The position numbers were made by a program, and so were the translations under genes. Positions 1 through 64,000 of a DNA stretch of 64,000 nt are shown one piece after another. This stretch comes from Candidatus Binatia bacterium (GTDB lineage Bacteria > Desulfobacterota > Binatia > UBA9968 > JAJDTQ01), in the NCBI GenBank assembly GCA_951813575.1, contig OX638375.1:1625042-1689041 (forward strand), in the 5' to 3' direction. The notes below the pieces were generated by a model that did no database searches, was not told the DNA's origin, and was given only the letters and a program-made list of their open reading frames with translations. Within the stretch, counting starts at the first letter, position 1. Every line of letters starts with the position of its first letter.

Positions 1-477
1 AACGACATCGTGCGGGTCACCGGAAGACTGCACCGAACACCCGCGCTCGAGTTCGTTCAAAAAGGCAAGGGAGTTACCAACATCACCGGCGAGAAACTGC
101 ACGAAGCCCAGGTGCTGGAAGCCGTCGCCGGGATGCTGGAGGACCGGGGCATGCGTTCGGACTTCTTCATCATGCTCGCCGACCCGGAGGCCGGCCGGTA
201 TACGCTCTTCCTGGAGGCGACTTCGCCGAGCCGCGAAACCAATCTGGCTGACGACCTCGACAGCCGGCTGCGGACCTTGAACGTTGAATATGACTCCAAA
301 CGCGGGAGCGGCAGGCTGACTCCGCTCGAGATCCGTTGCCTTCGGAGCGGCACGGGCGACCGGTACCGGTCAAGCTGCGTGGCAAAGGGCCAGCGCGACA
401 CCCAGTTCAAGTATCTCCATCTTCAATACTCGCATGAGTGTACGTTCGACCTGGATCAGCATGTAGCGCCCGGATGA
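1..477 (+). CDS. GH3 family (acyl-acid amido synthetase-like) protein, C-terminal fragment; 5' end lies outside the window
   Basis: Frame of ORF 10..477. The C-terminal motifs (RVTGRLH-TPALEF, PLEIR-L-SGT, Q-KY) resemble the GH3 C-terminal domain. The stop overlaps the next gene's start in an ATGA. Confidence 0.55.
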   Translation, partial: NDIVRVTGRLHRTPALEFVQKGKGVTNITGEKLHEAQVLEAVAGMLEDRGMRSDFFIMLADPEAGRYTLFLEATSPSRETNLADDLDSRLRTLNVEYDSKRGSGRLTPLEIRCLRSGTGDRYRSSCVAKGQRDTQFKYLHLQYSHECTFDLDQHVAPG

Positions 478-1616
478 GACGGATGCGTATCGAGCGGTTG
501 GAACTGTTCTCTTTTCCGATTCCGTTCAAGGTGGTGTTTCGGCACGCATCCGCCCGTCGCGCCCGAGCCGAGAACCTGATCGTGGCCGCCCATTCCGACT
601 GCGGTCAAGTCGGTTACGGCGAAGGCTGTCCGCGCGCCTATGTCACCGGAGAGACCGTCGAGAGCGGAGCCGCATTCATCCATCAACACGCCGATGCAAT
701 CATCGACGCCGTTCACGACGAGGGAGGTCTCCGGGAATGGATCGGCGCGCACCTAACTGCGATCGACCAGAACCCCGCGGCGTTCTGCGCGGTCGAGATC
801 GCGCTCCTGGATCTGATCGGCAAGATCAAGCGAAGCCCGATCGAGAGGCTCGTTGGCGTGCCGGCTCTGGACGGGGCGTTCGCGTACTCGGCCGTCCTGG
901 GTGACGCCCCGTATCTCGCTTACCGGTGGCAATTCGGTCGTTACTGGAGACAAGGGTTCCGAGACTTCAAGGTCAAGGCCTCGGGCGACCTTCGACGTGA
1001 CCGCCCCAAGATGCGCGTGTTCCGTAACAGGAGCGAACCGCCCCCGAGGGTCCGGCTCGACGCAAACAACCTATGGACCTCCGCCGGCGAATGCATCTCC
1101 CATGTCGAAGCTCTCCCTTACCCCGTCTTCGCCATCGAAGAACCGCTCCGGAAAGGGGATCTGGAGGGATTCGACCGGGTGGGTCAAGCGTGCCGCATTA
1201 AGGTCATCCTGGACGAAAGCGTCTCGCAGACCCGGCAATTGGATGCCCTCGGAGCCGGCGATCGTTGGATCGTCAACCTGCGCGTGTCGAAGATGGGAGG
1301 GATCATCCGATCCTTGGAACTTGCGGCGAACGCCGCCCGCTATGGCATCGGCGTCATCGTTGGCGCACAGGTGGGCGAGACGAGCATCCTCACCCGCGCC
1401 GCGTTGACAGTCATGAACGCCATCCGCTCCAACCTCGTGGCCTGCGAGGGCGCTTTCGGCACTCACCTGCTCCAACAGGACCTCACCACCGAGAGCATCA
1501 TGTTCCGCGCCGGCGGAACCCTTTCCGCGGACGACCTCGGCACAAACCGCGATCCGGGCCTCGGCTTGAAGATCCGCGAGCGTGCTTTGATCCCGGTTAG
1601 ATTCCGCCCCTTGTAG
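474..1616 (+). CDS. Enolase-superfamily enzyme of the mandelate racemase / muconate lactonizing enzyme class (dipeptide epimerase or o-succinylbenzoate synthase-like)
   Basis: ORF 438..1616 from Met13 (MRRMRIERLELFSFPIPFK). The metal-ligand motifs DANNLWT, ILDES and KVSKMGG are typical of this family. Confidence 0.8.
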   Translation: MRRMRIERLELFSFPIPFKVVFRHASARRARAENLIVAAHSDCGQVGYGEGCPRAYVTGETVESGAAFIHQHADAIIDAVHDEGGLREWIGAHLTAIDQNPAAFCAVEIALLDLIGKIKRSPIERLVGVPALDGAFAYSAVLGDAPYLAYRWQFGRYWRQGFRDFKVKASGDLRRDRPKMRVFRNRSEPPPRVRLDANNLWTSAGECISHVEALPYPVFAIEEPLRKGDLEGFDRVGQACRIKVILDESVSQTRQLDALGAGDRWIVNLRVSKMGGIIRSLELAANAARYGIGVIVGAQVGETSILTRAALTVMNAIRSNLVACEGAFGTHLLQQDLTTESIMFRAGGTLSADDLGTNRDPGLGLKIRERALIPVRFRPL

Positions 1617-1641
1617 TTGACCGGGTACCACCGGTCCATCC

Positions 1642-2517
1642 TCACATGGCCCAACGAAGGTACGCCGACAGGATGTCTTCGCCCCACATCACGCAAACCC
1701 AGCCGGCCGTAGCGAGGTAGGGACCGAACGGGAACGGCTCGCTCCTTCGACGACGGCCCAGCGCGACCATGACGGCCCCTGCAACTAGCCCAATCGCCGA
1801 TGAAAACAGCAACACCAGGATCAGCACCTGCCAACCCAGCCAAGCTCCCAGCGCCGCCATGAGTTTGAAGTCACCGTAACCCATGGCCTCCTTGCCGGTG
1901 AGCAGCCGAAAGACGTGGAACACGACCCACAAGGAGAGATAACCCCCGATCGCCCCGAGCACGGCCGATGAAGGCGGAGTGAAGACCTCCCCAAGGTTGA
2001 GGGCCAGGCCCGTCCACAGGAAAGGCACCGTGATGATGTCGGGGAGTTGTTGCGTTTCCGCGTCGATGGCGGCCAGAGTGATCAGTCCCCAGGTCATCAG
2101 CAACGCGCCGAGCATGGGGGCGCCGTAGCCAAACCGCCAGGCGACCATCGCCGACAGGCCGGCGCTCAACAACTCCACCACAGGATACCGGATCGGTATG
2201 CGCCACCCGCACCAGGCGCATCGTCCGCGGAACGCCACGTAGCTCACCACCGGGATGACCTGCCAGACCGTCAACGGGTGACAGCAATGGGGGCAGTGGG
2301 ATCGTGGGACGACCAGGCCGTAAGCCTGACTTTGATCGCTCCTGTCAGCCCGGGCATCTTCGTCTACCCCCGCCAACTCCCTCGGCGTCCCGTCGTGCAG
2401 CATTCGAGGCAGCCGATGGACGACCACGTTGAGGAAGCTCCCGACCATGAGGCCGAGGCCTGCCACCGTCGTGATGAACACGGCCGGATTAGCCTCCAGG
2501 ATCAGGGGGTCGGACAT
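1642..2517 (-). CDS. pilD: Prepilin peptidase / type 4 leader peptidase (A24 family, PilD/GspO)
   Basis: These are the last 291 codons of ORF 1642..3906. The protein has the N-terminal CPHC-x-CAWC zinc motif, eight transmembrane segments and the GYGDFKLMAALGAWLGW catalytic motif. The upstream 460 codons of the ORF are read-through. Confidence 0.85.
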   Translation of the reverse strand: MSDPLILEANPAVFITTVAGLGLMVGSFLNVVVHRLPRMLHDGTPRELAGVDEDARADRSDQSQAYGLVVPRSHCPHCCHPLTVWQVIPVVSYVAFRGRCAWCGWRIPIRYPVVELLSAGLSAMVAWRFGYGAPMLGALLMTWGLITLAAIDAETQQLPDIITVPFLWTGLALNLGEVFTPPSSAVLGAIGGYLSLWVVFHVFRLLTGKEAMGYGDFKLMAALGAWLGWQVLILVLLFSSAIGLVAGAVMVALGRRRRSEPFPFGPYLATAGWVCVMWGEDILSAYLRWAM

Positions 2518-2733
2518 AACGCGGGAGTTCAGGTTACGATCTTTCGCGCCATGGAGTGCGTTCCTCCAGATTTGCCCAAGGCGACTCGTATGGAACCTCG
2601 AACCGACCGCCAAATCGAGCGGCAAAGCGGTTGACGGATAGAGGTCAACGGAAATATAGTCCGGGCTTAGGAGCCAATCAAACCCGAAGGCGCTGCTGGC
2701 GCCAACCTCCCGCCAAGGCTCCCTCAAACTAGA

Positions 2734-3177
2734 GTGCGCGCCGAAATGGTTCGATTCTACTCGATCCCCTCGGAGAAACTCACCAAAGGCTTCACGCTGC
2801 TGGAATTGCTGGCAGTGCTGGTAATCCTTGGACTGGTAGGTGCCATCGTGGCGCCGCAAGTGTTCAAGTGGCTGGACAAGGCCAACTTCGATGCGACGCG
2901 GGTGCAGATCGAAGCGCTCAGCGGCAGCATTGACCTGTACCGTCTGGAGGTAGGCTCTTACCCGCCGACCTTGGAAGCACTTGTGCGCAAACCCAGCGGA
3001 GTGGAACGGTGGAACGGGCCGTATCTCAGGAAGGCCGTGATTCCCAAGGATCCATGGAAGCGCGAGTACCGGTACCGCGTTCCAGGCGAGCATGGCCCCT
3101 ATGATCTGTACCCGCTGGGTGCGGACGGCGTCGAGGGTGGCCAGGGGAACAACGCCGACATCAAGAGTTGGGAATAG
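2734..3177 (+). CDS. gspG: Type II secretion major pseudopilin GspG; the likely true start is the Met at 2746
   Basis: It has the class III signal KGFTLLELLAVLVILGL. The C-terminal DPWKREYRYRVPGEHGPYDLYPLGADGVEGGQGNNADIKSW matches the GspG signature. Confidence 0.85.
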   Translation: MRAEMVRFYSIPSEKLTKGFTLLELLAVLVILGLVGAIVAPQVFKWLDKANFDATRVQIEALSGSIDLYRLEVGSYPPTLEALVRKPSGVERWNGPYLRKAVIPKDPWKREYRYRVPGEHGPYDLYPLGADGVEGGQGNNADIKSWE

Positions 3178-3256
3178 GCCGGCAAGGTGAGGTGGTCCTG
3201 GAAAATCGGACAGGTTGCTAAGGTGTATTCCACCGACTGAAGGAGGAGGGATACGC

Positions 3257-3538
3257 ATGAGCACACGACGAAGGTTCAGCGGAGACTTCAAGGCGAAGGT
3301 GGCGCTGGAGGCGCTGCGTGGGGACAAGACGGTCCAGGAGATCGCGGCCCGGCACAAGGTCCATCCGAACCAGGTGAGCACCTGGAAGCAGCGAGCGGTG
3401 GAGGGGATGAAGGAGTTGTTCTCCAAGGGTGCGGAGCGGGCACGTGGGGACCACGAGGGGGAGGTTCGGGACCTGCACGCGAAGATCGGGGAGTTGACGG
3501 TGGAGCGGGATTTTTTGGCCAAAGGGCTCAAGTGGTGA
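3257..3538 (+). CDS. IS3-family transposase OrfA (HTH_Tnp_1)
   Basis: ORF 3215..3538 from MSTRRRFSGDFKAKV. A leucine-zipper-like C-terminus is present. Confidence 0.85.
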   Translation: MSTRRRFSGDFKAKVALEALRGDKTVQEIAARHKVHPNQVSTWKQRAVEGMKELFSKGAERARGDHEGEVRDLHAKIGELTVERDFLAKGLKW

Positions 3539-4458
3539 GCCGGGAGAAGCGCCGGGCGATGATCGAGCCCGGCCATCCCAAGCTCAGCTTGAGCCGTCAA
3601 TGCCATCTGCTTCGAGTGAGTCGATCCTCGGTGTACCACCGGCCCAAGGGCGAGAGCGCGGAGAATTTGGCGCTGATGCGCCGGATCGACAAGCTGTTCC
3701 TGGAGTACCCCTTCTACGGCAGCCGCCAGATGGTCCGCCATCTGTGGCGGGAGCGAGTCCGAGTGGGTCGTCACCGGGTGCGGCGTCTGATGCGCCTGAT
3801 GGGGCTCCAGGCCATCTACCAGGCGCCGCGGACCACCCGACCGCACCCCGAGCAGCGGGTTTACCCCTATATGCTCAAGGGCGTCGCCATCGAACGGCCC
3901 AATCACGTGTGGACCGCAGATATAACCTACATCCCGGTCCGGAAGGGCTTCCTGTACCTGGTGGCGGTCATGGACTGGGCCACCCGCCGGGTGCTCTCCT
4001 GGCGGCTGTCGAACACCCTCGATGCCCGCTTCTGTACAGACGCCCTCTCAGAGGCTCTGGAACGCTACGGCCCTCCCGAGATCTTCAACACCGACCAGGG
4101 CAGCCAGTTCACCAGCCTGGAGTTCACCTCCGTGCTCAAGGACGCCGGCATTGCCATCTCCATGGACGGAAGGGGCCGGTGCATGGACAACATCTTCATC
4201 GAGCGCCTGTGGCGCTCGCTGAAGTACGAGGCTGTCTACCTGCACGAGCTCTCGGACGGCTTCGCGGCCCTGCGGGTCATCGCCCGGTGGGTGGCCTTCT
4301 ACAACAACCAAAGGCCTCATTCCGCCCTCGCCGGCTCCACCCCACAGGAGGCCTACGAACGAGGACTCCAGAGGCAGGCCGGACCTCACACCCCGCCCGC
4401 CCCTCTGCCAGTTCCATCCGAACACGAAGACGTGATAAACGGGACCTTGGCGGCATGA
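3532..4458 (+). CDS. IS3-family transposase OrfB (DDE integrase core). It is probably expressed as an OrfAB fusion by a programmed -1 frameshift.
   Basis: The sequence has DDE/rve motifs (HVWTADITYI, NTDQGSQFTS, MDGRGRCMDNIFIERLW). It overlaps OrfA in the -1 frame. Confidence 0.85.
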   Translation: MVSREKRRAMIEPGHPKLSLSRQCHLLRVSRSSVYHRPKGESAENLALMRRIDKLFLEYPFYGSRQMVRHLWRERVRVGRHRVRRLMRLMGLQAIYQAPRTTRPHPEQRVYPYMLKGVAIERPNHVWTADITYIPVRKGFLYLVAVMDWATRRVLSWRLSNTLDARFCTDALSEALERYGPPEIFNTDQGSQFTSLEFTSVLKDAGIAISMDGRGRCMDNIFIERLWRSLKYEAVYLHELSDGFAALRVIARWVAFYNNQRPHSALAGSTPQEAYERGLQRQAGPHTPPAPLPVPSEHEDVINGTLAA

Positions 4459-4582
4459 TCGAACGTCTGGAATACACCTTAACTCAGCCGCCCACCTGTC
4501 CTACAAACCAGGACCACCTCAGCCCGCGACACGCCCAAGCCAAGGCGAAACTGGACTTGCCCGGGATTGGTGGACAGGTTGG

Positions 4583-4885
4583 TTAAGCTGCCCGTGCCAT
4601 CCGCTCGAAGCCTGCTGGTGTCTGGTAGCCGAGGGTCGAGTGGCGACGTTGCCGATTGTAGAAGACCTCGATGAACTCGAAGATCGCGGCCCTTGCCTCG
4701 GCTGGACTCTGGTAGTCGGCGTGGTGGATGAGCTCGGTCTTCAGCGTTGCAAAGAAGCTCTCCACGACGGCGTTGTCCCAGCAGTTGGCGCGTCGGCTCA
4801 TGGAGCATTCGATGCCGTGGGCATCGAGCAGGCGCCGGTAGTCGGCCGAAGCGTATTGGGCGGTTTCAAGGGGTCGTCGCAACAC
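4583..4885 (-). pseudogene. C-terminal ~100 codons of a transposase from a different IS3-family element. An IR-like end (TTGGTGGACAGGTTGGTTAA) follows at ~4545-4580.
   Basis: The fragment reads [18 protein letters not shown]...[19 protein letters not shown]. The same fragment recurs at 15490-15693 on the plus strand. Confidence 0.75.
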
Positions 4886-5303
4886 GTCCTCGCTGGTGTA
4901 AGAGTAGCAGTTCGTTCAAGGCTTCGGATGGAGTTCTCCACCCGAGAGTCTTCCGCGGTCGGCGGTTGAGTGTGGCCGCGACAGCAGCAATGTCGTTAGC
5001 GCTGTGCCGATTGAGGTCAGTACCTTTGGGGAAGTACTGGCGCAGCAGACCATTGGTGTTCTCGTTGGTGCCGCGCTGCCACGGACTGTGGGGGTCACAG
5101 AAGAATACTTGCAACCCTGTGTCGATACCCAAACTTCCTGATGGTATCCGGTGTGAGCCAGGCGGCGGCTTCGCCTGGACTTGGTGCGATCGCAGCGTGG
5201 GCTGTCCTGCTCGATGCTCCCGGACCTCCTGGAGCCCCTTCAGAACATCCGAAGCGATATTGCGGTGAGCCATTCTTGATACCCTCCACAAGAGGCCGCT
5301 CAA
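4866..5303 (-). pseudogene. IS30-family transposase, C-terminal fragment
   Basis: The fragment reads [31 protein letters not shown]...[17 protein letters not shown]. There is no N-terminal HTH domain. Confidence 0.7.
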
Positions 5304-5310
5304 CGATGCT

Positions 5311-5770
5311 CACGTGGCACCGCCTCGCCGGACGACATGGGAGGCCTTGTGGTCTTGGGCTTCTTGGCCTTTGGCGACTCATAGAAGAGCTTCAGACTCT
5401 CCATCTTGCGCCGAAATTCCTCGGTGATCTGGCGGGCGACGGCGGGGTCCTGCAGCGCCCGCGGGGTGATCAGAATCACCAGCTCGGTACGGCGGCTGGA
5501 GTCCGCGGTGGTCTTGAACAGGTGACCGAGCAGGGGGATGTCGGAGAAACCCGGGACGCCGGACTGGGACTAGTTCTTGTTCTCCCGGATCAGGCCGCCG
5601 AGGACGATGGTCTCTCCGCTTTGGACGGCGACGCTGCTGTTGATCTTGCGCTGCTGGATCGTGGGCGTCAGGCTCCCGGCAGAACCTGGTGCCACGTCGC
5701 TTACTTCCTGCTTGATCTCCATGACCACGAGTCCGCCGGCGCTTACACGGGGCCTGACCGTGAGCAGCAC
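5311..5770 (-). pseudogene. Secretin (GspD/PilQ family) C-terminal fragment, copy 1. It is interrupted by an in-frame stop after ...GGLIRENKN.
   Basis: ORF 5570..5770 plus the continuation in the same frame (SGVPGFSDIPLLG-LFKTT...ELVILITPR). It is paralogous to 6804..7217. Confidence 0.6.
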
Positions 5771-5926
5771 GCCGGTGTCGCGGAACTCGATATTGTCGAC
5801 AGTGCTTGAGTCCCATTGCCGGCGCCAGCAGCCCTGTCACGCCGCCATTAAAGGTTGCCTAGAATGCCGTTGTCGATTAACAATGGTCCAAAGAAAGAGT
5901 ACGGGTCAGTACAAGGAGGTACCGGT

Positions 5927-6157
5927 GTGACAAACTATCGGGACCGCATCACTATCGAGCCGGGAAAGCGCGGCGGCAAGCCCTGTGTCCGCTTCATGCG
6001 GATCACGGTCTATGACGTGCTGGATTGGCTAGCCTCGGGCATGAGTGAAGCAGAGATTCTGAAGGACCACCCGGAATTGACCCAAGAGGACATCCGGGCC
6101 TGCCTGGCCTTTGCCGCCAATCGGGAACACCAATTATCTATGATCGCACCCGCTTGA
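5927..6157 (+). CDS. DUF433 domain protein (antitoxin-like partner)
   Basis: GTG start with an AAGGAGG Shine-Dalgarno sequence. The protein reads ITIEPGKRGGKPCVRFMRITVYDVLDWLASGMSEAEIL. Its stop overlaps the next gene's start. Confidence 0.75.
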   Translation: MTNYRDRITIEPGKRGGKPCVRFMRITVYDVLDWLASGMSEAEILKDHPELTQEDIRACLAFAANREHQLSMIAPA

Positions 6158-6486
6158 AGCTGCTCCTAGATCAGAACCTGTCTTTCCGGCTGCTGGAGGA
6201 GCTGGAACCCATCTATCCGGGCTCGACGCAAGTCAAGCTCATTAACCTCGATCAGACGGACGATCTTGGCGTCTGGCGCTTCGCCAGGGACAACGATTTT
6301 ACCATCGTTACCAAGGACTCGGATTTCCACGAGTTCAGCCTGGTCTATGGCAGTCCGCCGAAGGTGATCTGGCTCAAATGCGGCAACAAGCCCAGATCGT
6401 ATGTGCTGGGTCTACTGCTCGACAATCAGGATGCGGTCACGGCCTTCTTCAAGGACGACCAAAGCAGCTGCTTGGAAATCTATTAA
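6154..6486 (+). CDS. DUF5615 (PIN-like, Mut7-C-type) protein, toxin-like partner of DUF433
   Basis: The N-terminus MKLLLDQNLSFRLLEEL and the acidic residues are typical of DUF5615. It is translationally coupled to the DUF433 gene. Confidence 0.7.
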   Translation: MKLLLDQNLSFRLLEELEPIYPGSTQVKLINLDQTDDLGVWRFARDNDFTIVTKDSDFHEFSLVYGSPPKVIWLKCGNKPRSYVLGLLLDNQDAVTAFFKDDQSSCLEIY

Positions 6487-6572
6487 CGCTTACCGGTCCC
6501 TGTGCCGGATCGGGCGGCGAGGCGGCACGGGCAACTTTCTGTTGCTTGCTGAAGATTAGGTCACTTCACGTG

Positions 6573-6690
6573 GGCATAGGAAAGCTCCACTTGGTGGCGG
6601 GACCCCACGGGTACTGAGGTGGTCCCACTTTGGTGGACAGTGTGGCGGTGGCGTTAAGTAAGGGGATGTGGTCCCGGAAAATCGTGTCGT
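6573..6690 (+). other. 14-codon Rhs remnant (GIGKLHLVAGPHGY) joined at ~6615 to an IS-terminal-IR-like sequence (TGAGGTGGTCCC...GGACAG...TTAAG)
   Basis: The peptide matches the Rhs copy at 15200-15250. The first 11 nt of the adjoining sequence equal the IS3 terminal IR. Confidence 0.45.
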
Positions 6691-6803
6691 CTTAACCTTC
6701 TTTCCGTCGTACTGAGGAGAGGAAGGAGGATGTCGAGCCCGAGGCTGCAGCCCAAGGCAAGACGTCTTGAGGTGGAGGGAAAGACGATCTACGTGCCGAC
6801 CGC

Positions 6804-7217
6804 TCAACGTCCCTTAGACGGCGCAGCCTCGGAGGGCGTTTTAAAGGGTTTCGTGGCCTTGGCCTTCCCGGCCTTCGACGACCCATAGAAGGGTTTCAGA
6901 CTTCCCATCTTGCGCCGGAATTCCTCTGTGATGTGACAGGCGACGGCAGGGTCTTGTACGGCGCGGGGCGTGATCAGGACTACCAGTTCGGTACGGCGGG
7001 TGGAATCCGCGGTGGTCTTGAACAGGCGACCGAGCAGGGGGACGTCGGAAAGAGCGGACACGCCGGACTGGGACCGGTTCTTGTTCTCCCGGATCAGGCC
7101 TCCGAGAACGATGGTGTCGCCGCTCTGTGCTGCGACGCTGCGGTTGATCCTTCGCTGCTGGATGGTCGGCGTCAGGCTTCCGGCCGAGCCCGGCGCCACG
7201 TCGCTCACCTCCTGCAT
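6804..7217 (-). pseudogene. Secretin (GspD/PilQ family) C-terminal fragment, copy 2. Upstream of ~7217 the reading frame changes.
   Basis: The fragment reads LTPTIQQRRINRSVAAQSGDTIVLGGLIRENKN...SDVPLLGRLFKTT...ELVVLITPRAV. There is no N-terminal secretin domain. Confidence 0.65.
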
Positions 7218-7359
7218 GATCTCCTCTCCATGACGACGAGCCCGCCGGCGCTGACCGGGGCCTGACCGTGAGGAGCACGCCGGTGTGTGCGTGCTCGTTG
7301 AGAATTAGTCACTTCACCGAGCTCTCTGCCCTGCCTGTCCGGCGCAGCGATCCGGGAGT

Positions 7360-8875
7360 TTGGCGGTCCACTGCGTGGCAGGCTCCCACGGGTATTTGCG
7401 CATGCACGGCTACGACCACGTGGGGAGGCCAAGGAGCGAGACCGCGACCATATCCGGGGAGACCTTCCGGACAAGCCGCAGCTACGATAGCGCCGGCCGC
7501 GTGGCCACGGTGAGCTACCCCAAGAAGGGGTTTGGGGTGGGTTACGAGTATACCGCGAGCGGGTATTCGAGTAATATCTACAGTGTGGAGTCCACGGGGA
7601 CGGTGTACTGGACGGCGGAGGAGGTGAACGCCGAGGGGCAGATCACCGAGGCGATGCTGGGGAACGGGGTGAGCACCACCCGGAGCTGCGACCCGGAGAC
7701 CGGACTGGTGGAGAGCATCCAATCAGGGAAGGACGGCAACACGGAGGTACAGGACCTGGGGTATGTGTTCGACAGTCTGGGGAACCTGAGCACCCGGGAG
7801 GATTCCATCCAGGGGGTGTACGAGAGTTTTGACTATGACCTCTTGAACCGTCTTACGGGCGGCGCGGTGTACGATGCACTGGACGACACCGAGCGGGAGG
7901 CCAAGACCTACAGTTACGACGCCGTCGGCAACATCGTGAACAAGTCGGACGTGGGGGCTGAGGACTACGAGTACGAGTCCGGGAACGAGGCGGGGTCGGG
8001 GGATGCGGGTCCTCATGCGGTGGTGAGTGCCGGGGGAAACACCTACGAGTACGACGACAACGGGAACATGACCTCCGGGGCGGGGAAGGCCATGACCTGG
8101 ACGAGCTTCAACAAACCCCAGGTCATAAGCGACTCCACTACCACCAGCGCATTCATCCACGGTCCCGAAAGAGCCCGGATACAGCAGACCCGGGTGCAGG
8201 GGGCGGCCACCACCACCATCAAGTACGTGGGCACGATGTTCGAGCAGGTGGAGAAGACGGGTGCGGCCACCCAGTACGTGCACTACGTGTTTGCGGGGGA
8301 GAGGCGGGTGGCGGTGTACACCACCGACGATGGAGCCACGCCCACGGAGACGACGCGGTACCTGCACCAGGACCACCTGGGGTCGGTGGACACCATCACG
8401 GACGAGACCGGGGCGGTGGTGGAGCGGCTGTCGTACGATGCGTGGGGCAAGCGGAGGACGGCCACGGGGGACGATGCCTGGACCGACTCGCTCATAGCCA
8501 TCACCCCGGGGAACACCCCCAGAGGGTTTACCGGCCACGAGCACCTGGACGACTTCGAGCTGGTGCACATGAACGGGAGGGTGTACGACCCGGTGCTGGG
8601 GAGGTTTATGAGTCCGGATCCATTCGTGCAGTACCCGGAGAGTACTCAGGGGTTTAACCGGTATACCTATACCTCCAACAACCCCCTGTCCTTTACCGAT
8701 CCCAGCGGGTACTTCCTTTCAGAGCCGGATTGGGACGCAGACTACGAAATCGACGACGACGAGGAGAACGGGGGGCCTACGGCTGCGACGGCTGCGGCTA
8801 TACTGGCAACGATGAGGATGAACTGTACGGTGACGATCCGTGGGACGACACGCCGGTACGGCCCGGGGACACTAG
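7360..8875 (+). pseudogene. Rhs/YD-repeat protein, C-terminal core fragment (copy 1). It is 5'-truncated and carries a 1-nt deletion near 8776. Its toxin domain is replaced from ~8876.
   Basis: It has YD repeats (YEYTASGY, SYDAVGNIVN, TYEYDDNGNM) and the core-end motif RVYDPVLGRFMSPDPF...NRYTYTSNNPLSFTDPSGY. ORF 8730..8939 continues the copy-2 toxin N-terminus in a shifted frame. Confidence 0.8.
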
Positions 8876-9031
8876 AGCCTTGGCCAGATCGCGTTCCGCG
8901 ACCAGGCCCAGCGAGATCAGGAACGGACCCAGCCGTTGACCGCTTTCAGCTTGAAGCCGCAGTGCACGGTCCAGCTCCGACCGTTCCAGGCAGCGCTTCT
9001 CAACCAGCAATTCGCCGACGGCGTCGCTCAT
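8873..9031 (-). pseudogene. First 53 codons of a type II secretion / type IV pilus ATPase (GspE/PilB N-terminal domain). It is truncated at its junction with the Rhs fragment.
   Basis: The fragment MSDAVGELLVEKRCLERSELDRALRLQAESGQRLGPFLISLGLVAERDLAKAL matches the T2SSE_N domain. The remainder of ORF 8798..9031 is antisense Rhs sequence. Confidence 0.6.
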
Positions 9032-9242
9032 GGTTCGAGAGTTCCCGTGACGACGAGATTATCACGTTACCCTACGGGTCAACAGCGGTTACGACCAACT
9101 CCGAATCCACCTGCCATCGCGATCGTTCCTAGTGCCGAGCCTCAACGGCCGATCACGGCCGCTGCCTAGGCAATCCGCACCGGCATTCCGTTTCCCGATA
9201 CCGGCGCGCTGCTCACCGTCAGTTCCGGCAGTTCGTTCCCTT

Positions 9243-9965
9243 TCAGTCTTCGATCCTCCAGCCTCCAATTAGCCGATCCTGTTGCGTCTTGATCTTCACA
9301 AAATTATCCGGACGACAAACTACACCTACTACCGTCGTCTCCACCAAAATTCCGTCATAAACGCTACGAATGTTACACAACGCTTTCCGATTTAGAGTGA
9401 CAGGCCCACTCTTCACCAGTCCGCCTTCTTCCATCTCCACATAGAAGTCTGCGTTAGAAATGCCCAACACAGTGGCTCGTCTCGGATCGAAACTAAAGTA
9501 GTAATGTCGCTTCTCACCAATGAATGACTCTTCATAGCGATAAAATCCCGTTTGTTTCCCAATTCTTACCGACCTATCTAAAATGTGTTCTGATGCCCCC
9601 ACAATTGTTCGTCGATCGTACAATTTATCATAAAACAACATCAATAGAACCGACACGCCGCCGTCAACCCCGAAATCGGCACCAGGTATCGACAAGAACG
9701 TTGAAGGGGCATCATCGAAACCTTTCAGGTCTTTAAACAAATAATGAAAAATGGAGCGTGTGTTTTTTGTATATTCGTGCGGTATAGAGTACGCATGCCG
9801 GTGTCCTTTGATAGTAAGTGCCGACGCCCGGCTCGGCAACGCGACTACACATAAACACATTATGATCGTGAACAGGAACACGATGATCGTCGATTGCGAT
9901 GAAGTATATTGTGTCATAATGCAACCGTTAGTTGGACACCGGGTCACACTGCGAACAGACCACAA
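9243..9965 (-). CDS. Hypothetical protein encoded on a low-GC island. A hydrophobic N-terminal segment suggests it is exported.
   Basis: It is a 240-codon ORF whose local GC content is clearly below its surroundings. No family was recognised. It abuts the IS copy B end. Confidence 0.5.
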   Translation of the reverse strand: MWSVRSVTRCPTNGCIMTQYTSSQSTIIVFLFTIIMCLCVVALPSRASALTIKGHRHAYSIPHEYTKNTRSIFHYLFKDLKGFDDAPSTFLSIPGADFGVDGGVSVLLMLFYDKLYDRRTIVGASEHILDRSVRIGKQTGFYRYEESFIGEKRHYYFSFDPRRATVLGISNADFYVEMEEGGLVKSGPVTLNRKALCNIRSVYDGILVETTVVGVVCRPDNFVKIKTQQDRLIGGWRIED

Positions 9966-10076
9966 AAGCCGGCAGATACTGACCTAAGTAAGCACTTGTC
10001 GGCAAACTCAGAGTGAGGTGGTCCTGGTTTGTAGGACAGGGAGGCGGCTGAGTTAAGGTGTATTCCAGACGTTCGA

Positions 10077-11003
10077 TCATGCCGCCAAGGTCCCGTTTAT
10101 CACGTCTTCGTGTTCCGATGGAACTGGCAGAGGGGCGGGCGGGGTGTGAGGTCCGGCCTGCCTCTGGAGTCCTCGTTCGTAGGCCTCCTGTGGGGTGGAG
10201 CCGGCGAGGGCGGAATGAGGCCTTTGGGTGTTGTAGAAGGCCACCCACCGGGCGATGACCCGCAGGGCCGCGAAGCCTTCCGAGAGCTCGTGCAGGTAGA
10301 CAGCCTCGTACTTCATCGAGCGCCACAGGCGCTCGATGAAGATGTTGTCCATGCACCGGCCCCTTCCGTCCATGGAGATGGCAATGCCGGCGTCCTTGAG
10401 CACGGAGGTGAACTCCAGGCTGGTGAACTGGCTGCCCTGGTCGGTGTTGAAGATCTCGGGAGGGCCGTAGCGTTCCAGAGCCTCTGAGAGGGCCTCTGTA
10501 CAGAAGCGGGCATCGAGGGTGTTCGACAGCCGCCAGGAGAGCACCCGGCGGGTGGCCCAGTCCATGACCGCCACCAGGTACAGGAAGCCCTTCCGGACCG
10601 GGATGTAGGTTATATCTGCGGTCCACACGTGATTGGGCCGTTCGATGGCGACGCCCTTGAGCATATAGGGGTAAACCCGCTGCTCGGGGTGCGGTCGGGT
10701 GGTCCGCGGCGCCTGGTAGATGGCCTGGAGCCCCATCAGGCGCATCAGACGCCGCACCCGGTGACGACCCACTCGGACTCGCTCCCGCCACAGATGGCGG
10801 ACCATCTGGCGGCTGCCGTAGAAGGGGTACTCCAGGAACAGCTTGTCGATCCGGCGCATCAACGCCAGATTCTCCGCGCTCTCGCCCTTGGGCCGGTGGT
10901 ACACAGAGGATCGACTCACTCGAAGCAGATGGCATTGACGGCTCAAGCTGAGCTTGGGATGGCCGGGCTCGATCATCGCCCGGCGCTTCTCCCGGCTCAC
11001 CAC
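10077..11003 (-). CDS. IS3-family transposase OrfB, copy B
   Basis: It is 308 aa and differs from the copy A OrfB by a few substitutions. Confidence 0.85.
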   Translation of the reverse strand: MVSREKRRAMIEPGHPKLSLSRQCHLLRVSRSSVYHRPKGESAENLALMRRIDKLFLEYPFYGSRQMVRHLWRERVRVGRHRVRRLMRLMGLQAIYQAPRTTRPHPEQRVYPYMLKGVAIERPNHVWTADITYIPVRKGFLYLVAVMDWATRRVLSWRLSNTLDARFCTEALSEALERYGPPEIFNTDQGSQFTSLEFTSVLKDAGIAISMDGRGRCMDNIFIERLWRSMKYEAVYLHELSEGFAALRVIARWVAFYNTQRPHSALAGSTPQEAYERGLQRQAGPHTPPAPLPVPSEHEDVINGTLAA

Positions 11004-11278
11004 TTGAGCCCTTTGGCCAAAAAATCCCGCTCCACCGTCAACTCCCCGATCTTCGCGTGCAGGTCCCGAACCTCCCCCTCGTGGTCCCCACGTGCCCGCT
11101 CCGCACCCTTGGAGAACAACTCCTTCATCCCCTCCACCGCTCGCTGCTTCCAGGTGCTCACCTGGTTCGGATGGACCTTGTGCCGGGCCGCGATCTCCTG
11201 GACCGTCTTGTCCCCACGCAGCGCCTCCAGCGCCACCTTCGCCTTGAAGTCTCCGCTGAACCTTCGTCGTGTGCTCAT
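10997..11278 (-). CDS. IS3-family transposase OrfA, copy B
   Basis: Identical in sequence to the copy A OrfA. Confidence 0.85.
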   Translation of the reverse strand: MSTRRRFSGDFKAKVALEALRGDKTVQEIAARHKVHPNQVSTWKQRAVEGMKELFSKGAERARGDHEGEVRDLHAKIGELTVERDFLAKGLKW

Positions 11279-11313
11279 GCGTATCCCTCCTCCTTCAGTC
11301 GGTGGAATACACC

Positions 11314-12270
11314 TTAGCAACCTGTCCGTTTTTCCGGGACCACCTCAAGGGTCCTGTTTAACACGTCCTGCTGTTCCGGTTGAGCCGGCAGAGAGGCAGG
11401 TGAGCTGCAGCGCTGTGCCGGCCTCTGCGTCAGCATTCCCTTTTCGTAGACCTCGGCCGGGGTGGAGCCCCCCAAGGCGGAGTGGGGGCGCGCCCGGTCA
11501 TAGAAGGCGAACCACCGAGAGATCAGCCGCTGGGCCTGGAAGCCGTCAGAGATCTCGTGCAGGTAGACGGCCTCATACTTGAGGGAGCGCCACAGGCGCT
11601 CGATGAAGATGTTGTCCATGCAGCGGCCCCTGCCGTCCATGGAGATGGCGACGCCGGCGTCGTTGAGCACGGAGGTGAACTCCAGGCTGGTGAACTGGCT
11701 GCCCTGGTCTGAGTTGAAGATGTCGGGAGGGCCGTAGCGTTCCAGAGCCTCGGTGAGGGCCTCGACACAGAAGCGGGCATCGAGGGTGTTCGACAGTCTC
11801 CAGGAGAGCACCCGGCGGGTGGCCCAGTCCATGACCGCCACCAGGTACAGAAAGCCCTTCTGAACGGGGATGTACGTCAGGTCCGCGCACCACACGTGAT
11901 TGGGCCTCTCGATGGCCAATCCCTTGAGCAGACAGGGGTAAACCCGGTGCTGGGGATGCCGTGTGGTGGTCCGCGGCGCCTGGTAGATGGCCTGTAGCCC
12001 CATCAAGCGCATCAGACGCCGCACCCGGTGACGCCCCACAAAGACGCCTTCCCGCCACAGATGGCGGGCCATCTGGCGGCTGCCGTAGAAGGGGTACTCC
12101 AGGAACAGCTTGTCGATCCGGCGCATCAACGCCAGATTCTCCGCGCTCTCGCCCTTGGGCCTGTGGTACACAGAGGATCGGCTCACTCGAAGCAGATGGC
12201 ATTGACGGCTCAAGCTGAGCTTGGGATGGCCGGGCTGGGTCATCGCCCGGCGCTTGTCCCGGCTTACCAC
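11314..12270 (-). CDS. IS3-family transposase OrfB of copy C. Its C-terminus is altered by the junction with copy B.
   Basis: This is the lower part of ORF 11314..12585, which has DDE motifs. The upstream extension of that ORF is -1-frame read-through of OrfA. Confidence 0.7.
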   Translation of the reverse strand: MVSRDKRRAMTQPGHPKLSLSRQCHLLRVSRSSVYHRPKGESAENLALMRRIDKLFLEYPFYGSRQMARHLWREGVFVGRHRVRRLMRLMGLQAIYQAPRTTTRHPQHRVYPCLLKGLAIERPNHVWCADLTYIPVQKGFLYLVAVMDWATRRVLSWRLSNTLDARFCVEALTEALERYGPPDIFNSDQGSQFTSLEFTSVLNDAGVAISMDGRGRCMDNIFIERLWRSLKYEAVYLHEISDGFQAQRLISRWFAFYDRARPHSALGGSTPAEVYEKGMLTQRPAQRCSSPASLPAQPEQQDVLNRTLEVVPEKRTGC

Positions 12271-12612
12271 TTGAGCCCTTTGGCCAAAAAATCCCGCTCC
12301 ACCGTCAGCTCCCCGATCTTCGCGTGCAGGTCCCGAATCTCCCCCTCGTGGTCCCCTCGTGCCCGCTCCACCCCCTTGGAGAACACCTCCTTCATCCCCT
12401 CCACCGCCCGCTGCTTCCACGTGCTCACCTGGTTCGGGTGGATCTTGTGCCGCGTGGCGATCTCCTGGATCGTCTTGTCCCCTCGCAGTGCCTCCAGCGC
12501 CACCTTCGCCTTGAAGTCTCCGCTGAACCGTCGTCGTGTGCTCATTGCGTATCCCTCCTCCAGTCGGTGGAATACACCTTAGCAACCTGTCCGATTTTCC
12601 AGGACCACCTCA
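11348..12612 (-). mobile_element. IS3-family insertion sequence, copy C. It is a diverged relative (~85-90% protein identity). Its 3' terminal ~70 bp and that IR are missing because it abuts copy B directly.
   Basis: OrfA is at 12264..12545. The OrfB reading frame runs through into the copy B terminal IR (ending ...LEVVPEKRTGC). The 5'-end terminal IR is at ~12612. Confidence 0.8.
12264..12545 (-). CDS. IS3-family transposase OrfA of copy C
   Basis: The 93-aa product reads MSTRRRFSGDFKAKVALEALRGDKTIQEIATRHKIHPNQ... Confidence 0.8.
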   Translation of the reverse strand: MSTRRRFSGDFKAKVALEALRGDKTIQEIATRHKIHPNQVSTWKQRAVEGMKEVFSKGVERARGDHEGEIRDLHAKIGELTVERDFLAKGLKW

Positions 12613-12650
12613 GCTGTAGGCACACCACACATCCCATGGACCACAAAAAT

Positions 12651-13061
12651 TCAAAATAGTCTAAAAAGACTAAAACGGATTTCTTGATTCTTTATCTCAG
12701 ACTGATAAAACCATATGTATCCCGCTAATATGTTTAGCAGACAAAAAGTTACGAGTCCTTTGATAGCCTCTCCTCGATAACCTAACTTCCATAAGTAACA
12801 CACATAACCAATTGCATAAGACGTCATAGATATAACACAGATAAAGATAAGGCCAACACAAATATGAGAGACGGCCATAAGAATTGGATAGTCTTGCTCT
12901 GACCAATCTTGCTCTAACCAGTCTTGGTCTAACCAACCTTGTATCATGGAAAAGACGATGGCTAAGAAAAACACGGCATAAAACGCAATCAAAAAAAATG
13001 TCGAGTGATAGCAGACTCTAATCAACCTCTTGAAAACCGGTGGCAAAATATACTTTGTCAT
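12651..13061 (-). CDS. Small low-GC membrane protein immediately downstream of the Rhs toxin domain; putative cognate immunity protein
   Basis: It has four predicted transmembrane helices and an internal DW-rich tandem repeat (GWLDQDWLEQDWSEQDY). GC content is well below the genome's. The position matches Rhs toxin-immunity gene order. Confidence 0.5.
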   Translation of the reverse strand: MTKYILPPVFKRLIRVCYHSTFFLIAFYAVFFLAIVFSMIQGWLDQDWLEQDWSEQDYPILMAVSHICVGLIFICVISMTSYAIGYVCYLWKLGYRGEAIKGLVTFCLLNILAGYIWFYQSEIKNQEIRFSLFRLF

Positions 13062-13157
13062 GTGTCACCTTCACTTCTCCGGTACTATTCTACGCACATA
13101 TGAGATGGTTCTGCTTTCTTGGACACGCGAGCGGCAGACTTCACCTTTCATCGGAAA

Positions 13158-15488
13158 CTACTTGCCAGTAAAGTAGTCCCTAATTGGTTTAAGATCATAC
13201 TCGATTCCAAATGAATAGGGTGCTATAGTCCCGCTAATGCCGATGGACAAGTCCCAACTGGGGGCCTCCCAACCAAAAATGTTCATGTTCTTAACTCCGT
13301 CCCTGTGGTTGAAATCAGCATCCCACCCATAAAGACGGCCACCGAAGTTATAGTAGCTAAACTGGAGATCAGCAGTCGATTTACCCCAAATAGCTGTTCC
13401 TCTGTAATCGCGGTTAAGCCCACCAGAAGCGACTACGAACCCGCCACCAATTTTGAAAGGGCCAAATTTAAGTTCTTTGATGTGATACCCCCAACCAGCG
13501 CCTATTTCGACACTGTGCCCCTTTTTGACAGCATCCCATAAACCCTTAACTTGCTCCCATGCCCCTCCCTCGATACCAAGTATCTCGGCATAATCCTGAA
13601 CCCTCCTCATGTCTCCCGCTAGTAGAAGGTCGTTCATTTCGGCTCTGATAGTCTCCGTGGTGGGGAGCCTATGCTCTTTCTCCCAACTGTCGTAGTCTGG
13701 CACTATGGTCACTCCCCCGCCCGAACCGGAGGCGCTTGATACTTTTTGTCCCGTGCCGGTGTTAGTGATCCTAGTGTCCCCGGGCCGTACCGGCGTGTCG
13801 TCCCACGGATCGTAGCCGTACAGTTCATCCTCATCGTTGCCAGTATAGCCGCAGCCGTCGCAGCCGTAGGACCCCCCGTTCTCCTCGTCGTCGTCGACTT
13901 CGTAGTCTGCGTCCCAATCCGGCTCTGAAAGGAAGTACCCGCTGGGATCGGTAAAGGACAGGGGGTTGTTGGAGGTATAGGTATACCGGTTAAACCCCTG
14001 AGTACTCTCCGGATACTGCACGAATGGATCCGGACTCAGGAACCTCCCCAGCACCGGGTCGTACACCCTCCCGTTCATGTGCACCAGCTCGAAGTCGTCC
14101 AGATGCTCGTGGTCGGTAAACCCTCTGGGGGTGTTCCCCGGGGTGATGGCTATGACCGAGTCGGTCCAGGCATCGGTCCCCGTGGCCGTCCTCCGCTTGC
14201 CGAAGGCATCGTACGACAGCCGCTCCACCACCGCCCCGGTCTCGTCCGTGATCGTGTCCACCGACCCCAGGTGGTCCTGGTGCAGGTACCGCGTCGTCTC
14301 CGCGGGCGCGGCGGCATCGTCGGTGGTGTACACCGCTATTCGCCTCTCCCCCGCAAACACGTAGTGCACGTACTCGGTGGCCACACCCGTCTTCTCCACC
14401 TGCTCGAACGCCAACCCCACGTACTTGATGGTGGTGGTGGCCGCCCCCTGCACCCGGGTCTGCTATATCCGGGCTCTTTCGGGACCGTGGATGAATGCGC
14501 TGGTGGTAGCGGAGTCGCTTATGACCTGGGGCTTGTTGAAACTCGTCCAGGTCATGGTCCGTCCCGCCCCGGAGGTCATGTTCCCGTTGTCGTCGTACTC
14601 GTACGTGTTCCCACCCGCGCTCACCACCGCATGAGGACCTGCATCCCCTGACCCCGCTTCGTTCCCGGTCCCGTACTCGTAGTCGTCATCCCCCACGTCC
14701 GACTTGTTCACGATGTTGCCCACGGCGTCGTAGCTGTAGGTCTTCTCCTCCCGCTCGGTGTCGTCCAGTGCATCGTACACCGCGCCGCCCGTAAGACGGT
14801 TCAAGAGGTCATAGTCAAAACTCTCGTACACCCCCTGGATGGAATCCTCCCGGGTGTTCAGGTTCCCCAGACTGTCGAACACATACCCCAGGTCCTGTAC
14901 CTCGGTGTTGCCGTCCTTGCCTGACTGTATGCTCTCCACCAGTCCGGTCTCCGGGTCGTAGCTCCGGGTGGTGCCCACTCCGTTCCCCAGCATCGCCTGG
15001 GTGATCTGTCCCTCGGCGTTCACCTCCTCCGCCGTCCAGTACACCGTCCCCGGGGACTCCACACTGTAGATATTACTCGAATACCCGCTCGCGGTATACT
15101 CGTAACCCACCCCAAACCCCTTCTTGGGGTAGCTCACCGTGGCCACGCGGCCGGCGCGGTCAAAACTCCGGCTGGTCCGGAAGGTCTCGCCCTTGATGGT
15201 CTCGGTCTCGCTCTTGGGCCTCCCTACGTGGTCGTAGCCATGCATGCGCAGGTACCCGTGGGGTCCCGCCACCCAGTGGAGTTTTCCTATGCCCGTGACC
15301 GCCGTGTCATAGCTCCAGGTGGTGGTCCCTTCCCCCTCGGTCCGGCTTACCATCCGACCCAGCACATCGTACTCCATGGTCGCCGTCTGACCCTTGGCGT
15401 CGGTCTGGGAGGTGATCTCTCCCAGGGAGTTGTACGCGTAGCTCCATTCTCCCATGTCGGGGTCGCTCATCCCTACCTTGCGGCCCAG
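13158..15488 (-). pseudogene. Rhs/YD-repeat protein (copy 2). Its core C-terminal region and a complete C-terminal toxin domain of unrecognised family are present. It is 5'-truncated at ~15488 by an IS fragment and has an in-frame stop at 14463..14465.
   Basis: ORFs 13158..14453 and 14463..15548 are contiguous in one frame (RARI*QTRVQ, where copy 1 has Q). The core ends at PLSFTDPSGY. A ~230-aa Gly/Trp-rich tail follows. Confidence 0.8.
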
Positions 15489-15489
15489 G

Positions 15490-15693
15490 ACGTCCTGGGA
15501 CAACGCCGTCGTGGAGAGCTTCTTTGCTACGCTGAAGACCGAGCTCATCCACCACGCCGACTACCCTAGTCCAGCCGAGGCAAGGGCCGCGATTTTCGAG
15601 TTCATCGAGGTGTTCTACAATCGGCAACGTCGCCACTCGACCCTCTGCTACCAGACACCAGCAGGCTTTGAGCGGATGGCACGGGCAGCTTAA
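15490..15693 (+). pseudogene. Second copy of the IS3-type transposase C-terminal fragment (the same one as 4583..4885), followed by the same IR-like end
   Basis: The fragment reads [24 protein letters not shown]...[45 protein letters not shown] follows the stop. Confidence 0.7.
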
Positions 15694-15742
15694 CCAACCT
15701 GTCCACCAACCCCGGGTAAGGCCAGCCGCAGGAAATCGCAGT

Positions 15743-16542
15743 CTGAGCACACTGCGAAACCACATCGTGCATCTCACCCAGCGGTTTGGGCTCGACCGCG
15801 CCGTGGACATAACACCGGAACGCGTGAGCCAGTATCAGGTGTCCAGACTTGAGGAAGGGGCGGCCCGCGCGACCGTGAACCGCGAAGTCGCAACCCTCAA
15901 CCGCATGATGTCGCTGGCCGTGAACAGGAAGGTGCTTCTCCGTAAGTCGCACTTCGGACTGCTGGATGGGGAGCGGACGCGGGAAGGCTTTCTCTATCCT
16001 GCGGACTTCGCGGCCGTTCTTGGCCATCTGCCCTTGGCTTCAGAGGCCAGTGGAGTTCCTTTACCTGAGCGGGTGGCGTGTCGGCGAGATGCGCTCCCTG
16101 CGTTGGGCCGACGTCAACATGGACGAGCGGGTCGCCGTCCTGAAGATCGAAAACTCGAAGACGAAGCGCTCACGTCCGCTGACCCTCGAGGGTCGCCTCT
16201 GGGACATCGTCCGGGAGGCTCACGGGGCACGAAGACTCGATTGCCCGTTCGTCTTCCATTGGAACGGCCAGCCTATCGGTAACTTCCGCAAAAGGTGGAA
16301 CAGCGCCTGCCGGGCCGCGGGCATTGAGGGGGTGGTCGTTCACGATCTGTGCCGGAGCGCTACCCGTAATCTGCGGGAGGCGGGTGTTCAGGGTCGCGAT
16401 GGACTTCACCGGACATGTCACCAGGGCGATGTTCGACCGGTACAACATCACGGACGCAGAACAGATGAGGCAGGCCCAGATCCAGTTAGACGAGTATCTG
16501 AGGCAACAGATCGGCGAGCGGAAGGTCAGAGCCATCCGGTAG
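15743..16542 (+). pseudogene. Tyrosine recombinase (phage-type integrase). It is broken by two frameshifts (~16030 and ~16390) and is N-terminally truncated.
   Basis: The catalytic-domain motifs are spread over three frames, in ORFs 15668.., 15966.. and 16324..: LSGWRVGEMRSLRWADV, then HDLCRSATRNLREAGV, then RAMFDRYNI. Confidence 0.8.
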
Positions 16543-16622
16543 GCGACGCGGACAAAAGGCGGACAAAATATGGCCATTTCGGAGCAGAGAGAGACCTACG
16601 CGTTCGTAAGTTGTTGAAATTA

Positions 16623-16699
16623 TGGTGGTCGCAGCAGGACTCGAACCTGCGGCCTCTTGCATGTGAGGCAAGCGCTCTAGCCGACTGAGCTATGCGACC
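16623..16699 (-). tRNA. tRNA-Val (anticodon CAC), 77 nt including the encoded CCA
   Basis: It folds as a cloverleaf by hand: a GGUCGCA/UGCGACC acceptor stem, a GCUC/GAGC D stem, a CUUGC/GCAAG anticodon stem with the loop CUCACAU, and a GCAGG/CCUGC T stem with UUCGAGU. The position was anchored through ORF 16526..16750. Confidence 0.85.
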
Positions 16700-16771
16700 A
16701 CGCCAGGATAGACCTTGACGTTTACCACCTGGACGGGCGGGTTTCAACAACGCCGCGGCAAGCGGAACGGG

Positions 16772-17038
16772 TCACTCCCGTTCCTTCTGCCGCTGCTTGA
16801 TGCGCTGGTTGAGGGACTGCAGGATGCCGGCGTCGACGGCGGCGATGACGTCCACCGCGGCATCGAGGTGTTCCTCGGGAATGTCTGCTTTCCTTGCGTC
16901 CGCAAGGCGGCGGTCCACTCAGGGATCGCAGTTCCGGGTCATGGCCACGGCGAGGCCGAGAAAGATCTTCTCCCGTTCGCTGAGGCACTCGACCGCGTGG
17001 GCGTCCCGATAGAACTGACGGAAGTCTGCCTTGTTCAT
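16772..17038 (-). CDS. Carboxymuconolactone decarboxylase / AhpD-like family protein with an in-frame TGA at 16919..16921 in the C-x-x-C position; a candidate selenoprotein
   Basis: The translation is MNKADFRQFYRDAHAVECLSEREKIFLGLAVAMTRNCDP-U-VDRRLADARKADIPEEHLDAAVDVIAAVDAGILQSLNQRIKQRQKERE. Family-like sequence continues on both sides of the TGA. A hairpin (CCUUGC-GGAC-GCAAGG) starts 11 nt after the UGA. Confidence 0.55.
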
Positions 17039-17085
17039 GGACTCTCTCCTGTTGGCGCCCGGCGTTCCAGGCGGCATGCGGCACT

Positions 17086-17493
17086 TCAGCCCTTGGCCAT
17101 CTCCATGATGACGTCGTAGTGGGCGTCGCTCACCGGAACGAAGGAAAGCCGGCCCAGCCGGAACAGGTCGAAGCCTTCCAGCTTTGGGTTGAGCTTCATC
17201 TCGGCCAGCGACACCTCACGCTTCAGCGCCTTGCCGACCTTGATGTCGAACACCAGGAGCCTGGGATCGTCCTTCTCGGGATCGGCATAGGCGCCGGTGG
17301 TGGCGGTGCCGAGGCCGACGCAGATCCGCTCGCCGCCGGTGTGATAGATGATGCACCGGTCGCCCTTCTTCACGGTCTTGAGGTGCTTGAGAGCGAGATT
17401 GTTCTTGATACCGTCCCAGATCGTGCTCTTGTCCCGTTGCAGGTCCGCAAAGGAATAAACGCTGGGTTCGGTCTTGAGCAGCCAGTTCGCCAT
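17086..17493 (-). CDS. EVE (PUA-like) domain protein
   Basis: The N-terminus MANWLLKTEPSVYSFADL and C-terminus GRLSFVPVSDAHYDVI are typical of EVE proteins. Confidence 0.8.
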   Translation of the reverse strand: MANWLLKTEPSVYSFADLQRDKSTIWDGIKNNLALKHLKTVKKGDRCIIYHTGGERICVGLGTATTGAYADPEKDDPRLLVFDIKVGKALKREVSLAEMKLNPKLEGFDLFRLGRLSFVPVSDAHYDVIMEMAKG

Positions 17494-17633
17494 CGTAATC
17501 CTCCTCCTTGTTCGGCGTCGTCTTGGGATACTGCAATCCGGCACATGCGGCAACAGTGGAGAGGAGTCGGACGCCCAGCGAAATCTGTCTGAAACGGTCG
17601 CTCGGATCCCTGTAGCCCCTCCGCGCTGGTTTT

Positions 17634-17909
17634 TCAGCCTGCGACGAGGTTGATCTCCACCTTCATGCCGACAGCGTCCGCATAGCGTTCCAATGTCTTC
17701 AACGATGGTTTGTGGCCGCTTTCCAGGCGGGCGACGGTAGGCTGGCTCGTCCCCATCCGGATAGCAACCTCGCTCTGGCTCATTCCCGCCCTGACGCGTG
17801 CCTCAATGAGCTTCCGTGCCAATTCAAACTCGGGCTTGAGGGCCTCGAACTCCGCCCGGAACTCGGGGTCCTTGTTCCAATCATTCCGCAGATCGTCAAA
17901 TTCAATCAC
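17634..17909 (-). CDS. XRE-family helix-turn-helix transcriptional regulator (HigA-like antidote fold)
   Basis: The HTH reads MSQSEVAIRMGTSQPTVARLESG. No toxin partner was found upstream. Confidence 0.7.
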   Translation of the reverse strand: MIEFDDLRNDWNKDPEFRAEFEALKPEFELARKLIEARVRAGMSQSEVAIRMGTSQPTVARLESGHKPSLKTLERYADAVGMKVEINLVAG

Positions 17910-18115
17910 AATAAGATTTCCTGCTATCGATCATTTGTGATCGTACCCGAGTGAGTCAATCTCATCCCTGACCGTTTGGTTCAGGATTTCCACGCGCCAG
18001 ACCATCCCCCGAATATACCGATTTTGATATAAGGGGCAAGCGGCGTCGACCACAGATGATCGGAAAATCTCGTACCGCTCCCGCTTTCCCGATGGGTCTG
18101 TGGTACAACGATTTC

Positions 18116-19003
18116 ATGACGCTCGCACGCAAGAAGAAACCCACGGACCGCCCCCTCTTGGGCGCCCACATGTCCATCGCGGGCGGGGTTCACAATGCGC
18201 TTCACGCGGGCGACAGCGTGGGTTGCGAGGCCGTCCAGATCTTTACCAAATCCTCGCGGCAGTGGGCCGCAAAGCCCTTGAGCGAGGACGACGTCCGCAC
18301 CTTCAAGGACACCCAGAAGGCCAGCGGGATCCACACGGTGGTGGCCCACGACTCCTACCTGCTGAACCTCGGCGCGCCAGACCGGGAGCTGCGGCAGAAG
18401 TCCGTGGCCGCCTTCGTGGACGAGATGGAGCGCTGCGAGGCTCTGGACATTCCCTGCCTCATCGCCCATCCGGGAGCCCACACCGGGGCGGGCGAACGAG
18501 TGGGCCTGCGTACAATCGCCCGTTCCCTGGACGCCATCCACCGGCGCTGCGCGGGCTTCAAGGTGCGCGTCGCGCTGGAGATCACCGCCGGGCAGGGCAC
18601 CAACCTGGGCTACCGCTTCGAGCACATCCGCAACATCATCGACGGCGTGAAGGAGAGCGACCGGCTCAGGGTGTGCTTCGACACCCAACACGCGTTCGCC
18701 GCCGGCTACGACATCCGCACCCGGGAAGGCTACGAAAGGACGTTCACCGAGTTCGACGAGACCATCGGGGTCAGGCTCCTGGCGGCGTTCCACCTGAACG
18801 ATTCGAAAAAGGAGCTCGACTGCCGTGTGGACCGTCACGAGATCCTCGGCAAGGGACACATCGATCTCGAACCGTTCCGCCTGCTGGTGAACGACAAGCG
18901 TTTCTTCGGCCTCCCCATGTGCCTCGAAACCCCCAAGGGCAAGGATTTAAAGGAGGACCGGGAAACCATCGAGTTGTTGCGGTCTTTCCGGGGTGGAGCG
19001 TAG
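18116..19003 (+). CDS. nfo: Endonuclease IV (apurinic/apyrimidinic endonuclease Nfo)
   Basis: The sequence has LLGAHMSIAGG, the H-D-H metal ligands and HLNDSK. ORF 18056 upstream of Met21 is an extension. Confidence 0.85.
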   Translation: MTLARKKKPTDRPLLGAHMSIAGGVHNALHAGDSVGCEAVQIFTKSSRQWAAKPLSEDDVRTFKDTQKASGIHTVVAHDSYLLNLGAPDRELRQKSVAAFVDEMERCEALDIPCLIAHPGAHTGAGERVGLRTIARSLDAIHRRCAGFKVRVALEITAGQGTNLGYRFEHIRNIIDGVKESDRLRVCFDTQHAFAAGYDIRTREGYERTFTEFDETIGVRLLAAFHLNDSKKELDCRVDRHEILGKGHIDLEPFRLLVNDKRFFGLPMCLETPKGKDLKEDRETIELLRSFRGGA

Positions 19004-19119
19004 GGCGCCCGCGGGCGACCTTTGATTCAAACGAAGATAGCAGTTAACCTGCGGTGGTTGGTCCTCACACGGACGGCGAGTTCCCTGTCACTTCGAACAT
19101 CAGGAAAGCGAGGCCGTTT

Positions 19120-20448
19120 GTGAGCACGCAGAGTCGTAACCCTGGAGACAAGCGGGTGCAGCAGGATGCGGGCGCGCGTCTGACGCGCCGGACGGTGGTC
19201 CGCGCCGGACTGGCCGCGATCCTGGCCCCGCCTTGGCTCCACTCCCTGAGCCCGGCCGATGCCGCCGCCATCCGAGGAATCGGACCTGACGGCGAGATCG
19301 TGCTGGGAGTGTCTGCCGCCTTCTCCGGCCCCTCCCGCGGCCTCGGCACCGAGCTCTACCGCGGCGCCAAGTCCTACTTCAACCACGTCAACGAGAACGG
19401 CGGCGTCAACGGCCGCAAGGTCGACCTGAAGCTCTACGACGACGGCTACCAGCCGGATCCCTGCGTCAAGAACACCGTCAAGCTGATACTGGAGGATCAG
19501 GTCTTCCTGCTCTTCGGCTACGTGGGCACCCCCACCGTCACCCGGGTGCTGCCGATGTTGAAGAAGTTCCAGGCCCAGCGGGTCTACCTGTTTTTCCCCT
19601 TCACCGGCGCCCAGCCCCAGCGGGAGCCGCCTTACGGCGACTTCGCCTTCAACCTCCGGGCTTCCTACCGCCAGGAGACCGCCGGCCTGGTGAACAACTT
19701 CATGCGCATCGGCCGGCAACGCATCGCCATGTTCTACCAGGCCGACGCGTACGGCCGCAGCGGCTGGGCGGGAGTGCGAGCGGCCCTGGCCAGGCACGGC
19801 GTCGAGATGGTCGGCGAGGCCACGTACCGGCGCGGATCGCGGTTCACGGGCAGCTTCCGGGCCCAGGTGGAGATTCTGAAGAAGGCCACTCCCGACGCCG
19901 TGATCTGCGTCGGCGCCTACGCCGCCTGCGCCGGCTTCGCCCGCGACGCGGTGGACCTGGGCCTGCGGGTCCCCATCGCCAACCTCTCCTTCGTCGGGAG
20001 CGAGAACCTGCTCAACCTGCTGTCGCAGGGGCAGGACGACCCCGATGCCTACGCCCGGTACCTGGTGAACTCGCAGGTGGTGCCCAGCTACGAGGACACC
20101 TCGATCCCGGCTGTCAAGGAGTACCGCGAGCTGATGGCGCGCTACGACCCCCAGGTCCCCGCGGAACTGGTAAAGGAGGCGTACACGCCGTTTCCGCACA
20201 GCTTCGTGAGCCTGGAGGGGTTCCTGGACGCCAAATTGATGGTGGAGATCCTCCGGCGGCTGAAGGGCAAGCCGGACAGGACCGGACTGGAGGAAGCGGT
20301 CTTCTCCGTGCGCGACTTCGACCTGGGAATCGGCGAGGCGGTATCCTTCGGACCGGATCGCAGGCAGGGGTTGCAGAAGGTCTACTACACAGTCGTCGAG
20401 GACGGCCGGTTCGTCACCCTGGACGACTGGAAAGCCAAGTTCGGGTAA
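19120..20448 (+). CDS. Periplasmic substrate-binding protein of the LivK/branched-chain amino acid (PBP1) type. It has a Tat-like RRTVVRAGLAAILA leader; the exact start is uncertain.
   Basis: It has a type-I periplasmic binding fold (KLYDDGYQPDPCVKNTVKLILEDQVFLLFGYVGTP). Confidence 0.7.
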   Translation: MSTQSRNPGDKRVQQDAGARLTRRTVVRAGLAAILAPPWLHSLSPADAAAIRGIGPDGEIVLGVSAAFSGPSRGLGTELYRGAKSYFNHVNENGGVNGRKVDLKLYDDGYQPDPCVKNTVKLILEDQVFLLFGYVGTPTVTRVLPMLKKFQAQRVYLFFPFTGAQPQREPPYGDFAFNLRASYRQETAGLVNNFMRIGRQRIAMFYQADAYGRSGWAGVRAALARHGVEMVGEATYRRGSRFTGSFRAQVEILKKATPDAVICVGAYAACAGFARDAVDLGLRVPIANLSFVGSENLLNLLSQGQDDPDAYARYLVNSQVVPSYEDTSIPAVKEYRELMARYDPQVPAELVKEAYTPFPHSFVSLEGFLDAKLMVEILRRLKGKPDRTGLEEAVFSVRDFDLGIGEAVSFGPDRRQGLQKVYYTVVEDGRFVTLDDWKAKFG

Positions 20449-20450
20449 CC

Positions 20451-21197
20451 ATGAAAATACGAAAGCTGTTCCAGAAGACCCAGTTCGGCATCTTCGCGCT
20501 GTTCGGCCTGATCGTGCTGTCCACTTCGGCGCTGACCATCTACACCGTGCAGACCCATCTGTCGACGGAGTACGAGAGCAACAGCCGGAACATCGCCAAG
20601 ACCATCGCCGACGCCAGCGTCGACATCCTGCTGAACCGCAACCTGGCCACGCTCCAGTCGCTCATCGACCAGTTCGTGGAGATCCAGGGCATCCGCTACG
20701 TCTACATCACCAGCGACAACGGCGAGTATCTGGCCCACACCTTCGTTCCCGGCATCCCCGAAGCGATCCGCAACAGCGACCCATTCGAAACCGCCACGGT
20801 CAAGCGGACGCTGCCGGGGATGGGCGAGTTCGTGGAGGTCGGCAGCCCGATCCTGGCGGGTTTCGCGGGCACCGTGCACGTGGGCATGGATCTCGACGTC
20901 ATCGGCCTGAAGATCCAGCGGGCCATCGGCCAACAGGTCTACCTCATCTCCATCCTGCTGCTGGTGGGAGTCCTGGGCTCCATCTGGTTCGTCAACCTGG
21001 CCGCCAGGCCGTTGGGGGATCTGCTGGCTTTCGCCGTAAAGCTTGCCCGGCAGGAGGAACCGGACGGCGCACAGGACGAACGAATCCTCGCCCGAGACGA
21101 CGAGGCCGGAGAGCTGGCGCGGCTGCTCCTTCACGTGGCGCAACACAAGAACGCACCCGACGAACCGCCTCCGCCGGCGGCCAAGGGCGCGGGTTAG
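20451..21197 (+). CDS. Membrane sensor-domain protein: TM, ~140-aa periplasmic domain, TM, then a HAMP-like helix. It lacks a kinase or any other output domain.
   Basis: Two hydrophobic segments flank the periplasmic domain. It starts 3 nt after the binding-protein gene stop. Confidence 0.5.
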   Translation: MKIRKLFQKTQFGIFALFGLIVLSTSALTIYTVQTHLSTEYESNSRNIAKTIADASVDILLNRNLATLQSLIDQFVEIQGIRYVYITSDNGEYLAHTFVPGIPEAIRNSDPFETATVKRTLPGMGEFVEVGSPILAGFAGTVHVGMDLDVIGLKIQRAIGQQVYLISILLLVGVLGSIWFVNLAARPLGDLLAFAVKLARQEEPDGAQDERILARDDEAGELARLLLHVAQHKNAPDEPPPPAAKGAG

Positions 21198-21212
21198 GCG
21201 TCCGTACCGGAC

Positions 21213-22535
21213 TTGGTCCCGGAGGTTTCCGAGGTGGGCATTCGAAGGATCGGCATCGCGTTCTTCTGCACCATGCTGCAGATATGCTTCGGGACCGTCT
21301 ATGCCTGGAGCTTCTTCCAGACCATGCTGGTGCACCAGTCCGGCTGGACCCACACGGAGACGGCCTGGGCCTTCAGCATCGCGATCTTCTCCCTCGGCAC
21401 CTCCGCGGCGTGGGCGGGCTCGGCGCTGGGGCGGCTGGGACCCCGGCGGCTGGCTCTCACCGGCAGCCTGATGTTCTCGGGCGGTTACGTGATCGCCAGC
21501 GCGGCGCTGTGGCTGGAGTACCTGCCGCTCTTCTACGTCGGGTACGGCGTCATCGGCGGGGCGGGCATCGGGCTCGGCTACGTGACCCCGGTGGCGACCG
21601 TGGCCAAGTGGTTCCCCGACAAGAAGGGCCTGGTCACCGGCATCGTCGTCATGGGCTTCGGAGTGGGGGCGCTGCTCCTGAGCAAGGGGCTGGCCCCTTT
21701 TCTGGTGGTGCGCACCGGGGGCGACCTGGCCCTGGTCTTCCTCTGGCTCGGCATCATATTCGCCGGGATCCTGATCCCCTGCAGCCTGGCCTTGAGCGAT
21801 CCCGGGACGCCGGTGAAGGCTCCAGGCGGCTCCGGGACACACCCCGACGCCGTGGAGCCGGACACCACGCTGCCCTACCTCACCTCCAGCCAGTTCGTCA
21901 TCATGTGGACCGTTTTCTTCTTCAACATCGCCGCCGGCATCTCCGTCATCAGCTTTCAGTCGGAGCTGCTGCAGGAAGTATGGGGCCTGGCCGATCCCTC
22001 GGTGGAACCCGCGGTGCTGGTCGAGTACGGCGCCACGCTGATCGCCGCCAGCTCGGTCTGCAACGGCGTGGGGCGGTTGTTCTGGGGCCTGCTGTCGGAC
22101 CGCATCGGCCGGGTCAAGGTGTTCCGAATCCTCCTGGCCAGCCAGATGGTCGTGTTCGGGGTCCTCATGACCGAGGAGAACCCGTGGGTCTTCTCCGTGC
22201 TGGTGTGCTATGTGCTGCTCTGTTTCGGAGGCGGTTTCGCCACCATGCCGCCCTACATCCTGGACGTGTTCGGCGCGGAGAAGATGGCGAAGATGTATGG
22301 TGTGGTGCTCACCGCGTGGGCCGCGGCAGGCATCTGCGGGCCGCTCTACGTGGGCTATCTGAAGGACTCGTACCCGGACCGGGCCGTCATGTACTGTTTC
22401 CTGATCGGGATCCTGATGCTCGGAGCCGGCTACCTGTTCTCCTATCTGCTGAACGATGGACGGCTCCGGCTGGGCCGTCCGACCCTGGAGACCACGCTTC
22501 ACCAATACGGAATTCCGGTAAGGAGCGCAGGATGA
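21213..22535 (+). CDS. MFS transporter, oxalate/formate antiporter (OFA)-like
   Basis: It has 12 transmembrane segments and the OFA-type N-terminus (FFCTMLQICFGTVYAWSFF). Confidence 0.7.
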   Translation: MVPEVSEVGIRRIGIAFFCTMLQICFGTVYAWSFFQTMLVHQSGWTHTETAWAFSIAIFSLGTSAAWAGSALGRLGPRRLALTGSLMFSGGYVIASAALWLEYLPLFYVGYGVIGGAGIGLGYVTPVATVAKWFPDKKGLVTGIVVMGFGVGALLLSKGLAPFLVVRTGGDLALVFLWLGIIFAGILIPCSLALSDPGTPVKAPGGSGTHPDAVEPDTTLPYLTSSQFVIMWTVFFFNIAAGISVISFQSELLQEVWGLADPSVEPAVLVEYGATLIAASSVCNGVGRLFWGLLSDRIGRVKVFRILLASQMVVFGVLMTEENPWVFSVLVCYVLLCFGGGFATMPPYILDVFGAEKMAKMYGVVLTAWAAAGICGPLYVGYLKDSYPDRAVMYCFLIGILMLGAGYLFSYLLNDGRLRLGRPTLETTLHQYGIPVRSAG

Positions 22536-23161
22536 AGTTCTACGACTGCAGCACGGCGCCGAGCCCGCGCCGGGTGCGCATCTTCATCGCCGAAAAGGGC
22601 CTGGACATCCCCACGGTGCAGGTGGACCTGCGCAAGGGCGAGCATCTCACCGAACCCTTCCGGAGCCTCAACCCCTGGTGCACGGTGCCGGTGCTGGAGC
22701 TCGACGACGGCACCGCCATCAGCGAGGCGGTGGCGGTGTGCCGGTACCTGGAGGACGCCCGTCCCGAGCCGCCCCTGATGGGCGTGGACGCGCGTGACCG
22801 GGCCGTGGTGGCCATGTGGGAGCACCGCTTCGAGATCGACGGCTTCCTGGCCGTGACCGAAGCCTTCCGCAACCAGGTCAGGGGACTCGCCGGGCGGGCG
22901 CTGACCGGACCGGGCAACGTCGAGCAGATCCCGGAGCTGGTGACACGGGGGCGCGGGCGGGTGGAACGGTTCTTCACCGTCCTCGACGAGCAACTCGCCC
23001 ATCATCCCTTTGTCGCCGGCGAGCGTTACACCATCGCCGACATCACGGCACAGGTGGCGGTGGACTTCGCGGGCTGGATCAAGATGAGCCTGCCGCCCGG
23101 TCACCGCCACGCCGTCGACTGGTATCGGCGGGTCAGCAAGCGTCCCAGCGCCGCCGCGTAG
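22532..23161 (+). CDS. Glutathione S-transferase
   Basis: It is the 209-aa C-terminal part of ORF 21284..23161. It has the thioredoxin-like N-terminal motifs (CTVPVLELDDG) and the GST C-terminal domain. Confidence 0.8.
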   Translation: MKFYDCSTAPSPRRVRIFIAEKGLDIPTVQVDLRKGEHLTEPFRSLNPWCTVPVLELDDGTAISEAVAVCRYLEDARPEPPLMGVDARDRAVVAMWEHRFEIDGFLAVTEAFRNQVRGLAGRALTGPGNVEQIPELVTRGRGRVERFFTVLDEQLAHHPFVAGERYTIADITAQVAVDFAGWIKMSLPPGHRHAVDWYRRVSKRPSAAA

Positions 23162-23345
23162 GGTCGTGGGTGTGTGCCGCGGCATCCCCGAGAGCGGGGA
23201 GGGCGGCGTCCCGGAAATCTGTTGACGGCCGGCGGACGTGATCCGTGACCCCAATCCGCCACCCGTTTCGCGCGAAGCAGAACAGCCCGACCCCGGCAGA
23301 ACCGTCGCCTGATTTCCGGGACGCCGCCCTCCCCGCCCGGCTGCC

Positions 23346-24032
23346 TCACGACCCCGGCCAGAGCCCGAAGCTCTTGCCGTCCGGCAGAAATGACTTGAAC
23401 ACCTGGTCTTCGACCCCGGCATCCTTCACCTCTCCACCGAGGACCCCGGAAAAGAAGATGCGCAGCATCTGCTCGATGAGGGGCCGGAGCGACGGGTCCC
23501 GGCTGGGATTGTACCAGGTGTAGATCCAGTTCATCATGCCGAACAGCGCCAGCGCCGCCACCCGCACGTTCAGCCCTTGGATCCCCTGCCGCTGCTGAAG
23601 CTCCTCCACCAGATCCACCAGGACCTTGAGGTAGCGCCGCTTGAGATCCAGGATCCGTTTCGCGTAGTCCGCCGTCAGCGCGGTGTCCTCCCGCGACATG
23701 ACCTTCATCTCGTTCATGTTGTGCAGGAAGAAACCGAGGTGGTTGTGGACGAAAAGCGCGATCTTCTCTTGCGGAGCCTTCCCGGACTCCTGGATCCTGC
23801 GCCCGTTTTCGAGCAGGGTCACGAGGCAGCGCTCCTGAATCAGACAGAGAAGCTCTTCCTTGGTGCGGAAATAGTAGTAAAGACCGGCGAGGCTCATCCC
23901 CGTCGCGCGGCTGATCTCGCGGATGGAGGTTCCGTCGAATCCCTTCTCCGCGAATATCGTGGCGGCGTGCTCGAGGATCTGCTGCAGCTTTTCGTCGTGG
24001 TGAGTGGTGGACGACCCCGAATCGTTGGGCAT
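23346..24032 (-). CDS. TetR/AcrR-family transcriptional regulator
   Basis: The HTH reads FAEKGFDGTSIREISRATGMSLAGLYYYF. It is divergent from the beta-oxidation genes. Confidence 0.85.
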   Translation of the reverse strand: MPNDSGSSTTHHDEKLQQILEHAATIFAEKGFDGTSIREISRATGMSLAGLYYYFRTKEELLCLIQERCLVTLLENGRRIQESGKAPQEKIALFVHNHLGFFLHNMNEMKVMSREDTALTADYAKRILDLKRRYLKVLVDLVEELQQRQGIQGLNVRVAALALFGMMNWIYTWYNPSRDPSLRPLIEQMLRIFFSGVLGGEVKDAGVEDQVFKSFLPDGKSFGLWPGS

Positions 24033-24122
24033 CAGCAGGGATCTTGTCAGACGGGGTCCTCGAAGTCAACGAAACCGCTACGTTGAATCCCCATACCTCA
24101 TGGTGTATAGCTCCCCCGTTAT

Positions 24123-24896
24123 ATGGAATTCGAAAACATCGTCATCGAGCGCGACGGGGCCGTGGCGATTGCCACGCTGAACCGCCCGAAGCAGCTCAAC
24201 GCCCTGTCGTTCGGGCTATGCAAGGACCTGTGCCTGGCCTTGGAAGAGCTCGACGCGGATGACTCCGTGCGGGCCTTCATCATCACCGGCGGCGAACGCG
24301 CCTTCGCCGCCGGCGCCGACATCCACGAGATGGTGGACGCCACCCCGTTCGCCGGAACAGGACATGACCGGCTGGCCTTCAGGGACCGCATCAACCACCT
24401 GTCGAAACCGGTGATCGCGGCGGTGAGCGGCTTCGCGCTGGGAGGCGGCTGCGAGCTGGCCATGAGCTGCGACATCATCATCGCTTCGGAGTCCGCCGTG
24501 TTCGGCCAGCCCGAGGTCAACCTGGGCACCATACCGGGCTCCGGGGGGACCCAGCGGCTGACCCGTCTCGTGGGCAAGCACAAGGCCATGGAGCTGGTGC
24601 TCACCGGCCGGTTCATGGACGCGGCGGAAGCGGCGCGGTGCGGCCTGGTGAACAAGGTCGTGCCGGTGGAAGTCCTGCTCGACGAGGCCATGGCCATGGC
24701 CCGGACCATCGCCGCCAAGCCGCCCCTCGCCATCCGTTTGGCCAAGGAAGCCATACTCAAGGCCGCCAACGCGCCTCTGGACGAGGGGCTGGCCTTCGAA
24801 CGCAAGTCCTTCTGCATGCTGTTCGCGTCGGAGGATCGGAGAGAGGGCATGCAGGCGTTCGTCGACAAGCGCACGCCCGAGTTCAAGGGAAAATGA
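24123..24896 (+). CDS. Enoyl-CoA hydratase (crotonase family)
   Basis: The sequence has AFAAGADI and GGGCELAMSCD. Its stop overlaps the next gene's start in an ATGA. Confidence 0.85.
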   Translation: MEFENIVIERDGAVAIATLNRPKQLNALSFGLCKDLCLALEELDADDSVRAFIITGGERAFAAGADIHEMVDATPFAGTGHDRLAFRDRINHLSKPVIAAVSGFALGGGCELAMSCDIIIASESAVFGQPEVNLGTIPGSGGTQRLTRLVGKHKAMELVLTGRFMDAAEAARCGLVNKVVPVEVLLDEAMAMARTIAAKPPLAIRLAKEAILKAANAPLDEGLAFERKSFCMLFASEDRREGMQAFVDKRTPEFKGK

Positions 24897-25675
24897 GCTA
24901 CGAAACCATTCTCTATGAGAAGCGGGACGGGGTCGCCACCATCACCCTGAACCGGCCCGAGGCGCTCAACGCGTTCACCGCGCAGATGAACCGGGAGCTT
25001 CTGGATGCCCTCAAGGACGGCAACCGGGACAAGGCGGTCCGCTGCTTCGTCCTCACGGGCGCCGGCGACCGGGCCTTCTGTGCCGGCCAGGATCTCAAGG
25101 AGCGCTCGCCGGACCGGAAGGGCTCCCTGGGGGAATCCCTGAGGTCGCGCTACAACCCCATCATCCTCGCCATCCGCCGCACCGAGAAGATCGTGCTCTG
25201 CGCCGTCAACGGCGTGGCGGCGGGGGCGGGGTGCAACCTGACCCTGGCCTGCGACCTGCGCATCGCCTCGGACAACGCGCGTTTCATCGAGGCCTTCGTG
25301 CGCGTGGGTCTCGGCCCGGACTGCGGCGGGAGCTACTTCATGCCGCGGCTCATCGGGCTCGGCAAGGCCACCGAGCTGTTCCTGCTGGGAGAGCCCATGG
25401 GCGCCGAGGATGCGCTTCGTTACGGGCTGGTGACCAAGGTCGTTCCATCGGCGGAACTGGCGGCGGAAACCCGGGCCATGGCAGAGAGACTGGCGCGCGG
25501 ACCTCGAAGCGCGGGCCTGATCAAGAGGACGCTCAACCGGTCCATGTACGCCGAGCTCGAAGCGCAGCTCGAATACGAGGCCTGCACCCAGGAGATCGCC
25601 GGCCGCACCGCCGACTACGACGAGGGGGTCCGCGCTTTCACGGAGAAGCGGGCCCCGGCGTTCAAGGGGGAGTAG
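24893..25675 (+). CDS. Enoyl-CoA hydratase/isomerase family protein, second paralogue
   Basis: It is 260 aa (lower part of ORF 24638..25675) and has crotonase-fold motifs. Confidence 0.8.
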   Translation: MSYETILYEKRDGVATITLNRPEALNAFTAQMNRELLDALKDGNRDKAVRCFVLTGAGDRAFCAGQDLKERSPDRKGSLGESLRSRYNPIILAIRRTEKIVLCAVNGVAAGAGCNLTLACDLRIASDNARFIEAFVRVGLGPDCGGSYFMPRLIGLGKATELFLLGEPMGAEDALRYGLVTKVVPSAELAAETRAMAERLARGPRSAGLIKRTLNRSMYAELEAQLEYEACTQEIAGRTADYDEGVRAFTEKRAPAFKGE

Positions 25676-25714
25676 GGTCCCGAAGGCACCCGCGGGCTCC
25701 CCGGAAAATCGATC

Positions 25715-26572
25715 ATGGTCAACGAGAACAAGATCGGGGTGATCGGCGCCGGCACCATGGGCGCCGGCATCGCCCAGGTGGCCGTTCAGGGCGGCTTCGA
25801 GGCGGTGGTGTACGATATCTCCCAGGACTTCCTCGACCACGGCCTGGGGAGAATACGGGGCTTCATCGGCCGCAGCCGGGAAAAAGGCAACATCGACGAG
25901 GACGAAGAAAAGCGTATTCTCTCGCGCCTCGCCGGCTCGCTGGCCCTGGAGGACCTTGCCGACGCCGCCCTCGTCATCGAAGCGGCCACGGAGAATCTCG
26001 AGGTCAAGCGGGAGCTTTTCCAGAAGCTGGACGCCGCCTGCGCCGCGGAAACCCTCTTGGCCACCAACACGTCGTCCTTGTCGGTGACGGCCATCGGCGG
26101 CGCGGTGAAGGACGCCTCCCGGGTCCTGGGCATGCATTTCTTCAATCCCGCGCCGCTCATGGGGCTGGTGGAGGTGGTGCAGGGCGAGCTGACCAGCACC
26201 GCCACGGTGGCCAAGGCGGCGGACATCGCCAGAAGGTTCGGAAAGACGCCGGTCCGCGCCAAGGACACCCCCGGGTTCATCGTCAACCGCATCGCCAGGC
26301 CGTTCTACAACGAGGCCCTCCGGATCCTGGGGGACGGGGGTGTAGGCGTGGAGACGGTGGACCGGATCATGAGGGAATCCGGCGGCTTTCGCATGGGGCC
26401 CTTCGAGCTTCAGGACCTGATCGGCATCGATATCAACTTCACGGCCACGGAGACCCTCTACCGGGCATTCTTCGAAGACCCGCGCTTCCGGCCGAGTCCG
26501 TTGCAGCAGAAGCTGTATCTGGCCGGACACCTCGGACGAAAGACCGGGAAAGGTTTCTACAACTATGAGTAG
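25715..26572 (+). CDS. 3-hydroxybutyryl-CoA / 3-hydroxyacyl-CoA dehydrogenase
   Basis: It has the NAD-binding [12 protein letters not shown] Rossmann motif plus the C-terminal domain. Confidence 0.85.
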
Positions 26573-27308
26573 CGTGGCGATCCTCGGCGCCAACCGTCTG
26601 GCGGAGGACTGGCACCGGCTGGCCACGGACAAAGGGCTCGCCGCGACTCGGTACGCGCGCGCCGCGGAAGTAGACCCTGCCACCGAGGTAGTGGTGGACA
26701 CCCTGGCGCACGGGCACGAACGAAAGCGGCAACTGCTGGAAGATCTCGACGCCGCGGTGCCGGGGGCGGCGGTGGTCCTGAGCTCAAGTGTCCGTTGGTC
26801 CGCCACCACCATCGGCTGCTGGAGCCGCCGGCCCCAACGAGTGGTCGGTTTCGCCACCTTCCACCCCCTGGCGCAGCGAAACGTCATCGAGCTCGCACGC
26901 GGGCTCGACACGGCCGACGAAGCCTTCCGGGCAGCGGCATCGCTGGTCCGGAGCGTGGGCAAGCAGAGCGTCGAGGTCAAGGATGCCCCCGGTCTCGTGT
27001 TCCCCCGAATCCTGAGCCTCATCATCAACGAAGCCGCCCGCAGCCTGGACGAGGGCGTCGCCACCGCCGAGGAGATCGACATCGCGCTCAGGCTGGGAAC
27101 CAACTATCCCCAGGGACCGCTCCGCTGGGCCGACGAGATCGGCCTGGACGAGGTGTTGGCGGTCATCGAAGGACTCCAGGAAGAGACCGGCGACGACCGT
27201 TACCGGCCCGCGCCCCTGTTGAGGAAGCTGGTGGCGGCCGGACGTCTCGGCGAGACCACGGGACGAGGGTTCTACGACCACGGGGGAAAGGCCGATGCCG
27301 GCCCTTGA
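26565..27308 (+). CDS. 3-hydroxyacyl-CoA dehydrogenase family paralogue with a degenerate NAD-binding motif
   Basis: The C-terminal domain matches the family ([11 protein letters not shown]...[23 protein letters not shown]). The N-terminal GxGxxG motif is replaced by GANRLA. Confidence 0.6.
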
Positions 27309-27378
27309 CCAGGGTCCCGTGGTATTGGAAGATTGAGTCTGAAACGCGGCGGCCACGCCGCTACAGGAAAGGCGCATC

Positions 27379-28581
27379 ATGCCCGAAGCCGTCATCGTCG
27401 ACGCCGCCCGCACCCCCATGGGACGCTACGGAGGGATTCTGAAGGACATCCGACCGGATGATCTGGCAGCCCACGTCATCGCCAGGCTCATCGCCCGGAA
27501 CGGCATCGACAAGGAGGCCATCGAGGACGTGATCCTCGGTTGCACGAATCAGGCCGGGGAGGACTGCCGCAACGTCGGCCGCAACGCCTCCCTGCTGGCC
27601 GGCATTCCGGACTCGGTGCCCGGCGCCACCGTGAACCGCCTCTGCGGTTCCGGGCTGGAAGCGGTCAACCAGGCGGGACGGGCGGTCGGGGCCGAGGAAG
27701 GCGACCTGTTCGTGGCGGGCGGCGTCGAGTTGATGACCCGCGCCCCGCTCGTCATGCCCAAGGGGGCCGCCCCGTTCGCCCGCGGTGACGTCACGGTCTA
27801 CGACAGCGTGCTCGGATGGCGTTTCCCAAACCCCCGCATGGGTGAGCTGTATCCGCTCGTGAGCCTGGGCGAGACCGCGGAGAACGTGGCGGAGAGGTAC
27901 TCGGTAACCCGCGAGCAGCAGGATGCCTTCGGGCTCAAGAGCCATCGCAACGCGGTGGCGGCCCAGGAGGCGGGACGCCTGGACGACGAGATCATTCCCG
28001 TGCCGGTACCCCAGCGGCGTGGCGACCCGGTGGCGCACAGCCGCGATGAAGGTCCCCGGCCGGACACCAGCCTGGAACAGCTCGCCGCCCTGAGGCCGGC
28101 CTTCGCCAAGAACGGCACGGTCACCGCGGGCAACTCGTCGCCGTTGTCCGACGGCGCCGCCGCGCTGGTCGTCGCCTCCCGCGAGAAGGCGGAGGCGTTG
28201 AAGCTGAAACCCATGGTCCGGATCGTCGCTTCGGCGGTGGCCGGAGTGGACCCCGCCTTCATGGGCATCGGACCCATACCGGCCAGCCGCAAGGCGCTGG
28301 AGCGGGCGGGACTGACCGCGGACCAGTTGGATCTGGTGGAGCTCAACGAGGCCTTCGCCTCCCAGTCGCTGGCATGCGTCAGGGAACTCGATCTGGATCC
28401 GGCCAAGGTCAACGTCAACGGCGGCGCCATCGCCCTGGGACACCCCTTGGGTTGCAGCGGAGCCAGGATCATGACAACGTTGATCCATGAAATGAAACGG
28501 CGCGGCAGCCGCTACGGCATGGCCACCATGTGCATCGGCGTGGGGCAGGGTATCGCAACCGTGGTGGAACGGGCCGACTAG
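27379..28581 (+). CDS. Acetyl-CoA C-acyltransferase (thiolase)
   Basis: It has thiolase motifs ([27 protein letters not shown]). Confidence 0.9.
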
Positions 28582-28729
28582 CCGGCCCGGCCCGGTGCAT
28601 TGGTCGATTGAACTCAACATATGGTATTGGCGGCAAAGCACTGAATCGTATATGTTTTGGTCTGTAATACGCCCGCTCCTTGAGTGGAACAGGAGTTCAT
28701 TCAGGAGGTAGGCGGGAAGACCTCGAGGA

Positions 28730-31342
28730 ATGAAAAGCAAGGTATCCAGGCTCCTGGTTTTCCTGTCGCTCACGGCGGTGCTGGCGGTGGCGGCGGTGGT
28801 GGGACTGGAAGCGCTGCTGGAGAACCGCAAGGAGGCCATACGCCGGCAGATGGCGGAAGCCATCGGCCGAGCGGTAACCTTCGACACCGTCCACCTGAGT
28901 TTTCTCCGACACCCGGGGAGCCTCGGCATCACGGTGACCGACCTGCGCGTCGCCGACGACCCCCGGTTCGCGGCCACCCCGCTGATCCATGCAACCCAGA
29001 CCACCATTTCTCTGGGGTGGCTGTCGCTCTTCACCAGCAACCCCACCGTCTCCCACATCATCCTCAACCAGCCCGAGGTCCAGGTCATCCGTAACGAGTA
29101 CGGCGACGTCAATATCTTCACGCCGGCGCAGCCGCTGAGCTCGGACTTCCGATCGGTCCACACCACGGTAAGCGCCACCGGTGGAAAGCTCTATTTCATC
29201 GACCGATCATCGGACAAACCGGAAGAATTACGCATCCACCATCTCGACATGGCGCTCTCGTGGTCGGCCGGACGGAGCGTCGACGTGGATCTTTCCGGGA
29301 CTCTCACCCCGGACGGCGAGCTGCCGTTCTCGGTGACGGGTACCGTGGGCACGTCGCGGCCGCTGTCGAAGTGGGGCGAGAACCCGGTGGATCTGGAGGT
29401 GCGCGCGGAATCCCTGCCGAAGGTGTTCGCGGCCCGTGGATGGAAGCTGCTGGAGAACCACCTCCCCGGCTACCTCCGTCCCTCCACGCCTCTCGCCGTG
29501 AGCACGCGTGTGTCCGGCCGTCTGGCCAGGCCGCGGCTGTCGCGGATGCGGGTCACCGGCGCCCTGTTCGGCGCCGGCGCCGACAATGCCGCGTTCGAGG
29601 GCGAACTCGACTTTTCCAAGGCGGCGTCGTGGAACGAGGGGCGCATCAAGGCGGAGTTGCAATTGGGCCCGGTGACGCTGGAGCAGCTCAGGCAGATTCC
29701 CTGGGTGGATCGGGTGTTGCCCGCGGCGCTGGCAGTGCACAAACCCCTGAACCTTGCCAACGTCGTCGAGGGACGGCTCGACGACCTGAAGATTCACACC
29801 TCGGTGGCGGCGGACGCCAATGCGGTCCAGTACGGCAAATGGCTTGAAAAGGCGCCCGGCGTTACGGCCCGGCTGGCCATGGCCATGCGGGTACGCAAGA
29901 ACCGACTCCTCATCGGCCCGTCCGAGGCCCGGCTTCACACCGGAACGGTGGCGTTCTCGGGTTCCATCCACCAACACCCGGAACAGGTGGTGCGGCTACA
30001 GGTGAAGACCGCCGATCTGCCGCTGGCGGGATGGCAGGATCTGGTGCCCGCGGCAGCAGGCTACGAGCTCGACGGCACCGTGAACGCCGACTTCTCCTTG
30101 CGGCAGAAGTCGGCTCCACGGAACGAGCCGCCGACGATCACGGGCAGCCTCCGGTTGGCCGACATCAACGTCATCGGCCCGCCAGGGAAGCACAGGACGA
30201 TCCAGGGGCTCCAGGGGGAGCTGGAGTTCCGCGGCCGGGACATCGAGATCCGAAACATCCAGTTGAGGTCGGGGTTGTCGGACCTGCGGCTGCATGGGCT
30301 GCTGGCGGACCTGAACCACCCCACCCTTCACTACAGCGTGCAGTCCAACCTGTTGAATCTCGCCGACGTCACCGGAGACGCGGCGTACCGGGCGGATTCC
30401 TTGAGCAACCTGGTGAGCGAAGGGTCCGCGGGGTTCACCGAGGGCGTGCTGGCGGTCAAGGGCCATCTCGCCTCCAGCAACGGGCGCCTGAAGGGGGTCC
30501 CATACCGCAACCTTCGCGGGGTCGTGCGCTGGAGCGGGGCCGGCGTGAGGGTCGACGGGCTGGACGTTGAAGCGCTGGGCGGCAGGGTCCGCGGCGGCGG
30601 CGCGTTCACGAACCGCGACGGCAAGGGCTTCGAGATCGAGTTCAACCCCGCGGTGGAATCCATGGAACTGGCGGACCTTCTTGCCCATCTCCCGCTCGGG
30701 CCGACAGACCCGGTCAACGGGAGCCTGGACCTGGAGGGCCGGTTCAGGAGTTCCGGAAAGGACTGGGTGTCCGTGGTCCGCAACCTCAGCGGACGGGGCC
30801 GTTTCAGCCTGGACAAGGGGGTCGTGGCCAATTTCAATCCCGTCCGCCGGGTGCTTGGGGGCATGGATGCCGTGGAAGGCGTCGACCGGATCGATGCCGC
30901 CGGGCCCGCTTTCATCTCCCTGGTCCGGGACGAACGGGCTTCCTTCGACAGGGCCGAGGGCACGTTCACCGTCGACCGGGGCCGGCTCCGGAGCCACGAT
31001 CTGCGGCTGATCGCCGACGAGTACAGCATCGTCGGAAAAGGCTGGGCGGACGCTGACGGCGACGTGGATCTGCAGGCGACCCTTGTACTCTCGTCCGAAT
31101 TCTCCCGTGACCTGAGCGGACGCTACCGCAACGTCCGCTACCTGTTCGACGCCGACGGCATCAGCGTGCCTTTCCGGCTGGCCGGACACATCCCCGACGT
31201 GACCATTCGACCCAACGTCGTGCAACTCACCCGTTACATGTACGACAAGCTTGCCGAAGAGAGGCCGCCGAGGCGCGACCGCGACAGCGGCTTCAACCTG
31301 TGGAAGCGATTGGAACGGGGCTTCCGGGAGATGCTGCGCTGA
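28730..31342 (+). CDS. AsmA-family outer-membrane biogenesis protein
   Basis: It has an N-terminal transmembrane anchor and 870 aa of extended periplasmic repeat sequence, typical of AsmA/TamB-like proteins. Confidence 0.6.
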   Translation: MKSKVSRLLVFLSLTAVLAVAAVVGLEALLENRKEAIRRQMAEAIGRAVTFDTVHLSFLRHPGSLGITVTDLRVADDPRFAATPLIHATQTTISLGWLSLFTSNPTVSHIILNQPEVQVIRNEYGDVNIFTPAQPLSSDFRSVHTTVSATGGKLYFIDRSSDKPEELRIHHLDMALSWSAGRSVDVDLSGTLTPDGELPFSVTGTVGTSRPLSKWGENPVDLEVRAESLPKVFAARGWKLLENHLPGYLRPSTPLAVSTRVSGRLARPRLSRMRVTGALFGAGADNAAFEGELDFSKAASWNEGRIKAELQLGPVTLEQLRQIPWVDRVLPAALAVHKPLNLANVVEGRLDDLKIHTSVAADANAVQYGKWLEKAPGVTARLAMAMRVRKNRLLIGPSEARLHTGTVAFSGSIHQHPEQVVRLQVKTADLPLAGWQDLVPAAAGYELDGTVNADFSLRQKSAPRNEPPTITGSLRLADINVIGPPGKHRTIQGLQGELEFRGRDIEIRNIQLRSGLSDLRLHGLLADLNHPTLHYSVQSNLLNLADVTGDAAYRADSLSNLVSEGSAGFTEGVLAVKGHLASSNGRLKGVPYRNLRGVVRWSGAGVRVDGLDVEALGGRVRGGGAFTNRDGKGFEIEFNPAVESMELADLLAHLPLGPTDPVNGSLDLEGRFRSSGKDWVSVVRNLSGRGRFSLDKGVVANFNPVRRVLGGMDAVEGVDRIDAAGPAFISLVRDERASFDRAEGTFTVDRGRLRSHDLRLIADEYSIVGKGWADADGDVDLQATLVLSSEFSRDLSGRYRNVRYLFDADGISVPFRLAGHIPDVTIRPNVVQLTRYMYDKLAEERPPRRDRDSGFNLWKRLERGFREMLR

Positions 31343-31404
31343 CCGCCTTGGGCCCCTCCGAGCCTCGTTCGCGCCACCGCACCGGCAACCCCTTCTTCCG
31401 ACCC

Positions 31405-31692
31405 ATGGACCTCCACGAGATCTACCTGCAGGTACGCCGGCAGGACATCGCGTACATCAAGTTCATCGTGGAATCCTACGAGCTGCTCGGCATCCTCCGC
31501 ACCGTGGACTCCGAGGAAGCGGTCATCGTCCTGCTGGTGCTGGAAGACTCCCTGACCCTGGCCCGCGAGGTGCTGGCCGCCCTGGCCGGCGAAGTGGACC
31601 TGAAGGAGGTGCCCCGGCCCGCGGGTCTGGGCGGCGACTGGCTTCTCGGCGACCTCGCCATCCACGGCCGGGACGCCGGCGAAGAAACGTAA
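31405..31692 (+). CDS. DUF4911 domain protein
   Basis: The sequence MDLHEIYLQVRRQDIAYIKFIVESYE matches DUF4911. It lies immediately upstream of rnr. Confidence 0.6.
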   Translation: MDLHEIYLQVRRQDIAYIKFIVESYELLGILRTVDSEEAVIVLLVLEDSLTLAREVLAALAGEVDLKEVPRPAGLGGDWLLGDLAIHGRDAGEET

Positions 31693-33813
31693 TTGAACGA
31701 CCTCTCCAACCTCAAACCCCGGATCCTCTCGTTCATGCTCTCCAGGCCGGGGCACCGCTTCAGCCTCAAGGAGATACGGAAAGGCTTCGGCAAACCGGCC
31801 AGGGAGACGGTGGTGCAGGCGCTCAAGGAACTGATCCACGAGCGCAAGGTGATCCGCCTCCAAAAGAACCACTACTCCCTCGCCAAGGCCGCCAGCGTCG
31901 TGTCCGGGGTGGTCCAGGGACATGCCGACGGCTTCGGTTTCGTGGTCCCCGATCAGAAGGGGATGGACGACATCTATCTCAACCGCAGGGAGATGCGGCG
32001 GGTCATGCACGGCGACCGGGTGCTGGTGCGCCCGGAGAAGAAGCGGCACGGCGACAGCCAGGGGCACGTCGTGGAAGTGCTGGAGCGGGGACAGCGTCGT
32101 CTCGTGGGGGTGGTCCAGACCGACGGGGAGCGCGCCCTGCTGGTGCCCATGGACCCGCGCGTGGCGCCCGCGATTCCGCTGGCGGGCGCGGGAGCGGCAC
32201 TCCCCGGCCAGGTGGCGGCGGTGGAGATGACCCGCTACGGCGGCGGCTATACGGCTCCCGAGGCCCGGCTCGAGCGGCTACTGGGCTCGCCCGACGACCC
32301 CGAGGTGCAGGCGCAGGCGGTGATCTTCCGCTACGGCTGGCCCGAGGACTTCTCGGAGAAGGCCCGGCAAGAGGCGGAGCGCCACGGCGCCGGCGTCGAC
32401 GCCGCCGGCCTCACCGGACGGCGGGACCTGCGGCCGCTCACCACCATCACCATCGACGGCGAGACCGCCCGCGACTTCGACGATGCCGTCGGCCTGGAGC
32501 GGACGGCCGCCGGAGGCTACGCGCTCTACGTCTCCATCGCCGACGTGGCCCATTACGTGCCGCGGGACTCCGCCATTGACGTCGAGGCCCGCGAACGCGG
32601 CACCAGCTTGTACTTCCCGGACCGGGCCCTGCCCATGCTGCCGCCGGCTCTGTCCACGGGCATCTGCAGCCTCAAGCCGGGCGTGGACCGGCTCACGCGC
32701 ACGGCGCTCCTGGAGATCGACCGCAGGGGCGAAGTCGAACGGGTGGAGATCTTCCGGTCGGTGATCCGGAGCGCCGCCCGGCTCACCTACACCGAGGTGG
32801 GCCGCATGCTGGTGGACCGGGACGCCGCCGTCATCGGGAAGTACCCGGAGCTGATCGACTCCCTCCCCGCCATGGAGGAACTGACGCGCCTTCTCATGGA
32901 CCGGCGGCGCGCCCGAGGCAGCCTCGACTTCGAGTTGCCGGAGACGGAAATCGTGCTGGGCGAGGACAACATGCCCATCGACATCCGGCGCGCCCGACGC
33001 ACCATCGCGCACCGCATGATCGAGGAGTTCATGATCGCGGCCAACGAAGCGGTGGCCGGCTACTTGCGGAAGCGCAAGTTCCCGTGCGTGTACCGCGTGC
33101 ACGAAGGACCCGACGAGGACACCCTGGACGCCATCGGCCCGTTCCTCTCGACCCTGGGGTACCGGCTCCACCGGAGCGAGGAAAAGATATCGTCCCGGGA
33201 GCTCCAGCGCACCCTGGAAGCTTGCCGCGGCAAGCCGGAGGAACGGGTGCTGAACCGCATGCTGCTGCGCTCCATGAAGCAAGCCTGTTACGACCGGGAG
33301 AACATCGGCCACTTCGGCCTGGCGTCCGACGCCTACCTGCACTTCACCTCCCCCATCCGCCGCTACCCCGACCTCATGGTCCACCGGCTCCTGGACCGCG
33401 CCACCGCGGGCCCGAAGCTGGACTCCGGGACGCGGGAAGACCTCGACGCCTACCTGCGGGAGGCCGCCGACCACGGCTCCCGGCGCGAGCGCCTGGCCAT
33501 GGACGCCGAGCGCGAGATGGTGGACCTCAAGAAGGCCCAGTTCATGACCGACAAGATCGGCCAGGAACACACCGGCGTCATCACCAACCTGACCAACTTC
33601 GGCTTCTTCGTCGAGCTGGACCGCTGGTTCGTGGAAGGACTGGTCAGCCTCCGATCCCTGGAGGACGACTTCTACCGCTATTACGACACCGCCCACCTCA
33701 TCAAGGGACAGAACCACGGCCGGAGCTTCCGCATGGGCGACCCGGTCACGGTGAAGGTGTCGCGGGTGAAGCTCTTCCAGGGGGAGATCGACTTCGAGCT
33801 GGCGCGGCCGTGA
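31693..33813 (+). CDS. rnr: Ribonuclease R
   Basis: It has OB/cold-shock domains, an RNB catalytic domain (HFGLASDAYLHFTSPIRRYPDL) and a C-terminal S1 domain. Confidence 0.9.
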   Translation: MNDLSNLKPRILSFMLSRPGHRFSLKEIRKGFGKPARETVVQALKELIHERKVIRLQKNHYSLAKAASVVSGVVQGHADGFGFVVPDQKGMDDIYLNRREMRRVMHGDRVLVRPEKKRHGDSQGHVVEVLERGQRRLVGVVQTDGERALLVPMDPRVAPAIPLAGAGAALPGQVAAVEMTRYGGGYTAPEARLERLLGSPDDPEVQAQAVIFRYGWPEDFSEKARQEAERHGAGVDAAGLTGRRDLRPLTTITIDGETARDFDDAVGLERTAAGGYALYVSIADVAHYVPRDSAIDVEARERGTSLYFPDRALPMLPPALSTGICSLKPGVDRLTRTALLEIDRRGEVERVEIFRSVIRSAARLTYTEVGRMLVDRDAAVIGKYPELIDSLPAMEELTRLLMDRRRARGSLDFELPETEIVLGEDNMPIDIRRARRTIAHRMIEEFMIAANEAVAGYLRKRKFPCVYRVHEGPDEDTLDAIGPFLSTLGYRLHRSEEKISSRELQRTLEACRGKPEERVLNRMLLRSMKQACYDRENIGHFGLASDAYLHFTSPIRRYPDLMVHRLLDRATAGPKLDSGTREDLDAYLREAADHGSRRERLAMDAEREMVDLKKAQFMTDKIGQEHTGVITNLTNFGFFVELDRWFVEGLVSLRSLEDDFYRYYDTAHLIKGQNHGRSFRMGDPVTVKVSRVKLFQGEIDFELARP

Positions 33814-33822
33814 CACTTGGTG

Positions 33823-34695
33823 TCAACGCGCAACGGACACCAGGACGATCCCCATGACCACCAGCACCGTCCCGAGCACGGTGCCGCGGGTTACCCGTTC
33901 CATGTCCCGGAGGAAAATGACGGTGCCCAGGAGGATCCACATGGGCAGGGTGGCGGTGATGGGGGCGATGACGATGACCTCGCCGGCGTTGAGGGCGTAG
34001 AGGATGCCGCCGGCGGAGACGCCTTCGAAGAGTCCCGCCGCGACAAAGGGCCAGAACGCCCGCCGGTCCCAGACGTAGCGTTGCGCCAGTCCCGGTACGG
34101 CCTGGGTGATTCCCAGCAAGGCCAGGCCCACCGTGCCGGTGACGGCGGTGAAGAAGACCGGCTCCGGGGTCAGGGTCAGCGCGGCCCGCCGCAGGGGGAA
34201 GGCGATGCCCGCCATGACCGCGGCGGCCAGGGGCACCAGGACATACCACCTGGGGCTGTCCGCCTTGTCTTCGGTCGCCTTGGCGCTCTCCCGGGAAATG
34301 GCCGCGATGCCGCCGACCACCGTCACGTTGCCGAGGAACACGGGCAGCGTCAGTTCTTCCCCCAACAGTGAAATCGCGATGAGGCCCGCCCAGAAAGGGT
34401 GGGTGGCCCGGAGCGAGCCGCTCCGGGCGGCGCCGATGGTCTGCATGCCCCGATAGGTCAACTGGCGCACGAAGGGTTGCAGGCTGCCGGCGGCGACCAT
34501 CAGCGCCACCGCGTACCAACTGAAGTCGGGAATCCCGCCCCGAATCGCCACCGCCGCGCTGAAGATCCCGGCCTGGAACACCATGGAGAAGGTCGTCACG
34601 GTGGCCGGGGTGGAGTAGCGCAGGCCCCGGCGCGCGACGATGAAGCTCACGGCATACATGGCGGCGGAAACGACGGCGACGAGTTCGGGAATCAT
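33823..34695 (-). CDS. EamA-family (DMT superfamily) transporter
   Basis: It has ten transmembrane segments and a duplicated EamA domain. Confidence 0.75.
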   Translation of the reverse strand: MIPELVAVVSAAMYAVSFIVARRGLRYSTPATVTTFSMVFQAGIFSAAVAIRGGIPDFSWYAVALMVAAGSLQPFVRQLTYRGMQTIGAARSGSLRATHPFWAGLIAISLLGEELTLPVFLGNVTVVGGIAAISRESAKATEDKADSPRWYVLVPLAAAVMAGIAFPLRRAALTLTPEPVFFTAVTGTVGLALLGITQAVPGLAQRYVWDRRAFWPFVAAGLFEGVSAGGILYALNAGEVIVIAPITATLPMWILLGTVIFLRDMERVTRGTVLGTVLVVMGIVLVSVAR

Positions 34696-34719
34696 GGCGA
34701 GGTGTTACCTGCGGCACGC

Positions 34720-35637
34720 TCAGCGGGCCGCGATGATCGTGACGGTGCCGGCCACCACCGCGACGGTGCCGGTGACCGACCTGACGTTGAGTCGTTCCAC
34801 GCCGCGCAGGAACAGCAGGGCCAGCACCTGGGTCCAGAGCGGCGAGGTGGCCACCAGCGGAGCCACCGCCACCACCTGGCCCATGCTGACGGCGATGAGC
34901 GAGAACAGCGAGGCCACCGTCTCGAAGGCCCCCGCCACCACGAACGGAAGCAGGGCGCGCCGGTCCCAGGCAATGCGCTCCCGGGTGCCGCCGGCGAACA
35001 TCGAAACCGCCAGGCACACCGCCGCCACCGTGGCCAGAACAGCGGCAAAGAACAGGGGCTCGTTGGAGATGTCGAGCCCGTAGCGCCGCACCGGGAACGC
35101 GATGCCCGCCAGGAACGCGGCGGCGAGCGGGAACAGCACATACCACCGGCGGTGACGTGGGTGCGGGTCGTGGAGGACCTCGCCCCGGACCGCCGCGGTC
35201 CGGCCGCGGTTCGCGACGGCGCGGCCGGAACTCCAGGAAATGAGGATCGTGCCCGCCACCACCAGCACCGTCCCCGCCATGACGCCGGGGCCCAGGCTCT
35301 CGCCGAGCAGGGCCACCGACAGAATCGCGCTCCAGAGCGGATAGGTGGTGCGCAGCGGCTGGCTGCGGGAGGCGCCGATCCTGGCCACGCCGGTGAAGGT
35401 CAGGTAACTCGTGGCCGTCTGCATGACGCCCAACAGCACGAACACCAGCAGGGCCAGCCGGGCCACCGCGGGAACGCCGCCGGTGGCCAGGACCGCGCAC
35501 CACAAGAGCGTCATCCGCACGGCCATGGCGACGCAGGTGGCGGTGAGCGGCGTGGAGTATTGCAGCCCGAGCCGGGAGGAGACCGAAACCGACGCGTAGG
35601 CGAAGGCCGCCATCAAGGCTATGGCTTCGGCGGGCAA
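34720..35637 (-). CDS. EamA-family (DMT superfamily) transporter, tandem paralogue
   Basis: It has the same architecture as 33823..34695. Confidence 0.75.
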   Translation of the reverse strand: MPAEAIALMAAFAYASVSVSSRLGLQYSTPLTATCVAMAVRMTLLWCAVLATGGVPAVARLALLVFVLLGVMQTATSYLTFTGVARIGASRSQPLRTTYPLWSAILSVALLGESLGPGVMAGTVLVVAGTILISWSSGRAVANRGRTAAVRGEVLHDPHPRHRRWYVLFPLAAAFLAGIAFPVRRYGLDISNEPLFFAAVLATVAAVCLAVSMFAGGTRERIAWDRRALLPFVVAGAFETVASLFSLIAVSMGQVVAVAPLVATSPLWTQVLALLFLRGVERLNVRSVTGTVAVVAGTVTIIAAR

Positions 35638-35662
35638 CGGCGCAATAACCCCGGTCGGCGTT

Positions 35663-36586
35663 TCATGGGGAGCCGGCGGCGGCCGGTTCGAGGCTCGCGG
35701 CCCCCGGAGCCAGCCAGCGCGACGCCAGTTCCGGCACGCTCGGGCCCGCGTCCGGCGCGGTCATCCGCGCCAGCCTTTCGACTTGCGGCAGGTCCACGGT
35801 CACACGCGGGTCCAGTAGCCCCAGGTACTCGTCGTAGAGCACCGCCGCCAGATCGGGCGCGTACCCGAAGACCCGTTCGAGCATGGCCAGGGTCTCGTCG
35901 CGATGCCCCTGGAGGTAGCCAATGGCTTCGCGGTGCGCGGCCAGGAACGCGGCCATGGCGCTGCCCTTCTCGCCCAGGAGCGACGCCGTCGTTTCGATGG
36001 TGATGGGCAACGGGTCTCCCGCCACCTCCGGCCAGTCCGGGACCGGCAGGAAGCCCCGTTCCCGCGCGACGAAATCGAAGGGCCGCGGCAACAGCGCCGC
36101 ACCCGCGGACCCCTCGGCGAGCCGGTCCAGCGCGTTCTGATCGGTGTCCACCGTGTCAAGCCCGAGGTCCGCTCCCAATTCGAGGCGGGCCAGGCCGCGG
36201 AACGTCTCCGCCAGCGGCGCGGTCTCGGCGATGACACGGCGGCATGCCAGCACCTTGCCCTTGAGATGTGCAAGCTCGCGTGTCCCGGCCGGGGCCATGA
36301 GCACGTAGGGGCTGCTGTTCATGCACGAGCCGACGAGCCGCGTGGCCCCGGTGCGCAGGAAATGCTGGAGCGACGCCCGCCCGATGACGAGGGACAGGTC
36401 GGCGTCGCCGTCCGCCAGCGCCTGATTGCGCTCGTCCGTGCCCTGTACGTGGTCCCACGACAGTTCCAGCCCGTGCCGCCGGTAGATGCCCTGCTCGATT
36501 CCCAGATACCCGGTGGGGTCGCGCGCCACGCTCTCACTCCCCTCGCCGAGAACCCCATAGAGCACCCTTAGCCGTGTGAGTTGCAT
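35663..36586 (-). CDS. NMT1/THI5-like (SsuA/TauA-type) substrate-binding-fold protein. No obvious signal peptide from the chosen start.
   Basis: This is the lower 307 codons of ORF 35663..37003. The family call is a guess from overall fold and composition. Confidence 0.45.
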   Translation of the reverse strand: MQLTRLRVLYGVLGEGSESVARDPTGYLGIEQGIYRRHGLELSWDHVQGTDERNQALADGDADLSLVIGRASLQHFLRTGATRLVGSCMNSSPYVLMAPAGTRELAHLKGKVLACRRVIAETAPLAETFRGLARLELGADLGLDTVDTDQNALDRLAEGSAGAALLPRPFDFVARERGFLPVPDWPEVAGDPLPITIETTASLLGEKGSAMAAFLAAHREAIGYLQGHRDETLAMLERVFGYAPDLAAVLYDEYLGLLDPRVTVDLPQVERLARMTAPDAGPSVPELASRWLAPGAASLEPAAAGSP

Positions 36587-36839
36587 TCCGTTACCCCGCC
36601 CCACCCCCTGGATTCCCGCCTTCGCGGGAATGACGCCATAGGGTGGCCATTCCCCTTCCTGTCCACTCATGCCGGCTCGCCCGGCAAAGCTTGACACCAC
36701 CATAGCGAAGGTGTACCGCCTTGCATAGGCGGGTCGGTTTGGCGCCGTCCGTGGCGCTTCCGCACACGGGTTGCCGCGACCGGCAACGACCGTCCCCCGG
36801 CGCGGGAACGGGGCCCATTTCTCGAAGGAGGCACAGCCC

Positions 36840-37910
36840 ATGAGCATCGCACTGTCCCACGGCGGAACCACCATATATTCGTCCCCCTCCCGCTCCGACG
36901 AACTTTGGGTAGGGACGCACAAGGGCATCGCAGTGCTGGAACGCGGCTCCGGCGGCTGGCGCGTCGCCCGCCACATGCTGGAGGACAAGCACATCAGCGC
37001 CATCCACCAGGAACCGGAGAGCGGCCTGTTCTTCGTCGGCGCGTTTCACGCGGGGCTGCACGTAAGCGGCGACCACGGCGCCACCTGGGAGGCGCGCGAG
37101 AACGGGCTGACCGAGCTGGACGTCTACAGCATCAATTCGTCACGCAGCAACGGCCGCACCCGGCTCTACGCGGGCACCGAGCCTGCGCACCTGTTCTGCA
37201 GCGACGACCTGGGGGAGCACTGGACCGAGCTGCCGGCGCTGCGGTCGGTGCCCAGCGTCCCCAACTGGAAGTTCCCGGTGCCGCCGCACATCGCCCACGC
37301 CAAGCACATCAACTTCGATCCGCACGACCCCGACACCGTGTACGTGAGCGTGGAGGTGGGAGGCCTCCTCAGGAGCCGGGATCGCGGCGAGTCCTTCGAG
37401 GAGCTTCTCGGGATCTACGAGGACGCCCACAGGCTGGTGATCCACCCGCGGGACTCCGATCGCCTGTATGAAGTGACCGGACGCGGGTTGTACGTTTCGG
37501 CGGACGGCGGAAAGAACTTCGAGGAGCGGCTCGTGCGGCCGTGCGAGAACGGCGATTATCCGGACGGATGCGTGCTCAATCCGCTGAATCCCGACATGAT
37601 GTTCCTGAGCGCGGCGCAGTACAACCCGGGCCAGTGGCAAAGGACCCACTTCGCCGGCGCGCGCATCTCGCGCAGCCTGGACGGCGGGCAAACCTGGGAG
37701 ATCCTGCGCAACGGACTCCCGGACCGCCTGCAGGCGAGCATCGAAGCGCTGTGCCTGGAAGCGGCGGGCGATTCGGTTTCGGTCTTCGCCGCCACCACCA
37801 GCGGCGAGGTCTATGCCAGTGACGATGGCGGGGATAGCTGGTCCGTCATCGCCAGCGGACTGGCGCCCGTCTCCAAGGACTTCCACTACAAGGACCTGCA
37901 GGCAGCATAA
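36840..37910 (+). CDS. BNR/Asp-box repeat beta-propeller protein (sialidase-like / Ycf48-like)
   Basis: Asp-box motifs recur: SDDLGEHW, SRDRGESF, SADGGKNF, SLDGGQTW, SDDGGDSW. The Met24 start has a GAAGGAGG Shine-Dalgarno sequence. Confidence 0.7.
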   Translation: MSIALSHGGTTIYSSPSRSDELWVGTHKGIAVLERGSGGWRVARHMLEDKHISAIHQEPESGLFFVGAFHAGLHVSGDHGATWEARENGLTELDVYSINSSRSNGRTRLYAGTEPAHLFCSDDLGEHWTELPALRSVPSVPNWKFPVPPHIAHAKHINFDPHDPDTVYVSVEVGGLLRSRDRGESFEELLGIYEDAHRLVIHPRDSDRLYEVTGRGLYVSADGGKNFEERLVRPCENGDYPDGCVLNPLNPDMMFLSAAQYNPGQWQRTHFAGARISRSLDGGQTWEILRNGLPDRLQASIEALCLEAAGDSVSVFAATTSGEVYASDDGGDSWSVIASGLAPVSKDFHYKDLQAA

Positions 37911-38082
37911 GCCCAAGGGCCTGTCCCGGCACGGCCGGGCATACACAACGCGAGAAGAGCCTCTGCGGCCGGCGCACGGGGGCGGGTATGGAACCCGCCC
38001 CCGTGTCGGTCCGCGCGGGTAGACAACGGACAACGGCGCGAACGTGCAAGGGATACGTCGGGCCGCGCAACGGGGATGACGG

Positions 38083-39099
38083 ATGAAGTTCGGTTTGTTG
38101 GTTGATTGCCACGTACGCGAGGGGCGGACGCAGACTCTCGCTTTCGACGAGTTGTTCGACCAGGTGGATGCCGCCGAATCCATGGGGCTGGATTCCATCT
38201 GGATCGTCGAGCATCATTTCCGGCCCAAGGCCTCGGTGCTCTCGGCGTCCATGATGGTGGCCGGGGCCATCGCCGCGCGCACCAAGCGCGTCCGCATCGG
38301 CACGGCGGTGCAGGTGCTGCCGCTGGGCAATCCGCTGCGCATCGCGGAAGAGGTGGCCTCCATCGACCACATGAGCCACGGAAGGTTCGACTTCGGTGTC
38401 GGCCGCAGCAGCATCCCCAAGTTCTACGACGGCTTCAACATCCCCTACTCGGAAAGCACGGCACGTTTCGCCGAGTCGTTCGAGATCGTCTTGCGCGCCT
38501 TCACCCAGGAAACCTTCTCCTTCGAAGGCGACTACTACTCCTACCACGACGTCAGCATCTCGCCGCGGCCGCTCCAGCAACCCTATCCCCCCATCTACAT
38601 GGCCGTGCGCACGCCCGAGGGCTTCGCACACACGGCCCGCAGCGGATTCAACGTGGTGCTGTGGTTCATGGGCGACTACTACGAGGACCGCCTGCAGATC
38701 TACCGTGACGAATGGCAGGCCGCGGGCCACGCCGATCCGCCGGAGATTCACGTACGCGTGCCCATCTTCGTGGCCGAGTCCGAGGAGCAGGCGCGGGAAA
38801 TCCCCCGGGCCAGCGTGGTTCACGACCTCCACCGGGTCATCGCCGAAGCCACCGCCATGAACGCCGCCGACCGCGTGGCCCAGGCCGAACGGTACCTGAG
38901 CGACTATGACGAGTTCCTGCGCACCCGCGTGGTGTTCGGGTCACCCGAGTCGGTGGTGGACCGCATCGAGGAATTCCGGGAGCGCATGGGACTCACCGGC
39001 CTGATCCTGGACATGAACCACGGCGGCCAGATCCCGCACGAGCAGGTCATCGACTCCATCCGGCTCCTCACCGAGAAGGTGGCGCCGCGGTTGGGTTAG
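38083..39099 (+). CDS. LLM-class flavin-dependent oxidoreductase (luciferase-like monooxygenase)
   Basis: The sequence MKFGLLVD...SIWIVEHHF...RVRIGTAV matches the LLM fold. Confidence 0.8.
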   Translation: MKFGLLVDCHVREGRTQTLAFDELFDQVDAAESMGLDSIWIVEHHFRPKASVLSASMMVAGAIAARTKRVRIGTAVQVLPLGNPLRIAEEVASIDHMSHGRFDFGVGRSSIPKFYDGFNIPYSESTARFAESFEIVLRAFTQETFSFEGDYYSYHDVSISPRPLQQPYPPIYMAVRTPEGFAHTARSGFNVVLWFMGDYYEDRLQIYRDEWQAAGHADPPEIHVRVPIFVAESEEQAREIPRASVVHDLHRVIAEATAMNAADRVAQAERYLSDYDEFLRTRVVFGSPESVVDRIEEFRERMGLTGLILDMNHGGQIPHEQVIDSIRLLTEKVAPRLG

Positions 39100-39114
39100 C
39101 AGCTACAGAACCCG

Positions 39115-39897
39115 TCAAGAGTTCGCATCGTACGGGTGGTCGAACAGGCGCCCGTAGCCCGGGACCTCGGCCTTGACCCGCGCCAGGCCCAAGCCGGCCC
39201 ACATCATGGCCTGCATGCTGGTCACCACGGAGACGCCGAGGTCCCGCTCCAGGCTGTCGATGATGGCGACGCTGGGCATGAGGGCGCCGGTGATCCAGAT
39301 GCCGTCGGCGGACGGGGTGGAGAGGTAGAGTTCCTTGGCGGCGTGGTAGGGTTCCGCCAGGGGCAGGGTGGAGACGCCATAGCGGCGTGACATGCCGGCC
39401 TCGTCGGACGGCCACAGGGACCGCCTGCCCACCACCTCGATGCCGGCGTGGCCCACATAATCGGCGAGCTGCCGGTCCATGGACTCGTCGAAGGGCGTCA
39501 GCATGACCACGCGCTTCATGTCGAGGGTGTGCATGGCGCGGATGCAGGCGCCGATGTCCGTGGCAAAGGGTATGTCGGTGTGGCCCGCCACCTCGGCCAG
39601 CAGCTTCTCCTCGAAACCCCATCCCCGGGTGACCACCAGCGGCACCCCGGCCTGGATGATGGAGTCCACCCGCCGGTCCTCCAGCTCCCCAACGGCCACG
39701 TCCATGCGGCCCACCGCGTCGTCGTACTGCTGCTGGGTCAACTGGGTGACGTGGAGCGACGTCATCACGATGGTGACACCGTCCGGCGCCATGAGATAGA
39801 ACTCGTAGCCGTTGTTCTCGTGGCCCGGACTGGGAGTCACGAACCCGATGCGCGCGCGCCAGCCGTAGGTGGCGCCGAGGGGCGGTTTCAGTGCCAT
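39115..39897 (-). CDS. Asp/Glu/hydantoin racemase-family protein (arylmalonate decarboxylase / maleate isomerase-like)
   Basis: This is the lower 260 codons of ORF 39115..39960. The fold matches this family. Confidence 0.6.
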   Translation of the reverse strand: MALKPPLGATYGWRARIGFVTPSPGHENNGYEFYLMAPDGVTIVMTSLHVTQLTQQQYDDAVGRMDVAVGELEDRRVDSIIQAGVPLVVTRGWGFEEKLLAEVAGHTDIPFATDIGACIRAMHTLDMKRVVMLTPFDESMDRQLADYVGHAGIEVVGRRSLWPSDEAGMSRRYGVSTLPLAEPYHAAKELYLSTPSADGIWITGALMPSVAIIDSLERDLGVSVVTSMQAMMWAGLGLARVKAEVPGYGRLFDHPYDANS

Positions 39898-39972
39898 GCG
39901 GGTCTCCTGGAAATCAACGCTCGACCGCCTGCTCCGCGCTTGAGACGGAGCAGGCGGCATTCGTGCCGGAGG

Positions 39973-41094
39973 CTACAGTCCGTAGAGCCGCCTCGGGTTG
40001 GCGTCCAGGATGGCGTCCTTGGCGGCATCGGAGATGTCGGTGCGCTCCCGCAGCATCCGCGCGGCAAAGCGTTCCCGGTCGCCGTGGGGCATGTCGGTGC
40101 CCATGACGATCTGCCCCTGCCCCACCTCGGCCATCACGTGCGGCAACAGCGAATCCTCGATCTCGGCGCTGAAGAAGAGGTTCCCCTTCTCGACATAGTC
40201 CATGGCCGGCAACGCTTGCTTGGGGACACACTCGGGGATGAACTTCAGCAGCAGCTCGCCCTGGTTCTCATAGCGGTGCTTCAGCCGGTCGAGCATGAAC
40301 GGCACCCACATGCACCCGGCCTCCAGGAACACCACCCGCATGTCCGGATGCCGGTCCAGGACGCCGCCGGCGATGAGCGAGGTGCACGCCATCAGCACCG
40401 GCATGTGGAAGGCGATGACGCCGGACGGATAGATGTGCGAGTAGAGGTTGTTCACCGACGGGCAGGACCAGCCCACGTGGACCCCCAACGCCAGGTTGTT
40501 TCCCTCCACGGCCTCATAGAACGGCAGCAGCGCGTCGTCGTCCAGCAGACGGTCTCCCGCGGTCCCCAGCACCATGACCGACACGGCTCCGAGGCTCGCG
40601 GCCTCGTTCACCGAGCGCACGGCGCCGTCCACGTCGTCGAGGTTCACCACCGCGGACCACTTGATGCGGTCGTTGCCGCCCAGCCGGTCTCCCAGCCAAC
40701 GGTTGTACGAGTCGCACAGAGCGGTGGCGAGAGGAACGTTGTCGGTAAGCGGATAGGCGAGAAAGAGCGTCGTGTACACCACCTGCACGGCGATCTCCTC
40801 CTCGTCCATGATCGCCAGCCGCTCGGGGATGTTGGTCAGCTCCTGGCTGCCGACGCTGTCCACCTTGCCCACCGAGTGTTTCGCCAGCTCGCCGTCGATG
40901 GTCAGGGGCGTTCCGAGGTTGTTGCAGCCCCGGCCCACCCGGCGGGGGAAGAGCTGCTCGTCGATCATCCAGTAGGCCATGCCGTCCACCCCCACCACCC
41001 GGGGCTTCTGGCCGCGGAACCTGGGGTCCAGGTACTTGTCGTCGAAAGTTTCCAGGCACTCTTCCACGTGGCCGTCAGCGTCTACACAGTCCAT
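39973..41094 (-). CDS. Amidohydrolase-2 (ACMSD/LigW-like metal-dependent hydrolase/decarboxylase) family protein, paralogue 1
   Basis: It has TIM-barrel metal-ligand motifs (VDADGHV...H...D). It is related to the proteins at 51479 and 55497. Confidence 0.7.
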   Translation of the reverse strand: MDCVDADGHVEECLETFDDKYLDPRFRGQKPRVVGVDGMAYWMIDEQLFPRRVGRGCNNLGTPLTIDGELAKHSVGKVDSVGSQELTNIPERLAIMDEEEIAVQVVYTTLFLAYPLTDNVPLATALCDSYNRWLGDRLGGNDRIKWSAVVNLDDVDGAVRSVNEAASLGAVSVMVLGTAGDRLLDDDALLPFYEAVEGNNLALGVHVGWSCPSVNNLYSHIYPSGVIAFHMPVLMACTSLIAGGVLDRHPDMRVVFLEAGCMWVPFMLDRLKHRYENQGELLLKFIPECVPKQALPAMDYVEKGNLFFSAEIEDSLLPHVMAEVGQGQIVMGTDMPHGDRERFAARMLRERTDISDAAKDAILDANPRRLYGL

Positions 41095-41196
41095 TTCTCA
41101 CCTCCGTCGATTCACGGTACATTGATTCGTCCAACATGGTAGACACCGCGGCAGGTTGTCAAGTCACCGGTCCTTCCCGGCAATGGAGTCCATCCC

Positions 41197-42552
41197 ATGA
41201 GCACTGTGGATACGGAGGTCACCAAACGCCTCGCGGAGTGGGTCTGCGAATCGGACTTCTCGTCCGTGCCGGACGCGGTGCGCGACGAGGCCGCGCGCAC
41301 CCTGCTCAACTGGATGGGCTGCGCGGTGGGGGGATCGGGCCACGAATCCGTGGACATCACGCTGCGGGCGCTGGGCCCCTTCATGGGGGAGCCGCAGGCC
41401 TCGGTGCTGGGCCGGACGGAACGGGCGGACGTGCTGCACGCGTCATTGCTCAACGGCCTCAGCTCCCACGTGTTCGACTTCGACGACACCCATCTGCAGA
41501 CCATCATCCATCCGGCCGGGCCGGTGGCGTCGGCGCTGGTGCCGCTGGCCGAGCACCGGCCCGTGTCCGGCCGGGACTTCCTCCACGCGCTGATCCTCGG
41601 GGTCGAGGTGGAGTGCCGCATCGGCAACGCCGTCTACCCGGACCACTACGACACGGGCTGGCACATCACCGGCACCGCCGGGGTGTTCGGAGCCGCGGCC
41701 GCCGCCGGGCGCCTGCTGGGACTGGACGTGCAGCGCATGTGCTGGGCCCTGGCGGGAGCCGCCACCCAGGCCGCCGGGCTGCGGGAGATGTTCGGCACCA
41801 TGTTGAAGCCCTTCCTCATCGGACGGGCGGCCCAGAACGGCTTGGCCGCCGCCTTGCTGGCCGCGGAGGGATTGACCGGCTCCGAGCGGGCCCTCGAGGC
41901 TCCCCGGGGATTCGCCCGGGTGCTGTCCACGAAGCAGGATTTCGCCGCCATCTGCGACGGCCTCGGCCAAAGCTACGAGATCCTGCTCAACACCTACAAG
42001 CCCTACCCCTGCGGCGTGGTGATCCATCCGAGCCTCGACGGCTGCATCCGGCTGAAGCAGGAGCACGGGCTCACGGGCGAAGACATCGAGGCCGTGGAAC
42101 TCCGGGTCCATCCCCTGGTGCTGGAGCTCACCGGGAACAAGACGCCGCAGACCGGGCTCCAGGGGAAATTCAGCGTGTACCACGCGGTAGGGGCCGCCCT
42201 GGTGCTCGGACGGGTGGGTGTAGCCGAGTTCACCGACGAGGTGGTGCAGGACCCACGGGTCACGGCGGTGCGCGACCGCGTCTCCGCGGTGGTGGACGAT
42301 CACATCCGTGAAGCGGGTGCCGTGGTTACCATACGGCTGAAGGACGGGCGCACCGTCGAGGAGGTGGTCGAAGAGGCCTCGGGAAGCCTCGAATGCCCGC
42401 TCTCCGACGAGGACATGGACGCGAAGGTCCACGCCCTGGCCGATCCGATGCTCGGGGAGGCTTCAACCCGGGAGATGATCCGCGCCTGCCGGGGAGTGGC
42501 GGCGCTGGAGGATGCCGGCGCCCTCGCCCGCGCGGCCACGCCATCCGCGTGA
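41197..42552 (+). CDS. MmgE/PrpD-family protein (2-methylcitrate dehydratase-like)
   Basis: It has the family's N-terminal (LAEWVCESDFSSVPDAVRDEA) and C-terminal domains. Confidence 0.8.
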   Translation: MSTVDTEVTKRLAEWVCESDFSSVPDAVRDEAARTLLNWMGCAVGGSGHESVDITLRALGPFMGEPQASVLGRTERADVLHASLLNGLSSHVFDFDDTHLQTIIHPAGPVASALVPLAEHRPVSGRDFLHALILGVEVECRIGNAVYPDHYDTGWHITGTAGVFGAAAAAGRLLGLDVQRMCWALAGAATQAAGLREMFGTMLKPFLIGRAAQNGLAAALLAAEGLTGSERALEAPRGFARVLSTKQDFAAICDGLGQSYEILLNTYKPYPCGVVIHPSLDGCIRLKQEHGLTGEDIEAVELRVHPLVLELTGNKTPQTGLQGKFSVYHAVGAALVLGRVGVAEFTDEVVQDPRVTAVRDRVSAVVDDHIREAGAVVTIRLKDGRTVEEVVEEASGSLECPLSDEDMDAKVHALADPMLGEASTREMIRACRGVAALEDAGALARAATPSA

Positions 42553-42617
42553 CCGTGGCGCCGCTACCTGTCCTCGGGCGGATGGACCGTTGACGGCCCA
42601 TCCGCAAGGAGAATCCC

Positions 42618-44129
42618 ATGCCCGACCGCTACGACGTCATCATCATCGGCGGCGGCTCGGGCGGCTGCGTTGCCGCCGCCCGGCTGAGCGAAGACCCGCG
42701 CCGCAAGGTGCTGCTGCTGGAAGCCGCGCCGGACCCGCAACCGATCCCGGAAGCCATCCGGCGGGCCAGCGCCCGTGACCGGGTCTGGCTCGAGACCCCC
42801 TACGTCGACATGGTCCCGGTGGTGCGGCCCGTGGACGGCAGCCCATTCCGCTCTCTCGCGGGAAAGATCATGGGCGGGGGCTCGTCGGTCAACGCCATGG
42901 CCTGGGTGTGGCCGACCCGGCACGACATGGACCGGTGGGTGGCGGCGGGGAATCCGGACTGGTCCTGGGAAGCGGTCCACGGAGTCCTGCAGCGCATCGA
43001 GGCGGACCAGGACTTCCCGGACGACCCGGACCACGGCCACGCCGGACCGGTCTACGTCAAGCGTCCCTTCAGCCTGGACTCGGACCTGTCCCCGGTGGTC
43101 CGGGCCTGTATCGACGGCGCCGCCGAAATGGGCCTCCCGCGCCTCCCCGACACCAACATCCCCGACCCCGTGGGCGTGGGACCGGGGGTCTCCAACATCA
43201 AGGACGGTGTGCGCCAGTCCGCGGTGGTGAGCCATCTCGAACCGGCACGGGGGCGTCCGAACCTCACCGTCAAGGCCGAGGCGCCGGTGCTGGGGCTGAC
43301 CCTGTCGGGCAGCCGCGTGGACGGCGTGCGTTACGAAAAGGACGGCCAGATCCACACGGACACCGCGGGCCAGGTGGTTCTGGCCGCGAGCGCCTACCGC
43401 ACGCCCCAGCTCCTCATGCTGTCGGGTATCGGCCCGGCAGCCGAGCTGGAACGGCTGGGCATCGAGGTGGCGCACGGGCTCGAGGGCGTCGGAGGAAACT
43501 TCCAGGACCACGCCGTCGTCCACGTGACCTTCGAGGCCGCCATGGACTTCGAGGTGGCGTGGACCCTGTCGAGGCTTCGTCTCATGGCACGGACCTCCCC
43601 GAGCGTGGACCACGGGGACTTCAGCGCTTCGCTGCGGCCGCCCACCAGGATCGAGGGCGTGGGCACCCTGCTGCCCTTGTCCGTTCAACTGCTGGAGCAA
43701 GGGGCGTCGGGACGGATCCGCCTCCCCAGCCTGGATGCCAGGGATTTCCCCGTTGTGGAGACGGGACTGCTGGAAGACCCGAAGGACGTGGAAAAGATGG
43801 TGGCGGCCATGGAGTTCCTCCAGGACCTCGCCCGGACCTCGCCGATGCGCGAGTTCTACGGCGCGGTACGCAACCCGGCCCCCCAAGAGGACTGGGCGAC
43901 CTTCGCCCGCTCCACCTACGACAGCTACCACCACGCTTCCGGCACCTGCAGGATGGGACCGGCGGAAGACCCCGGCTCGGTGGTGGACCAGCGCCTGCGC
44001 GTCCACGGACTGGACAACCTGTGGGTGGCGGACGCCTCGATCATGCCCGAGGTAACCCACGCCAACACCAACGCCACGGTCTACGTCATCGCCGAACGGC
44101 TGGCGGAGTTCCTGGGGAGCGCGGCGTAG
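42618..44129 (+). CDS. GMC-family FAD oxidoreductase (choline dehydrogenase-like)
   Basis: It has YDVIIIGGGSGGCVAAARLSED and the C-terminal HxxGTCRMG motif. Confidence 0.85.
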   Translation: MPDRYDVIIIGGGSGGCVAAARLSEDPRRKVLLLEAAPDPQPIPEAIRRASARDRVWLETPYVDMVPVVRPVDGSPFRSLAGKIMGGGSSVNAMAWVWPTRHDMDRWVAAGNPDWSWEAVHGVLQRIEADQDFPDDPDHGHAGPVYVKRPFSLDSDLSPVVRACIDGAAEMGLPRLPDTNIPDPVGVGPGVSNIKDGVRQSAVVSHLEPARGRPNLTVKAEAPVLGLTLSGSRVDGVRYEKDGQIHTDTAGQVVLAASAYRTPQLLMLSGIGPAAELERLGIEVAHGLEGVGGNFQDHAVVHVTFEAAMDFEVAWTLSRLRLMARTSPSVDHGDFSASLRPPTRIEGVGTLLPLSVQLLEQGASGRIRLPSLDARDFPVVETGLLEDPKDVEKMVAAMEFLQDLARTSPMREFYGAVRNPAPQEDWATFARSTYDSYHHASGTCRMGPAEDPGSVVDQRLRVHGLDNLWVADASIMPEVTHANTNATVYVIAERLAEFLGSAA

Positions 44130-44147
44130 GAAGGGAAGGAGGAAACC

Positions 44148-45659
44148 ATGTCCGATCACTACGACGTCATCATCATCGGCGGCGGCTCCGGCGGCTGCGT
44201 GGCCGCGGCCCGACTGAGCGAGGACCCGCGCCGCAAGGTGCTGTTGCTGGAGGCCGCCGCGGATCCGCAGCCGCCGCCGGACACCGTCCGGCTGGCCAGC
44301 GGCCGGGACCGGCTCTGGCTCGAGAGTCCCTACATCGACACGTTGCCCGTGGAACGGCCCATCGACGGAAGCACGTTCTACCCCATGGCCGGGAAGATCA
44401 TGGGAGGGGGCTCGTCCGTCAACGCTATGGGCTGGGTGTGGCCCACGCGCCACGACATGGAGCGGTGGGTGGCGGCCGGCAATCCCGACTGGTCCTGGGA
44501 CACGGTCCATGAGATGCTGAAACGCATCGAAGCGGACCAGGACTTGCCCGGCGACCCCGATCACGGCCACGCCGGACCGGTTTACGTCAAGCGCCCCTTC
44601 AGCCTGGACTCGGACCTGGCTCCGGTTATCCGGGCCTATATCGACGGCGCCGCCGAGCTGGGCATCCCGCGCCTGCCCGACACCAACCTCCCGGATCCGG
44701 TGGGCGTGGGCCCCGGGGTCTGCAACATCAAGGACGACGTGCGCCAATCCGCGGCCGTGAGCCATCTCGATCCGGCGCGGGGACGTCCGAACCTCACCAT
44801 CAAGGCGGAAGCGCCGGTGCTGGGGCTGACCCTGTCGGGCAGCCGGGTGGACGGGGTGCGCTACGAAAGGGACGGCGAAGTCCACACGGACACCGCCGGC
44901 CAGGTGGTGCTGGCGGCCGGCGCCTACCGCAGCCCGCAGCTCCTGCTCCTGTCGGGCATCGGCCCGGCCGCGGAGCTGGAGGCCCTCGGCATCGCGGTCA
45001 CCCACGCGCTGGACGGCGTGGGAAGGAACTTCCAGGACCATGCCCACATCCACATGACGTTCGCGGCCGCCAGGGAATTCGAGGTGGACTGGACCCTGCC
45101 GAGGCTGCGGCTCATGGCCCGGAGCTCCGCCGGCCTGGACCACGGCGACTTCAGCGTCACCCTGCGGCCGCCCACGAATATCCAGGGCGTCGGCTCCCTG
45201 CTGCCCCTCTCCGCGCAACTGCTGGAGCAAGAGGCGCCCGGGCGGATCCACCTCAACAGCACCGACCCCAGGGACTTCCCGGCCATCGAAACCGGGATGC
45301 TGGAGCATCCCGCGGACGCGAAGAAGATGGTCGCCGCCATGGAGTTCATCCGCGACCTGACCCGCACGTCACCCATGCGGGAGTTCTACGGCGAGTTGCG
45401 CAACCCCGGGCCGGACGAGGACTGGGCCACCTGGGCCCGCTCGACCTACGACAGCTATCAACACGCCAGCGGCACCTGCAGGATGGGGCCGGCCAACGAC
45501 CCCGCAGCGGTGGTGGACCAGCGATTGCGGGTCCACGGGCTGGACAACCTGTGGGTGGCGGACGCCTCGGTCATGCCCGAGGTGGTACGTGCCAACACCA
45601 ACTCCACCGTCTACGTCATCGGGGAGCGCCTGGCGGAGTTCCTGAGCAGCGCGGCGTAG
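44148..45659 (+). CDS. GMC-family FAD oxidoreductase, tandem paralogue (~80% identical to the previous gene)
   Basis: It has the same length (503 aa) and the same motifs. Confidence 0.85.
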   Translation: MSDHYDVIIIGGGSGGCVAAARLSEDPRRKVLLLEAAADPQPPPDTVRLASGRDRLWLESPYIDTLPVERPIDGSTFYPMAGKIMGGGSSVNAMGWVWPTRHDMERWVAAGNPDWSWDTVHEMLKRIEADQDLPGDPDHGHAGPVYVKRPFSLDSDLAPVIRAYIDGAAELGIPRLPDTNLPDPVGVGPGVCNIKDDVRQSAAVSHLDPARGRPNLTIKAEAPVLGLTLSGSRVDGVRYERDGEVHTDTAGQVVLAAGAYRSPQLLLLSGIGPAAELEALGIAVTHALDGVGRNFQDHAHIHMTFAAAREFEVDWTLPRLRLMARSSAGLDHGDFSVTLRPPTNIQGVGSLLPLSAQLLEQEAPGRIHLNSTDPRDFPAIETGMLEHPADAKKMVAAMEFIRDLTRTSPMREFYGELRNPGPDEDWATWARSTYDSYQHASGTCRMGPANDPAAVVDQRLRVHGLDNLWVADASVMPEVVRANTNSTVYVIGERLAEFLSSAA

Positions 45660-46046
45660 GAGCCGAGGCGATGAAGGACCGGCTTTGCATGGAACCCGGC
45701 CACTACCCCGAACCCATCAGCCATTCTTGACAGTCGCGGGCACCGGCCGACACTCGCCGGACGGATGCCCCGGGATCCTGTTCAATGCGTCCGGCGGTTC
45801 GGCAGACCGTGAACACTGCTGGCGGAGACCGTCGACGCCGTCAGAAGCGCTCGACCCTGTCGTGTCCGCTCACCGCTAAAATCTTCAGCTCAACACAGTA
45901 ACGAACGGCACCGGGCACGATCAGCACGGCGCAAGCTCGACCCGTGCGTGATCCTCTGAAGGGGCCTCCCGTTCCTGCTCGACGGCCGATGAAGGACTTG
46001 TTGAAGGTGCCAACGGAATGGCGGGTGAAGCGCTTGACCGAATTCA

Positions 46047-46070
46047 TTAATGAGAATATATTCTCATTAA
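46047..46070. promoter_or_regulatory. Perfect 24-bp palindrome TTAATGAGAATATATTCTCATTAA; a Fur-family (Zur-type) box 26 bp upstream of znuA that overlaps the likely -10 region
   Basis: It is an AT-rich perfect dyad in an otherwise GC-rich region. TTGACC lies 17 bp upstream. The position was anchored through ORF 45841..46284. Confidence 0.65.
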
Positions 46071-46095
46071 ATTCTTTCATCGGGAGGACCTTGCA

Positions 46096-47130
46096 ATGAA
46101 GAGATCGGGTGGCCTGTTTCTCGCCATCGCGGCGGGCTTTTGGATCAGCGTGTTTTCGGCCTTTGCCTGGGCGCAGTCGGTCAACGTCGTCACCAGCGTG
46201 ATTCCGGCGGCGTATATCTTCGAGGAGTTGGGAGGGGCGCGAGTCAACGTGACTGCGTTGGTGCCGCCTGGGGCGAGCCCCCATATGTTCGAGCCCGTGC
46301 CCAGCGACATCCGAAAACTCGCCCGGGCGCGGTACTTCGTCAACATCGGCGGTGGGTTGGATGCCTGGTCGGAGAGATTACTGGCCGCGGCCCCCAAGGG
46401 AATCGAGGTCGTGACGCTGATAGACACGCCGAACCTGAACCTCTTGGAAGCAGCAGAACACCACCACGATCACCACGGCGAAGAAAAGGCGGCCATGAAG
46501 GACGAGCATCACGGCCATGGTGAAGAGAAGGTCGCCATGAAGGATGAACATCACGGCCATGGTGAAGAGAAGGTCGCCCAAGAGAGCGGCGAGGAACACG
46601 GGGCATTCGATCCGCACTTCTGGTTGGACCCGATCCGTGTCAGGGACGCCGTGGTTCCGGCGGTGACGCAACGGTTGATCGCCGCGGACCCGGCCGGCAA
46701 GGACTACTACGAGAAGCGCCGCCAGGACTTCCACCGGAGGCTGACCGCCTTGGACCAGCGGGTCCGGTCGGAGCTGGCCAAGGCGAAGGTGCGCAAGTAC
46801 ATCGCCTTCCACGACGCCTGGGTCTACTTTGCCGAGCGCTACGGGTTGGAGGAGGTGGCGGTGGTCCAGGAATTCGCCGGCGAGGAGCCCACGCCCAAGG
46901 AAGTGGCCAAGCTCGTGCGCGACGCCCGCGCCGAGGGGCTCGGGGCCATGCTGGTGGAGCCGCAACTGAGTCCCCGCGTGGCCCAGACCATTAGCAAGGA
47001 GTTCGGTGGCCGGACCGTAGTGGTGGATCCGCTGGGCGATCCCGGCGATGCGGCGCGAGACAGCTACGAGAAGCTGCTGCAGTTCAACGCCCGCAGCTTC
47101 GGAAAGGCGCTGCAAAGCAGCGTGAATTGA
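46096..47130 (+). CDS. znuA: Zinc ABC-transporter substrate-binding protein ZnuA (TroA family) with an expanded His/Glu-rich loop
   Basis: It has a signal peptide and the TroA fold. The loop is HHHDHHGEEKAAMKDEHHGHGEEKVAMKDEHHGHGEEKVAQESGEEHG, encoded by ~39-nt tandem repeats at ~46456..46606. Confidence 0.8.
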   Translation: MKRSGGLFLAIAAGFWISVFSAFAWAQSVNVVTSVIPAAYIFEELGGARVNVTALVPPGASPHMFEPVPSDIRKLARARYFVNIGGGLDAWSERLLAAAPKGIEVVTLIDTPNLNLLEAAEHHHDHHGEEKAAMKDEHHGHGEEKVAMKDEHHGHGEEKVAQESGEEHGAFDPHFWLDPIRVRDAVVPAVTQRLIAADPAGKDYYEKRRQDFHRRLTALDQRVRSELAKAKVRKYIAFHDAWVYFAERYGLEEVAVVQEFAGEEPTPKEVAKLVRDARAEGLGAMLVEPQLSPRVAQTISKEFGGRTVVVDPLGDPGDAARDSYEKLLQFNARSFGKALQSSVN

Positions 47131-47215
47131 CCGACAGGCCCGCGGGCCTGATAACCATCATAAAATGATAACGCAATATCATTATCAATCTATTTGCGTG
47201 AAAGGAGCGCATCCA

Positions 47216-48463
47216 ATGAGAATCAAGAAGCTGAAGCTACTCGCAACCCTGGCTGCCTCGGTGGCTTTGTTGTTCGCCGTCCACGCGGCCACCGCGAGCC
47301 CAACTTCCGTTGCGGGCCGCCTGCTGGTGGGCGACGGCGAGACCGGAATGTTGTCGATCATCGACCTGAAAAAGGGCGATGTGAAGCAGGACGCCTTTGA
47401 CATGGGGTCCCCGGCCGGCCGCATCTACGCCACCAAGAGCAAGCGCTATGCCCTCGCGGTCTCCAGCGACGCCAACACCGTGCACGTCTTCGACGGCGGT
47501 ATCTACCGGGAACGCCATGGCGACCATTTCGACCAGGTGACCGGACCGGTCAAGCAAATCGATGTGGACCTGACCGGCGAACGCCCGGTGCACTTGTATG
47601 TCAGTGGCAAGTGGTCCGCCATATTCTATGACGGGTCCGGCGACGTGGTGCTGCTCAACGAGGACGAACTTGGGAAGAAGCGAGCCAACTACAAACCGCC
47701 CAAGCTCAACGCGGGTCCCCACCACGGCGGGGCGGTGCCATTGGCACATGACCTGTTCGCGGTCACCGTCCCGCACCCGGACTTTGCCGCCAACCCAAAG
47801 GACTACCGTCTCCCCATCGGCGCCGAAATCGTCGACCTGTCGGGGAAGGTGCTGCATCGCCAGGAGGGCTGCAAGGATCTGCACGGCGACGCCGGAAACG
47901 GCCATGTGGCGGCCTTCGCGTGCAGGGGCGGCGTCCTCACCCTGGAAGCGGACCATGACAAGTACAAGGGGAGGTTCATCCCGTTTCCGGAGGGTGTATC
48001 CAAGGATCTCCGCCTGACCGCGATCTGGGGTTACACCGGTCTGGATCACTTCTTCCCTCTCGGTTCCGCGGCTGGCGTGTTCGCCGTGGATGCCAAGAAG
48101 GGCGTCATGAAGCAGTTGGTCTCCGCTTCGGACGCCGCAAAGCCCATCAACGCCGCCGTAAGCCACGACGGCAAGGCACTGCTGGTCGTGATGAGCGACG
48201 GCGAGTTGCGGAAGTACGACACCCGCAAGCTCGACCTGTTGGCCTCGGCGCGCGATTTCCTGGGTAGCCCGGTAGAGACGGGCTTCTGGGCGCGCCCCCA
48301 TGTCACCACCATTCCCGGAGCCGTCTTCATCACCGACTCCGTGGGCGGCAAGGTGCTGCGACTGGACGACCAGAACCTCAAGGTCGTCGAAAGCTGGAAG
48401 ATCGCCGGCAAGCCGACCAAGGTGGCCTTCGTGGGCATCTTGAAAAAGACCGCGGGCCACTAG
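47216..48463 (+). CDS. Secreted hypothetical protein, beta-propeller-like, with His-rich patches; it follows znuA on the same strand
   Basis: It has a signal peptide (MRIKKLKLLATLAASVALLFAVHA) and motifs HGDHF, GPHHGG and HGDAGNGH. No family was recognised. Confidence 0.4.
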   Translation: MRIKKLKLLATLAASVALLFAVHAATASPTSVAGRLLVGDGETGMLSIIDLKKGDVKQDAFDMGSPAGRIYATKSKRYALAVSSDANTVHVFDGGIYRERHGDHFDQVTGPVKQIDVDLTGERPVHLYVSGKWSAIFYDGSGDVVLLNEDELGKKRANYKPPKLNAGPHHGGAVPLAHDLFAVTVPHPDFAANPKDYRLPIGAEIVDLSGKVLHRQEGCKDLHGDAGNGHVAAFACRGGVLTLEADHDKYKGRFIPFPEGVSKDLRLTAIWGYTGLDHFFPLGSAAGVFAVDAKKGVMKQLVSASDAAKPINAAVSHDGKALLVVMSDGELRKYDTRKLDLLASARDFLGSPVETGFWARPHVTTIPGAVFITDSVGGKVLRLDDQNLKVVESWKIAGKPTKVAFVGILKKTAGH

Positions 48464-48536
48464 ATCCAGCGCCTCCCTTGACCCCCGGACCCGGCGCGGT
48501 GCTTCCCTGTGCGTTGCCCGCGTCGGGTCCGGTTCC

Positions 48537-49352
48537 CTACTGTTCGACAAGATCCAGCAGGACCCCGTCCGGGTCCGCCATGGCGTGCTGGCCGATGACG
48601 CAGCCTTCGAGGTCGGCGCGGGTCATGGAGCCGAAACGGCCCGCATCCAGGTTGGCGGGCGCCGATTCGGGGGCCGCCTCGCTCAGCTCCTCGATCTCCT
48701 TCCGCGTCCGCTCCAGGTCTTCCACGACAAAGCCGATGTGGTCGAGTCCTTCTCGCATGCCCCGGTAGAGTGAGTTGTTGCAGGGACGCACCAGTAGCTG
48801 TACCTGGCCGTCGGTGACACAGAAGCTGCCGTCCGGGCCCGGCGCCTCGCCGACGTCGAGCTCGAACACCTTGTGATAGAACTCGGCGACCCGTTCGGGC
48901 TGCTTGGAGCGGATGGAGATGTGGCTGATCTGGCGCGGCTGGTCCCAGCCGTCCTCGAGGTAGCCTTCACGCACCTTGGCGACGCCCTTCTGTGAAATAT
49001 CGTATTGCGTGCCGCAGGGGTCGGTGCCGCGCGAGACCGAGAACGGCACGTGGGGAAGGCTCTTGGCCACCAGCAGCTCCGGATAGTCGTTGCGCATGCG
49101 CTCCAGCACCAAGGGTATCTCCTCCACCTCGAAGCCGAAGTGGTCCAGCCCGGACTGGTTCCCCGGGTGTTTCTGCAGCATGGCGAAGCCGATGACGCCG
49201 TCGCTGATGTGGCCGCGGTTGGGGTTGTAGTTCCCTTTCTCGTCGGTCATGCCGGTGGTGATCTTCTTCATGCCGAAGATGGTCTGGTAGAACCGGGCCA
49301 TCCGGTCCCAGTTCTCGGTGTTGAGGGCGATGTGCCGGATACGCGTCTTCAT
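48537..49352 (-). CDS. Two-domain VOC-superfamily protein (glyoxalase / extradiol dioxygenase-like)
   Basis: This is the lower 271 codons of ORF 48537..49562. Two VOC modules are present (IRHIALNT..., ISHISIRS...). Confidence 0.7.
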   Translation of the reverse strand: MKTRIRHIALNTENWDRMARFYQTIFGMKKITTGMTDEKGNYNPNRGHISDGVIGFAMLQKHPGNQSGLDHFGFEVEEIPLVLERMRNDYPELLVAKSLPHVPFSVSRGTDPCGTQYDISQKGVAKVREGYLEDGWDQPRQISHISIRSKQPERVAEFYHKVFELDVGEAPGPDGSFCVTDGQVQLLVRPCNNSLYRGMREGLDHIGFVVEDLERTRKEIEELSEAAPESAPANLDAGRFGSMTRADLEGCVIGQHAMADPDGVLLDLVEQ

Positions 49353-49509
49353 GCTCAACCTCCGTGAAGGTGCCTGTCGAACGTTGGGAATCAACCTTAT
49401 CACAACCCTGCCGGAGTTGGCGCGCCCTGTCCCACTCCTCGTGCGTTGTGGTATAAGGCAGCAACGCCGCAACCCGGCGGCAACACTACCAAGGAGCGAA
49501 GGAGTTTGC

Positions 49510-50397
49510 ATGAAGGTTTGCACGTATGACGCGAGGCAGGCGGGGGCGGTGGTGGACGACAAGGTCTATCCCATCGGGGCGGCAATGGTCGCCGCCGGGA
49601 TCCTGAAGGCCGACTACACCATGGTCCAGGTCATCGAGGCGATGACCGGCAACCCGGACGCCCAGTCCTGCGTCGACGAATGCATACGGTCCGGCGACTC
49701 GGTGCCGCTGGCGCAGGTGACCCTGCGGGCGCCCGTTGACAACCCCACCTCGCTGTGGGCCGCTGCCGCCAACTACATGGACCACCGCAAGGAGATGGAG
49801 ACGCGCATGGGCGGCGGCCACCAGGAGCTGCCGGACAAGGACGACCACATGTCCCAGGACTTCCTGAAGCCGGTGTCGTCCATCATCGGCCCGGACGGCA
49901 CCGTGATCATCCCCAAGGTCTCCCACGACGTGGATTTCGAGTGCGAGCTGTGCGTGGTCATCGGCAAGACCGCCCGCAAGGTCACCGAGGAGGAGGCCCT
50001 GGACTACGTGTTCGGCTACACCATCTGCTGGGACATCAGCCAGCGGGACCCCTGGGGCCGGGGCAAGCAGAACACCCGCAACATCCGCAAGGGCTTCGAT
50101 ACTTTCAGTCCGCAGGGGCCGTGGATCGTCACCAGGGACGAGATCCCGGAGCCGCAGGACCTCTACCTCAGAGCGTGGCACAACGGCGAGCAGGTCATGA
50201 CCTCCCACACCAGCGACATGATCTGCGGGGTGCGGGACCACATCCGCTTCCTGTCGAGCGTGGTGACGCTAAGGCCGGGAGACCTCATCACCACCGGCAC
50301 GCCCGCCGGCGTTCATACGCTGCTGGACGGCGACAAGCTGAGGGGAGAGATCGAGAAGATCGGCGTGATGGAACTCAACGTCAAGGCGGAGGCCTAG
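49510..50397 (+). CDS. Fumarylacetoacetate hydrolase (FAH)-family protein
   Basis: The protein starts MKVCTYD... and has FAH-fold metal ligands (E-x-E...D). Confidence 0.75.
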   Translation: MKVCTYDARQAGAVVDDKVYPIGAAMVAAGILKADYTMVQVIEAMTGNPDAQSCVDECIRSGDSVPLAQVTLRAPVDNPTSLWAAAANYMDHRKEMETRMGGGHQELPDKDDHMSQDFLKPVSSIIGPDGTVIIPKVSHDVDFECELCVVIGKTARKVTEEEALDYVFGYTICWDISQRDPWGRGKQNTRNIRKGFDTFSPQGPWIVTRDEIPEPQDLYLRAWHNGEQVMTSHTSDMICGVRDHIRFLSSVVTLRPGDLITTGTPAGVHTLLDGDKLRGEIEKIGVMELNVKAEA

Positions 50398-50453
50398 TGT
50401 CCTGTTATGCGACTTGACCGGACAGGACACTAGAGCACGAAGAGGAGGTACTC

Positions 50454-51425
50454 ATGGAATCGATCGTCCGTGTCATGTTCTTTTTCCTGGCAGCCTTCGC
50501 ACTGGCAGCGGCGCCGGCACAGGCCGACTTCCCCAGCAAGAACATCAACTGGGTGGTGCAGTTTCCGCCCGGCGGAGGCTATGACGCCATGAGCCGGGCG
50601 TTGGCCCGCAGCCTCGACAAGTACTTGCCCAAGGGCATTCGCGTCATCGTCAAGAACGTCACCGGCGCGGGTGGCCGGCGCGGCGCCATCTTCCTGTACC
50701 GCTCCAAGCCGGACGGCCACACCGTGGGGCTCCTCGACCTCCTGGGTTTGATCTCACCCACGATCACCGCCGCGAAGAACCCCGGCTACGAGCTGGACAA
50801 GTTCCAGTGGATCGCCCGCATGGGGAACGACGCCTATACGTTGTTCGTGTCGGGGAAATCCCCGCACAAGACCCTGGACGATCTCAAGAAGCTCGACCGG
50901 CTGACCTGGGGAGTCGAGGGGATCGGCACCGGCCGATGGCTGCCGTCCTACCTGGCGGCCAAGAACCTGGGCCTGCGCTTCGACCTGGTGACGGGCTACC
51001 GCGGAACCGGAGACAGCGTGCCCGGCCTGATGCGGGACGACTTCGTCACCTGGTTGAACCCGAGCGAGCACTCCACGGTGGGGCCGCTGGCGCAAGGCGG
51101 CGATCTCCGTTGCATCGTCCACCTGGCGCCGAAACGTTCCTGGGCCTGTCCGGACACGCCCACATCCGCGGAGCTGGGCAACGGGTACCTCAGCAGCGTC
51201 CTGCGGCTGGTGGCCCTGCCGCCCGGCGTCCCGCCCGCGACGGCGAAGAAGCTGGAGGAAATCGTGGTCAAGGCCATGAATGACCCGTTGTTCACGGACT
51301 GGGCCAAGAAGAGCGGCACCCCCATCGATCCGGGCGACTCGGCGGCCGCGGTGGCGTCGGCCAACAACCTGATCGGCCATGTGAACAAGGAGGCGGACGG
51401 CATCCGCAAGGCGTTGAAGAAGTAA
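50454..51425 (+). CDS. Tripartite tricarboxylate transporter substrate-binding protein (TctC/Bug family)
   Basis: It has a signal peptide and the Bug-family core (YPSKNINWVVQFPPGGGYD). Confidence 0.8.
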   Translation: MESIVRVMFFFLAAFALAAAPAQADFPSKNINWVVQFPPGGGYDAMSRALARSLDKYLPKGIRVIVKNVTGAGGRRGAIFLYRSKPDGHTVGLLDLLGLISPTITAAKNPGYELDKFQWIARMGNDAYTLFVSGKSPHKTLDDLKKLDRLTWGVEGIGTGRWLPSYLAAKNLGLRFDLVTGYRGTGDSVPGLMRDDFVTWLNPSEHSTVGPLAQGGDLRCIVHLAPKRSWACPDTPTSAELGNGYLSSVLRLVALPPGVPPATAKKLEEIVVKAMNDPLFTDWAKKSGTPIDPGDSAAAVASANNLIGHVNKEADGIRKALKK

Positions 51426-51478
51426 CACGGGACGCGCCCGGTTCCTTTCGGGCAACGATAACCGAAACGAGGACAACC

Positions 51479-52606
51479 ATGCCGGGAGTCATCGACGCTG
51501 ACACGCACATATCCGAGTCGGAGGGGATGTGGGAGCTCATGGAGCCTTCCATGCATCCCCGCCGGCCGGTGATGACCGAGGTGCCGGACGATACGCTGTA
51601 CGCGGACATCAACGTCCTGTGGCTGATCGACGGCAACCTCTTTCCCAAGCCCGCCGGGAGGGGCGGCTTCCGGCTGGTGACGCCTTCGCGCTCCAAGGGC
51701 CAGGTCCGGCGCAAGGACGTGCTCACCGCGTGCCGGGAGATCACCGACGTGCCGGCGCGGCTGGCGGACATGGACAAGCTCGGCGTGAAGGTCCAGGTCA
51801 TCTACCCGACCCTGTTCCTGGTCTACCTCACCGACGACCCGGAGCTGGAGACCGCGCTGTGCCGGGCCTACAACGACTGGATGGCCGACGTGTGGTCCAA
51901 GTCCGGAGGGCGGCTCCGGTGGGTGGTGGTGCCGCCGCTGCACTCCATGGAAGCCTCGCTGGAAGAAATGCGGAAGGGCAAGGCCAACGGCGCGGTGGGG
52001 GTCACCCTGCGCGGCCTCGAGAGTGACCGCAGCATCGCGGAACCCTACTTCTACCCCATCTACGAGGAGGCCGAGAAACTCGACCTGCCCATCTGCATAC
52101 ACACCGGGTCCGGCTCCCGCACCCTGCTCAACCTCTTCGACCTGGCGGTCAGCTCGGTGTTCGCGAACCAGGTGGTGCTGCCCCTGTTCGCGTTCCGGGA
52201 CATCGTCGCCAACCACCTGCCGGCGCGATATCCCGGCCTGCGGTTCGGTTTCATCGAGGCCAAGGCGAGCTGGATCCCCTATCTGCTGCATCTGCTCCGG
52301 CGGGAATCCCGGGCCGCGGTGGCCGGCGGCCGAAATGCCATCCAGCGCCCCCGCTGGAGGCACGAGACCAACGTGGAGATGTTCCGCGACTACCGCATCT
52401 ACGTGGCCTGCGAGGCGGACGAGGACCTGCCCTACCTGCTCAACTACACCGGCGAGGACAACCTCCTCATCGGCTCGGACTACGGCCATACCGATCCCGC
52501 CCACGAGCCGCGCATGGTGGACGTGATGCGGGCGCGGGAGGACGTCCCCGCCGGCGTCATCGAGAAGATACTGACGGACAACCCGAAGCAGTTCTACGGC
52601 CTCTGA
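51479..52606 (+). CDS. Amidohydrolase-2 family protein, paralogue 2
   Basis: The protein starts MPGVIDADTHI... and has the same fold as 39973 and 55497. Confidence 0.7.
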   Translation: MPGVIDADTHISESEGMWELMEPSMHPRRPVMTEVPDDTLYADINVLWLIDGNLFPKPAGRGGFRLVTPSRSKGQVRRKDVLTACREITDVPARLADMDKLGVKVQVIYPTLFLVYLTDDPELETALCRAYNDWMADVWSKSGGRLRWVVVPPLHSMEASLEEMRKGKANGAVGVTLRGLESDRSIAEPYFYPIYEEAEKLDLPICIHTGSGSRTLLNLFDLAVSSVFANQVVLPLFAFRDIVANHLPARYPGLRFGFIEAKASWIPYLLHLLRRESRAAVAGGRNAIQRPRWRHETNVEMFRDYRIYVACEADEDLPYLLNYTGEDNLLIGSDYGHTDPAHEPRMVDVMRAREDVPAGVIEKILTDNPKQFYGL

Positions 52607-52688
52607 CGGGGGCAGGCCGAAACCGGGCGCCTCCCGCGGGTGCGCGCCCCCAGGGCACGGCCTGCTGCGATTCACGGGAGGCGCCACA

Positions 52689-53510
52689 GTGGCGGATTCA
52701 CAAGAGACCATGGGTGAGAGGGCGGCGCGGGAAGTCGGCGTGCTGCTGGGCAAGTGCGCGGCCGGGGAGGCGGAGGTGGCCGCGACCTACTTCAGCCGGC
52801 CGCGGCCCAGGGAAGACCACATCCGGTTTCTCATACAGCAGACCGGGCGGGAGCTGACCCGGGTGTTCCAGTTGGGCGGCCTGCTGGCCAACCAATTGGC
52901 CGGGCTGGGCGTCACCGTCGACCGGCACACCTACCTGGAGACCCTGGAGAAGCTCCACGAGGAAACCAACCATTACGTCATGTGCCACGACGTGCTGGCC
53001 TGGCTCATGGGCGAGCCTCCCTTCATCGGCGAGCTTCGGCGGTACGACATCTTCAATCCCGACCCGACCCTCCCGGAAAACGACGCCAGCGTCCAACTGT
53101 CCCGCGAGAAGAAGGCCATCGAGGACGAGCTGGCGGCGGAGGGGGCGCCCTGGGCGGCCCTGGTCGGGGACGAAGGGGTGCTGGAGGGCGGCGGCTCGGG
53201 CACGTTCTTCGCCTGCAGCCGGATCGGGGGCGGCGAGTTCGAACGCCGGCTGGCCGAAGCGATGAAAGTGGTCCTGGACGACGAGCTGCGGCACGGCGCC
53301 GACCAGTTGGAACGGTTCCACGAGCTGGAGTTGACCGAGGAAGACCTGGAGCGGATCAAGGAGTACGTCAAGCGGCACGGCAACGCGCGCGTGCGGTTCC
53401 GCAACGCCCAGTTCAACTATCCCCTGAGCGAGGAGCGCATGCGCGAGATCGAAGCGGGAGAGATCGAGCCGTTGTACGTCTGGGAAGAGGTCGCGCGGAG
53501 CGGGTCGTGA
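52689..53510 (+). CDS. Hypothetical protein with two E-x-x-H motifs ([15 protein letters not shown]); possible ferritin-like / di-iron fold
   Basis: The 273-aa ORF has no confident family match. Its stop overlaps the GTG start of kbl. Confidence 0.4.
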
Positions 53511-54697
53511 CGCACGCGTTCGTCAACGATCTCGCCGCACGAATCGAGACCCTCAAGGCCGAAGGCTTGTTCAAGCAGGAGCAGGTCCTCGCCTCGCCGC
53601 AACAGGGGGAGATCACCCTGGAGACCGGCGCGGGCTGCATCAATCTGTGCGCCAACAACTACCTGGGACTGTCCAATGATCCCCGGCTGATCGAGGCCGC
53701 CAGGAAGGCGTTGCGCGAGTACGGATTCGGCATGTCGTCGGTCCGGTTCATCTGCGGCACCCAGCTTCCCCACAAGCGGCTGGAAGCGCGCTTGAGCGAT
53801 TTCCTGGGGACGGAGGACACGATCCTCTTCCCCAGTTGCTTCGACGCCAACACCGGTCTGTTCGAGAGCCTCCTGGGCCCCGAGGACGCGGTCATCTCGG
53901 ATGCGCTGAACCACGCCTCCATCATCGACGGCGTACGCCTGTGCAAGGCGCAACGGTTCCGCTACGCCAACAACGACATGGCGGACCTGGAGGCGCGGCT
54001 CGTGGAGGCGCGGGACGCCCGCTATCGCCTGATTGCCACCGATGGCGTGTTCTCCATGGACGGCACCATCGCCGACCTGCCGGCCATCTGCGACCTGGCC
54101 GGACGATACGACGCCATGGTCATGGTCGACGACAGCCACGCCGTGGGCTTCGTCGGCGCCACCGGCCGTGGCACCCCCGAGCACTGCGGCGTTGCCGGGC
54201 GCGTGGACATTCTCACCGGGACCCTGGGCAAGGCCCTGGGTGGAGCCGCCGGCGGATATGTCTCGAGCCGCGGCGAGATCGTCGAGTGGCTGCGTCAGCG
54301 TGCGCGTCCCTACCTTTTCTCCAACACCCTCGCCCCGGTGATCGCGCAAACGGGCCTGACCGCCCTGGACCTCCTGACGGCCTCCACCGAGCTGCGCGAC
54401 CGCCTGTGGCGCAACGCGAGCCACTTCCGCTCGAAAATGACCGCCCTCGGGTTCGAGCTCCTTCCGGGCGAGCACCCCATCGTGCCGCTGATGCTGCGCG
54501 ACCCGAAGCTGGCGCAGGCCTTCGCCGACGCGCTGCGGGAAAGGGGCGTGCTGGCGACCGCGTTCTCCTTCCCGGTGGTGCCGCGAGGGCAGGACCGGAT
54601 CCGCGCCCAGATGTCGGCGGCCCACACCATCGAGGTCCTGGACCGCGCCATTGACGCCTTCGCCGTCGTGGGGCGCGGCCTGGACGTCATCCGGTAA
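53507..54697 (+). CDS. kbl: Glycine C-acetyltransferase (2-amino-3-ketobutyrate CoA ligase), alpha-oxoamine synthase family
   Basis: It aligns closely with E. coli Kbl along its length ([52 protein letters not shown]). It is 396 aa from the GTG. Confidence 0.9.
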
Positions 54698-54720
54698 GCA
54701 CCGGGAACAAAGGAGCGCGC

Positions 54721-55488
54721 ATGTTTTCTCTGAAGGGACACACCGCCGTCGTCACCGGCGGCGCCAACGGCATCGGCCTCGCCACCACCCACAGGCTGGC
54801 CGAAGCCGGCGCCAACGTCGTCATCGCCGACATCAACGAGGAGGCCGGTGTACGGGCGGCAGACGAGCTGACGGCAAGGGGCGCCGGCGCGCTGTTCGCC
54901 AAGACGGACGTCACCCGGGGCAGCGACGTGGATGCCCTCATCGCCGCCGCGACGGACCGCTTCGGGTCGTTGGAAATCCTGATGCCTTTCGCCGGGATCG
55001 GAATCGAAAAGCACGCCCTGGAAACCACCCGCGAGGAATGGGACCGGACCATCGCCATCAACCTTACCGGCAGTTTTCTGGTCATGCAGGCCGCCGGCCG
55101 GGTCATGGTCGAGGCGGGGTACGGCAGGATCGTGGCGATGGCCTCCATCTCCGGCATGCGGGGAGGTACCGGACGGACCGCCTACGGCGCTTCGAAGGGC
55201 GGCGTGATTACCATGACCCGTGTGATGGCCCTGGAGTGGGCCGGGACCGGGGTAACCGTCAACGCGCTGGCGCCCGGCCCGGTCGACACCGCCTTGACCC
55301 GGAAAATGCACGACGAGGAGACCCGCCGCGCGTATGACCGCGCCATTCCCATGCGCCGCTACGGCCTTCCGGAAGAGGTGGCGCACGCCGCCGTGTTTCT
55401 GGCGTTACCGGAGTCCGGCTACATCACCGGCGTCACGCTGCCGGTGGACGGCGGCTTCACCTCGAGCGGCGTCATCAAGCGGGATTGA
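54721..55488 (+). CDS. Classical short-chain dehydrogenase/reductase (SDR)
   Basis: It has TGGANGIG, NAG and YxxxK motifs. Confidence 0.85.
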   Translation: MFSLKGHTAVVTGGANGIGLATTHRLAEAGANVVIADINEEAGVRAADELTARGAGALFAKTDVTRGSDVDALIAAATDRFGSLEILMPFAGIGIEKHALETTREEWDRTIAINLTGSFLVMQAAGRVMVEAGYGRIVAMASISGMRGGTGRTAYGASKGGVITMTRVMALEWAGTGVTVNALAPGPVDTALTRKMHDEETRRAYDRAIPMRRYGLPEEVAHAAVFLALPESGYITGVTLPVDGGFTSSGVIKRD

Positions 55489-55496
55489 ACCCGGGC

Positions 55497-56603
55497 TCAA
55501 AGTCTGTAGAAGGCCAGGCCGTTCTCGCGCAGGATCTTCTGCTTGACCGCCTCGGAGATGTCGGTGCGCTCCCGGAGCTCCTCGATCCCGGTCTCGCGGG
55601 CCTCGGCATGCGGGATATCGCCCTCGATGAGAATCTGGTCCTCTCCCACCAGATCGATGACCTGGGGCAGGAAAGGCTCCTCCGCCTCACAGGTCACGTA
55701 CACCCGCCCTTCCTTGAGATACTCGCTGGGCGGCTTGTTCGAGCGGTTTCCCAGCATCGCCACCACCGGATGGTAGTGGTCCATGCGCCCGACCATGTAA
55801 GGGATCCATTCGGAACCCGCCTCCAGAAAGGCCACCCGAAGCTTCGGAAAGCGGTCGAGCACGCCACCGCCCACGATGCTGAAAAAGCCCATGAGCACCG
55901 GCAGCGTGAAGCTCAGGATCAAGGACGCGTAGGGGTCCTCGCAGGTCTGGGTGAGGCCGGGGGCGCTCCAACCCGTATGGATACACACCGGAAGGTCCAC
56001 GTCGCAGGCCGCCGCGTAGAATGGCGACAGGTCCGGGTGGTGCAACAGCCGCTGGCCGGCGGTGCCGCCGATCATGAGCCCCACGGCACCCATCTCCCGG
56101 GCACGATGCACTTCGGCCACGCCGGCGTCGCGGTCCCGCATGGGGATGACCGCCGCCCACTTGAGGCGGTCGGGCCTCTCGCCGCACCGTTGCGCGACCC
56201 AGGTGTTGTAGCTCCGCATCAAGGCCGCCTCGAACCTCGCGTCTTCCGTGAGCCGGTGGAAGAGAATGGACGAGTAGATCACCTGGATGTCGATGCCGAA
56301 GGCGTCCAGGTCCTTGATGCGGGCGTCGATATCGGTCATGCCCTGGCTGCCGATGTTGAATATCTTGTCCCGGGCGAACTTCATCTCCAGGGGGGTGCCG
56401 CTGAACGTCGTGCCCGTCCCCCACAACCGCGGATGGATCTGGCCGTCGATGAGCCACCACGCGTCGATGTGAGAATTGGTGGCCAGGCCCTCTCCCTGCA
56501 CCACCATCGGCCTTCTGTCCCGAAACTCCCGGTCCAGATGGTCCCACGTCTCCGGGACCTCCATCACGTGCGAATCCGCGTCAACGACATCAATGGTTTT
56601 CAT
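55497..56603 (-). CDS. Amidohydrolase-2 family protein, paralogue 3
   Basis: The protein starts MKTIDVVDADSHV... Confidence 0.7.
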   Translation of the reverse strand: MKTIDVVDADSHVMEVPETWDHLDREFRDRRPMVVQGEGLATNSHIDAWWLIDGQIHPRLWGTGTTFSGTPLEMKFARDKIFNIGSQGMTDIDARIKDLDAFGIDIQVIYSSILFHRLTEDARFEAALMRSYNTWVAQRCGERPDRLKWAAVIPMRDRDAGVAEVHRAREMGAVGLMIGGTAGQRLLHHPDLSPFYAAACDVDLPVCIHTGWSAPGLTQTCEDPYASLILSFTLPVLMGFFSIVGGGVLDRFPKLRVAFLEAGSEWIPYMVGRMDHYHPVVAMLGNRSNKPPSEYLKEGRVYVTCEAEEPFLPQVIDLVGEDQILIEGDIPHAEARETGIEELRERTDISEAVKQKILRENGLAFYRL

Positions 56604-56662
56604 CGGATCTCCTCACCGGACCGCCGGCTCTTTCCTGCCGCCCTCGCTCCCGCCCGGACTAT

Positions 56663-56679
56663 GGGACAATCATTGTCCC
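56663..56679. promoter_or_regulatory. 17-bp dyad GGGACAATCATTGTCCC in the regulator-amidohydrolase intergenic region; a candidate operator
   Basis: It has 8-bp arms around a central C. It lies 60 bp upstream of the amidohydrolase start. Confidence 0.35.
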
Positions 56680-56887
56680 GTGTCAACGCCGGGTCCGACC
56701 CTCCGGCCACCAGGGGTCTATCGGGTTTCCGTGACTCCATGCGAACATGAATCTCCAGACGGCGCTACTCCCGTACAGTCGTATTTACGTCCAGGACATG
56801 ATGTTAAACTCGTTCCTTTGAGCTCTCGCATCGTGTGTATTTCGGACCGGCCGTATGGGGCGGAAACGGGAATGGTCGTCAGGATCG

Positions 56888-57502
56888 TCAGCAGGCGATC
56901 TTTTCCGTGGCGTCCTTGTCGGCCAGGACGCTGCCGGACTGGCAGACGACGAGAACACTCGCGTCGGCCTCACCCATCGCCGCGAGACCGTGAGGCATTT
57001 GGGCGTCGAAATGGACGGATTCGCCGGCCTTCAGAACGATGGCGCTGTAGGGCTCCATAAAGAACTTTACGGAACCGTCGAGGACGTAGAGAAATTCTTC
57101 TCCGGTCCGCGAACTCAGCACCGTGGGCTCGTCGTGGCCCTTCGGCACGCGGATCAGCCTGGGTTCCAGGGTCTTTTTGGACAACTCACTGCTCAACACG
57201 AGGTTTTCGCCCAACGGGGTTTGGTACCGGAGTCCGTCCCCCAGGCGATTGACGGTCCTGGAGCCGTGCGCGAAGCTGGAAAAGCTTCCGCCCCGGAACA
57301 ATTCGGCCAGATTCAGGCTGAGGCCTTCGCACAGGCGGACCAGCACGTCGTAGTTGGGCGACGTCTGATTGTTCTCGATCTTGGAGAGGGTCGAAACCGC
57401 GACTCCGGTCTTCGTGCTGACGGTCGAAAGGGTCCAGCCGTTCTCCCGCCGCAGTCGGCGCAGTGCCTTGCCTACGTTGTGTGAGCGTCTACCGGTGGGC
57501 AT
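56888..57502 (-). CDS. XRE-family HTH plus cupin-domain transcriptional regulator
   Basis: It has an N-terminal HTH (LSTVSTKTGVAVSTLSKIENN) and a C-terminal cupin domain. Confidence 0.8.
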   Translation of the reverse strand: MPTGRRSHNVGKALRRLRRENGWTLSTVSTKTGVAVSTLSKIENNQTSPNYDVLVRLCEGLSLNLAELFRGGSFSSFAHGSRTVNRLGDGLRYQTPLGENLVLSSELSKKTLEPRLIRVPKGHDEPTVLSSRTGEEFLYVLDGSVKFFMEPYSAIVLKAGESVHFDAQMPHGLAAMGEADASVLVVCQSGSVLADKDATEKIAC

Positions 57503-57600
57503 GATTCATATCGCGGAAAACAGTTTTCGACATGACGATACGACCGCCGCCGAATATTTCGAATACGAATCGCGGGGCCGCTTTTCGTCGATTTAACGTC

Positions 57601-58023
57601 CATCAGAACATACAACATTCCTCGACGCAAGTTTTTCTCGACCCGGTCAAAAAGGTCGACCAACCCGCGGTCAAAAAAGCCCTGCACAACATCATGAATG
57701 CTTCGAACCTGCGCAAGGCTCGCTCCCAGGCCCGCCGCCTCGCTCAACGCTGGTCGGTGGCCTACCCCAACGTCGTCAACTCCCTGCGCACAGACCTCGA
57801 CGATCTGCTCTCCTGTTTCCGCTATCCCACCTTGGAACAACGAAAGGCCGTGCGAACCACCAATGCCATCGAACGCAGGTTCCGTGAAGTCCGAAGACGT
57901 ACCCGTCCCATGGGCGTCTTCCAGGATCGTACCTCCATGGACCGTATCCTGTTCGCCGTCTTCACTCACGAAAACAGGTCCCAGGGAGTCCCCTCACTCT
58001 TCTCCCTGACACAATCCTTTTGA
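57601..58023 (+). pseudogene. IS256-family (mutator-type) transposase, C-terminal fragment
   Basis: The fragment RTTNAIERRFREVRRRTRPMGVFQDRTSMDRILFAVF is the conserved C-terminus. No DDE N-terminal part is present. Confidence 0.7.
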
Positions 58024-58272
58024 CGTTACCTCGAAAGAACACGTCCGAACTTCCTCCCATCACGGATGACAACGCGGCTGCCGGTTTTCCCGGGATATGG
58101 CACTCGTTGTCAATGCCCCCATCCGGCGACCACCTTTGTTTCCCACGCGTCAAGGTAGTATACCCCTTGACGGCGGACAGACGGGACCGACCGAGCCCGC
58201 GCCCGGCCCGGATCGCGGGACGGGGCAACGACATCCGGCGCGGCAGCGACATCCGCCGGTATCGGAGGACTC

Positions 58273-58911
58273 ATGAAACTCTACGGTTACTTCAGAAGCT
58301 CCGCGTCCTTTCGGGTGCGCATCGCGCTCTCGCTCAAGGGCCTGGACTACGAACTCCAGCCGGTCCATCTGCGCCGGGACGAGCAGCGGGCGCCGGGGTT
58401 CCTGGAACTCAACCCGCAGGGTTTGGTCCCGGCCCTCGAGGACGGCGGCACGGTCATTGCCCAATCCCTGGCCATCATCGAGTACCTGGAGGAAAGGGTT
58501 GCCGAGCCTCCCTTTCTGCCGGCGGCGCCGGCGGACCGGGCGTGGGTGCGGGCACTGGCCCAGATCGTCGCCTGCGACATCCACCCGATCAACAACCTCC
58601 GGGTCCTGCAATACCTGGAGAAAGAACTGGCCCTGGACGACGAAGCGAGAGCCGCGTGGGCGCGGCGATGGATCGAGGCGGGCTTCACGGCCATGGAGGC
58701 CATGCTCCAGGACGATTCGCGTTGCGGCGACCACTGCTTCGGCGACCGGCCGACCCTGGCCGATGTCTGCCTCGTGCCGCAGGTCGTCAACTCGCAGCGC
58801 TTCGACGTCGACATGGACCGCTACCCGACCCTGGCCCGGATCTACGGGAACTGCATGCGTCTGTCCGCCTTCGCGGACCAGGCTCCGGAACGGCAACCCG
58901 ACGCCGAATGA
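58273..58911 (+). CDS. maiA: Maleylacetoacetate isomerase (zeta-class GST)
   Basis: The protein starts MKLYGYFRSSASFRVRIALSLKGLDYE... and has the zeta-GST signature. Confidence 0.8.
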   Translation: MKLYGYFRSSASFRVRIALSLKGLDYELQPVHLRRDEQRAPGFLELNPQGLVPALEDGGTVIAQSLAIIEYLEERVAEPPFLPAAPADRAWVRALAQIVACDIHPINNLRVLQYLEKELALDDEARAAWARRWIEAGFTAMEAMLQDDSRCGDHCFGDRPTLADVCLVPQVVNSQRFDVDMDRYPTLARIYGNCMRLSAFADQAPERQPDAE

Positions 58912-58921
58912 CACTCGTATC

Positions 58922-60310
58922 GTGTCGCGTCCACTAGCTCCCCACCGGCTGGTGGCGTCCGCCGGCTGCGTGGCGGGCCTGGCCCTGGCCTTGGCGCCGA
59001 CACCCGAGGGACTGTCCCCCGGGATCCTCCCCACCGCCGGCGTCGTCATACTGTGCATCAGCCTCTGGGCCACGGCGGTGGTACCCGAGTACCTCACCGC
59101 TGTGATTTTCTGCTTCCTCGCCGTGACCCTGACCGGCGCCCCGCCCGAGGTGGTCTTCACCGGTTTCTACTCGACCGCGGCATGGCTCGTGTTCGGCGGC
59201 CTCATCGTCGCCGCCTCCGTGCAGACCACCGGCCTCGGCGCCCGCATCGCCACCGTCGCGGTGGCCTACTTCGGCAGGTCGTACCGGGGATTCCTCTGGC
59301 GCATCGTCCTCACCGCCGCCCTTATGGGCTTCATCATGCCCTCCAACATGGGCCGGGTGCTTGTCATGCTGCCGATCTTCCTGAGCATGGGCGAGCGGCT
59401 GGGGTTCGGCCCGGGCACCAACGGCCGTACCGGCGTCACGCTGGCGGTGGCGGCCGGCAGCATCTTCCCGAGCTTCGGCATCCTGACGGCGGCGGTGCCC
59501 AACGTCGTGCTCCTGGGCGCGGCGGAGAGCATTCACGGAATCGAGATCACCTACGGCGAGTATTTTCTGTTGAATTTCCCGGTCATCAGCATGGTCAATC
59601 TCGTGATGCTCCCCTTTCTGCTCGCGGCCCTTTTTCCGGACGAGCTCGAATCGGCTTCCGCGCCCGCGGCAAGCGCGCCGTGGACGGCGGCCGAATGCAA
59701 CCTGGTGCTGATCCTGGCCGCGGCCCTGGCGCTCTGGCTGACGGACCAGTGGCACCGGACGTCCCCCGCCTGGGTCGCGCTGGGAGCGGGAATCCTCTGT
59801 CTGCTGCCGCGCGTCGGCTGCATCCCTCCCACCTCCCTGACGGGCAAGGTCAACCTCGGTCCGTGGCTCTTCATATGCGGCATCATCGGCATGGGATCGG
59901 TGGTCGTGCATAGCGGACTGGGAGATCTGCTGGCCGGATGGCTCCTGGGGAGACTCCCCATGCAGCCCGGCCACGACTTCTCCAATCTCGCCGCCATGAG
60001 CGCCGTGGGCATGATCATCAGCATAGCCACCACGGTGCCGGGCGAGCCGGTCATCGCCGCGACCCTGGCCAGGGACATCAGCGCCGTCAGCGGCTGGCCC
60101 ATCGCCACGGTGCTGCTGGCGCAGACCGTCAACTGGTCCATGGTGCCCTTCCCCTATGAGCTGCCGCCCATGGTGGTGGCCTCGCGGATGGCGGGAATGG
60201 GCACCGGCCAGGCCACGCGGCTGCTGCTGGCCCTGACCCTGCTGGCCTGGATGGTGACGCTGCCGCTTCATTTCGTCTGGCTCCGCCATTTGGGATACTT
60301 CGCCGGCTGA
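58922..60310 (+). CDS. Anion permease of the ArsB/NhaD (DASS/CitMHS-like) superfamily
   Basis: The lower 462 codons of ORF 58457..60310, from a GTG start, encode a polytopic membrane protein with an internal repeat. Confidence 0.5.
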   Translation: MSRPLAPHRLVASAGCVAGLALALAPTPEGLSPGILPTAGVVILCISLWATAVVPEYLTAVIFCFLAVTLTGAPPEVVFTGFYSTAAWLVFGGLIVAASVQTTGLGARIATVAVAYFGRSYRGFLWRIVLTAALMGFIMPSNMGRVLVMLPIFLSMGERLGFGPGTNGRTGVTLAVAAGSIFPSFGILTAAVPNVVLLGAAESIHGIEITYGEYFLLNFPVISMVNLVMLPFLLAALFPDELESASAPAASAPWTAAECNLVLILAAALALWLTDQWHRTSPAWVALGAGILCLLPRVGCIPPTSLTGKVNLGPWLFICGIIGMGSVVVHSGLGDLLAGWLLGRLPMQPGHDFSNLAAMSAVGMIISIATTVPGEPVIAATLARDISAVSGWPIATVLLAQTVNWSMVPFPYELPPMVVASRMAGMGTGQATRLLLALTLLAWMVTLPLHFVWLRHLGYFAG

Positions 60311-60329
60311 CGGCGGACGGGACACCGGG

Positions 60330-61052
60330 ATGGGCTGGGAAACGGGACTCTACGCTTTCGCCGTGGTGCTCTCGGCCGCGAGCCTCCAGGGCATCACCGG
60401 GGCCGGCATGATGATCCTCTCGGTACCGCCGCTGGTGGTGGCCCTGCCCGCCACCGTGGTGGTGCCCGGCATCGTCCTCCTCTACCTGCCCCTGGGACTG
60501 GCCCAGATCATCCAGCTCCGCCGGGACGTGAACCGGCGGCGTCTGGCCATCCTCGTGGTGAGCTCCGCCCTGATGGTGCCCCTGGGCGCCATGATGCTGA
60601 GGGACCTGGACACGGTCACCTTGCAGCGGGGCATTGGCTGGCTGATGATCGCCCTGGCGCTGCTGTTGCAGGTGAAGCCGGGCCCGCCCTTCGCGCGCGA
60701 GTTCACGCCCTGCGCGGGCGCCGGGCTGATCGCCGGCTTCCTGGCCGCCAGCACCTCCGTTTCCGGCCCGCCGCTGGTGCTGCTGGGGCTCAAGCAGCGC
60801 TGGGACCCCGCCCGCTTCCGCGCCACCCTGATCGCCTACTTCCTGATCGTCTCGGCATTGTCCCTGCCCTTCTACTGGGAGATGGAGCTGCTGACGCCCG
60901 CCACCTGGAGGTTGGTGCTCTATGGCCTGCCCGGTATCGTCCTCGGCTACTTCACCGGAGCATGGCTCCGGGCAAGGGTCTCGGTGGCGGCGTTCCGCTG
61001 GCTCGCCACCGGGGTCGTGGTGGTTGGAGGTCTGGCCGCCGCGCTGCTTTGA
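60330..61052 (+). CDS. TSUP-family (TauE/SafE) sulfite/anion exporter
   Basis: It is 240 aa with eight transmembrane segments and a duplicated 4-TM architecture. Confidence 0.7.
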   Translation: MGWETGLYAFAVVLSAASLQGITGAGMMILSVPPLVVALPATVVVPGIVLLYLPLGLAQIIQLRRDVNRRRLAILVVSSALMVPLGAMMLRDLDTVTLQRGIGWLMIALALLLQVKPGPPFAREFTPCAGAGLIAGFLAASTSVSGPPLVLLGLKQRWDPARFRATLIAYFLIVSALSLPFYWEMELLTPATWRLVLYGLPGIVLGYFTGAWLRARVSVAAFRWLATGVVVVGGLAAALL

Positions 61053-61196
61053 AAGGGTGCCGCTACGTCTGGGCCCACGGTCGCCGGACGCGAATTTTTG
61101 GAAATCGGCCGGTTGACAACGCCATGGCACGTTGGTAGAAGCGCCAAATCGAAGAAGGTCGAACGTCTATCCTCAGTCAACGGAAGGGAGACAGTT

Positions 61197-62723
61197 ATGC
61201 GAAATCGTTTACGAACCACAATCCTGGCGCTGTTCGTCGCGGCCCTGGCCCTGTGCCTCACCGCGACGGTGTCACTGGCACAGAATAAGACCCGTGTCAC
61301 CTTCGGCGTCACCGAGACCATGGAGACCCACAACCCGTACGGCGACAGCGTGGCGCTGCTCTACGGCATCTACACCGAGTTGAGCGGCCCCCTGTGCAAG
61401 TACAACTGGAAGGAAGGCAAGTGGGATCCGCGGCTGGCCAAGAGCTGGAAGGTTGTGGATCCCAACACCTGGGTGTTCGAACTGGACCAGCGCTACAAGT
61501 TCAACGACGGCAGCCCGGTGACCGCCCACGACATCGTCCACTCAATCTGGCGCATCTTCAACGATCCGCAGAGCAAGCAGAAAGCCTCCGTGGCCCGTCC
61601 GGTCAAGGAGGCCAAGGCACTCAGCGACTTCAGCGTGCAGATCACCACCCACAAGCCCACCGCGCCGCTGCTGGACTTCCTCTGTGACGGCCTGATCATC
61701 ACCAGCAAGGCGGCCTACGACAAGTACGGCCCGGCGGAGGCCGACCGGAAACACCACATGGGCGGCGGCCCCTACGAGCTGGTGGAGCTGGTGCAGGGAC
61801 AGCGCATGGTCATCAGGAAGCGGCCCGATCACCCGGCCATGGAGAGGAACCCCGACGCGCCGGACGAGGTCGTCTACCGCGTCATGCGCGAGCCCGAGCA
61901 GCGGGTGGCGGCCCTCATGAACGACGAGGTGCAGGTCGCGCAGCTCGTCCCGCCGCATCTGATGAAGACGGTGGAGAACTCTCCGAAACACAAGATCGAG
62001 AAGATCCAGTCCCTCGTGCTCATGTTCCTGGCCATGCAGCCCAAGCCGCCCTTCGACAAGAAGGAAGTGCGCCAGGCGGTGTGCTACGCCATCGACCGGG
62101 ACAAGATCATCAGGACCCTGCTGCAGGGGCAGGCGCAACGGCTCGACGGTCCCCTGGGCCCCGGCCAGTTGGGATACAACCCGAACCTGAAGGCCCGTTA
62201 CACCTACGACCCCAAGAAGGCGCGTGAGCTGCTGAAGAAGGCCGGGCATGAAGGCGTCGAGGTGGAGCTTCAGACCCCTGTCAACCGCTATATCCTGGAC
62301 AAGCAGGTGACCGAGTCCATGATCCCGATGCTCAACGCCGCGGGCTTCAAGGCCAAGCTGCGGACGCCGGAGTGGCCCACCCTCTGGGCCAACGTCCAGA
62401 AGGGAAGGGTGCCGTTTTTCTACATGGGCCGTGGCGGCGTTCTCGATCCGAGCTCGGCGTTCCACCAGTACTTCAGGAAAGGCGGCTCACCGCGGATCGG
62501 ATTCTCCCATCCCGACATCGACGCGGCCCTTGACAAGGAACAACAGGAGTTCGATCCGGAGAAACGGAACGAGTACCTCTCCGAAGCCATGGAGTTGATC
62601 ACCGACATGGCGCCGGCCTGCTTCCAGTGGCGGCACGAGTTCCTGTGGGGCATGTCGAACGGCGTGGACTATCAACCCCTGCCTGATTCCCGCATCTACG
62701 GCATGGACATCAAGGTGAAGTAG
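61197..62723 (+). CDS. ABC-transporter substrate-binding protein, family 5 (peptide/nickel/opine type)
   Basis: It has a signal peptide and the SBP_bac_5 fold. No permease genes are adjacent. Confidence 0.75.
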   Translation: MRNRLRTTILALFVAALALCLTATVSLAQNKTRVTFGVTETMETHNPYGDSVALLYGIYTELSGPLCKYNWKEGKWDPRLAKSWKVVDPNTWVFELDQRYKFNDGSPVTAHDIVHSIWRIFNDPQSKQKASVARPVKEAKALSDFSVQITTHKPTAPLLDFLCDGLIITSKAAYDKYGPAEADRKHHMGGGPYELVELVQGQRMVIRKRPDHPAMERNPDAPDEVVYRVMREPEQRVAALMNDEVQVAQLVPPHLMKTVENSPKHKIEKIQSLVLMFLAMQPKPPFDKKEVRQAVCYAIDRDKIIRTLLQGQAQRLDGPLGPGQLGYNPNLKARYTYDPKKARELLKKAGHEGVEVELQTPVNRYILDKQVTESMIPMLNAAGFKAKLRTPEWPTLWANVQKGRVPFFYMGRGGVLDPSSAFHQYFRKGGSPRIGFSHPDIDAALDKEQQEFDPEKRNEYLSEAMELITDMAPACFQWRHEFLWGMSNGVDYQPLPDSRIYGMDIKVK

Positions 62724-62760
62724 CGGGACAGGTTCCCGCATAACGGGACAGGTTCCCGCA
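62724..62760. repeat. Two 17-bp direct repeats, CGGGACAGGTTCCCGCA, separated by TAA
   Basis: They lie between the binding-protein gene stop and the hairpin, upstream of the DapA-family gene. Confidence 0.5.
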
Positions 62761-62767
62761 AATGAAG

Positions 62768-62805
62768 AGAGGGGCATGCTTCCGGCTTTGGCAGCATGCC
62801 CCTCT
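62768..62805 (+). terminator. 12-bp-stem hairpin, AGAGGGGCATGC-N14-GCATGCCCCTCT, after the binding-protein gene; no U-tract follows
   Basis: The inverted repeat is perfect. Whether it acts as a terminator or a regulatory stem is unclear. Confidence 0.3.
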
Positions 62806-62879
62806 TGATTCCGGAGCCCAGACACCGATCCGGGCACGGGCCCGCCCGCGCGGGCCGCAAACCTCACAGGGAGGCGTTC

Positions 62880-63782
62880 ATGAAACCCCGATTCCGCGGC
62901 ATCTTCATCCCGACCCTGACCACCTTCGACGACGACGGCGAGGTGGACTCCGACCTCCTCGCCGAGATGCTGGAGTTCCACATCAACGCCGGCGTGCACG
63001 GGCTCTTCGTGCTCGGCTCCACCGGCATGGGGCCGGTGATGACCACCGAACAACGCGTGGCCACCGCGGAGTTCGTCATGGGACGCGTGCGGGGACGTCT
63101 CCCGGTGATCATGCACGTGGGCGCCGCGGACGTGCAGACCACCTGCCGGCTGGCCCAACACGCCCAGGGCCTGGGTGTGGACGCGGTGGCGGTGGTGCCG
63201 CCGTACTACTTTACCGACCACACTCCGTGGGAGATCACCGCGCACTACAAGGCGGTGGCGGAGGCGGTCGACGGCACCCCCCTGTTTCTTTACGACAACG
63301 TCAAGTACTCCGGATGGGCCTTCACCCCGCCGACGGCCAAGGCGCTGCAGAAGGAGGTTCCCTCGCTGTGCGGCATGAAGGCGAGCTACTACGCCCAGGG
63401 GCCTCTGCTGGGGTATCTGGAAGCCATGCCCGAGGACTTTGCCGTCATGTCGGGGAACAGCATCGACCTCCTGCCGGCCACGCCCCACGGACTGAGCGGG
63501 GCCATCCCGCCCTTGACCAGCGCCATTCCGGAGATCTGCGCGGCACTGTGGGAGGCCCTGGAAAGGAAGGACTACGAACAGGCGATTCCGCTGCAGAAGA
63601 AAGCGGACGACTTCGGCCGGACCATCGGCCGGCTGGGTCAGCGCTTCGGCCGCAGCGCCCATCGCGAGGCCATGCGTGCCCGTGGCTTCAAGATCAGGCG
63701 CTACCCGCGGTGGCCTTCGGAGGAGCTCACCGAGGAAGGGATGCAGACGGTTGCGGACGCCTTGAGGGCCACCGGCGTCTGA
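62880..63782 (+). CDS. Dihydrodipicolinate synthase / N-acetylneuraminate lyase family protein (DapA-like class I aldolase)
   Basis: The sequence MKPRFRGIFIPTLTTFDDDGEVD matches the family. Placement of the Schiff-base lysine is a guess. Confidence 0.7.
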   Translation: MKPRFRGIFIPTLTTFDDDGEVDSDLLAEMLEFHINAGVHGLFVLGSTGMGPVMTTEQRVATAEFVMGRVRGRLPVIMHVGAADVQTTCRLAQHAQGLGVDAVAVVPPYYFTDHTPWEITAHYKAVAEAVDGTPLFLYDNVKYSGWAFTPPTAKALQKEVPSLCGMKASYYAQGPLLGYLEAMPEDFAVMSGNSIDLLPATPHGLSGAIPPLTSAIPEICAALWEALERKDYEQAIPLQKKADDFGRTIGRLGQRFGRSAHREAMRARGFKIRRYPRWPSEELTEEGMQTVADALRATGV

Positions 63783-63803
63783 CGGCCTGCACGACGAGTA
63801 CCT

Positions 63804-64000
63804 TCAGGCCTTTTTCTTGGCGGGGGCCGCCTCGGGCGGCTCGAGGTCCCAACCCTGGGTGGACATATCCATGATGACACCGTGGGGACCCCGCACCTTC
63901 TGCTCGAAGTAGAAGCTGTGATGCGAGCCCACGGTGTCACCCAGCAGTTCCGCCTCCGTCCCGCTCAACCGCGCCTTGGCCTCCTCGAGATCGTCCACCT
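63804..64000 (-). CDS. Partial CDS (C-terminal 64 codons of an unidentified protein) running off the window edge
   Basis: ORF 63804..63998 contains no recognisable domain. Confidence 0.3.
   Translation of the reverse strand, partial: VDDLEEAKARLSGTEAELLGDTVGSHHSFYFEQKVRGPHGVIMDMSTQGWDLEPPEAAPAKKKA

Follow-up and report, generated by a model that had tools for sequence, protein, structure and literature searches.

A Decayed Accessory Region of Foreign DNA beside a tRNA-Val Gene in a Sponge-Dwelling Bacterium

Introduction

How did a stretch crowded with insertion sequences (IS) and broken genes come to lie beside a tRNA-Val gene, and is any part of it still able to move or to work? The stretch covers positions 3188-16699 of the window, the 64 kb of DNA analysed here, and contains IS copies together with broken Rhs, secretion, and integrase genes. 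A first-pass annotation, made from the sequence alone, had described it as an integrated accessory region turned into a graveyard by IS-mediated rearrangement in a host-restricted lineage, with a mosaic assembly as the alternative. The region is genuine accessory DNA, a foreign wreck of an already known and ordinary kind. We consider, with a probability of about 0.8, that it represents the inner part, now decayed and immobile, of a larger accessory tract located at a tRNA-Val integration hot spot.

Results

The features are collected in Table 1, and the inventory of parts given by the first-pass annotation was confirmed almost item by item. The host-associated setting was also right, given that contigs 99.7-99.9% identical to the window were found in the Petrosia ficiformis sponge metagenome LXNJ/JGI 3300002734; relatives of the host are labelled Deltaproteobacteria or Ca. 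Binatia.

Table 1: Features of the accessory region and its flanks, and blocks reproduced by independent assemblies (window coordinates).
Feature	Position	Strand	Remarks
Left part of tract	1-3187		genes intact, compositionally foreign (Pfam, GC3)
GH3 C-terminus	10-477	+	Pfam
MR_MLE gene, enolase superfamily	483-1616	+	Pfam
Prepilin peptidase PilD/GspO	1642-2520	-	Pfam
Pseudopilin GspG	2746-3177	+	Pfam
IS3-family copy A	3188-4521	+	complete, TG..CA ends; NF033516
orfA of A	3257-3538	+	open
orfB of A	3532-4458	+	open
ISx, left copy	4551-~4890	-	3′ fragment of second IS3-type element; rve_3/transpos_IS3 C-terminus
IS30-family transposase, C-terminal fragment	~4866-5123	-	NF033563, profile 210-267 of 267, E = 5.8e-26
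Secretin C-terminal fragment S1	5349-5840	-	5′-truncated, one in-frame stop
DUF433 gene	5855-6157	+	intact (Pfam)
DUF5615 gene	6154-6486	+	intact (Pfam)
Third Rhs relic, 43 nt	6572-6614	+	95% match to 15252-15294
IS3-like inverted-repeat relics	~6615-6700		directly after the 43-nt relic; sequence reading
Secretin C-terminal fragment S2	6804-7295	-	5′ part frameshifted; PF00263, TIGR02517 profile 503-600 of 600
Rhs body R2	7360-8875	+	RHS_repeat/RHS; 5′-truncated, toxin domain lost, ends at CTAG
MshEN-type 5′ stub, 52 aa	8876-9031	-	NF053729, E = 9e-14
240-aa ORF	9243-9965	-	open, N-terminal hydrophobic segment, 45.8% GC
IS3-family copy B	10014-11347	-	complete, TG..CA inverted ends, orfA/orfB open
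IS3-family copy C	11350-12615	-	88% identical to A
Membrane ORF, 136 aa, multi-pass	12651-13061	-	open, 36.7% GC
Rhs body R1	13158-15494	-	RHS_repeat, TIGR03696; 5′-truncated, C-terminal toxin domain retained
R1 toxin domain	13158-13770	-	49.9% GC
ISx, right copy	15495-15725	+	3′ fragment; cuts integrase 5′ end
Tyrosine integrase pseudogene	15726-16542	+	PF00589/PF24624; three-frame reading
tRNA-Val(CAC), copy 2	16623-16699	-	3′ end toward integrase
Native flank	16700-19047		small ORF, EVE, HTH ORF, nfo; collinear with empty loci L021, L031, L032, L036
EVE gene	17086-17490	-	native right flank
HTH ORF	17634-17909	-	native right flank
nfo/AP_endonuc_2	18056-19003	+	native right flank
Reproduced block	gspG-IS		L006, L008-L010
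Reproduced block	4703-7463		L058, L059
Reproduced block	12281-13659		L001-L005
Reproduced block	15609-20699		L020, L022, L024-L026

The ancestral order of the locus is PSII_BNR, tRNA-Val, EVE, nfo, and a periplasmic binding protein, and in the host genome foreign DNA separates PSII_BNR from the 3′ end of tRNA-Val. Empty sites were found in a conspecific contig (L021, 99.9% identical in the tRNA-EVE block) and in three related species (L032, from an A. aerophoba metagenome, L031, and L036), which are collinear with the window from 16.6 to 28 kb and then run directly into PSII_BNR. A comparison of composition with the flanks had been proposed, and the deviation proved strong in GC, tetranucleotides, and GC3. 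The graveyard has 59.9% GC against 66.6% in the background and its tetranucleotide correlation drops to 0.63 (background 0.959 ± 0.013), while the native right flank is core-like in GC3. Empty sites and deviant composition together bear out the integration of an accessory region at this tRNA.

A tyrosine recombinase gene adjoining the 3′ end of a tRNA is a mark of genomic islands, and here such a gene ends 80 bp from tRNA-Val(CAC) (16542 versus 16623). Its 5′ end is missing, cut off by the right copy of a second IS3-type element (ISx), and the two frameshifts already described are present: a 2-bp deletion at 16032/16033 and another lesion near 16385 that leaves the segment with the catalytic Tyr out of frame. 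By this reading of its frames the integrase is dead, and the tract is consequently no longer able to excise by its own recombinase.

The three annotated IS3-family copies were recovered, two of them complete (A and B) and one cut (C). Elements A and B are 99.1% identical over 1334 bp and carry orfA (HTH) and orfB (DDE/rve) in overlapping frames, as in IS3, with the T-run ATTTTTTG ahead of the overlap; the score for the IS3-family transposase profile NF033516 was 275.7 bits, with a cut-off of 160. Copy C has lost its right end (the last ~75 bp), and the cut adjoins the left end of B. The further IS remnants reported earlier correspond to two 3′ ends of ISx (96% identical to each other), an IS30 piece, and relics resembling inverted repeats. 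If an IS630 element in a sister strain is counted, at least four IS families (two IS3 types, IS30, and IS630) have, together with small deletions, broken up the cargo. The remaining 47 kb of the window contains no copy of A, B, or C, and the ORFs tested there between 18 and 57.5 kb proved to be ordinary metabolic genes; none encodes a transposase or an integrase.

The repeats (0.2-1.5 kb, 88-99% identical) are far above chance. They had been described as nested mirror images; the inverted pairs exist, but strict nesting does not, since the pairs interleave: the A/B interval partly overlaps that of the ISx fragments and neither contains the other. The target duplication of 3-4 bp expected of IS3 was found at neither A nor B. 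Element A is flanked by AGG and GCC and element B, in its own orientation, by CCT and CTC; the 3 bp AGG common to the outside of both left ends is compatible with chance. This is consistent with later recombination rather than with fresh insertion. The flank swap predicted by an inversion between A and B restores no target duplication either, so that the repeated IS-mediated inversion proposed before is no more than plausible in the graveyard. As no target duplications survive, the single inversions and deletions in the window cannot be reconstructed.

The left border had been placed at gspG, which was wrong. The genes gspG, pilD, MR_MLE, and GH3 are foreign in GC3 (together with FA_hydroxylase 0.74-0.80, against 0.884 ± 0.031 in 24 core genes) and lie between two tRNA-Val copies; thus the tract reaches further left, spans ~20.8 kb, and has its left end outside the 64-kb window. 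In contig L006 it continues leftward with FA_hydroxylase, nfo(1), EVE(1), and a complete tRNA-Val(1), the latter ~4.1 kb left of window base 1. These left 4 kb, tRNA-Val(1) included, are known from other assemblies only (for the tRNA itself, L006 = L033). A partial repeat of the tRNA 3′ end, expected beyond the window start as the opposite att site, was found neither in the window nor in L006. What lies there is a complete second gene, the sole distal repeat of tRNA-Val, ~20.8 kb away and outside the window, with 75 of 77 bases aligned between copy 2 and copy 1. EVE(1) and nfo(1) have a core-like GC3 and are 84-87% identical to the native copies, which is the divergence of another species, and the block that they form with tRNA-Val(1) takes the branching position of a separate species. 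No donor lineage was found; the closest relatives of nfo are 85-86% identical. When L021 was compared with L006, identity passed from ~85% to 100% within PSII_BNR, a sharp homologous-recombination breakpoint: donor-type sequence extends ~270 bp past tRNA(1), comprising the spacer and ~190 bp of PSII_BNR, where the switch to identical sequence takes place.

Considering that a breakpoint in PSII_BNR is unlike a simple integrase insertion, at least two events have to be assumed. An integrase-borne island would have entered first, at tRNA-Val. Its cargo was an Rhs polymorphic toxin with a putative immunity gene, secretion genes of T2SS/T4P type, and a small, probable toxin-antitoxin module. In a second step, the left end of the island would have been replaced, by homologous recombination, with a stretch of chromosome derived from a related species (PSII_BNR 5′ end, tRNA-Val, EVE, nfo, FA_hydroxylase, GH3, MR_MLE, pilD, and gspG). 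The left crossover would lie in PSII_BNR and the right one in a shared repeat, most simply IS A, which abuts gspG with no target duplication. Further rearrangement could have followed, made possible by the inverted repeats of IS and Rhs type.

A one-step integration of Campbell type, comparable to that of a specialised transducing phage, would give two direct-repeat tRNA genes in a single event, by site-specific crossover between the resident tRNA-Val and that of an island aberrantly excised from a related species and bearing the tRNA-Val, EVE, and nfo flank of that host. It predicts the order that is observed (PSII_BNR, tRNA(1), EVE(1), nfo(1), cargo, integrase, tRNA(2), EVE(2), and nfo(2)) and agrees with the integrase lying 80 bp from the tRNA(2) 3′ end, with the homology of the two blocks beginning at most ~10 bp from the tRNA 3′ end of the right-hand copy, and with the composition of EVE(1) and nfo(1), which is that of a close relative, whereas that of the cargo is not. 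We regard it as rather unlikely, since the donor-type sequence past tRNA(1) cannot be produced by a crossover inside the tRNA and a further conversion event would have to be assumed.

Whether the arrangement exists in cells at all was judged from independent short-read assemblies, which came from the metagenomes of P. ficiformis and other sponges. A chimeric origin, with co-occurring strains or species having been fused or collapsed at the IS, Rhs, or tRNA repeats during metagenome assembly, is conceivable on several grounds: short-read contigs can be chimeric at repeats, with L008, L009, and the mosaic Rhs of L060 to be borne in mind, the 1.3-1.5 kb repeats are 94-99% identical, two tRNA-EVE-nfo haplotypes 84-87% alike occur in the same sponge samples, strains within one host differ at the tRNA-Val locus, and independent assemblies are lacking over 4521-4703, 7463-10014, the B/C junction, and 13659-15609. 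Nevertheless, four junction blocks were reproduced from different samples and pipelines at 99.2-99.9% identity, although two of the supporting contigs (L008 and L009) pass from gspG into another IS variant and depart inside the IS. The 2-bp integrase deletion recurs in an Illumina assembly, and nfo(1) and the window genes are on one contig of 4.21 Mb (4,210,610 bp). Both L006 and L021 carry sequence of their own beside the tRNA, so that neither can be explained by simple chimerism of the other two. The mosaic assembly raised by the first-pass annotation is therefore unlikely for the junctions open to checking, and as an explanation of the whole we consider an artefact very improbable.

The same assemblies revealed differences among strains, in which the IS activity and deletions postulated earlier appear as polymorphisms. 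L022 does not have the 2-bp integrase deletion, which is specific to the lineage of the window, but shares the second frameshift with all strains seen. P. ficiformis strain contigs L058 and L059 have a 222-bp deletion at S2 (7083-7304) with TT microhomology, and in L001 and L003 the Rhs toxin is interrupted at 13604 by a newly inserted B-like IS. Contig L060 lacks 2670-13771, being ~11 kb shorter, and carries in place of that stretch an IS630-type element with TA on either side; its Rhs is an R1/R2 mosaic with Gln at the position of the stop in the window. As these events differ between coexisting strains, the erosion is ongoing.

With regard to the secretion genes, the two secretin pieces were identified as announced (S1 and S2, 84% identical). 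The fragment called a gspE 5′ stub is indeed an N-terminal stub, but its c-di-GMP-binding MshEN domain fits GspE, MshE, and PilB alike. Rather than a complete T2SS/T4P set there are intact gspG and pilD, with secretin and ATPase as fragments only. The DUF433/DUF5615 pair (5855-6486, 54.7% GC) is probably a toxin-antitoxin module, and the relatives L031 and L036 carry a DUF433 homologue in the spacer between tRNA-Val and PSII_BNR. No family match was obtained for the 240-aa ORF. The statement that almost nothing is intact was too strong, given that IS A, IS B, this pair, and the 136-aa and 240-aa ORFs are open. The contents of the graveyard need not work, with the toxin-antitoxin pair and an orphan immunity gene as perhaps the exceptions.

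The two Rhs gene bodies described before are both 5′-truncated. They have YD/RHS repeats and a core ending in PxxxxDPxG ("NPLSFTDPSGY"; PF05593, TIGR03696), and neither copy retains the N-terminal delivery region of a full-length Rhs. R2 (7367-8875, plus) and R1 (13771-15280, minus) align over 1.5 kb at 94% identity, with homology that stops exactly at the start of the variable toxin. The loss of 1 nt close to the 3′ end has put R2 out of frame, and R1 is interrupted by a nonsense codon at 14463-14465. The toxin domain of R1 lies outside described families and has ~10 remote relatives among 1.84 billion representatives; its homologues are only C-termini of other Rhs-type fragments. The exact 136-aa membrane protein, with identical neighbours, occurs in five other metagenome contigs, and its position suggests that it may confer immunity to the R1 toxin. 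No VgrG, PAAR, T6SS gene, or full-length rhs was seen among the window ORFs that were tested. A functional toxin-switching locus, where inverted Rhs/IS cassettes would feed alternative toxin/immunity modules into an expressed rhs, would suit the inverted cores whose homology ends at the toxin, the retention of toxin domain and conserved membrane ORF, and the recombination of orphan Rhs modules with the full-length gene in Salmonella (PMC7043789), but it is hardly credible in view of two cores that, without the N-terminal half, have no delivery domain or start, of the nonsense codon in R1 and the frameshift and lost toxin of R2, of the missing secretion partners, and of other strains with an IS in the toxin or the toxin deleted.

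Discussion

Islands with decayed integrases are well known as fixed pathogenicity or fitness islands at the tRNA genes of enterobacteria. Like them, the tract described here combines a tRNA 3′ end and tyrosine integrase with deviant composition, empty sites, and mobile debris, and as in the fixed ones the integrase is inactivated and the island immobile. It departs from them at its far boundary, which is a complete second tRNA-Val with two housekeeping-type genes of another species, and at its outer junction, which is a homologous-recombination breakpoint in a neighbour gene instead of an att site.

In Salmonella, E. coli, and Serratia, Rhs elements are accompanied by orphan modules of C-terminal toxin and immunity genes (PMC7043789; PMC10539506; PMC4436062). 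The resemblance extends to the YD/RHS repeats, the DPxG core, the low-GC variable C-terminus, the small putative immunity gene, and the several truncated copies with a common core. By contrast, both copies here are pseudogenes, a full-length rhs or T6SS was not seen among the window ORFs tested, and the toxin domain cannot be assigned to any described family.

Elements of the IS630/Tc1-mariner group produce a 2-bp TA duplication at a CTAG target (PMC2577343, Table 1). The element of L060, absent from the window, is of this kind, with a DDE_3 transposase, inverted ends of ~28 bp, and a flanking TA at each end, which in one case is part of a CTAG. Its TA flanks derive from sites that are 11.1 kb apart in the window, which marks a deletion and not a simple insertion.

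A richness in transposases and defence genes has been reported for sponge microbiomes (PMC5099237, citing Fan et al. 2012). Within the 64 kb examined here, the IS load is restricted to the island. In other respects the tract is like the IS-rich degraded regions of host-associated bacteria, with nested and truncated IS of several families, no target duplications, insertion and deletion polymorphism between strains, and an organism that dwells in sponges.

Extent of the Island at tRNA-Val

Exact-protein look-ups placed the genes of the window on a contig of 4.21 Mb (4,210,610 bp). The same proteins also turned up on short contigs that share 99.7-99.9% identity with the window, in JGI 3300002734/GenBank LXNJ, which is a metagenome of the sponge Petrosia ficiformis (Horn et al.), and in several ENA sets. 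Relatives of the flanking genes belong to MAGs labelled Deltaproteobacteria or Ca. Binatia.

Related loci were found by a metagenome scan with the EVE protein encoded beside the tRNA as query. Three contigs, L032 (Aplysina aerophoba metagenome), L031 and L036, were collinear with 16.6-28 kb of the window at 82-88% identity, and in all of them tRNA-Val ran directly into a PSII_BNR-like gene with no tract between; L032 has a spacer of 0.2 kb, the other two have one of 1.5 kb. The conspecific contig L021 was likewise empty, with 99.9% identity in the tRNA-EVE block. The longer spacer (L036:3415-4905, L031:8507-9997) carried, besides a HicB-like ORF and one of 236 aa, a DUF433 gene with 74% identity to that of the window; the site is thus a repeated landing pad for such small defence-type or toxin-antitoxin genes.

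The 13.4 kb between gspG and tRNA-Val deviated from the rest of the window in GC content (59.9% against a background of 66.6%) and in tetranucleotides (correlation to the rest of the window down to 0.63, background 0.959±0.013). Together with the empty sites in related lineages, this composition bears out the claim of the first-pass annotation that an island is integrated at the tRNA, and a decayed tRNA-associated genomic island of a sponge symbiont, strewn with IS remains and holding orphaned genes for Rhs, secretion and toxin-antitoxin functions, is well supported.

Its left border, which had been set at gspG, did not hold. Core genes had a GC3 of 0.884±0.031 (24 genes), whereas gspG, pilD, an enolase-family gene and GH3, though left of that border, had 0.74-0.80, as did FA_hydroxylase just outside the window; the accessory region therefore exceeds 13.4 kb. 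Contig L006, which overlaps window 1-3286 at 99.85% and adds 6.2 kb leftward, reads from its left end PSII_BNR, a second complete tRNA-Val(CAC), EVE, nfo, FA_hydroxylase and GH3. This second tRNA lies about 4.1 kb left of base 1, on the same strand, with 75 of 77 bases identical to the tRNA of the window, so that the tract from tRNA-Val to tRNA-Val measures about 20.8 kb; the left nfo shares one 4.21-Mb contig with the window. A search for a partial repeat of the tRNA 3′ end, to the left and beyond the window start, had been suggested. What was found there was the complete tRNA, and in the window and L006 a search for a partial att repeat (25-mer, ≤3 mismatches; blastn-short) returned the two full tRNAs only.

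The FA_hydroxylase-GH3-MR_MLE genes (L006:4053-7852 plus window 1-1616; L056:7430-11134) were met again, with amino-acid identities of 61-75%, in numerous MAGs and contigs from metagenomes; their neighbours vary, and the few named carriers span several phyla. With their foreign GC3 in this genome, they look like a horizontally shared cassette. In one sample (L057:2210-3819) GH3 is apparently disrupted, an opposite-strand ORF being called there and about 160 bp not aligning to L006.

To the right, the tested ORFs between 18 and 57.5 kb were ordinary genes of metabolism; neither a transposase nor an integrase was among them. A second PSII_BNR/Sortilin-type gene at 36771-37910 (+), 20 kb rightward, is a distant paralogue (about 44% over 88 aa) of the gene flanking the hot spot. 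The 994-aa open frame at 24119-27103 (−), with no Pfam match, a GC3 of 0.74 and several overlapping plus-strand ORFs, is probably a spurious high-GC frame.

Mobile Elements and Cargo

Self-comparison recovered every repeat listed in the first-pass annotation between gspG and the tRNA (see the table); the inverted pairs exist, but they are interleaved and not strictly nested. Copies A and B of the IS3-family element both have TG..CA inverted ends and open orfA/orfB, and their orfB matches an IS3-family transposase (275.7 bits, NCBIfam). Copies A, B and C are absent from the remaining 47 kb of the window. A genome-contig search found the same family at 86-95% identity in MAGs labelled Ca. Binatia, Deltaproteobacteria and Syntrophobacterales, some of them sponge-associated, and one Ca. 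Binatia chromosome holds six loci of it. Apart from the tRNA, the Rfam search gave nothing.

Features of the tract and of the sister-strain contig L060 (window coordinates unless a contig is named)
Feature	Position	Strand	Remarks
gspG	ends 3177		T2SSG domain
IS copy A	3188-4521	+	99.1% identity to B over 1334 bp
Second IS3-type 3′ end, two copies	4551-~4890; 15495-15725	−; +	96% identical
IS30 C-terminal fragment	~4866-5123
Secretin C-terminal pieces, two	5349-5840; 6804-7295		84% identical; one with in-frame stop, the other frameshifted
Third Rhs relic	6572-6614		43 nt
IS-end relics	~6615-6700
Rhs bodies, two	7367-8875; 13771-15280	+; −	94% match over 1.5 kb
"gspE stub"	8876-9031	−	MshEN-type N-terminal domain
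IS copy B	10014-11347	−	left end abutted by copy C
IS copy C	11350-12615	−	88% identical to A; last ~75 bp missing
Integrase	15726-16542		5′ end lost to IS3-type fragment
tRNA-Val(CAC)	16623-16699	−	sole tRNA found by ARAGORN and by Rfam
IS630-family element	L060:6102-7190		1.09 kb; HTH + DDE_3; ~28-bp inverted ends; TA on both sides

That almost nothing was intact is too strong: IS A and IS B are whole, as are a DUF433/DUF5615 pair and two ORFs, one of 136 aa (membrane) and one of 240 aa. The domain of the stub attributed to gspE fits GspE, MshE or PilB and is not unique to these. One of the Rhs bodies, R1, keeps the Rhs-associated core (TIGR03696) followed by a low-GC C-terminal domain that had no match in Pfam, NCBIfam, PADLOC or PDB sequences. 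The 136-aa ORF downstream, of 36.7% GC, looks like a multi-pass membrane protein, and five other contigs have it conserved together with the R1 toxin; that the toxin acts on membranes and is countered by a membrane immunity protein is no more than a reasonable guess. The R1 gene itself is dead in this genome. PADLOC gave no hit for the DUF433/DUF5615 pair, probably a toxin-antitoxin module, nor for the Rhs pieces, the putative immunity ORF or the 240-aa ORF.

Erosion among Coexisting Strains

The frame of the integrase changes near 16032 and near 16385, leaving the catalytic-Tyr segment out of frame. The first change, a 2-bp deletion at 16032/16033, is carried by the window and by L020, an Illumina contig from P. 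ficiformis, and is absent in L022; the second is common to all three. By this comparison, the two frameshifts reported earlier are real and the decay was stepwise.

Contigs L058 and L059 match 4703-7463 at 99.9% except that 7083-7304 is deleted, the join showing TT microhomology, and in L001 and L003 a B-like IS end is inserted at 13604, within the Rhs toxin domain. In L060, from a sister strain, window position 2669, just before gspG, is joined to 13772 through the IS630-family element, so that 11.1 kb are missing: gspG, the three IS3 copies, the secretin pieces, the second Rhs body (R2), the toxin of R1 and the ORF that lies downstream of it. The Rhs gene of L060 has Gln where the window has a stop (14463). 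The element sits at a CTAG where the homology of R1 and R2 stops and R2 joins the MshEN stub. Since CTAG is the target of IS630, which duplicates the TA (PMC2577343, Table 1), the R2/MshEN junction may also have been created by an IS630-type element.

At the junction of gspG with IS A, contigs L008 and L009 from other samples agree with the window at about 100% up to gspG, and then have an IS (L008:2311-3257, L009:999-1945; window 3188-4127) 82-92% identical to A; this is either another IS variant at the same site or a short-read assembler entering another copy.

Repeated inversion and deletion mediated by IS had been proposed. Deletion at this locus is documented by L060, L058 and L059. Inversion is only plausible: its substrate is present as inverted repeats of 1.3 and 1.5 kb, but no target duplication of 3-4 bp was found around A or B, nor after swapping their flanks as an A/B inversion would require. 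The loss of these duplications shows that recombination has involved both copies. An IRL-IRL composite insertion into C was considered, given a 3-bp AGG outside the left ends of A and B and a 6/7 continuation of the cut end of C into the 10 bp that follow the stop codon of gspG; it was dropped as unproven, since the agreement is poorer when a C-like IS of full length (L011) is taken for comparison. Nor was the Rhs gene of L060 retained as proof of an R1/R2 inversion, because just two informative sites, next to each other, define its R2-type 3′ end and assembly may have produced the mosaic.

Origin of the Left-Hand Block

The tRNA/EVE/nfo block at the left is 84-87% identical to the native block at the right and has core-like GC3. 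In distance trees it branches as a separate species of the clade and not as a recent duplicate. When L021 was compared with L006, identity was about 60-87% across the spacer and on through the initial ~190 bp of PSII_BNR and then abruptly 99-100%, a switch that marks a homologous-recombination breakpoint and not an att junction. We prefer a history in two steps, in which an island with its integrase would have entered at tRNA-Val and a segment from a related species would then have replaced its left end. The left crossover would lie in PSII_BNR and the right one in a repeat common to both sequences; the simplest choice for it is IS A, which adjoins gspG and has no target duplication.

A single Campbell-type integration, with an aberrantly excised island bringing the tRNA flank of its former host, predicts the gene order perfectly; it does not predict that donor-type sequence extends for 270 bp to the left of the second tRNA, and we place it behind the two-step history. 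As regards the donor, the search for the lineage of the divergent block did not find it, the nearest nfo relatives being 85-86% identical, and the nearest relative of the cassette (75% amino-acid identity, all three genes) had no pilD, gspG or nfo alongside.

A mosaic assembly artefact is very improbable: four blocks (gspG with the IS, 4703-7463, 12281-13659 and 15609-20699) were recovered in independent short-read assemblies, a support that excludes 4521-4703, 7463-10014 (because the 240-aa ORF and the MshEN stub had no exact-protein match elsewhere), the B/C junction and 13659-15609, and the sequence next to the tRNA is unique in L006 and again in L021, which means that neither of them is a chimera of the other contigs.

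We give a probability of roughly 35% to the joint reading that the whole ~21-kb tract, or no less than its left 7 kb, came in as a single block from a different species within the same sponge-symbiont clade, by homologous recombination anchored in the flanking core genes and duplicating the whole tRNA-Val/EVE/nfo locus, and that, separately, the R1 C-terminal domain represents a rare undescribed toxin family of long beta-hairpins, possibly membrane-inserting, paired with a multi-pass membrane immunity protein. If the import occurred, sponge symbionts swap large chromosomal segments between species at this hot spot.

Significance

The locus reveals no new mechanism and opens no new question, and the Rhs toxin domain outside described families is a minor lead for toxin hunters. 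Its value is that of a well-documented snapshot of how an island loses its mobility and is then eroded in an uncultured symbiont of sponges, with several intermediate states among coexisting strains and a clean inter-species recombination breakpoint beside a tRNA hot spot, of use to researchers of symbiont genome dynamics and to annotators of these MAGs. Compared with what has been described, the island is of an already known type; its extent is corrected here, and its outer boundary is unusual.

What the first reader, a model, noticed from the sequence alone, without database searches (positions are those of the whole stretch)
5311..7280. Two paralogous secretin C-terminal fragments flanking a DUF433/DUF5615 pair
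Only the last ~130 residues of a GspD/PilQ-type secretin are present, and they occur twice (5311..5770 and 6804..7217). One copy has an in-frame stop and the other an upstream frameshift. No N-terminal secretin domains appear anywhere in the window. pilD and gspG at 1642..3177 are intact, and gspE is a stub. Together these indicate a type II secretion / type IV pilus locus dismantled by IS activity.
Basis: partly seen in the sequence, partly recalled or inferred. Interest (0 to 1): 0.5.

Follow-up and report, generated by a model that had tools for sequence, protein, structure and literature searches.

The report
Two dead secretin gene ends
These are two broken tail-ends of type II secretion pore (GspD) genes left in a stretch of a sponge symbiont's genome that mobile DNA has churned, which is ordinary gene decay, not a new system.

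Summary
Two 3' fragments of GspD-type secretin genes lie on the minus strand: copy 1 at 5300-5812, with an in-frame TAG at 5570-5572, and copy 2 at 6804-~7305, with -1 and +5 indels upstream of an intact 137-aa ORF. A DUF433/DUF5615 pair sits between them. No N-terminal secretin domain occurs anywhere in the window. Independent metagenome assemblies from the sponge Petrosia ficiformis show the same lesions, so this is not an assembly error.

- **Origin of the copies:** they are not a recent duplicate. In the domain part dS is 0.60, dN 0.07 and omega about 0.1, on both branches. They therefore descend from two secretin genes that stayed functional for a long time.
- **A gutted operon:** copy 2 and a 52-codon gspE stub (8876-9031) lie on the same strand and flank an RHS fragment. 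Relatives carry gspE-F-G-H-I-J-K-L-M-N-D in that order.
- **Ongoing decay:** solo IS3 ends abut the fragments, and other strains carry further deletions and IS insertions at this locus.

The intact pilD/gspG pair is an old orphan pair, conserved in relatives, not a fresh leftover. Whether the pathway is lost cannot be settled from 64 kb. The finding is ordinary pseudogene decay and of low interest.

The parts
5300..5812 (-). gspD 3' fragment, copy 1. It covers about the last 170 codons of a T2SS secretin. It has an in-frame TAG at 5570-5572, and possible degenerate homology extends up to about 5848.
   Evidence: Pfam PF00263, E 3.2e-37, profile 50-166/169. TIGR02517 positions 472-600/600. GspD profile positions 556-703. 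PDB 5wq7 GspD residues 457-584. The TAG is also present in L001, L002 and L080.
6804..7305 (-). gspD 3' fragment, copy 2. The 137-aa ORF 6804-7217 is intact. Upstream lie a +5 nt insertion (GGAGA, within 7221-7230) and a -1 nt deletion (7255/7256). Firm homology with copy 1 ends at 7286.
   Evidence: Pfam PF00263, E 3.3e-24. Alignment with copy 1. tblastn out-of-frame piece at 7240-7305. Identical in L041. In L001, L002 and L080 the stretch 7083-7304 is deleted.
5864..6157 (+). DUF433 gene, the putative antitoxin-like partner.
   Evidence: PF04255, E 9.8e-25. Gene call of 97 aa in L001.
6154..6486 (+). DUF5615 gene, the putative PIN-like toxin partner. It overlaps the DUF433 stop by 4 nt.
   Evidence: PF18480, E 8.9e-31, profile 1-109/110.
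6557..6614 (+). Scrap of an RHS core. It starts TTAGGTCACTTCAC, like the RHS piece at 7306.
   Evidence: 6572-6614 is 95% identical to 15294-15252. Alignment A2. Pattern search.
6615..6810 (.). IS3-family remnants. 6615-6660 resembles the IS right end, inverted. 6665-~6810 resembles the IS left end plus the start of orfA, running up to the copy 2 stop codon.
   Evidence: Exact 11-mer IS terminus TGAGGTGGTCC at 6615. Local alignments to IS copy 3188-4521.
7306..8875 (+). RHS/YD-repeat fragment, truncated at both ends. It lies between the gspE stub and gspD copy 2. Firm homology starts at 7367.
   Evidence: PF05593 RHS_repeat E 1e-12 and PF03527. 94% identical to 15280-13771.
8876..9031 (-). 5' stub, about 52 codons, of a GspE/MshE-type secretion ATPase gene.
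   Evidence: tblastn and phmmer against GspE of L010 and L040, residues 11-64, E 1e-7 to 1e-9. NF053729 MshEN-type domain, 51 bits against a cut-off of 38.
2746..3177 (+). gspG, the major pseudopilin, intact.
   Evidence: TIGR01710, 146.6 bits against a cut-off of 88.85. PF08334 2-108/108. Identical protein P0244 in 5 other contigs.
1642..2517 (-). pilD/gspO prepilin peptidase, intact and divergent from gspG.
   Evidence: PF06750 plus PF01478, both nearly full length. The same pair occurs in L071-L079.
3188..4521 (+). IS3-family insertion sequence, starting 11 nt after the gspG stop. Further copies lie at 10014-11347 (99%, inverted) and 11350-12612 (88%).
   Evidence: Self-BLAST. Termini. HTH_Tnp_1.
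4551..5130 (-). Remnants of two transposase genes: an IS3-type orfB C-terminus and an IS30-like C-terminus. They lie downstream of copy 1.
   Evidence: rve_3 and rve_2 hits. 4551-4781 matches 15725-15495. Absent in L081.

Best explanation
The two pieces are non-functional 3' remnants of two different GspD (type II secretion secretin) genes. Each gene was functional for a long time before it was cut down.

Copy 2 is what is left of an operon of the form gspE-F-G-H-I-J-K-L-M-N-D on the minus strand. The first ~52 codons of gspE and the last ~160 codons of gspD survive, and an RHS fragment lies where about 10 kb of operon used to be.

Copy 1 is the tail of a second, 84%-identical gspD. This was either a paralogue or an allele brought in from a sister lineage. 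It has lost everything upstream, lies next to a DUF433/DUF5615 cassette, and has since acquired a nonsense codon.

The region belongs to a sponge-symbiont genome. It is a patchwork of IS3 copies, solo IS ends, RHS orphans, a toxin-antitoxin pair and a broken integrase beside a tRNA-Val gene. Decay is still going on in the population.

- **Shown:** the identity of the pieces, the lesions, the selection signature, the synteny with relatives, the IS ends and the strain variants.
- **Inferred:** the order of events and the absence of function.
For: **Secretin identity and extent:**

**Lesions are real:** they are verified in independent assemblies.

**Selection signature.**
- Nei-Gojobori, copy 1 against copy 2, domain part: dS 0.60, dN 0.073, omega 0.12.
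- Differences by codon position are 19, 18 and 46.
- Branch estimates with three outgroups give copy 1 dN 0.014-0.020 and dS about 0.30, and copy 2 dN 0.047-0.053 and dS about 0.31.

**Operon context.**
- Relatives at 50-64% identity carry full-length 640-780-aa GspD at the end of a gspE..gspD operon.
- The gspE stub lies on the same strand, upstream of copy 2, and abuts the end of the RHS fragment.
- No other gsp gene is in the window.

**Mobile-element context.**
- IS termini abut the fragments.
- Strain variants include a 222-bp deletion that removes the start of the copy 2 ORF, a 581-bp deletion, and another transposase at 6815.
- tRNA-Val and a frameshifted integrase lie nearby.

**Source organism.** The source is linked to Petrosia ficiformis metagenomes.
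Against: - **Close break points.** The two fragments lose secretin homology within about 35-70 nt of each other. tblastn start residues differ by 2. An RHS 5' end with the same unusual start lies near both. Two fully independent truncations would coincide this closely only about 5% of the time.
- **Copy 2 ORF.** It is intact and is preceded by a Shine-Dalgarno-like GGAGAGGAG created by the 5-nt insertion. Expression therefore cannot be excluded.
- **No expression data.** No promoter-like site was found, but that scan is crude.
- **Rest of the genome.** It was not available, so a donor paralogue for gene conversion cannot be ruled in or out.
Confidence: 0.8

Rival explanations
1. One truncated gspD fragment, together with its junction to the RHS piece, was duplicated. 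Later one copy was overwritten by homologous recombination (gene conversion) with a diverged but functional gspD allele, either from elsewhere in the genome or from a sister strain. This would explain both the shared boundaries and the functional pattern of differences.
For: - The break points nearly coincide.
- TTAG(G)TCACTTCAC plus an RHS bit occurs at both 6557 and 7306.
- 30 of 31 nt are identical at the extreme 5' end of the shared part.
- Other duplicates around the window, tRNA-Val/EVE/AP-endonuclease, sit at the same 84-86% identity. Sister strains at 93-99% identity coexist in the sponge.
Against: - Divergence is even along the whole fragment, with no clear mosaic.
- No candidate donor closer than 80% was found.
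- The flanks beyond the stop codons are unrelated.
- The similarity of the junction scraps is short and only marginally significant.
Confidence: 0.15
2. A recent tandem duplication of a dead secretin fragment, with the DUF433/DUF5615 cassette inserted between the two copies.
For: The fragments are direct repeats about 1.5 kb apart, with the toxin-antitoxin pair between them.
Against: dS is 0.60 with omega 0.12, and two thirds of the domain differences are synonymous (35 of 52). Dead duplicates should give omega near 1. The flanks are not in register.
Confidence: 0.03
3. The 137-aa ORF of copy 2, and formerly copy 1, is a stand-alone expressed mini-protein made of the last barrel strands and S-domain of a secretin, kept by selection.
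For: The ORF is intact with a newly created SD-like sequence and ATG. omega is low on both branches.
Against: - Strains L001, L002 and L080 delete 7083-7304, which includes the start codon. L081 has another transposase from 6815.
- Copy 1 carries a TAG.
- The C-terminal 26 codons evolve at omega 0.87.
- No promoter-like site was found.
- In solved GspD structures this segment is only part of the barrel.
Confidence: 0.03
4. Assembly or sequencing error hides an intact secretin gene.
For: None beyond the general possibility in a repeat-rich region.
Against: Independent short-read assemblies (LXNJ, Logan, JGI PetF, ENA LUOR22-1) reproduce the TAG, the indels and the flanks. No N-terminal domain exists in 64 kb.
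Confidence: 0.01

Closest known systems
GspD, the outer-membrane secretin of the type II secretion system (TIGR02517; Pfam PF21305 N0 + PF03958 Secretin_N + PF00263 Secretin; solved examples E. coli K-12 GspD 5wq7 and V. cholerae 5wq8)
   Same: - The sequence of the last 130-170 residues matches.
- It is the best match among all secretin subfamilies.
- The position downstream of a gspE start on the same strand fits the gspE..gspD operon seen in relatives.
   Different: - Only about a quarter of the protein is present.
- N0, N1-N3 and the first third of the secretin domain are missing.
- There is a nonsense codon in one copy and frameshifts in the other.
- The score is far below the family cut-off (149.8 against 351).
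IS-driven pseudogenisation and genome erosion in host-associated bacteria (for example PMC6020299 on anglerfish symbionts and PMC3684830 on transposase-rich Olavius symbionts; titles seen, papers not read)
   Same: - Multiple IS copies and solo IS ends.
- Truncated genes.
- Strain-level deletions next to IS copies.
   Different: The two junctions that gut the operon are with an RHS fragment and not with an IS end. The genome is about 4.2 Mb, so it is not strongly reduced.
RHS orphan modules (displaced rhs core-tip fragments that accumulate near rhs loci; from general knowledge)
   Same: 5'-truncated RHS core pieces occur in several copies (7306-8875, 13771-15548, and the scrap at 6557-6614). 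The core ends with the DPxGY-type motif.
   Different: Here one fragment sits inside the remains of a secretion operon. No link between RHS and the secretin pieces beyond adjacency was shown.
DUF433/DUF5615 two-gene cassette (putative type II toxin-antitoxin pair)
   Same: Both Pfam domains are full length, and the two genes overlap by 4 nt.
   Different: Nothing unusual was seen. Its position between the secretin pieces appears incidental.

Membership tests
GspD (T2SS secretin) | C-terminal secretin domain (PF00263), with GspD as the best-matching subfamily | tested here: met
   PF00263 at E 3e-37 and 3e-24. TIGR02517 at E 1e-43 against PilQ at 1.7e-28. PDB GspD at 2.5e-22 against PilQ at 2e-15. 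Only profile positions 50-169 are covered.
GspD (T2SS secretin) | N0 and N1-N3 periplasmic domains (PF21305, PF03958) | tested here: not met
   A full-length GspD profile hits only positions 556-703 of 710 in the six-frame translation at E<=1. tblastn with 12 or more full-length GspD proteins gives only C-terminal matches.
GspD (T2SS secretin) | Uninterrupted reading frame scoring above the family cut-off | tested here: not met
   TAG at 5570-5572, and -1 and +5 indels in copy 2. Scores are 149.8 and 95.6 bits against a cut-off of 351.35.
GspD (T2SS secretin) | Located in a gsp operon | tested here: inconclusive
   A gspE 5' stub lies upstream on the same strand, and relatives have gspE..gspD operons. 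gspF and gspH-N are absent from the window. gspG lies 3.6 kb away on the other strand.
Pseudogene / gene remnant | Truncation plus a disabling mutation, reproducible in independent data | tested here: met
   Further deletions of the same pieces occur in other strains.
Pseudogene / gene remnant | Relaxed selection (omega near 1) since inactivation | tested here: not met
   omega is 0.06 and 0.16 on the two branches. This is read as recent inactivation of two long-functional genes. Only the last 26 codons show omega 0.87.
Naturally short secretin-only protein family | Complete genes of about 250 aa with a secretin domain only, in intact contexts | tested here: not met
   The all-short hit list is a search artefact. 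Relatives in genomes are 640-780 aa. P0016 is a frameshift piece of a full gspD.
DUF433/DUF5615 toxin-antitoxin pair | Both domains present, with adjacent overlapping genes | tested here: met
   The overlap is 6154-6157.
DUF433/DUF5615 toxin-antitoxin pair | Toxicity and neutralisation | not testable with these tools
   This needs an experiment.
IS3 family insertion sequence | orfA (HTH_Tnp_1) plus orfB (rve) and terminal inverted repeats | tested here: met

The most novel reading that the evidence does not exclude
The near-identical truncation points and the strong purifying-selection signature would mean that a about 160-residue C-terminal secretin module has been maintained as a unit. It could act as an expressed mini-protein, given the new SD and ATG in copy 2. 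Alternatively it could serve as a silent cassette that recombines with a full-length gspD elsewhere in the genome, in the way orphan RHS tips or silent pilin cassettes do.
Probability: 0.04. Interest if true: 0.55.

Novelty: already known. Interest (0 to 1): 0.12.

Why it matters
It matters little in itself. It is a well-documented local example of how a secretion operon is taken apart in a host-associated bacterium rich in mobile DNA.

Its modest value lies in three points:
- **Timing:** the substitution pattern dates the inactivation as recent relative to the split of the two secretin genes.
- **Live decay:** strain variants show the decay continuing in the sponge population.
- **Open question:** the conserved orphan pilD/gspG pair raises the question of which machinery it still serves.

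If the complete genome lacks gspD, gspE and gspF, this lineage would have lost type II secretion while keeping the pseudopilin and its peptidase under selection.

Tried and rejected
1. **Short-secretin family.** The first protein search with the 168-aa fragment returned only proteins under 290 aa, which suggested a natural family of short secretins.
   - Relatives in genomes are full length.
   - One short hit is a frameshift piece of a full gspD.
   - Others start at an internal Met.
   - The list is therefore an artefact of candidate selection, and the idea was rejected.
2. **Simple tandem duplication.** This was rejected on dS, omega and out-of-register flanks.
3. **Island boundary.** I looked for a direct repeat of the tRNA-Val 3' end in 1-16590 and found none.
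4. **Junction scraps.** I tested whether 6487-6803 and 7218-7460 align significantly. Only the RHS bit aligned, with score 31 against a shuffle maximum of 32. The idea of a third secretin scrap at 6520-6556 was dropped.
5. **Second T2SS in the source genome.** I used the contig length 4,210,610 as a fingerprint for the source genome.
   - No full-length GspD from that contig appeared among the 120 best relatives of the nearest full GspD.
   - No second GspG appeared, although the window's own GspG did, which serves as a positive control.
   - This is suggestive, not conclusive.
6. **Source genome in collections.** It was not found among the genome contigs representatives.
7. **RNA and promoter scans.** Rfam found only the tRNA. 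The promoter scan found nothing.
Full report
**What is there.**

On the minus strand of 5300-5812 and 6804-~7305 lie two stretches that translate into the C-terminal part of a secretin.
- Pfam PF00263 matches copy 1, read through its stop, at E 3.2e-37 over profile positions 50-166 of 169. It matches the 137-aa ORF of copy 2 at E 3.3e-24 over positions 80-168.
- Among NCBIfam secretin models the best is the GspD equivalog TIGR02517, at positions 472-600 and 503-600 of 600. PilQ, MshL, HofQ and SctC score lower.
- The best solved relatives are T2SS GspD chains. The top one is 5wq7, residues 457-584, at E 2.5e-22. PilQ scores about 1e-15.
- Copy 1 has an in-frame TAG at 5570-5572, and its stop codon is 5300-5302.
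- Copy 2 has an open 137-aa frame from the ATG at 7215-7217. Upstream, relative to copy 1, it carries a 5-nt GGAGA insertion and a 1-nt deletion at 7255/7256.
- The DNA of the two copies aligns over 5296-5778 and 6800-7286 at about 84% identity.
- Between them lie a DUF433 gene (5864-6157) and a DUF5615 gene (6154-6486), both on the plus strand.

**No N-terminal part, and not an assembly error.**
- A profile of 20 full-length GspD proteins (710 positions) hits the six-frame translation of the whole window only at positions 556-703, which are the two fragments.
- tblastn with full-length GspD proteins from a dozen relatives gives the same result.
- Independent assemblies reproduce the lesions. 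L001 (GenBank LXNJ01022611), L002 (Logan, SRR3473501) and L080 (JGI PetF_10029715) are 99.9% identical to 4703-7082 and carry the TAG. L041 (ENA LUOR22-1) is identical over 6412-7496 and carries the indels.
- LXNJ is the metagenome of the Mediterranean sponge Petrosia ficiformis (PMC5099237). The window therefore comes from a sponge-associated bacterium. The exact proteins are recorded on a 4.21-Mb contig.

**A false lead.**
- The first protein search returned only short proteins of 115-290 aa carrying a secretin domain. That looked like a natural family of short secretins.
- It is not one. In genome records the relatives at 50-57% identity sit in ORFs of 640-760 aa.
- The closest long metagenome contig, L047 at 64% identity, has a GspD of about 780 aa at the end of a complete gspE-F-G-H-I-J-K-L-M-N-D operon.
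- One short hit is a frameshift piece of a full gspD. Others begin at an internal methionine.
- A search with a full-length query returns full-length proteins.

**The copies are not recent duplicates.**
- Nei-Gojobori estimates over the gap-free codon alignment give dS 0.60, dN 0.073 and omega 0.12 for the secretin-domain part. Differences fall 19, 18 and 46 times at codon positions 1, 2 and 3.
- Only the last 26 codons evolve freely, at omega 0.87.
- With three outgroups (L045, L042, L047) the branch to copy 1 has dN 0.014-0.020 and dS about 0.30. The branch to copy 2 has dN 0.047-0.053 and dS about 0.31.
- Both lineages therefore spent most of their separate history as parts of working genes. 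Truncation, stop codon and frameshifts are late events.
- The term 'paralogous' in the finding holds. A recent duplication of a dead piece does not.

**A gutted operon.**
- At 8876-9031 on the minus strand lie the first ~52 codons of a GspE/MshE-type ATPase. tblastn and phmmer align them to GspE residues 11-64 at E 1e-7 to 1e-9. NF053729 scores 51 bits against a cut-off of 38.
- The stub ends exactly where a 1.5-kb RHS fragment ends. That fragment (7367-8875, plus strand) is 94% identical to 15280-13771. Its other end abuts copy 2.
- Read along the minus strand the order is gspE-5', RHS piece (antisense), gspD-3'.
- Relatives have gspE first and gspD last. The simplest reading is that about 10 kb of operon interior was lost and an RHS fragment now lies in its place.
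- No trace of gspF or gspH-N exists in the window.

**Mobile DNA at the edges.**
- IS3-family copies lie at 3188-4521, 10014-11347 (99%, inverted) and 11350-12612 (88%). Their termini read TGAGGTGGTCC....
- The same 11-mer terminus occurs alone at 6615, directly after a 43-58-nt RHS scrap (6557-6614).
- 6615-6660 resembles the IS right end. 6665-~6810 resembles the IS left end plus the start of orfA, and it runs up to the stop codon of copy 2.
- Downstream of copy 1 lie remnants of an IS30-like and an IS3-like transposase gene.
- A frameshifted phage-type integrase (15668-16688) lies beside tRNA-Val (16623-16699).

**Decay continues in the population.**
- L001, L002 and L080 lack 7083-7304. 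This removes the start of the 137-aa ORF.
- L081 lacks 4553-5133, has the neighbouring IS in the other orientation, and from 6815 carries a different transposase in place of copy 2.
- L045, from a sample that also holds a 93%-identical strain, has a longer gspD remnant of about 265 C-terminal codons, about 240 nt from an IS3-type end.

**pilD and gspG.**
- Both are intact.
- The same divergent pilD/gspG pair occurs in more distant relatives. In L077-L079 GspG is 74% identical. L076 carries an orphan gspG alone. In none of these is another gsp gene called within 10 kb.
- Against L077, gspG has dS 0.91 and dN 0.175 (omega 0.19). pilD has dS 1.02 and dN 0.35 (omega 0.34).
- The pair is therefore an old, selected unit, not fresh debris.
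- Using contig length 4,210,610 as a fingerprint for the source genome, the GspG search recovered the window's own protein as a positive control. It found no second GspG of at least 62% identity from that genome.
- The GspD search found no full-length GspD from that genome among the best 120 hits. This is weak evidence that no closely related second T2SS exists there. It does not settle whether the pathway is lost.

**What remains unexplained.**
- The fragments lose secretin homology close to each other: copy 1 at 5812, possibly degenerate up to 5848, and copy 2 at 7286-7305. tblastn start residues differ by two.
- An RHS 5' end beginning TTAG(G)TCACTTCAC lies at 7306 and again at 6557.
- Chance is possible, at roughly 5% for two breaks within 35-70 nt in a 2.2-kb gene.
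- The alternative is that a truncated piece with its junction was duplicated and one copy was later overwritten by recombination with a diverged working allele. No mosaic pattern and no donor was found, so I rate this at about 0.15.
- A functional mini-protein is unlikely, for three reasons. Strains delete its start, copy 1 has a stop codon, and the segment is only part of the secretin barrel in solved structures.

**Verdict.**

These are ordinary gene remnants of type II secretion secretins in a region reshaped by IS elements, RHS fragments and other mobile DNA in a sponge symbiont. IS-linked gene decay in host-associated bacteria is well described (for example PMC6020299 and PMC3684830, titles seen). 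Novelty is 'already known' and interest is low.

Noticed in passing
window 1642-3177; L076, L077, L078, L079: The divergent pilD/gspG pair is conserved as an orphan pair, with no other gsp gene within 10 kb, in relatives at 74-78% GspG identity. It is under purifying selection (gspG omega 0.19, pilD omega 0.34 against L077). Which machinery it serves is open.
   Followed up: partly
window 7083-7304 (absent in L001, L002, L080): A 222-bp deletion polymorphism removes the 5' part of secretin copy 2, including the start of its 137-aa ORF. Its right edge falls at the secretin/RHS junction.
   Followed up: yes
L081 against window 4522-6815: Another strain lacks 4553-5133 and has the IS3 copy next to 4522 in the opposite orientation. 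From 6815 it carries an IS1182/IS5-like transposase gene in place of copy 2.
   Followed up: partly
window 7215-7229: A 5-nt GGAGA duplication plus an AAG-to-ATG change create GGAGAGGAGATC-ATG, a Shine-Dalgarno-like site and start codon, in front of the intact copy 2 ORF.
   Followed up: partly
L071 2084-3980 against window 16614-19000: About 4 kb to the left of the window start lies a second tRNA-Val(cac) with an EVE-domain gene and an AP-endonuclease gene. It is 84-86% identical to the tRNA-Val/EVE region at 16.6-19 kb. This is the same divergence level as the two secretin pieces, which suggests an old segmental duplication or a merger of homologous regions from sister lineages.
   Followed up: partly
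window 15668-16699: A phage-type integrase is split over two frames (Int_N at 15668-16282, catalytic domain at 15966-16688) next to tRNA-Val (16623-16699, minus strand). No repeat of the tRNA end was found in 1-16590.
   Followed up: partly
window 7367-8875 and 13771-15280; 6572-6614: Two RHS core fragments in inverted orientation are 94% identical, and a 43-nt scrap also matches. L077 shows large Tc-toxin/YD-shell genes beside the pilD/gspG pair in a relative.
   Followed up: partly
window 9243-9965 (minus strand): A 240-aa ORF lies in a low-GC patch (56% against about 63% nearby). It has no Pfam or NCBIfam match and sits between the gspE stub and an IS3 copy.
   Followed up: no
window 42606-44131 and 44136-45661: A head-to-tail 1.5-kb repeat at 83% identity lies inside a long minus-strand ORF region.
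   Followed up: no
L045 529-1565: A related sample holds a longer gspD remnant of about 265 C-terminal codons, 77% identical in DNA to copy 1. It begins about 240 nt from an IS3-type terminal sequence. This is a third, independently truncated secretin gene.
   Followed up: partly

What the first reader, a model, noticed from the sequence alone, without database searches (positions are those of the whole stretch)
16772..17038. AhpD/CMD-family gene with an in-frame TGA at the C-x-x-C position and a hairpin 11 nt downstream; candidate selenoprotein
The minus-strand frame encodes an AhpD/CMD-family protein (full translation given in the feature list). The conserved redox motif, normally C-x-x-C, reads C-D-P-TGA. 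Family-like sequence continues for 48 more codons to a TGA stop. A 6-bp-stem hairpin (CCUUGC-GGAC-GCAAGG) begins 11 nt after the UGA, and this is the spacing used by bacterial SECIS elements. The ORF track missed the gene because of the TGA. Selenocysteine-containing members of this family are known. The alternative is a Cys-to-stop pseudogene.
Basis: partly seen in the sequence, partly recalled or inferred. Interest (0 to 1): 0.7.

Follow-up and report, generated by a model that had tools for sequence, protein, structure and literature searches.

The report
Selenocysteine-encoding small CMD/AhpD-like redox gene
This is a real gene for a small redox protein whose internal "stop" codon almost certainly encodes the rare amino acid selenocysteine; this kind of selenoprotein is already known, so the case is well supported but ordinary.

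Summary
Minus strand 17038..16772 encodes an 88-codon CMD/AhpD-family protein (Pfam PF02627, above the curated cut-off). It has an in-frame TGA (16921-16919) in place of the second Cys of CxxC (C37-D-P-U40). A 6-bp/4-nt hairpin (16907-16892) starts 11 nt after the TGA.

The hairpin alone is weak evidence: about 8% of all UGA triplets in this GC-rich window have a comparable one. The comparative data decide the case:
- 109 of 112 homologous gene copies in 101 loci carry TGA at this codon, and 3 carry TGC (Cys). Most named genomes are Candidatus Binatia or "Deltaproteobacteria" MAGs.
- dN/dS after the TGA (0.055) is as low as before it (0.064).
- Synonymous sites are almost frozen only across the hairpin codons (0-0.16 bits, against 1.4-2.2 elsewhere).
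- The hairpin meets all four criteria of the published bacterial SECIS model.

The pseudogene, stop-restart and TGA-reassignment readings are rejected. The Sec machinery (selA, selB, selC, selD) could not be examined with the sequence held.

CxxU CMD-domain selenoproteins have been described since 2005. This is therefore a new member, and possibly an uncurated subfamily, of a known kind. In most relatives, though not in this window, the gene follows a His-rich SAM methyltransferase gene.

The parts
16772..17038 (-). Complete selenoprotein gene: 88 codons, CMD/AhpD-like, C37-D-P-U40 motif
   Evidence: Translation. Pfam PF02627 at 28.4 bits against a cut-off of 23. Homologues of 72-98% identity in the 20 genome loci.
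17044..17050 (-). Shine-Dalgarno-like AGGAGAG; its GGAG core (17049-17046) lies 7 nt upstream of the ATG start (17038-17036)
   Evidence: Read directly from the sequence.
16928..16930 (-). Cys37 codon (TGC), the first residue of the CxxU motif
   Evidence: Invariant Cys in 84 unique genes.
16919..16921 (-). In-frame TGA, read as the Sec40 codon
   Evidence: TGA in 109 of 112 homologous copies and TGC in 3. The column aligns with the second Cys of CxxC in Cys homologues and PDB chains.
16908..16918 (-). 11-nt spacer GUGGACCGCCG between the UGA and the hairpin
   Evidence: Its third codon positions vary freely (V41, D42, R43).
16892..16907 (-). Putative SECIS core: 6-bp stem CCUUGC/GCAAGG with apical loop GGAC. 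The loop starts 17 nt after the UGA. Free energy -7.7 kcal/mol.
   Evidence: Codon entropy is 0-0.16 bits in codons 44-46, 48 and 49, against 1.4-2.2 bits elsewhere. 99.6% of cells are paired, with one compensatory U-A to C-G change.
16772..16774 (-). Terminal TGA stop of the same gene
   Evidence: It shows that TGA also works as a stop codon in this genome.
17086..17553 (-). Upstream EVE-domain gene, 47 nt from the selenoprotein start; a conserved neighbour and probably co-transcribed
   Evidence: Pfam EVE, E = 2e-32. tblastn finds it upstream of the Sec gene in 33 loci.
16623..16699 (-). tRNA-Val(CAC), 72 nt downstream of the stop; a conserved neighbour in the window's clade
   Evidence: ARAGORN and Rfam. 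Same position in L001-L011.

Best explanation
The locus is a functional selenoprotein gene. The UGA at codon 40 is recoded to selenocysteine. The proposed mechanism is that the hairpin 11 nt downstream acts as a bacterial SECIS element: SelB-GTP carrying Sec-tRNA(Sec) would bind the GG-containing apical loop and deliver Sec to the ribosome when the UGA is in the A site. The product is an 88-residue CMD/AhpD-fold protein with a C37-x-x-U40 redox centre. It most likely acts as a thiol/selenol oxidoreductase (peroxide or disulfide reductase, or redox adaptor), with Sec at the position of the second Cys of CxxC.

Shown here:
- the gene, its family and the aligned column;
- conservation of the TGA;
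- purifying selection downstream of the TGA;
- synonymous-site constraint on the hairpin.

Inferred:
- SelB binding and actual Sec insertion;
- the redox activity and its partner. In about 70 related loci the gene directly follows a His-rich class-I SAM methyltransferase gene, and its best NCBIfam matches are the AhpD-like domains of methyltransferase-fused selenoproteins. A methyltransferase-coupled role, possibly with a metal or metalloid, is therefore possible. That methyltransferase is absent from this window.
For: 1. Family: Pfam CMD above the gathering score. The PDB profile search hits 3bey and 7y4r, and the TGA column falls on the second Cys of CDAC and CDGC.
2. Sec/Cys pair: full-length homologues carry CDPC. 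Of 112 gene copies in 101 loci, 109 have TGA and 3 have TGC. All 20 genome loci, each from a different species-representative genome, have TGA.
3. Translation continues past the TGA: dN/dS is 0.055 for codons 41-82 and 0.045 when the hairpin is left out, against 0.064 for codons 2-39, at dS of about 1.2-1.4.
4. RNA constraint: in 84 unique genes the codons for R44, L45, A46, A48 and R49 have 0-0.16 bits of codon entropy. Other invariant R, L and A codons have 1.4-2.2 bits. The loop G at the A46 third position is invariant, while loop position 4 varies between C and U.
5. Structure: 99.6% of cells are paired. There is one U-A to C-G compensatory change (L100) and two U.G wobbles.
6. All four bSECIS-model criteria quoted in PMC13188914 are met: 4-nt loop, 6-bp stem, GG at loop positions 1-2, 17 nt from the UGA to the loop, and -7.7 kcal/mol.
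7. A third, more divergent clade in a different gene context (L101, C-Q-Y-TGA) keeps the same hairpin and spacing.
8. TGA is also a genuine stop here: this gene and the EVE gene both end in TGA.
9. CxxU CMD-domain selenoproteins are an established family (PMC1088965; PMC2398784; PMC13188914).
Against: - Sec machinery was not observed. There is no tRNA-Sec in the window or in L001-L020, nor in any held locus by ARAGORN. No other in-frame TGA candidate exists in the window. This is absence from about 0.6 Mb of held sequence, not from the genome.
- The hairpin alone is not significant (z = -1.77; 8% of UGA triplets have an equivalent one).
- Covariation is minimal. One compensated pair was found, and 26 of 500 shuffles reach the observed value. 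The RNA argument therefore rests on synonymous-site conservation.
- The His at +4 of the AhpD proton relay (CxxCxxxH) is Arg44 here (PMC3141380). AhpD-type chemistry cannot be assumed.
- The AlphaFold model of a Cys homologue is of low confidence (pLDDT 72.9, pTM 0.44) and adds nothing.
- There are no experimental data.
Confidence: 0.9

Rival explanations
1. Cys-to-stop pseudogene: a TGC-to-TGA mutation inactivated a CMD gene, and the downstream part is no longer translated.
For: A single nucleotide separates TGC from TGA. Cys forms exist. Public gene callers end the ORF at the TGA.
Against: The TGA is kept in 109 of 112 copies across three clades and all 20 genome loci. dN/dS downstream is 0.055, as low as upstream. 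There are no frameshifts or extra stops in 101 of 111 extracted gene copies.
Confidence: 0.01
2. Split gene with stop-restart coupling: two peptides of 39 and 48 residues are made. The second starts at the GTG directly after the TGA (TGAGTG), and the two assemble non-covalently.
For: the ORF listing reports a 48-aa ORF that starts at the GTG immediately after the TGA.
Against: In 84 unique genes, codon 41 is GTG in 64 and GTA, GTC or GTT in 17. Three more have ACG or ACC. None of those alternatives is a start codon. Cys-form orthologues are single polypeptides. The split would cut the CxxC centre itself. This reading does not explain the frozen hairpin.
Confidence: 0.02
3. TGA is reassigned as a sense codon (Trp in code 4, Gly in code 25) or is read through without Sec by near-cognate Trp or Cys tRNA. 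The hairpin would then act only as a read-through stimulator.
For: Some public translations show W at this position (P0007, P0008, P0010 and others).
Against: Those W residues are gene-caller artefacts. P0007's DNA has TGA at the motif and at the true stop, both printed as W, so the protein runs on past its end. In the window, this gene and its EVE neighbour end in TGA, and the window's ORFs are consistent with code 11. The column is the redox Cys, and Cys is the only sense alternative seen in intact relatives. That pattern is the classical Sec/Cys signature.
Confidence: 0.04
4. The frozen 16-nt hairpin is conserved mainly for a DNA-level or other RNA role, such as a recombination or insertion site or a regulatory hairpin, rather than as a SECIS.
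For: The stem sequence, not only its pairing, is nearly invariant, and covariation is weak. In several relatives, truncated second copies of the gene lie next to HicAB-like cassettes, and in two loci the homology ends at or just after the hairpin (L036, L071).
Against: The position, loop GG, spacing and energy all match the bSECIS model. The invariant loop G and the free loop position 4 are what SelB recognition predicts. The one variant that lost the TGA to GGA also has a broken stem (L110). Most loci show no insertion.
Confidence: 0.03

Closest known systems
CMD domain-containing / 'AhpD-like 2' selenoprotein family (Pfam PF02627, CxxU; Zhang et al. 2005, PMC1088965; Zhang & Gladyshev 2008, PMC2398784; listed in PMC13188914)
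   Same: Same Pfam domain, same CxxU motif and a bacterial SECIS directly after the UGA. 'AhpD-like 2' was reported as more abundant in non-marine samples. Many of the related loci found here come from JGI and ENA environmental metagenomes whose habitats I did not check.
   Different: I could not compare sequences with the published examples (for instance MBW1767730.1). Whether this is the same subfamily is therefore untested. The lineage found here (Candidatus Binatia and relatives) did not turn up with selenocysteine terms in the searchable literature.
GSU3128 family (seleno)protein, the 'distant AhpD homolog' of Geobacter (NCBIfam NF041047, 84-position model)
   Same: A small, stand-alone AhpD-like protein of about 85 residues with CxxU.
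   Different: Scores 18.7 bits against a cut-off of 110, so it is not a member.
[quoted passage not shown]
   Same: These are among the best NCBIfam matches, at 33.8 and 27.4 bits, and they align to the C-terminal AhpD-like CxxU domains. In about 70 related loci the gene lies directly downstream of a class-I SAM methyltransferase gene, an unfused counterpart of those fusions.
   Different: The scores are far below the cut-offs of 380 and 510. There is no methyltransferase domain in this protein and no such gene in this window. The neighbouring methyltransferase has a His-rich N-terminus and reaches the curated cut-off of none of the 25 best NCBIfam models listed.
Mycobacterium tuberculosis AhpD / PA0269 AhpD-like family (PMC3141380)
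   Same: The two-helix CxxC motif. Sec occupies the position of the second Cys.
   Different: The invariant His at +4 of the proton relay is Arg44 here. The protein is half the size, and no AhpC gene lies next to it.
Methanothermobacter O27018 (PDB 3bey, 96 aa) and the CMD domain protein 7y4r
   Same: The closest solved relatives (E = 1.2e-8 and 9e-4). They are small single-domain CMD proteins with CDAC and CDGC at the aligned motif.
   Different: They have Cys rather than Sec and keep the His at +4. The PDB entry titles give no function; I did not search for one.
Consensus bacterial SECIS model (bSECISearch; PMC13188914 Fig. 2)
   Same: All four criteria are met: 3-9 nt loop, 4-16 bp stem, G in the first two loop positions, 16-37 nt spacing, MFE at or below -7.5.
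   Different: It only just passes, at -7.7 kcal/mol and 17 nt. No conserved lower stem was found.

Membership tests
Pfam CMD (PF02627) | Whole-protein score at or above the gathering cut-off (23 bits) | tested here: met
   28.4 bits, E = 1.7e-6, residues 7-70, with U replaced by C.
Bacterial selenoprotein (general criteria) | In-frame TGA conserved among orthologues | tested here: met
   109 of 112 copies, and all 20 genome loci.
Bacterial selenoprotein (general criteria) | Cys-containing homologues with Cys aligned to the TGA | tested here: met
   CDPC in P0001-P0006. TGC in L031, L063 and L092. CDAC and CDGC in 3bey and 7y4r.
Bacterial selenoprotein (general criteria) | Coding constraint continues downstream of the TGA | tested here: met
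   dN/dS 0.055 downstream against 0.064 upstream.
Bacterial selenoprotein (general criteria) | The genome encodes selA, selB, selC (tRNA-Sec) and selD | not testable with these tools
   Only 64 kb of the genome is held. No tRNA-Sec or SelD match in the window or loci.
Bacterial selenoprotein (general criteria) | Sec actually incorporated (75Se labelling or mass spectrometry) | not testable with these tools
   Needs an experiment.
bSECIS consensus model (PMC13188914) | Apical loop of 3-9 nt and upper stem of 4-16 bp | tested here: met
   Loop GGAC (4 nt) and a 6-bp stem.
bSECIS consensus model (PMC13188914) | At least one G in the first two loop positions | tested here: met
   GG, invariant in 79 of 79 aligned sequences even though the first G is a synonymous site.
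bSECIS consensus model (PMC13188914) | 16-37 nt between the UGA and the apical loop | tested here: met
   17 nt.
bSECIS consensus model (PMC13188914) | MFE at or below -7.5 kcal/mol | tested here: met
   -7.7 kcal/mol for the 16-nt hairpin, which only just passes.
AhpD-like family in the strict sense (PMC3141380) | Cys-X-X-Cys in the two-helix motif | tested here: met
   C37-D-P-U40, with Sec in place of the second Cys.
AhpD-like family in the strict sense (PMC3141380) | Invariant His four residues after the second Cys (proton relay) | tested here: not met
   Arg44 aligns with that His in 3bey, 7y4r and 2ijc. R44 is found in 84 of 84 unique genes.
AhpD-like family in the strict sense (PMC3141380) | Relay Glu about 12 residues before the first Cys | tested here: inconclusive
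   E21 and E23 lie 16 and 14 residues before C37, the same spacing as in 3bey. There is no reliable structure to judge the geometry.
NCBIfam NF041047, GSU3128 family (seleno)protein | Score at or above 110 bits | tested here: not met
   18.7 bits.
NCBIfam NF045649 MduS / NF041537 ArsM-AhpD | Score at or above 380 / 510 bits, with a fused methyltransferase domain | tested here: not met
   33.8 and 27.4 bits, on the AhpD-like domain only. This protein has no methyltransferase domain.
NCBIfam TIGR04169, arsenosugar-associated peroxidase-like protein | Score at or above 120 bits | tested here: not met
   33.3 bits.

The most novel reading that the evidence does not exclude
The small CxxU protein may be the free-standing redox or ligand-handling partner of a His-rich SAM methyltransferase. 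That would make it an unfused version of the MduS and ArsM-AhpD selenoprotein fusions, acting in metal, metalloid or selenium methylation in Binatia and related soil and sediment lineages. The window's clade would have kept the selenoprotein after losing or moving the methyltransferase gene. The locus would also be the first explicit evidence that Candidatus Binatia decode selenocysteine. As a curiosity, the gene appears to be a recurrent insertion point for small HicAB-like cassettes, which leave truncated duplicate copies.
Probability: 0.25. Interest if true: 0.5.

Novelty: new member of a known kind. Interest (0 to 1): 0.3.

Why it matters
In practical terms, this subfamily passes no curated NCBIfam selenoprotein model. 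Public resources therefore mis-annotate it in several ways. It appears as two small hypothetical ORFs (P0021, P0022, P0041, P0088). It is also translated with W at the TGA, after which the protein runs past its real stop (P0007). A dedicated model would correct hundreds of records.

Biologically, the locus extends the known CxxU CMD-type selenoproteins to Candidatus Binatia and related uncultured lineages. It also gives a clean example of a SECIS whose stem is frozen at synonymous sites. The recurrent link to a His-rich methyltransferase offers a testable lead on function. None of this overturns current understanding.

Tried and rejected
- Single-sequence folding and a chance baseline showed that the hairpin alone cannot carry the claim.
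- Covariation counting found one compensatory pair only and is not decisive.
- Rfam found nothing except tRNA-Val; no bacterial SECIS family matched.
- The search for Sec machinery found nothing in the held sequence.
- A scan of the window for other in-frame TGA genes with coding signal on both sides returned only this gene.
- Literature searches for Binatia or Binatota together with selenocysteine found nothing relevant.
- The Haft & Tolstoy 2025 paper on MduS is not held.
The model of the Cys homologue P0005 had pLDDT 72.9 and pTM 0.44, with one continuous helix running through the CxxC. I judged it too poor for a fold search.
- A look-up of U-containing sequences in the protein collection was rejected by the tool.
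- The pseudogene, stop-restart and code-reassignment readings were considered and rejected, as set out under the rival explanations.

Full report
**Observation**

The minus strand of window 17038..16772 reads as one 88-codon frame with a single internal TGA:

MNKADFRQFYRDAHAVECLSEREKIFLGLAVAMTRNCDP*VDRRLADARKADIPEEHLDAAVDVIAAVDAGILQSLNQRIKQRQKERE*.

- The ATG (17038-17036) is preceded by AGGAGAG (17050-17044).
- Cys37 is at 16930-16928.
- The internal TGA is at 16921-16919.
- After an 11-nt spacer (16918-16908) comes the hairpin CCUUGC-GGAC-GCAAGG (16907-16892).
- The gene ends with another TGA (16774-16772).
- The mechanical ORF list splits the gene into 52-aa and 48-aa pieces.
- With U written as C, the protein passes Pfam CMD PF02627 at 28.4 bits against a cut-off of 23.

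**Is the hairpin more than chance?**

On its own, no. The 66-nt fold has z = -1.77, and 10 of 200 shuffles fold as well. In this 65% GC window, 129 of 1585 UGA triplets (8%) are followed by a hairpin that satisfies the same structural criteria. The case rests on comparison with relatives.

**Comparative evidence**

*Protein search.* The search returned three kinds of hit:
- full-length relatives of about 86 aa with CDPC (P0001-P0006);
- relatives with W, R or G at the motif position;
- dozens of 48-53-aa "halves", which are what a gene caller produces when it stops at a TGA.

*Species-representative genomes.* The scan gave 20 loci. Most are Candidatus Binatia, the rest "Deltaproteobacteria", Syntrophobacteraceae or Thermodesulfobacteriota MAGs. 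All 20 have TGA at the same codon and an intact frame after it, except L020, which has a 1-nt loss in a G run.

*Metagenome contigs.* Eighty further loci were retrieved. Over 112 gene copies in 101 sequences, the codon is TGA 109 times and TGC 3 times.

*A third clade.* A more divergent clade in an unrelated gene context (L101, C-Q-Y-TGA) has the same hairpin at the same spacing.

*Selection.* Pairwise Nei-Gojobori estimates on 84 unique genes give these dN/dS values, at dS of about 1.2-1.4:

| Region | dN/dS |
|---|---|
| Codons 2-39 (before the TGA) | 0.064 |
| Codons 41-82 (after the TGA) | 0.055 |
| Codons 50-82 (after the TGA, hairpin left out) | 0.045 |

The part after the TGA is translated and selected. 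This rules out a pseudogene.

**The RNA element**

The hairpin lies in the codons R44-L45-A46-D47-A48-R49, which are invariant at the amino-acid level. The test is therefore at synonymous sites. Codon entropy in the 84 unique genes:

| Codons | Entropy (bits) |
|---|---|
| R, L and A codons of invariant residues elsewhere in the gene | 1.4-2.2 |
| R44, L45, A46, A48, R49 (stem and first loop position) | 0, 0.09, 0, 0.16, 0.16 |
| D47 (fourth loop position) | 0.53, varying between GAC and GAT |

- The immediately preceding codon, R43, uses all four CGN codons and AGG.
- The third position of A46 is the first loop nucleotide, and it is an invariant G.
- The stem pair formed by the third positions of L45 and A48 could covary freely. 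It is U-A in 76 sequences, U.G in 2 and C-G in 1 (L100). Overall 99.6% of cells pair.
- Covariation is therefore weak, with 26 of 500 shuffles reaching the observed value. The synonymous freeze is strong and local.

The element meets all four criteria of the consensus bacterial SECIS model quoted in PMC13188914:
- loop of 3-9 nt (here 4) and stem of 4-16 bp (here 6);
- G in the first two loop positions (here GG);
- 16-37 nt from the UGA to the loop (here 17);
- MFE at or below -7.5 kcal/mol (here -7.7).

The lower stem predicted in the single-sequence fold is not conserved in relatives.

Natural variants fit this reading:
- Three TGC forms and one CGA form (Entotheonella, L105) keep the hairpin, which points to recent change.
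- The one GGA form (L110) also has a broken stem, G to A, giving Ala to Thr.

**Rival explanations**

*Stop-restart at the GTG after the TGA.* This fails because codon 41 is GTA, GTC, GTT, ACG or ACC in about a fifth of the genes.

*Reassignment of TGA.* This fails because this gene and its EVE neighbour both end in TGA. The W in public translations is an artefact: P0007's DNA has TGA both at the motif and at its true stop, both printed as W.

*A DNA-level role for the hairpin.* This cannot be fully excluded, but it is less economical than the SECIS reading.

**What the protein is**

- The closest solved relatives are small single-domain CMD proteins: 3bey (O27018, 96 aa, E = 1.2e-8) and 7y4r. 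The TGA column aligns with the second Cys of their CDAC and CDGC motifs.
- In AhpD proper, CxxC works with a Glu/His/water proton relay, and the His at +4 is described as invariant (PMC3141380). Here that position is Arg44 in all 84 unique genes.
- The protein is therefore CMD/AhpD-like in fold and motif, but it is not an AhpD in the strict sense.
- The most likely activity is thiol/selenol redox chemistry through a C37-U40 selenenylsulfide. This is inferred, not shown.
- The AlphaFold model of a Cys homologue was of low confidence and was not used.

**Genomic context**

- *In the window.* The gene lies 47 nt downstream of an EVE-domain gene (17086-17553) and 72 nt upstream of tRNA-Val(CAC). 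Beyond the tRNA lie a tyrosine-integrase remnant, RHS-repeat genes and ORFs that look like IS3-family transposase genes by eye. This pattern suggests a genomic island at the tRNA.
- *Window clade.* The order EVE gene, Sec gene, tRNA-Val is conserved in L001-L011. L021-L027 share the EVE gene directly upstream.
- *Larger clade.* A His-rich class-I SAM methyltransferase gene of 340-361 aa sits directly upstream of the Sec gene in about 70 loci. Where enough upstream flank is held, the EVE gene lies further upstream.
- *Link to fused selenoproteins.* The best NCBIfam hits of the Sec protein include the AhpD-like CxxU domains of methyltransferase-fused selenoproteins (MduS at 33.8 bits, ArsM/AhpD at 27.4 bits). 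All are far below their cut-offs. This suggests a functional link with a methyltransferase.
- That methyltransferase is absent from this window and from the window's clade.

**Sec machinery**

The window and all held loci contain only tRNA-Val genes and no SelD-like sequence. No second in-frame TGA gene exists in the window. The searchable literature says nothing about Sec in Binatia. The argument for Sec is therefore indirect but strong. Conservation of an in-frame TGA at a redox Cys column across the Binatia genome loci, most of them assembled as a single chromosome record, with selection on the downstream codons and on the hairpin, has no other known explanation in bacteria.

**Comparison with what is known, and novelty**

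CMD-domain selenoproteins with CxxU were reported in the Sargasso Sea selenoproteome in 2005 (PMC1088965). They appear as "AhpD-like 2, pfam02627, CxxU" in the GOS study (PMC2398784) and are listed in the 2026 review (PMC13188914).

This gene is a new member of that kind. It passes none of the curated NCBIfam selenoprotein models and is consistently mis-annotated in public data. It comes from a lineage for which I found no published mention of Sec use. It does not change any concept.

**Verdict**

- Observation: confirmed.
- Confidence that this is a Sec-encoding gene with a SECIS: about 0.9.
- Confidence in the specific redox function: lower, and inferred.
- Interest: 0.3.

Noticed in passing
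L028 1768-2853; L075 1516-2538; about 70 loci in all: A class-I SAM methyltransferase (Pfam Methyltransf_11/25) sits directly upstream of the Sec gene in most relatives. Its N-terminus is strikingly His-rich (HDHGH repeats). It is absent from the window and from the window's clade. None of the 25 best NCBIfam hits listed reaches its curated cut-off.
   Followed up: partly
L075 3446-3828 and 3977-4120; also L057, L058, L073, L074, L079, L083, L090, L071, L036: About 850-900 nt downstream of the full gene lies a second copy that is N-terminally truncated or that breaks off after the hairpin. It still carries the TGA and the hairpin. In L075 the two copies are separated by ORFs that look HicA/HicB-like by eye. 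In L036 and L071 the homology ends at or just after the hairpin. This may mean that small cassettes repeatedly insert into this gene.
   Followed up: partly
L105 4121-4123 (Candidatus Entotheonella palauensis, FKIO01000456.1): The Sec codon is CGA (Arg) and the hairpin is intact, differing only by GAC to GAT in the loop. This may be a recent TGA-to-CGA change, perhaps in a host that lacks Sec decoding, or a sequence error.
   Followed up: partly
L110 656-690: A variant with GGA (Gly) in place of TGA. It also has Pro to Ser in the motif and a G-to-A change that breaks the stem (CCUUAC...GCAAGG). This looks like a decaying copy, and it fits the view that the hairpin is constrained only while the UGA is present.
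   Followed up: partly
L109 262-630 (P0007); also P0008, P0010, P0012, P0013, P0016, P0018, P0019: Public protein records show W at the Sec position, and some run past the true TGA stop. For P0007 the DNA confirms that TGA was translated as Trp; the other records were not checked.
   Followed up: yes
L020 about 10140; L063 about 1445: A 1-nt loss in the G run after the hairpin (AAAGCGGGATG instead of AAAGCGGGGATG) shifts the frame of the C-terminal half. This is either a homopolymer assembly error or a true pseudogene.
   Followed up: no
window about 1600-16700: A mobile-looking region next to tRNA-Val. It holds a tyrosine-integrase remnant (15966-16688 +, Pfam Phage_integrase), an RHS-repeat gene (14463-15548, Pfam RHS_repeat) with further RHS-like ORFs (13158-14453, 7360-9132), and ORFs that look like IS3-family transposase genes by eye (10077-11320, 4583-4885, 15454-15693). 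GC3 is lower than in the core genes to the right of 17000.
   Followed up: partly
window 17634-17909 (-) and 17931-18053 (-): A 91-aa HTH_3 protein (Pfam) is preceded by a 40-aa ORF in the same frame. This could be a small toxin-antitoxin-like pair between the EVE gene and the AP-endonuclease-2-family gene (18056-19003).
   Followed up: no
window 42618-44129 (+) and 44148-45659 (+): Two tandem 503-aa paralogues with nearly identical N-termini (M[PS]D[RH][33 protein letters not shown]). The N-terminus looks like a dinucleotide-binding motif by eye. This appears to be a tandem duplication.
   Followed up: no
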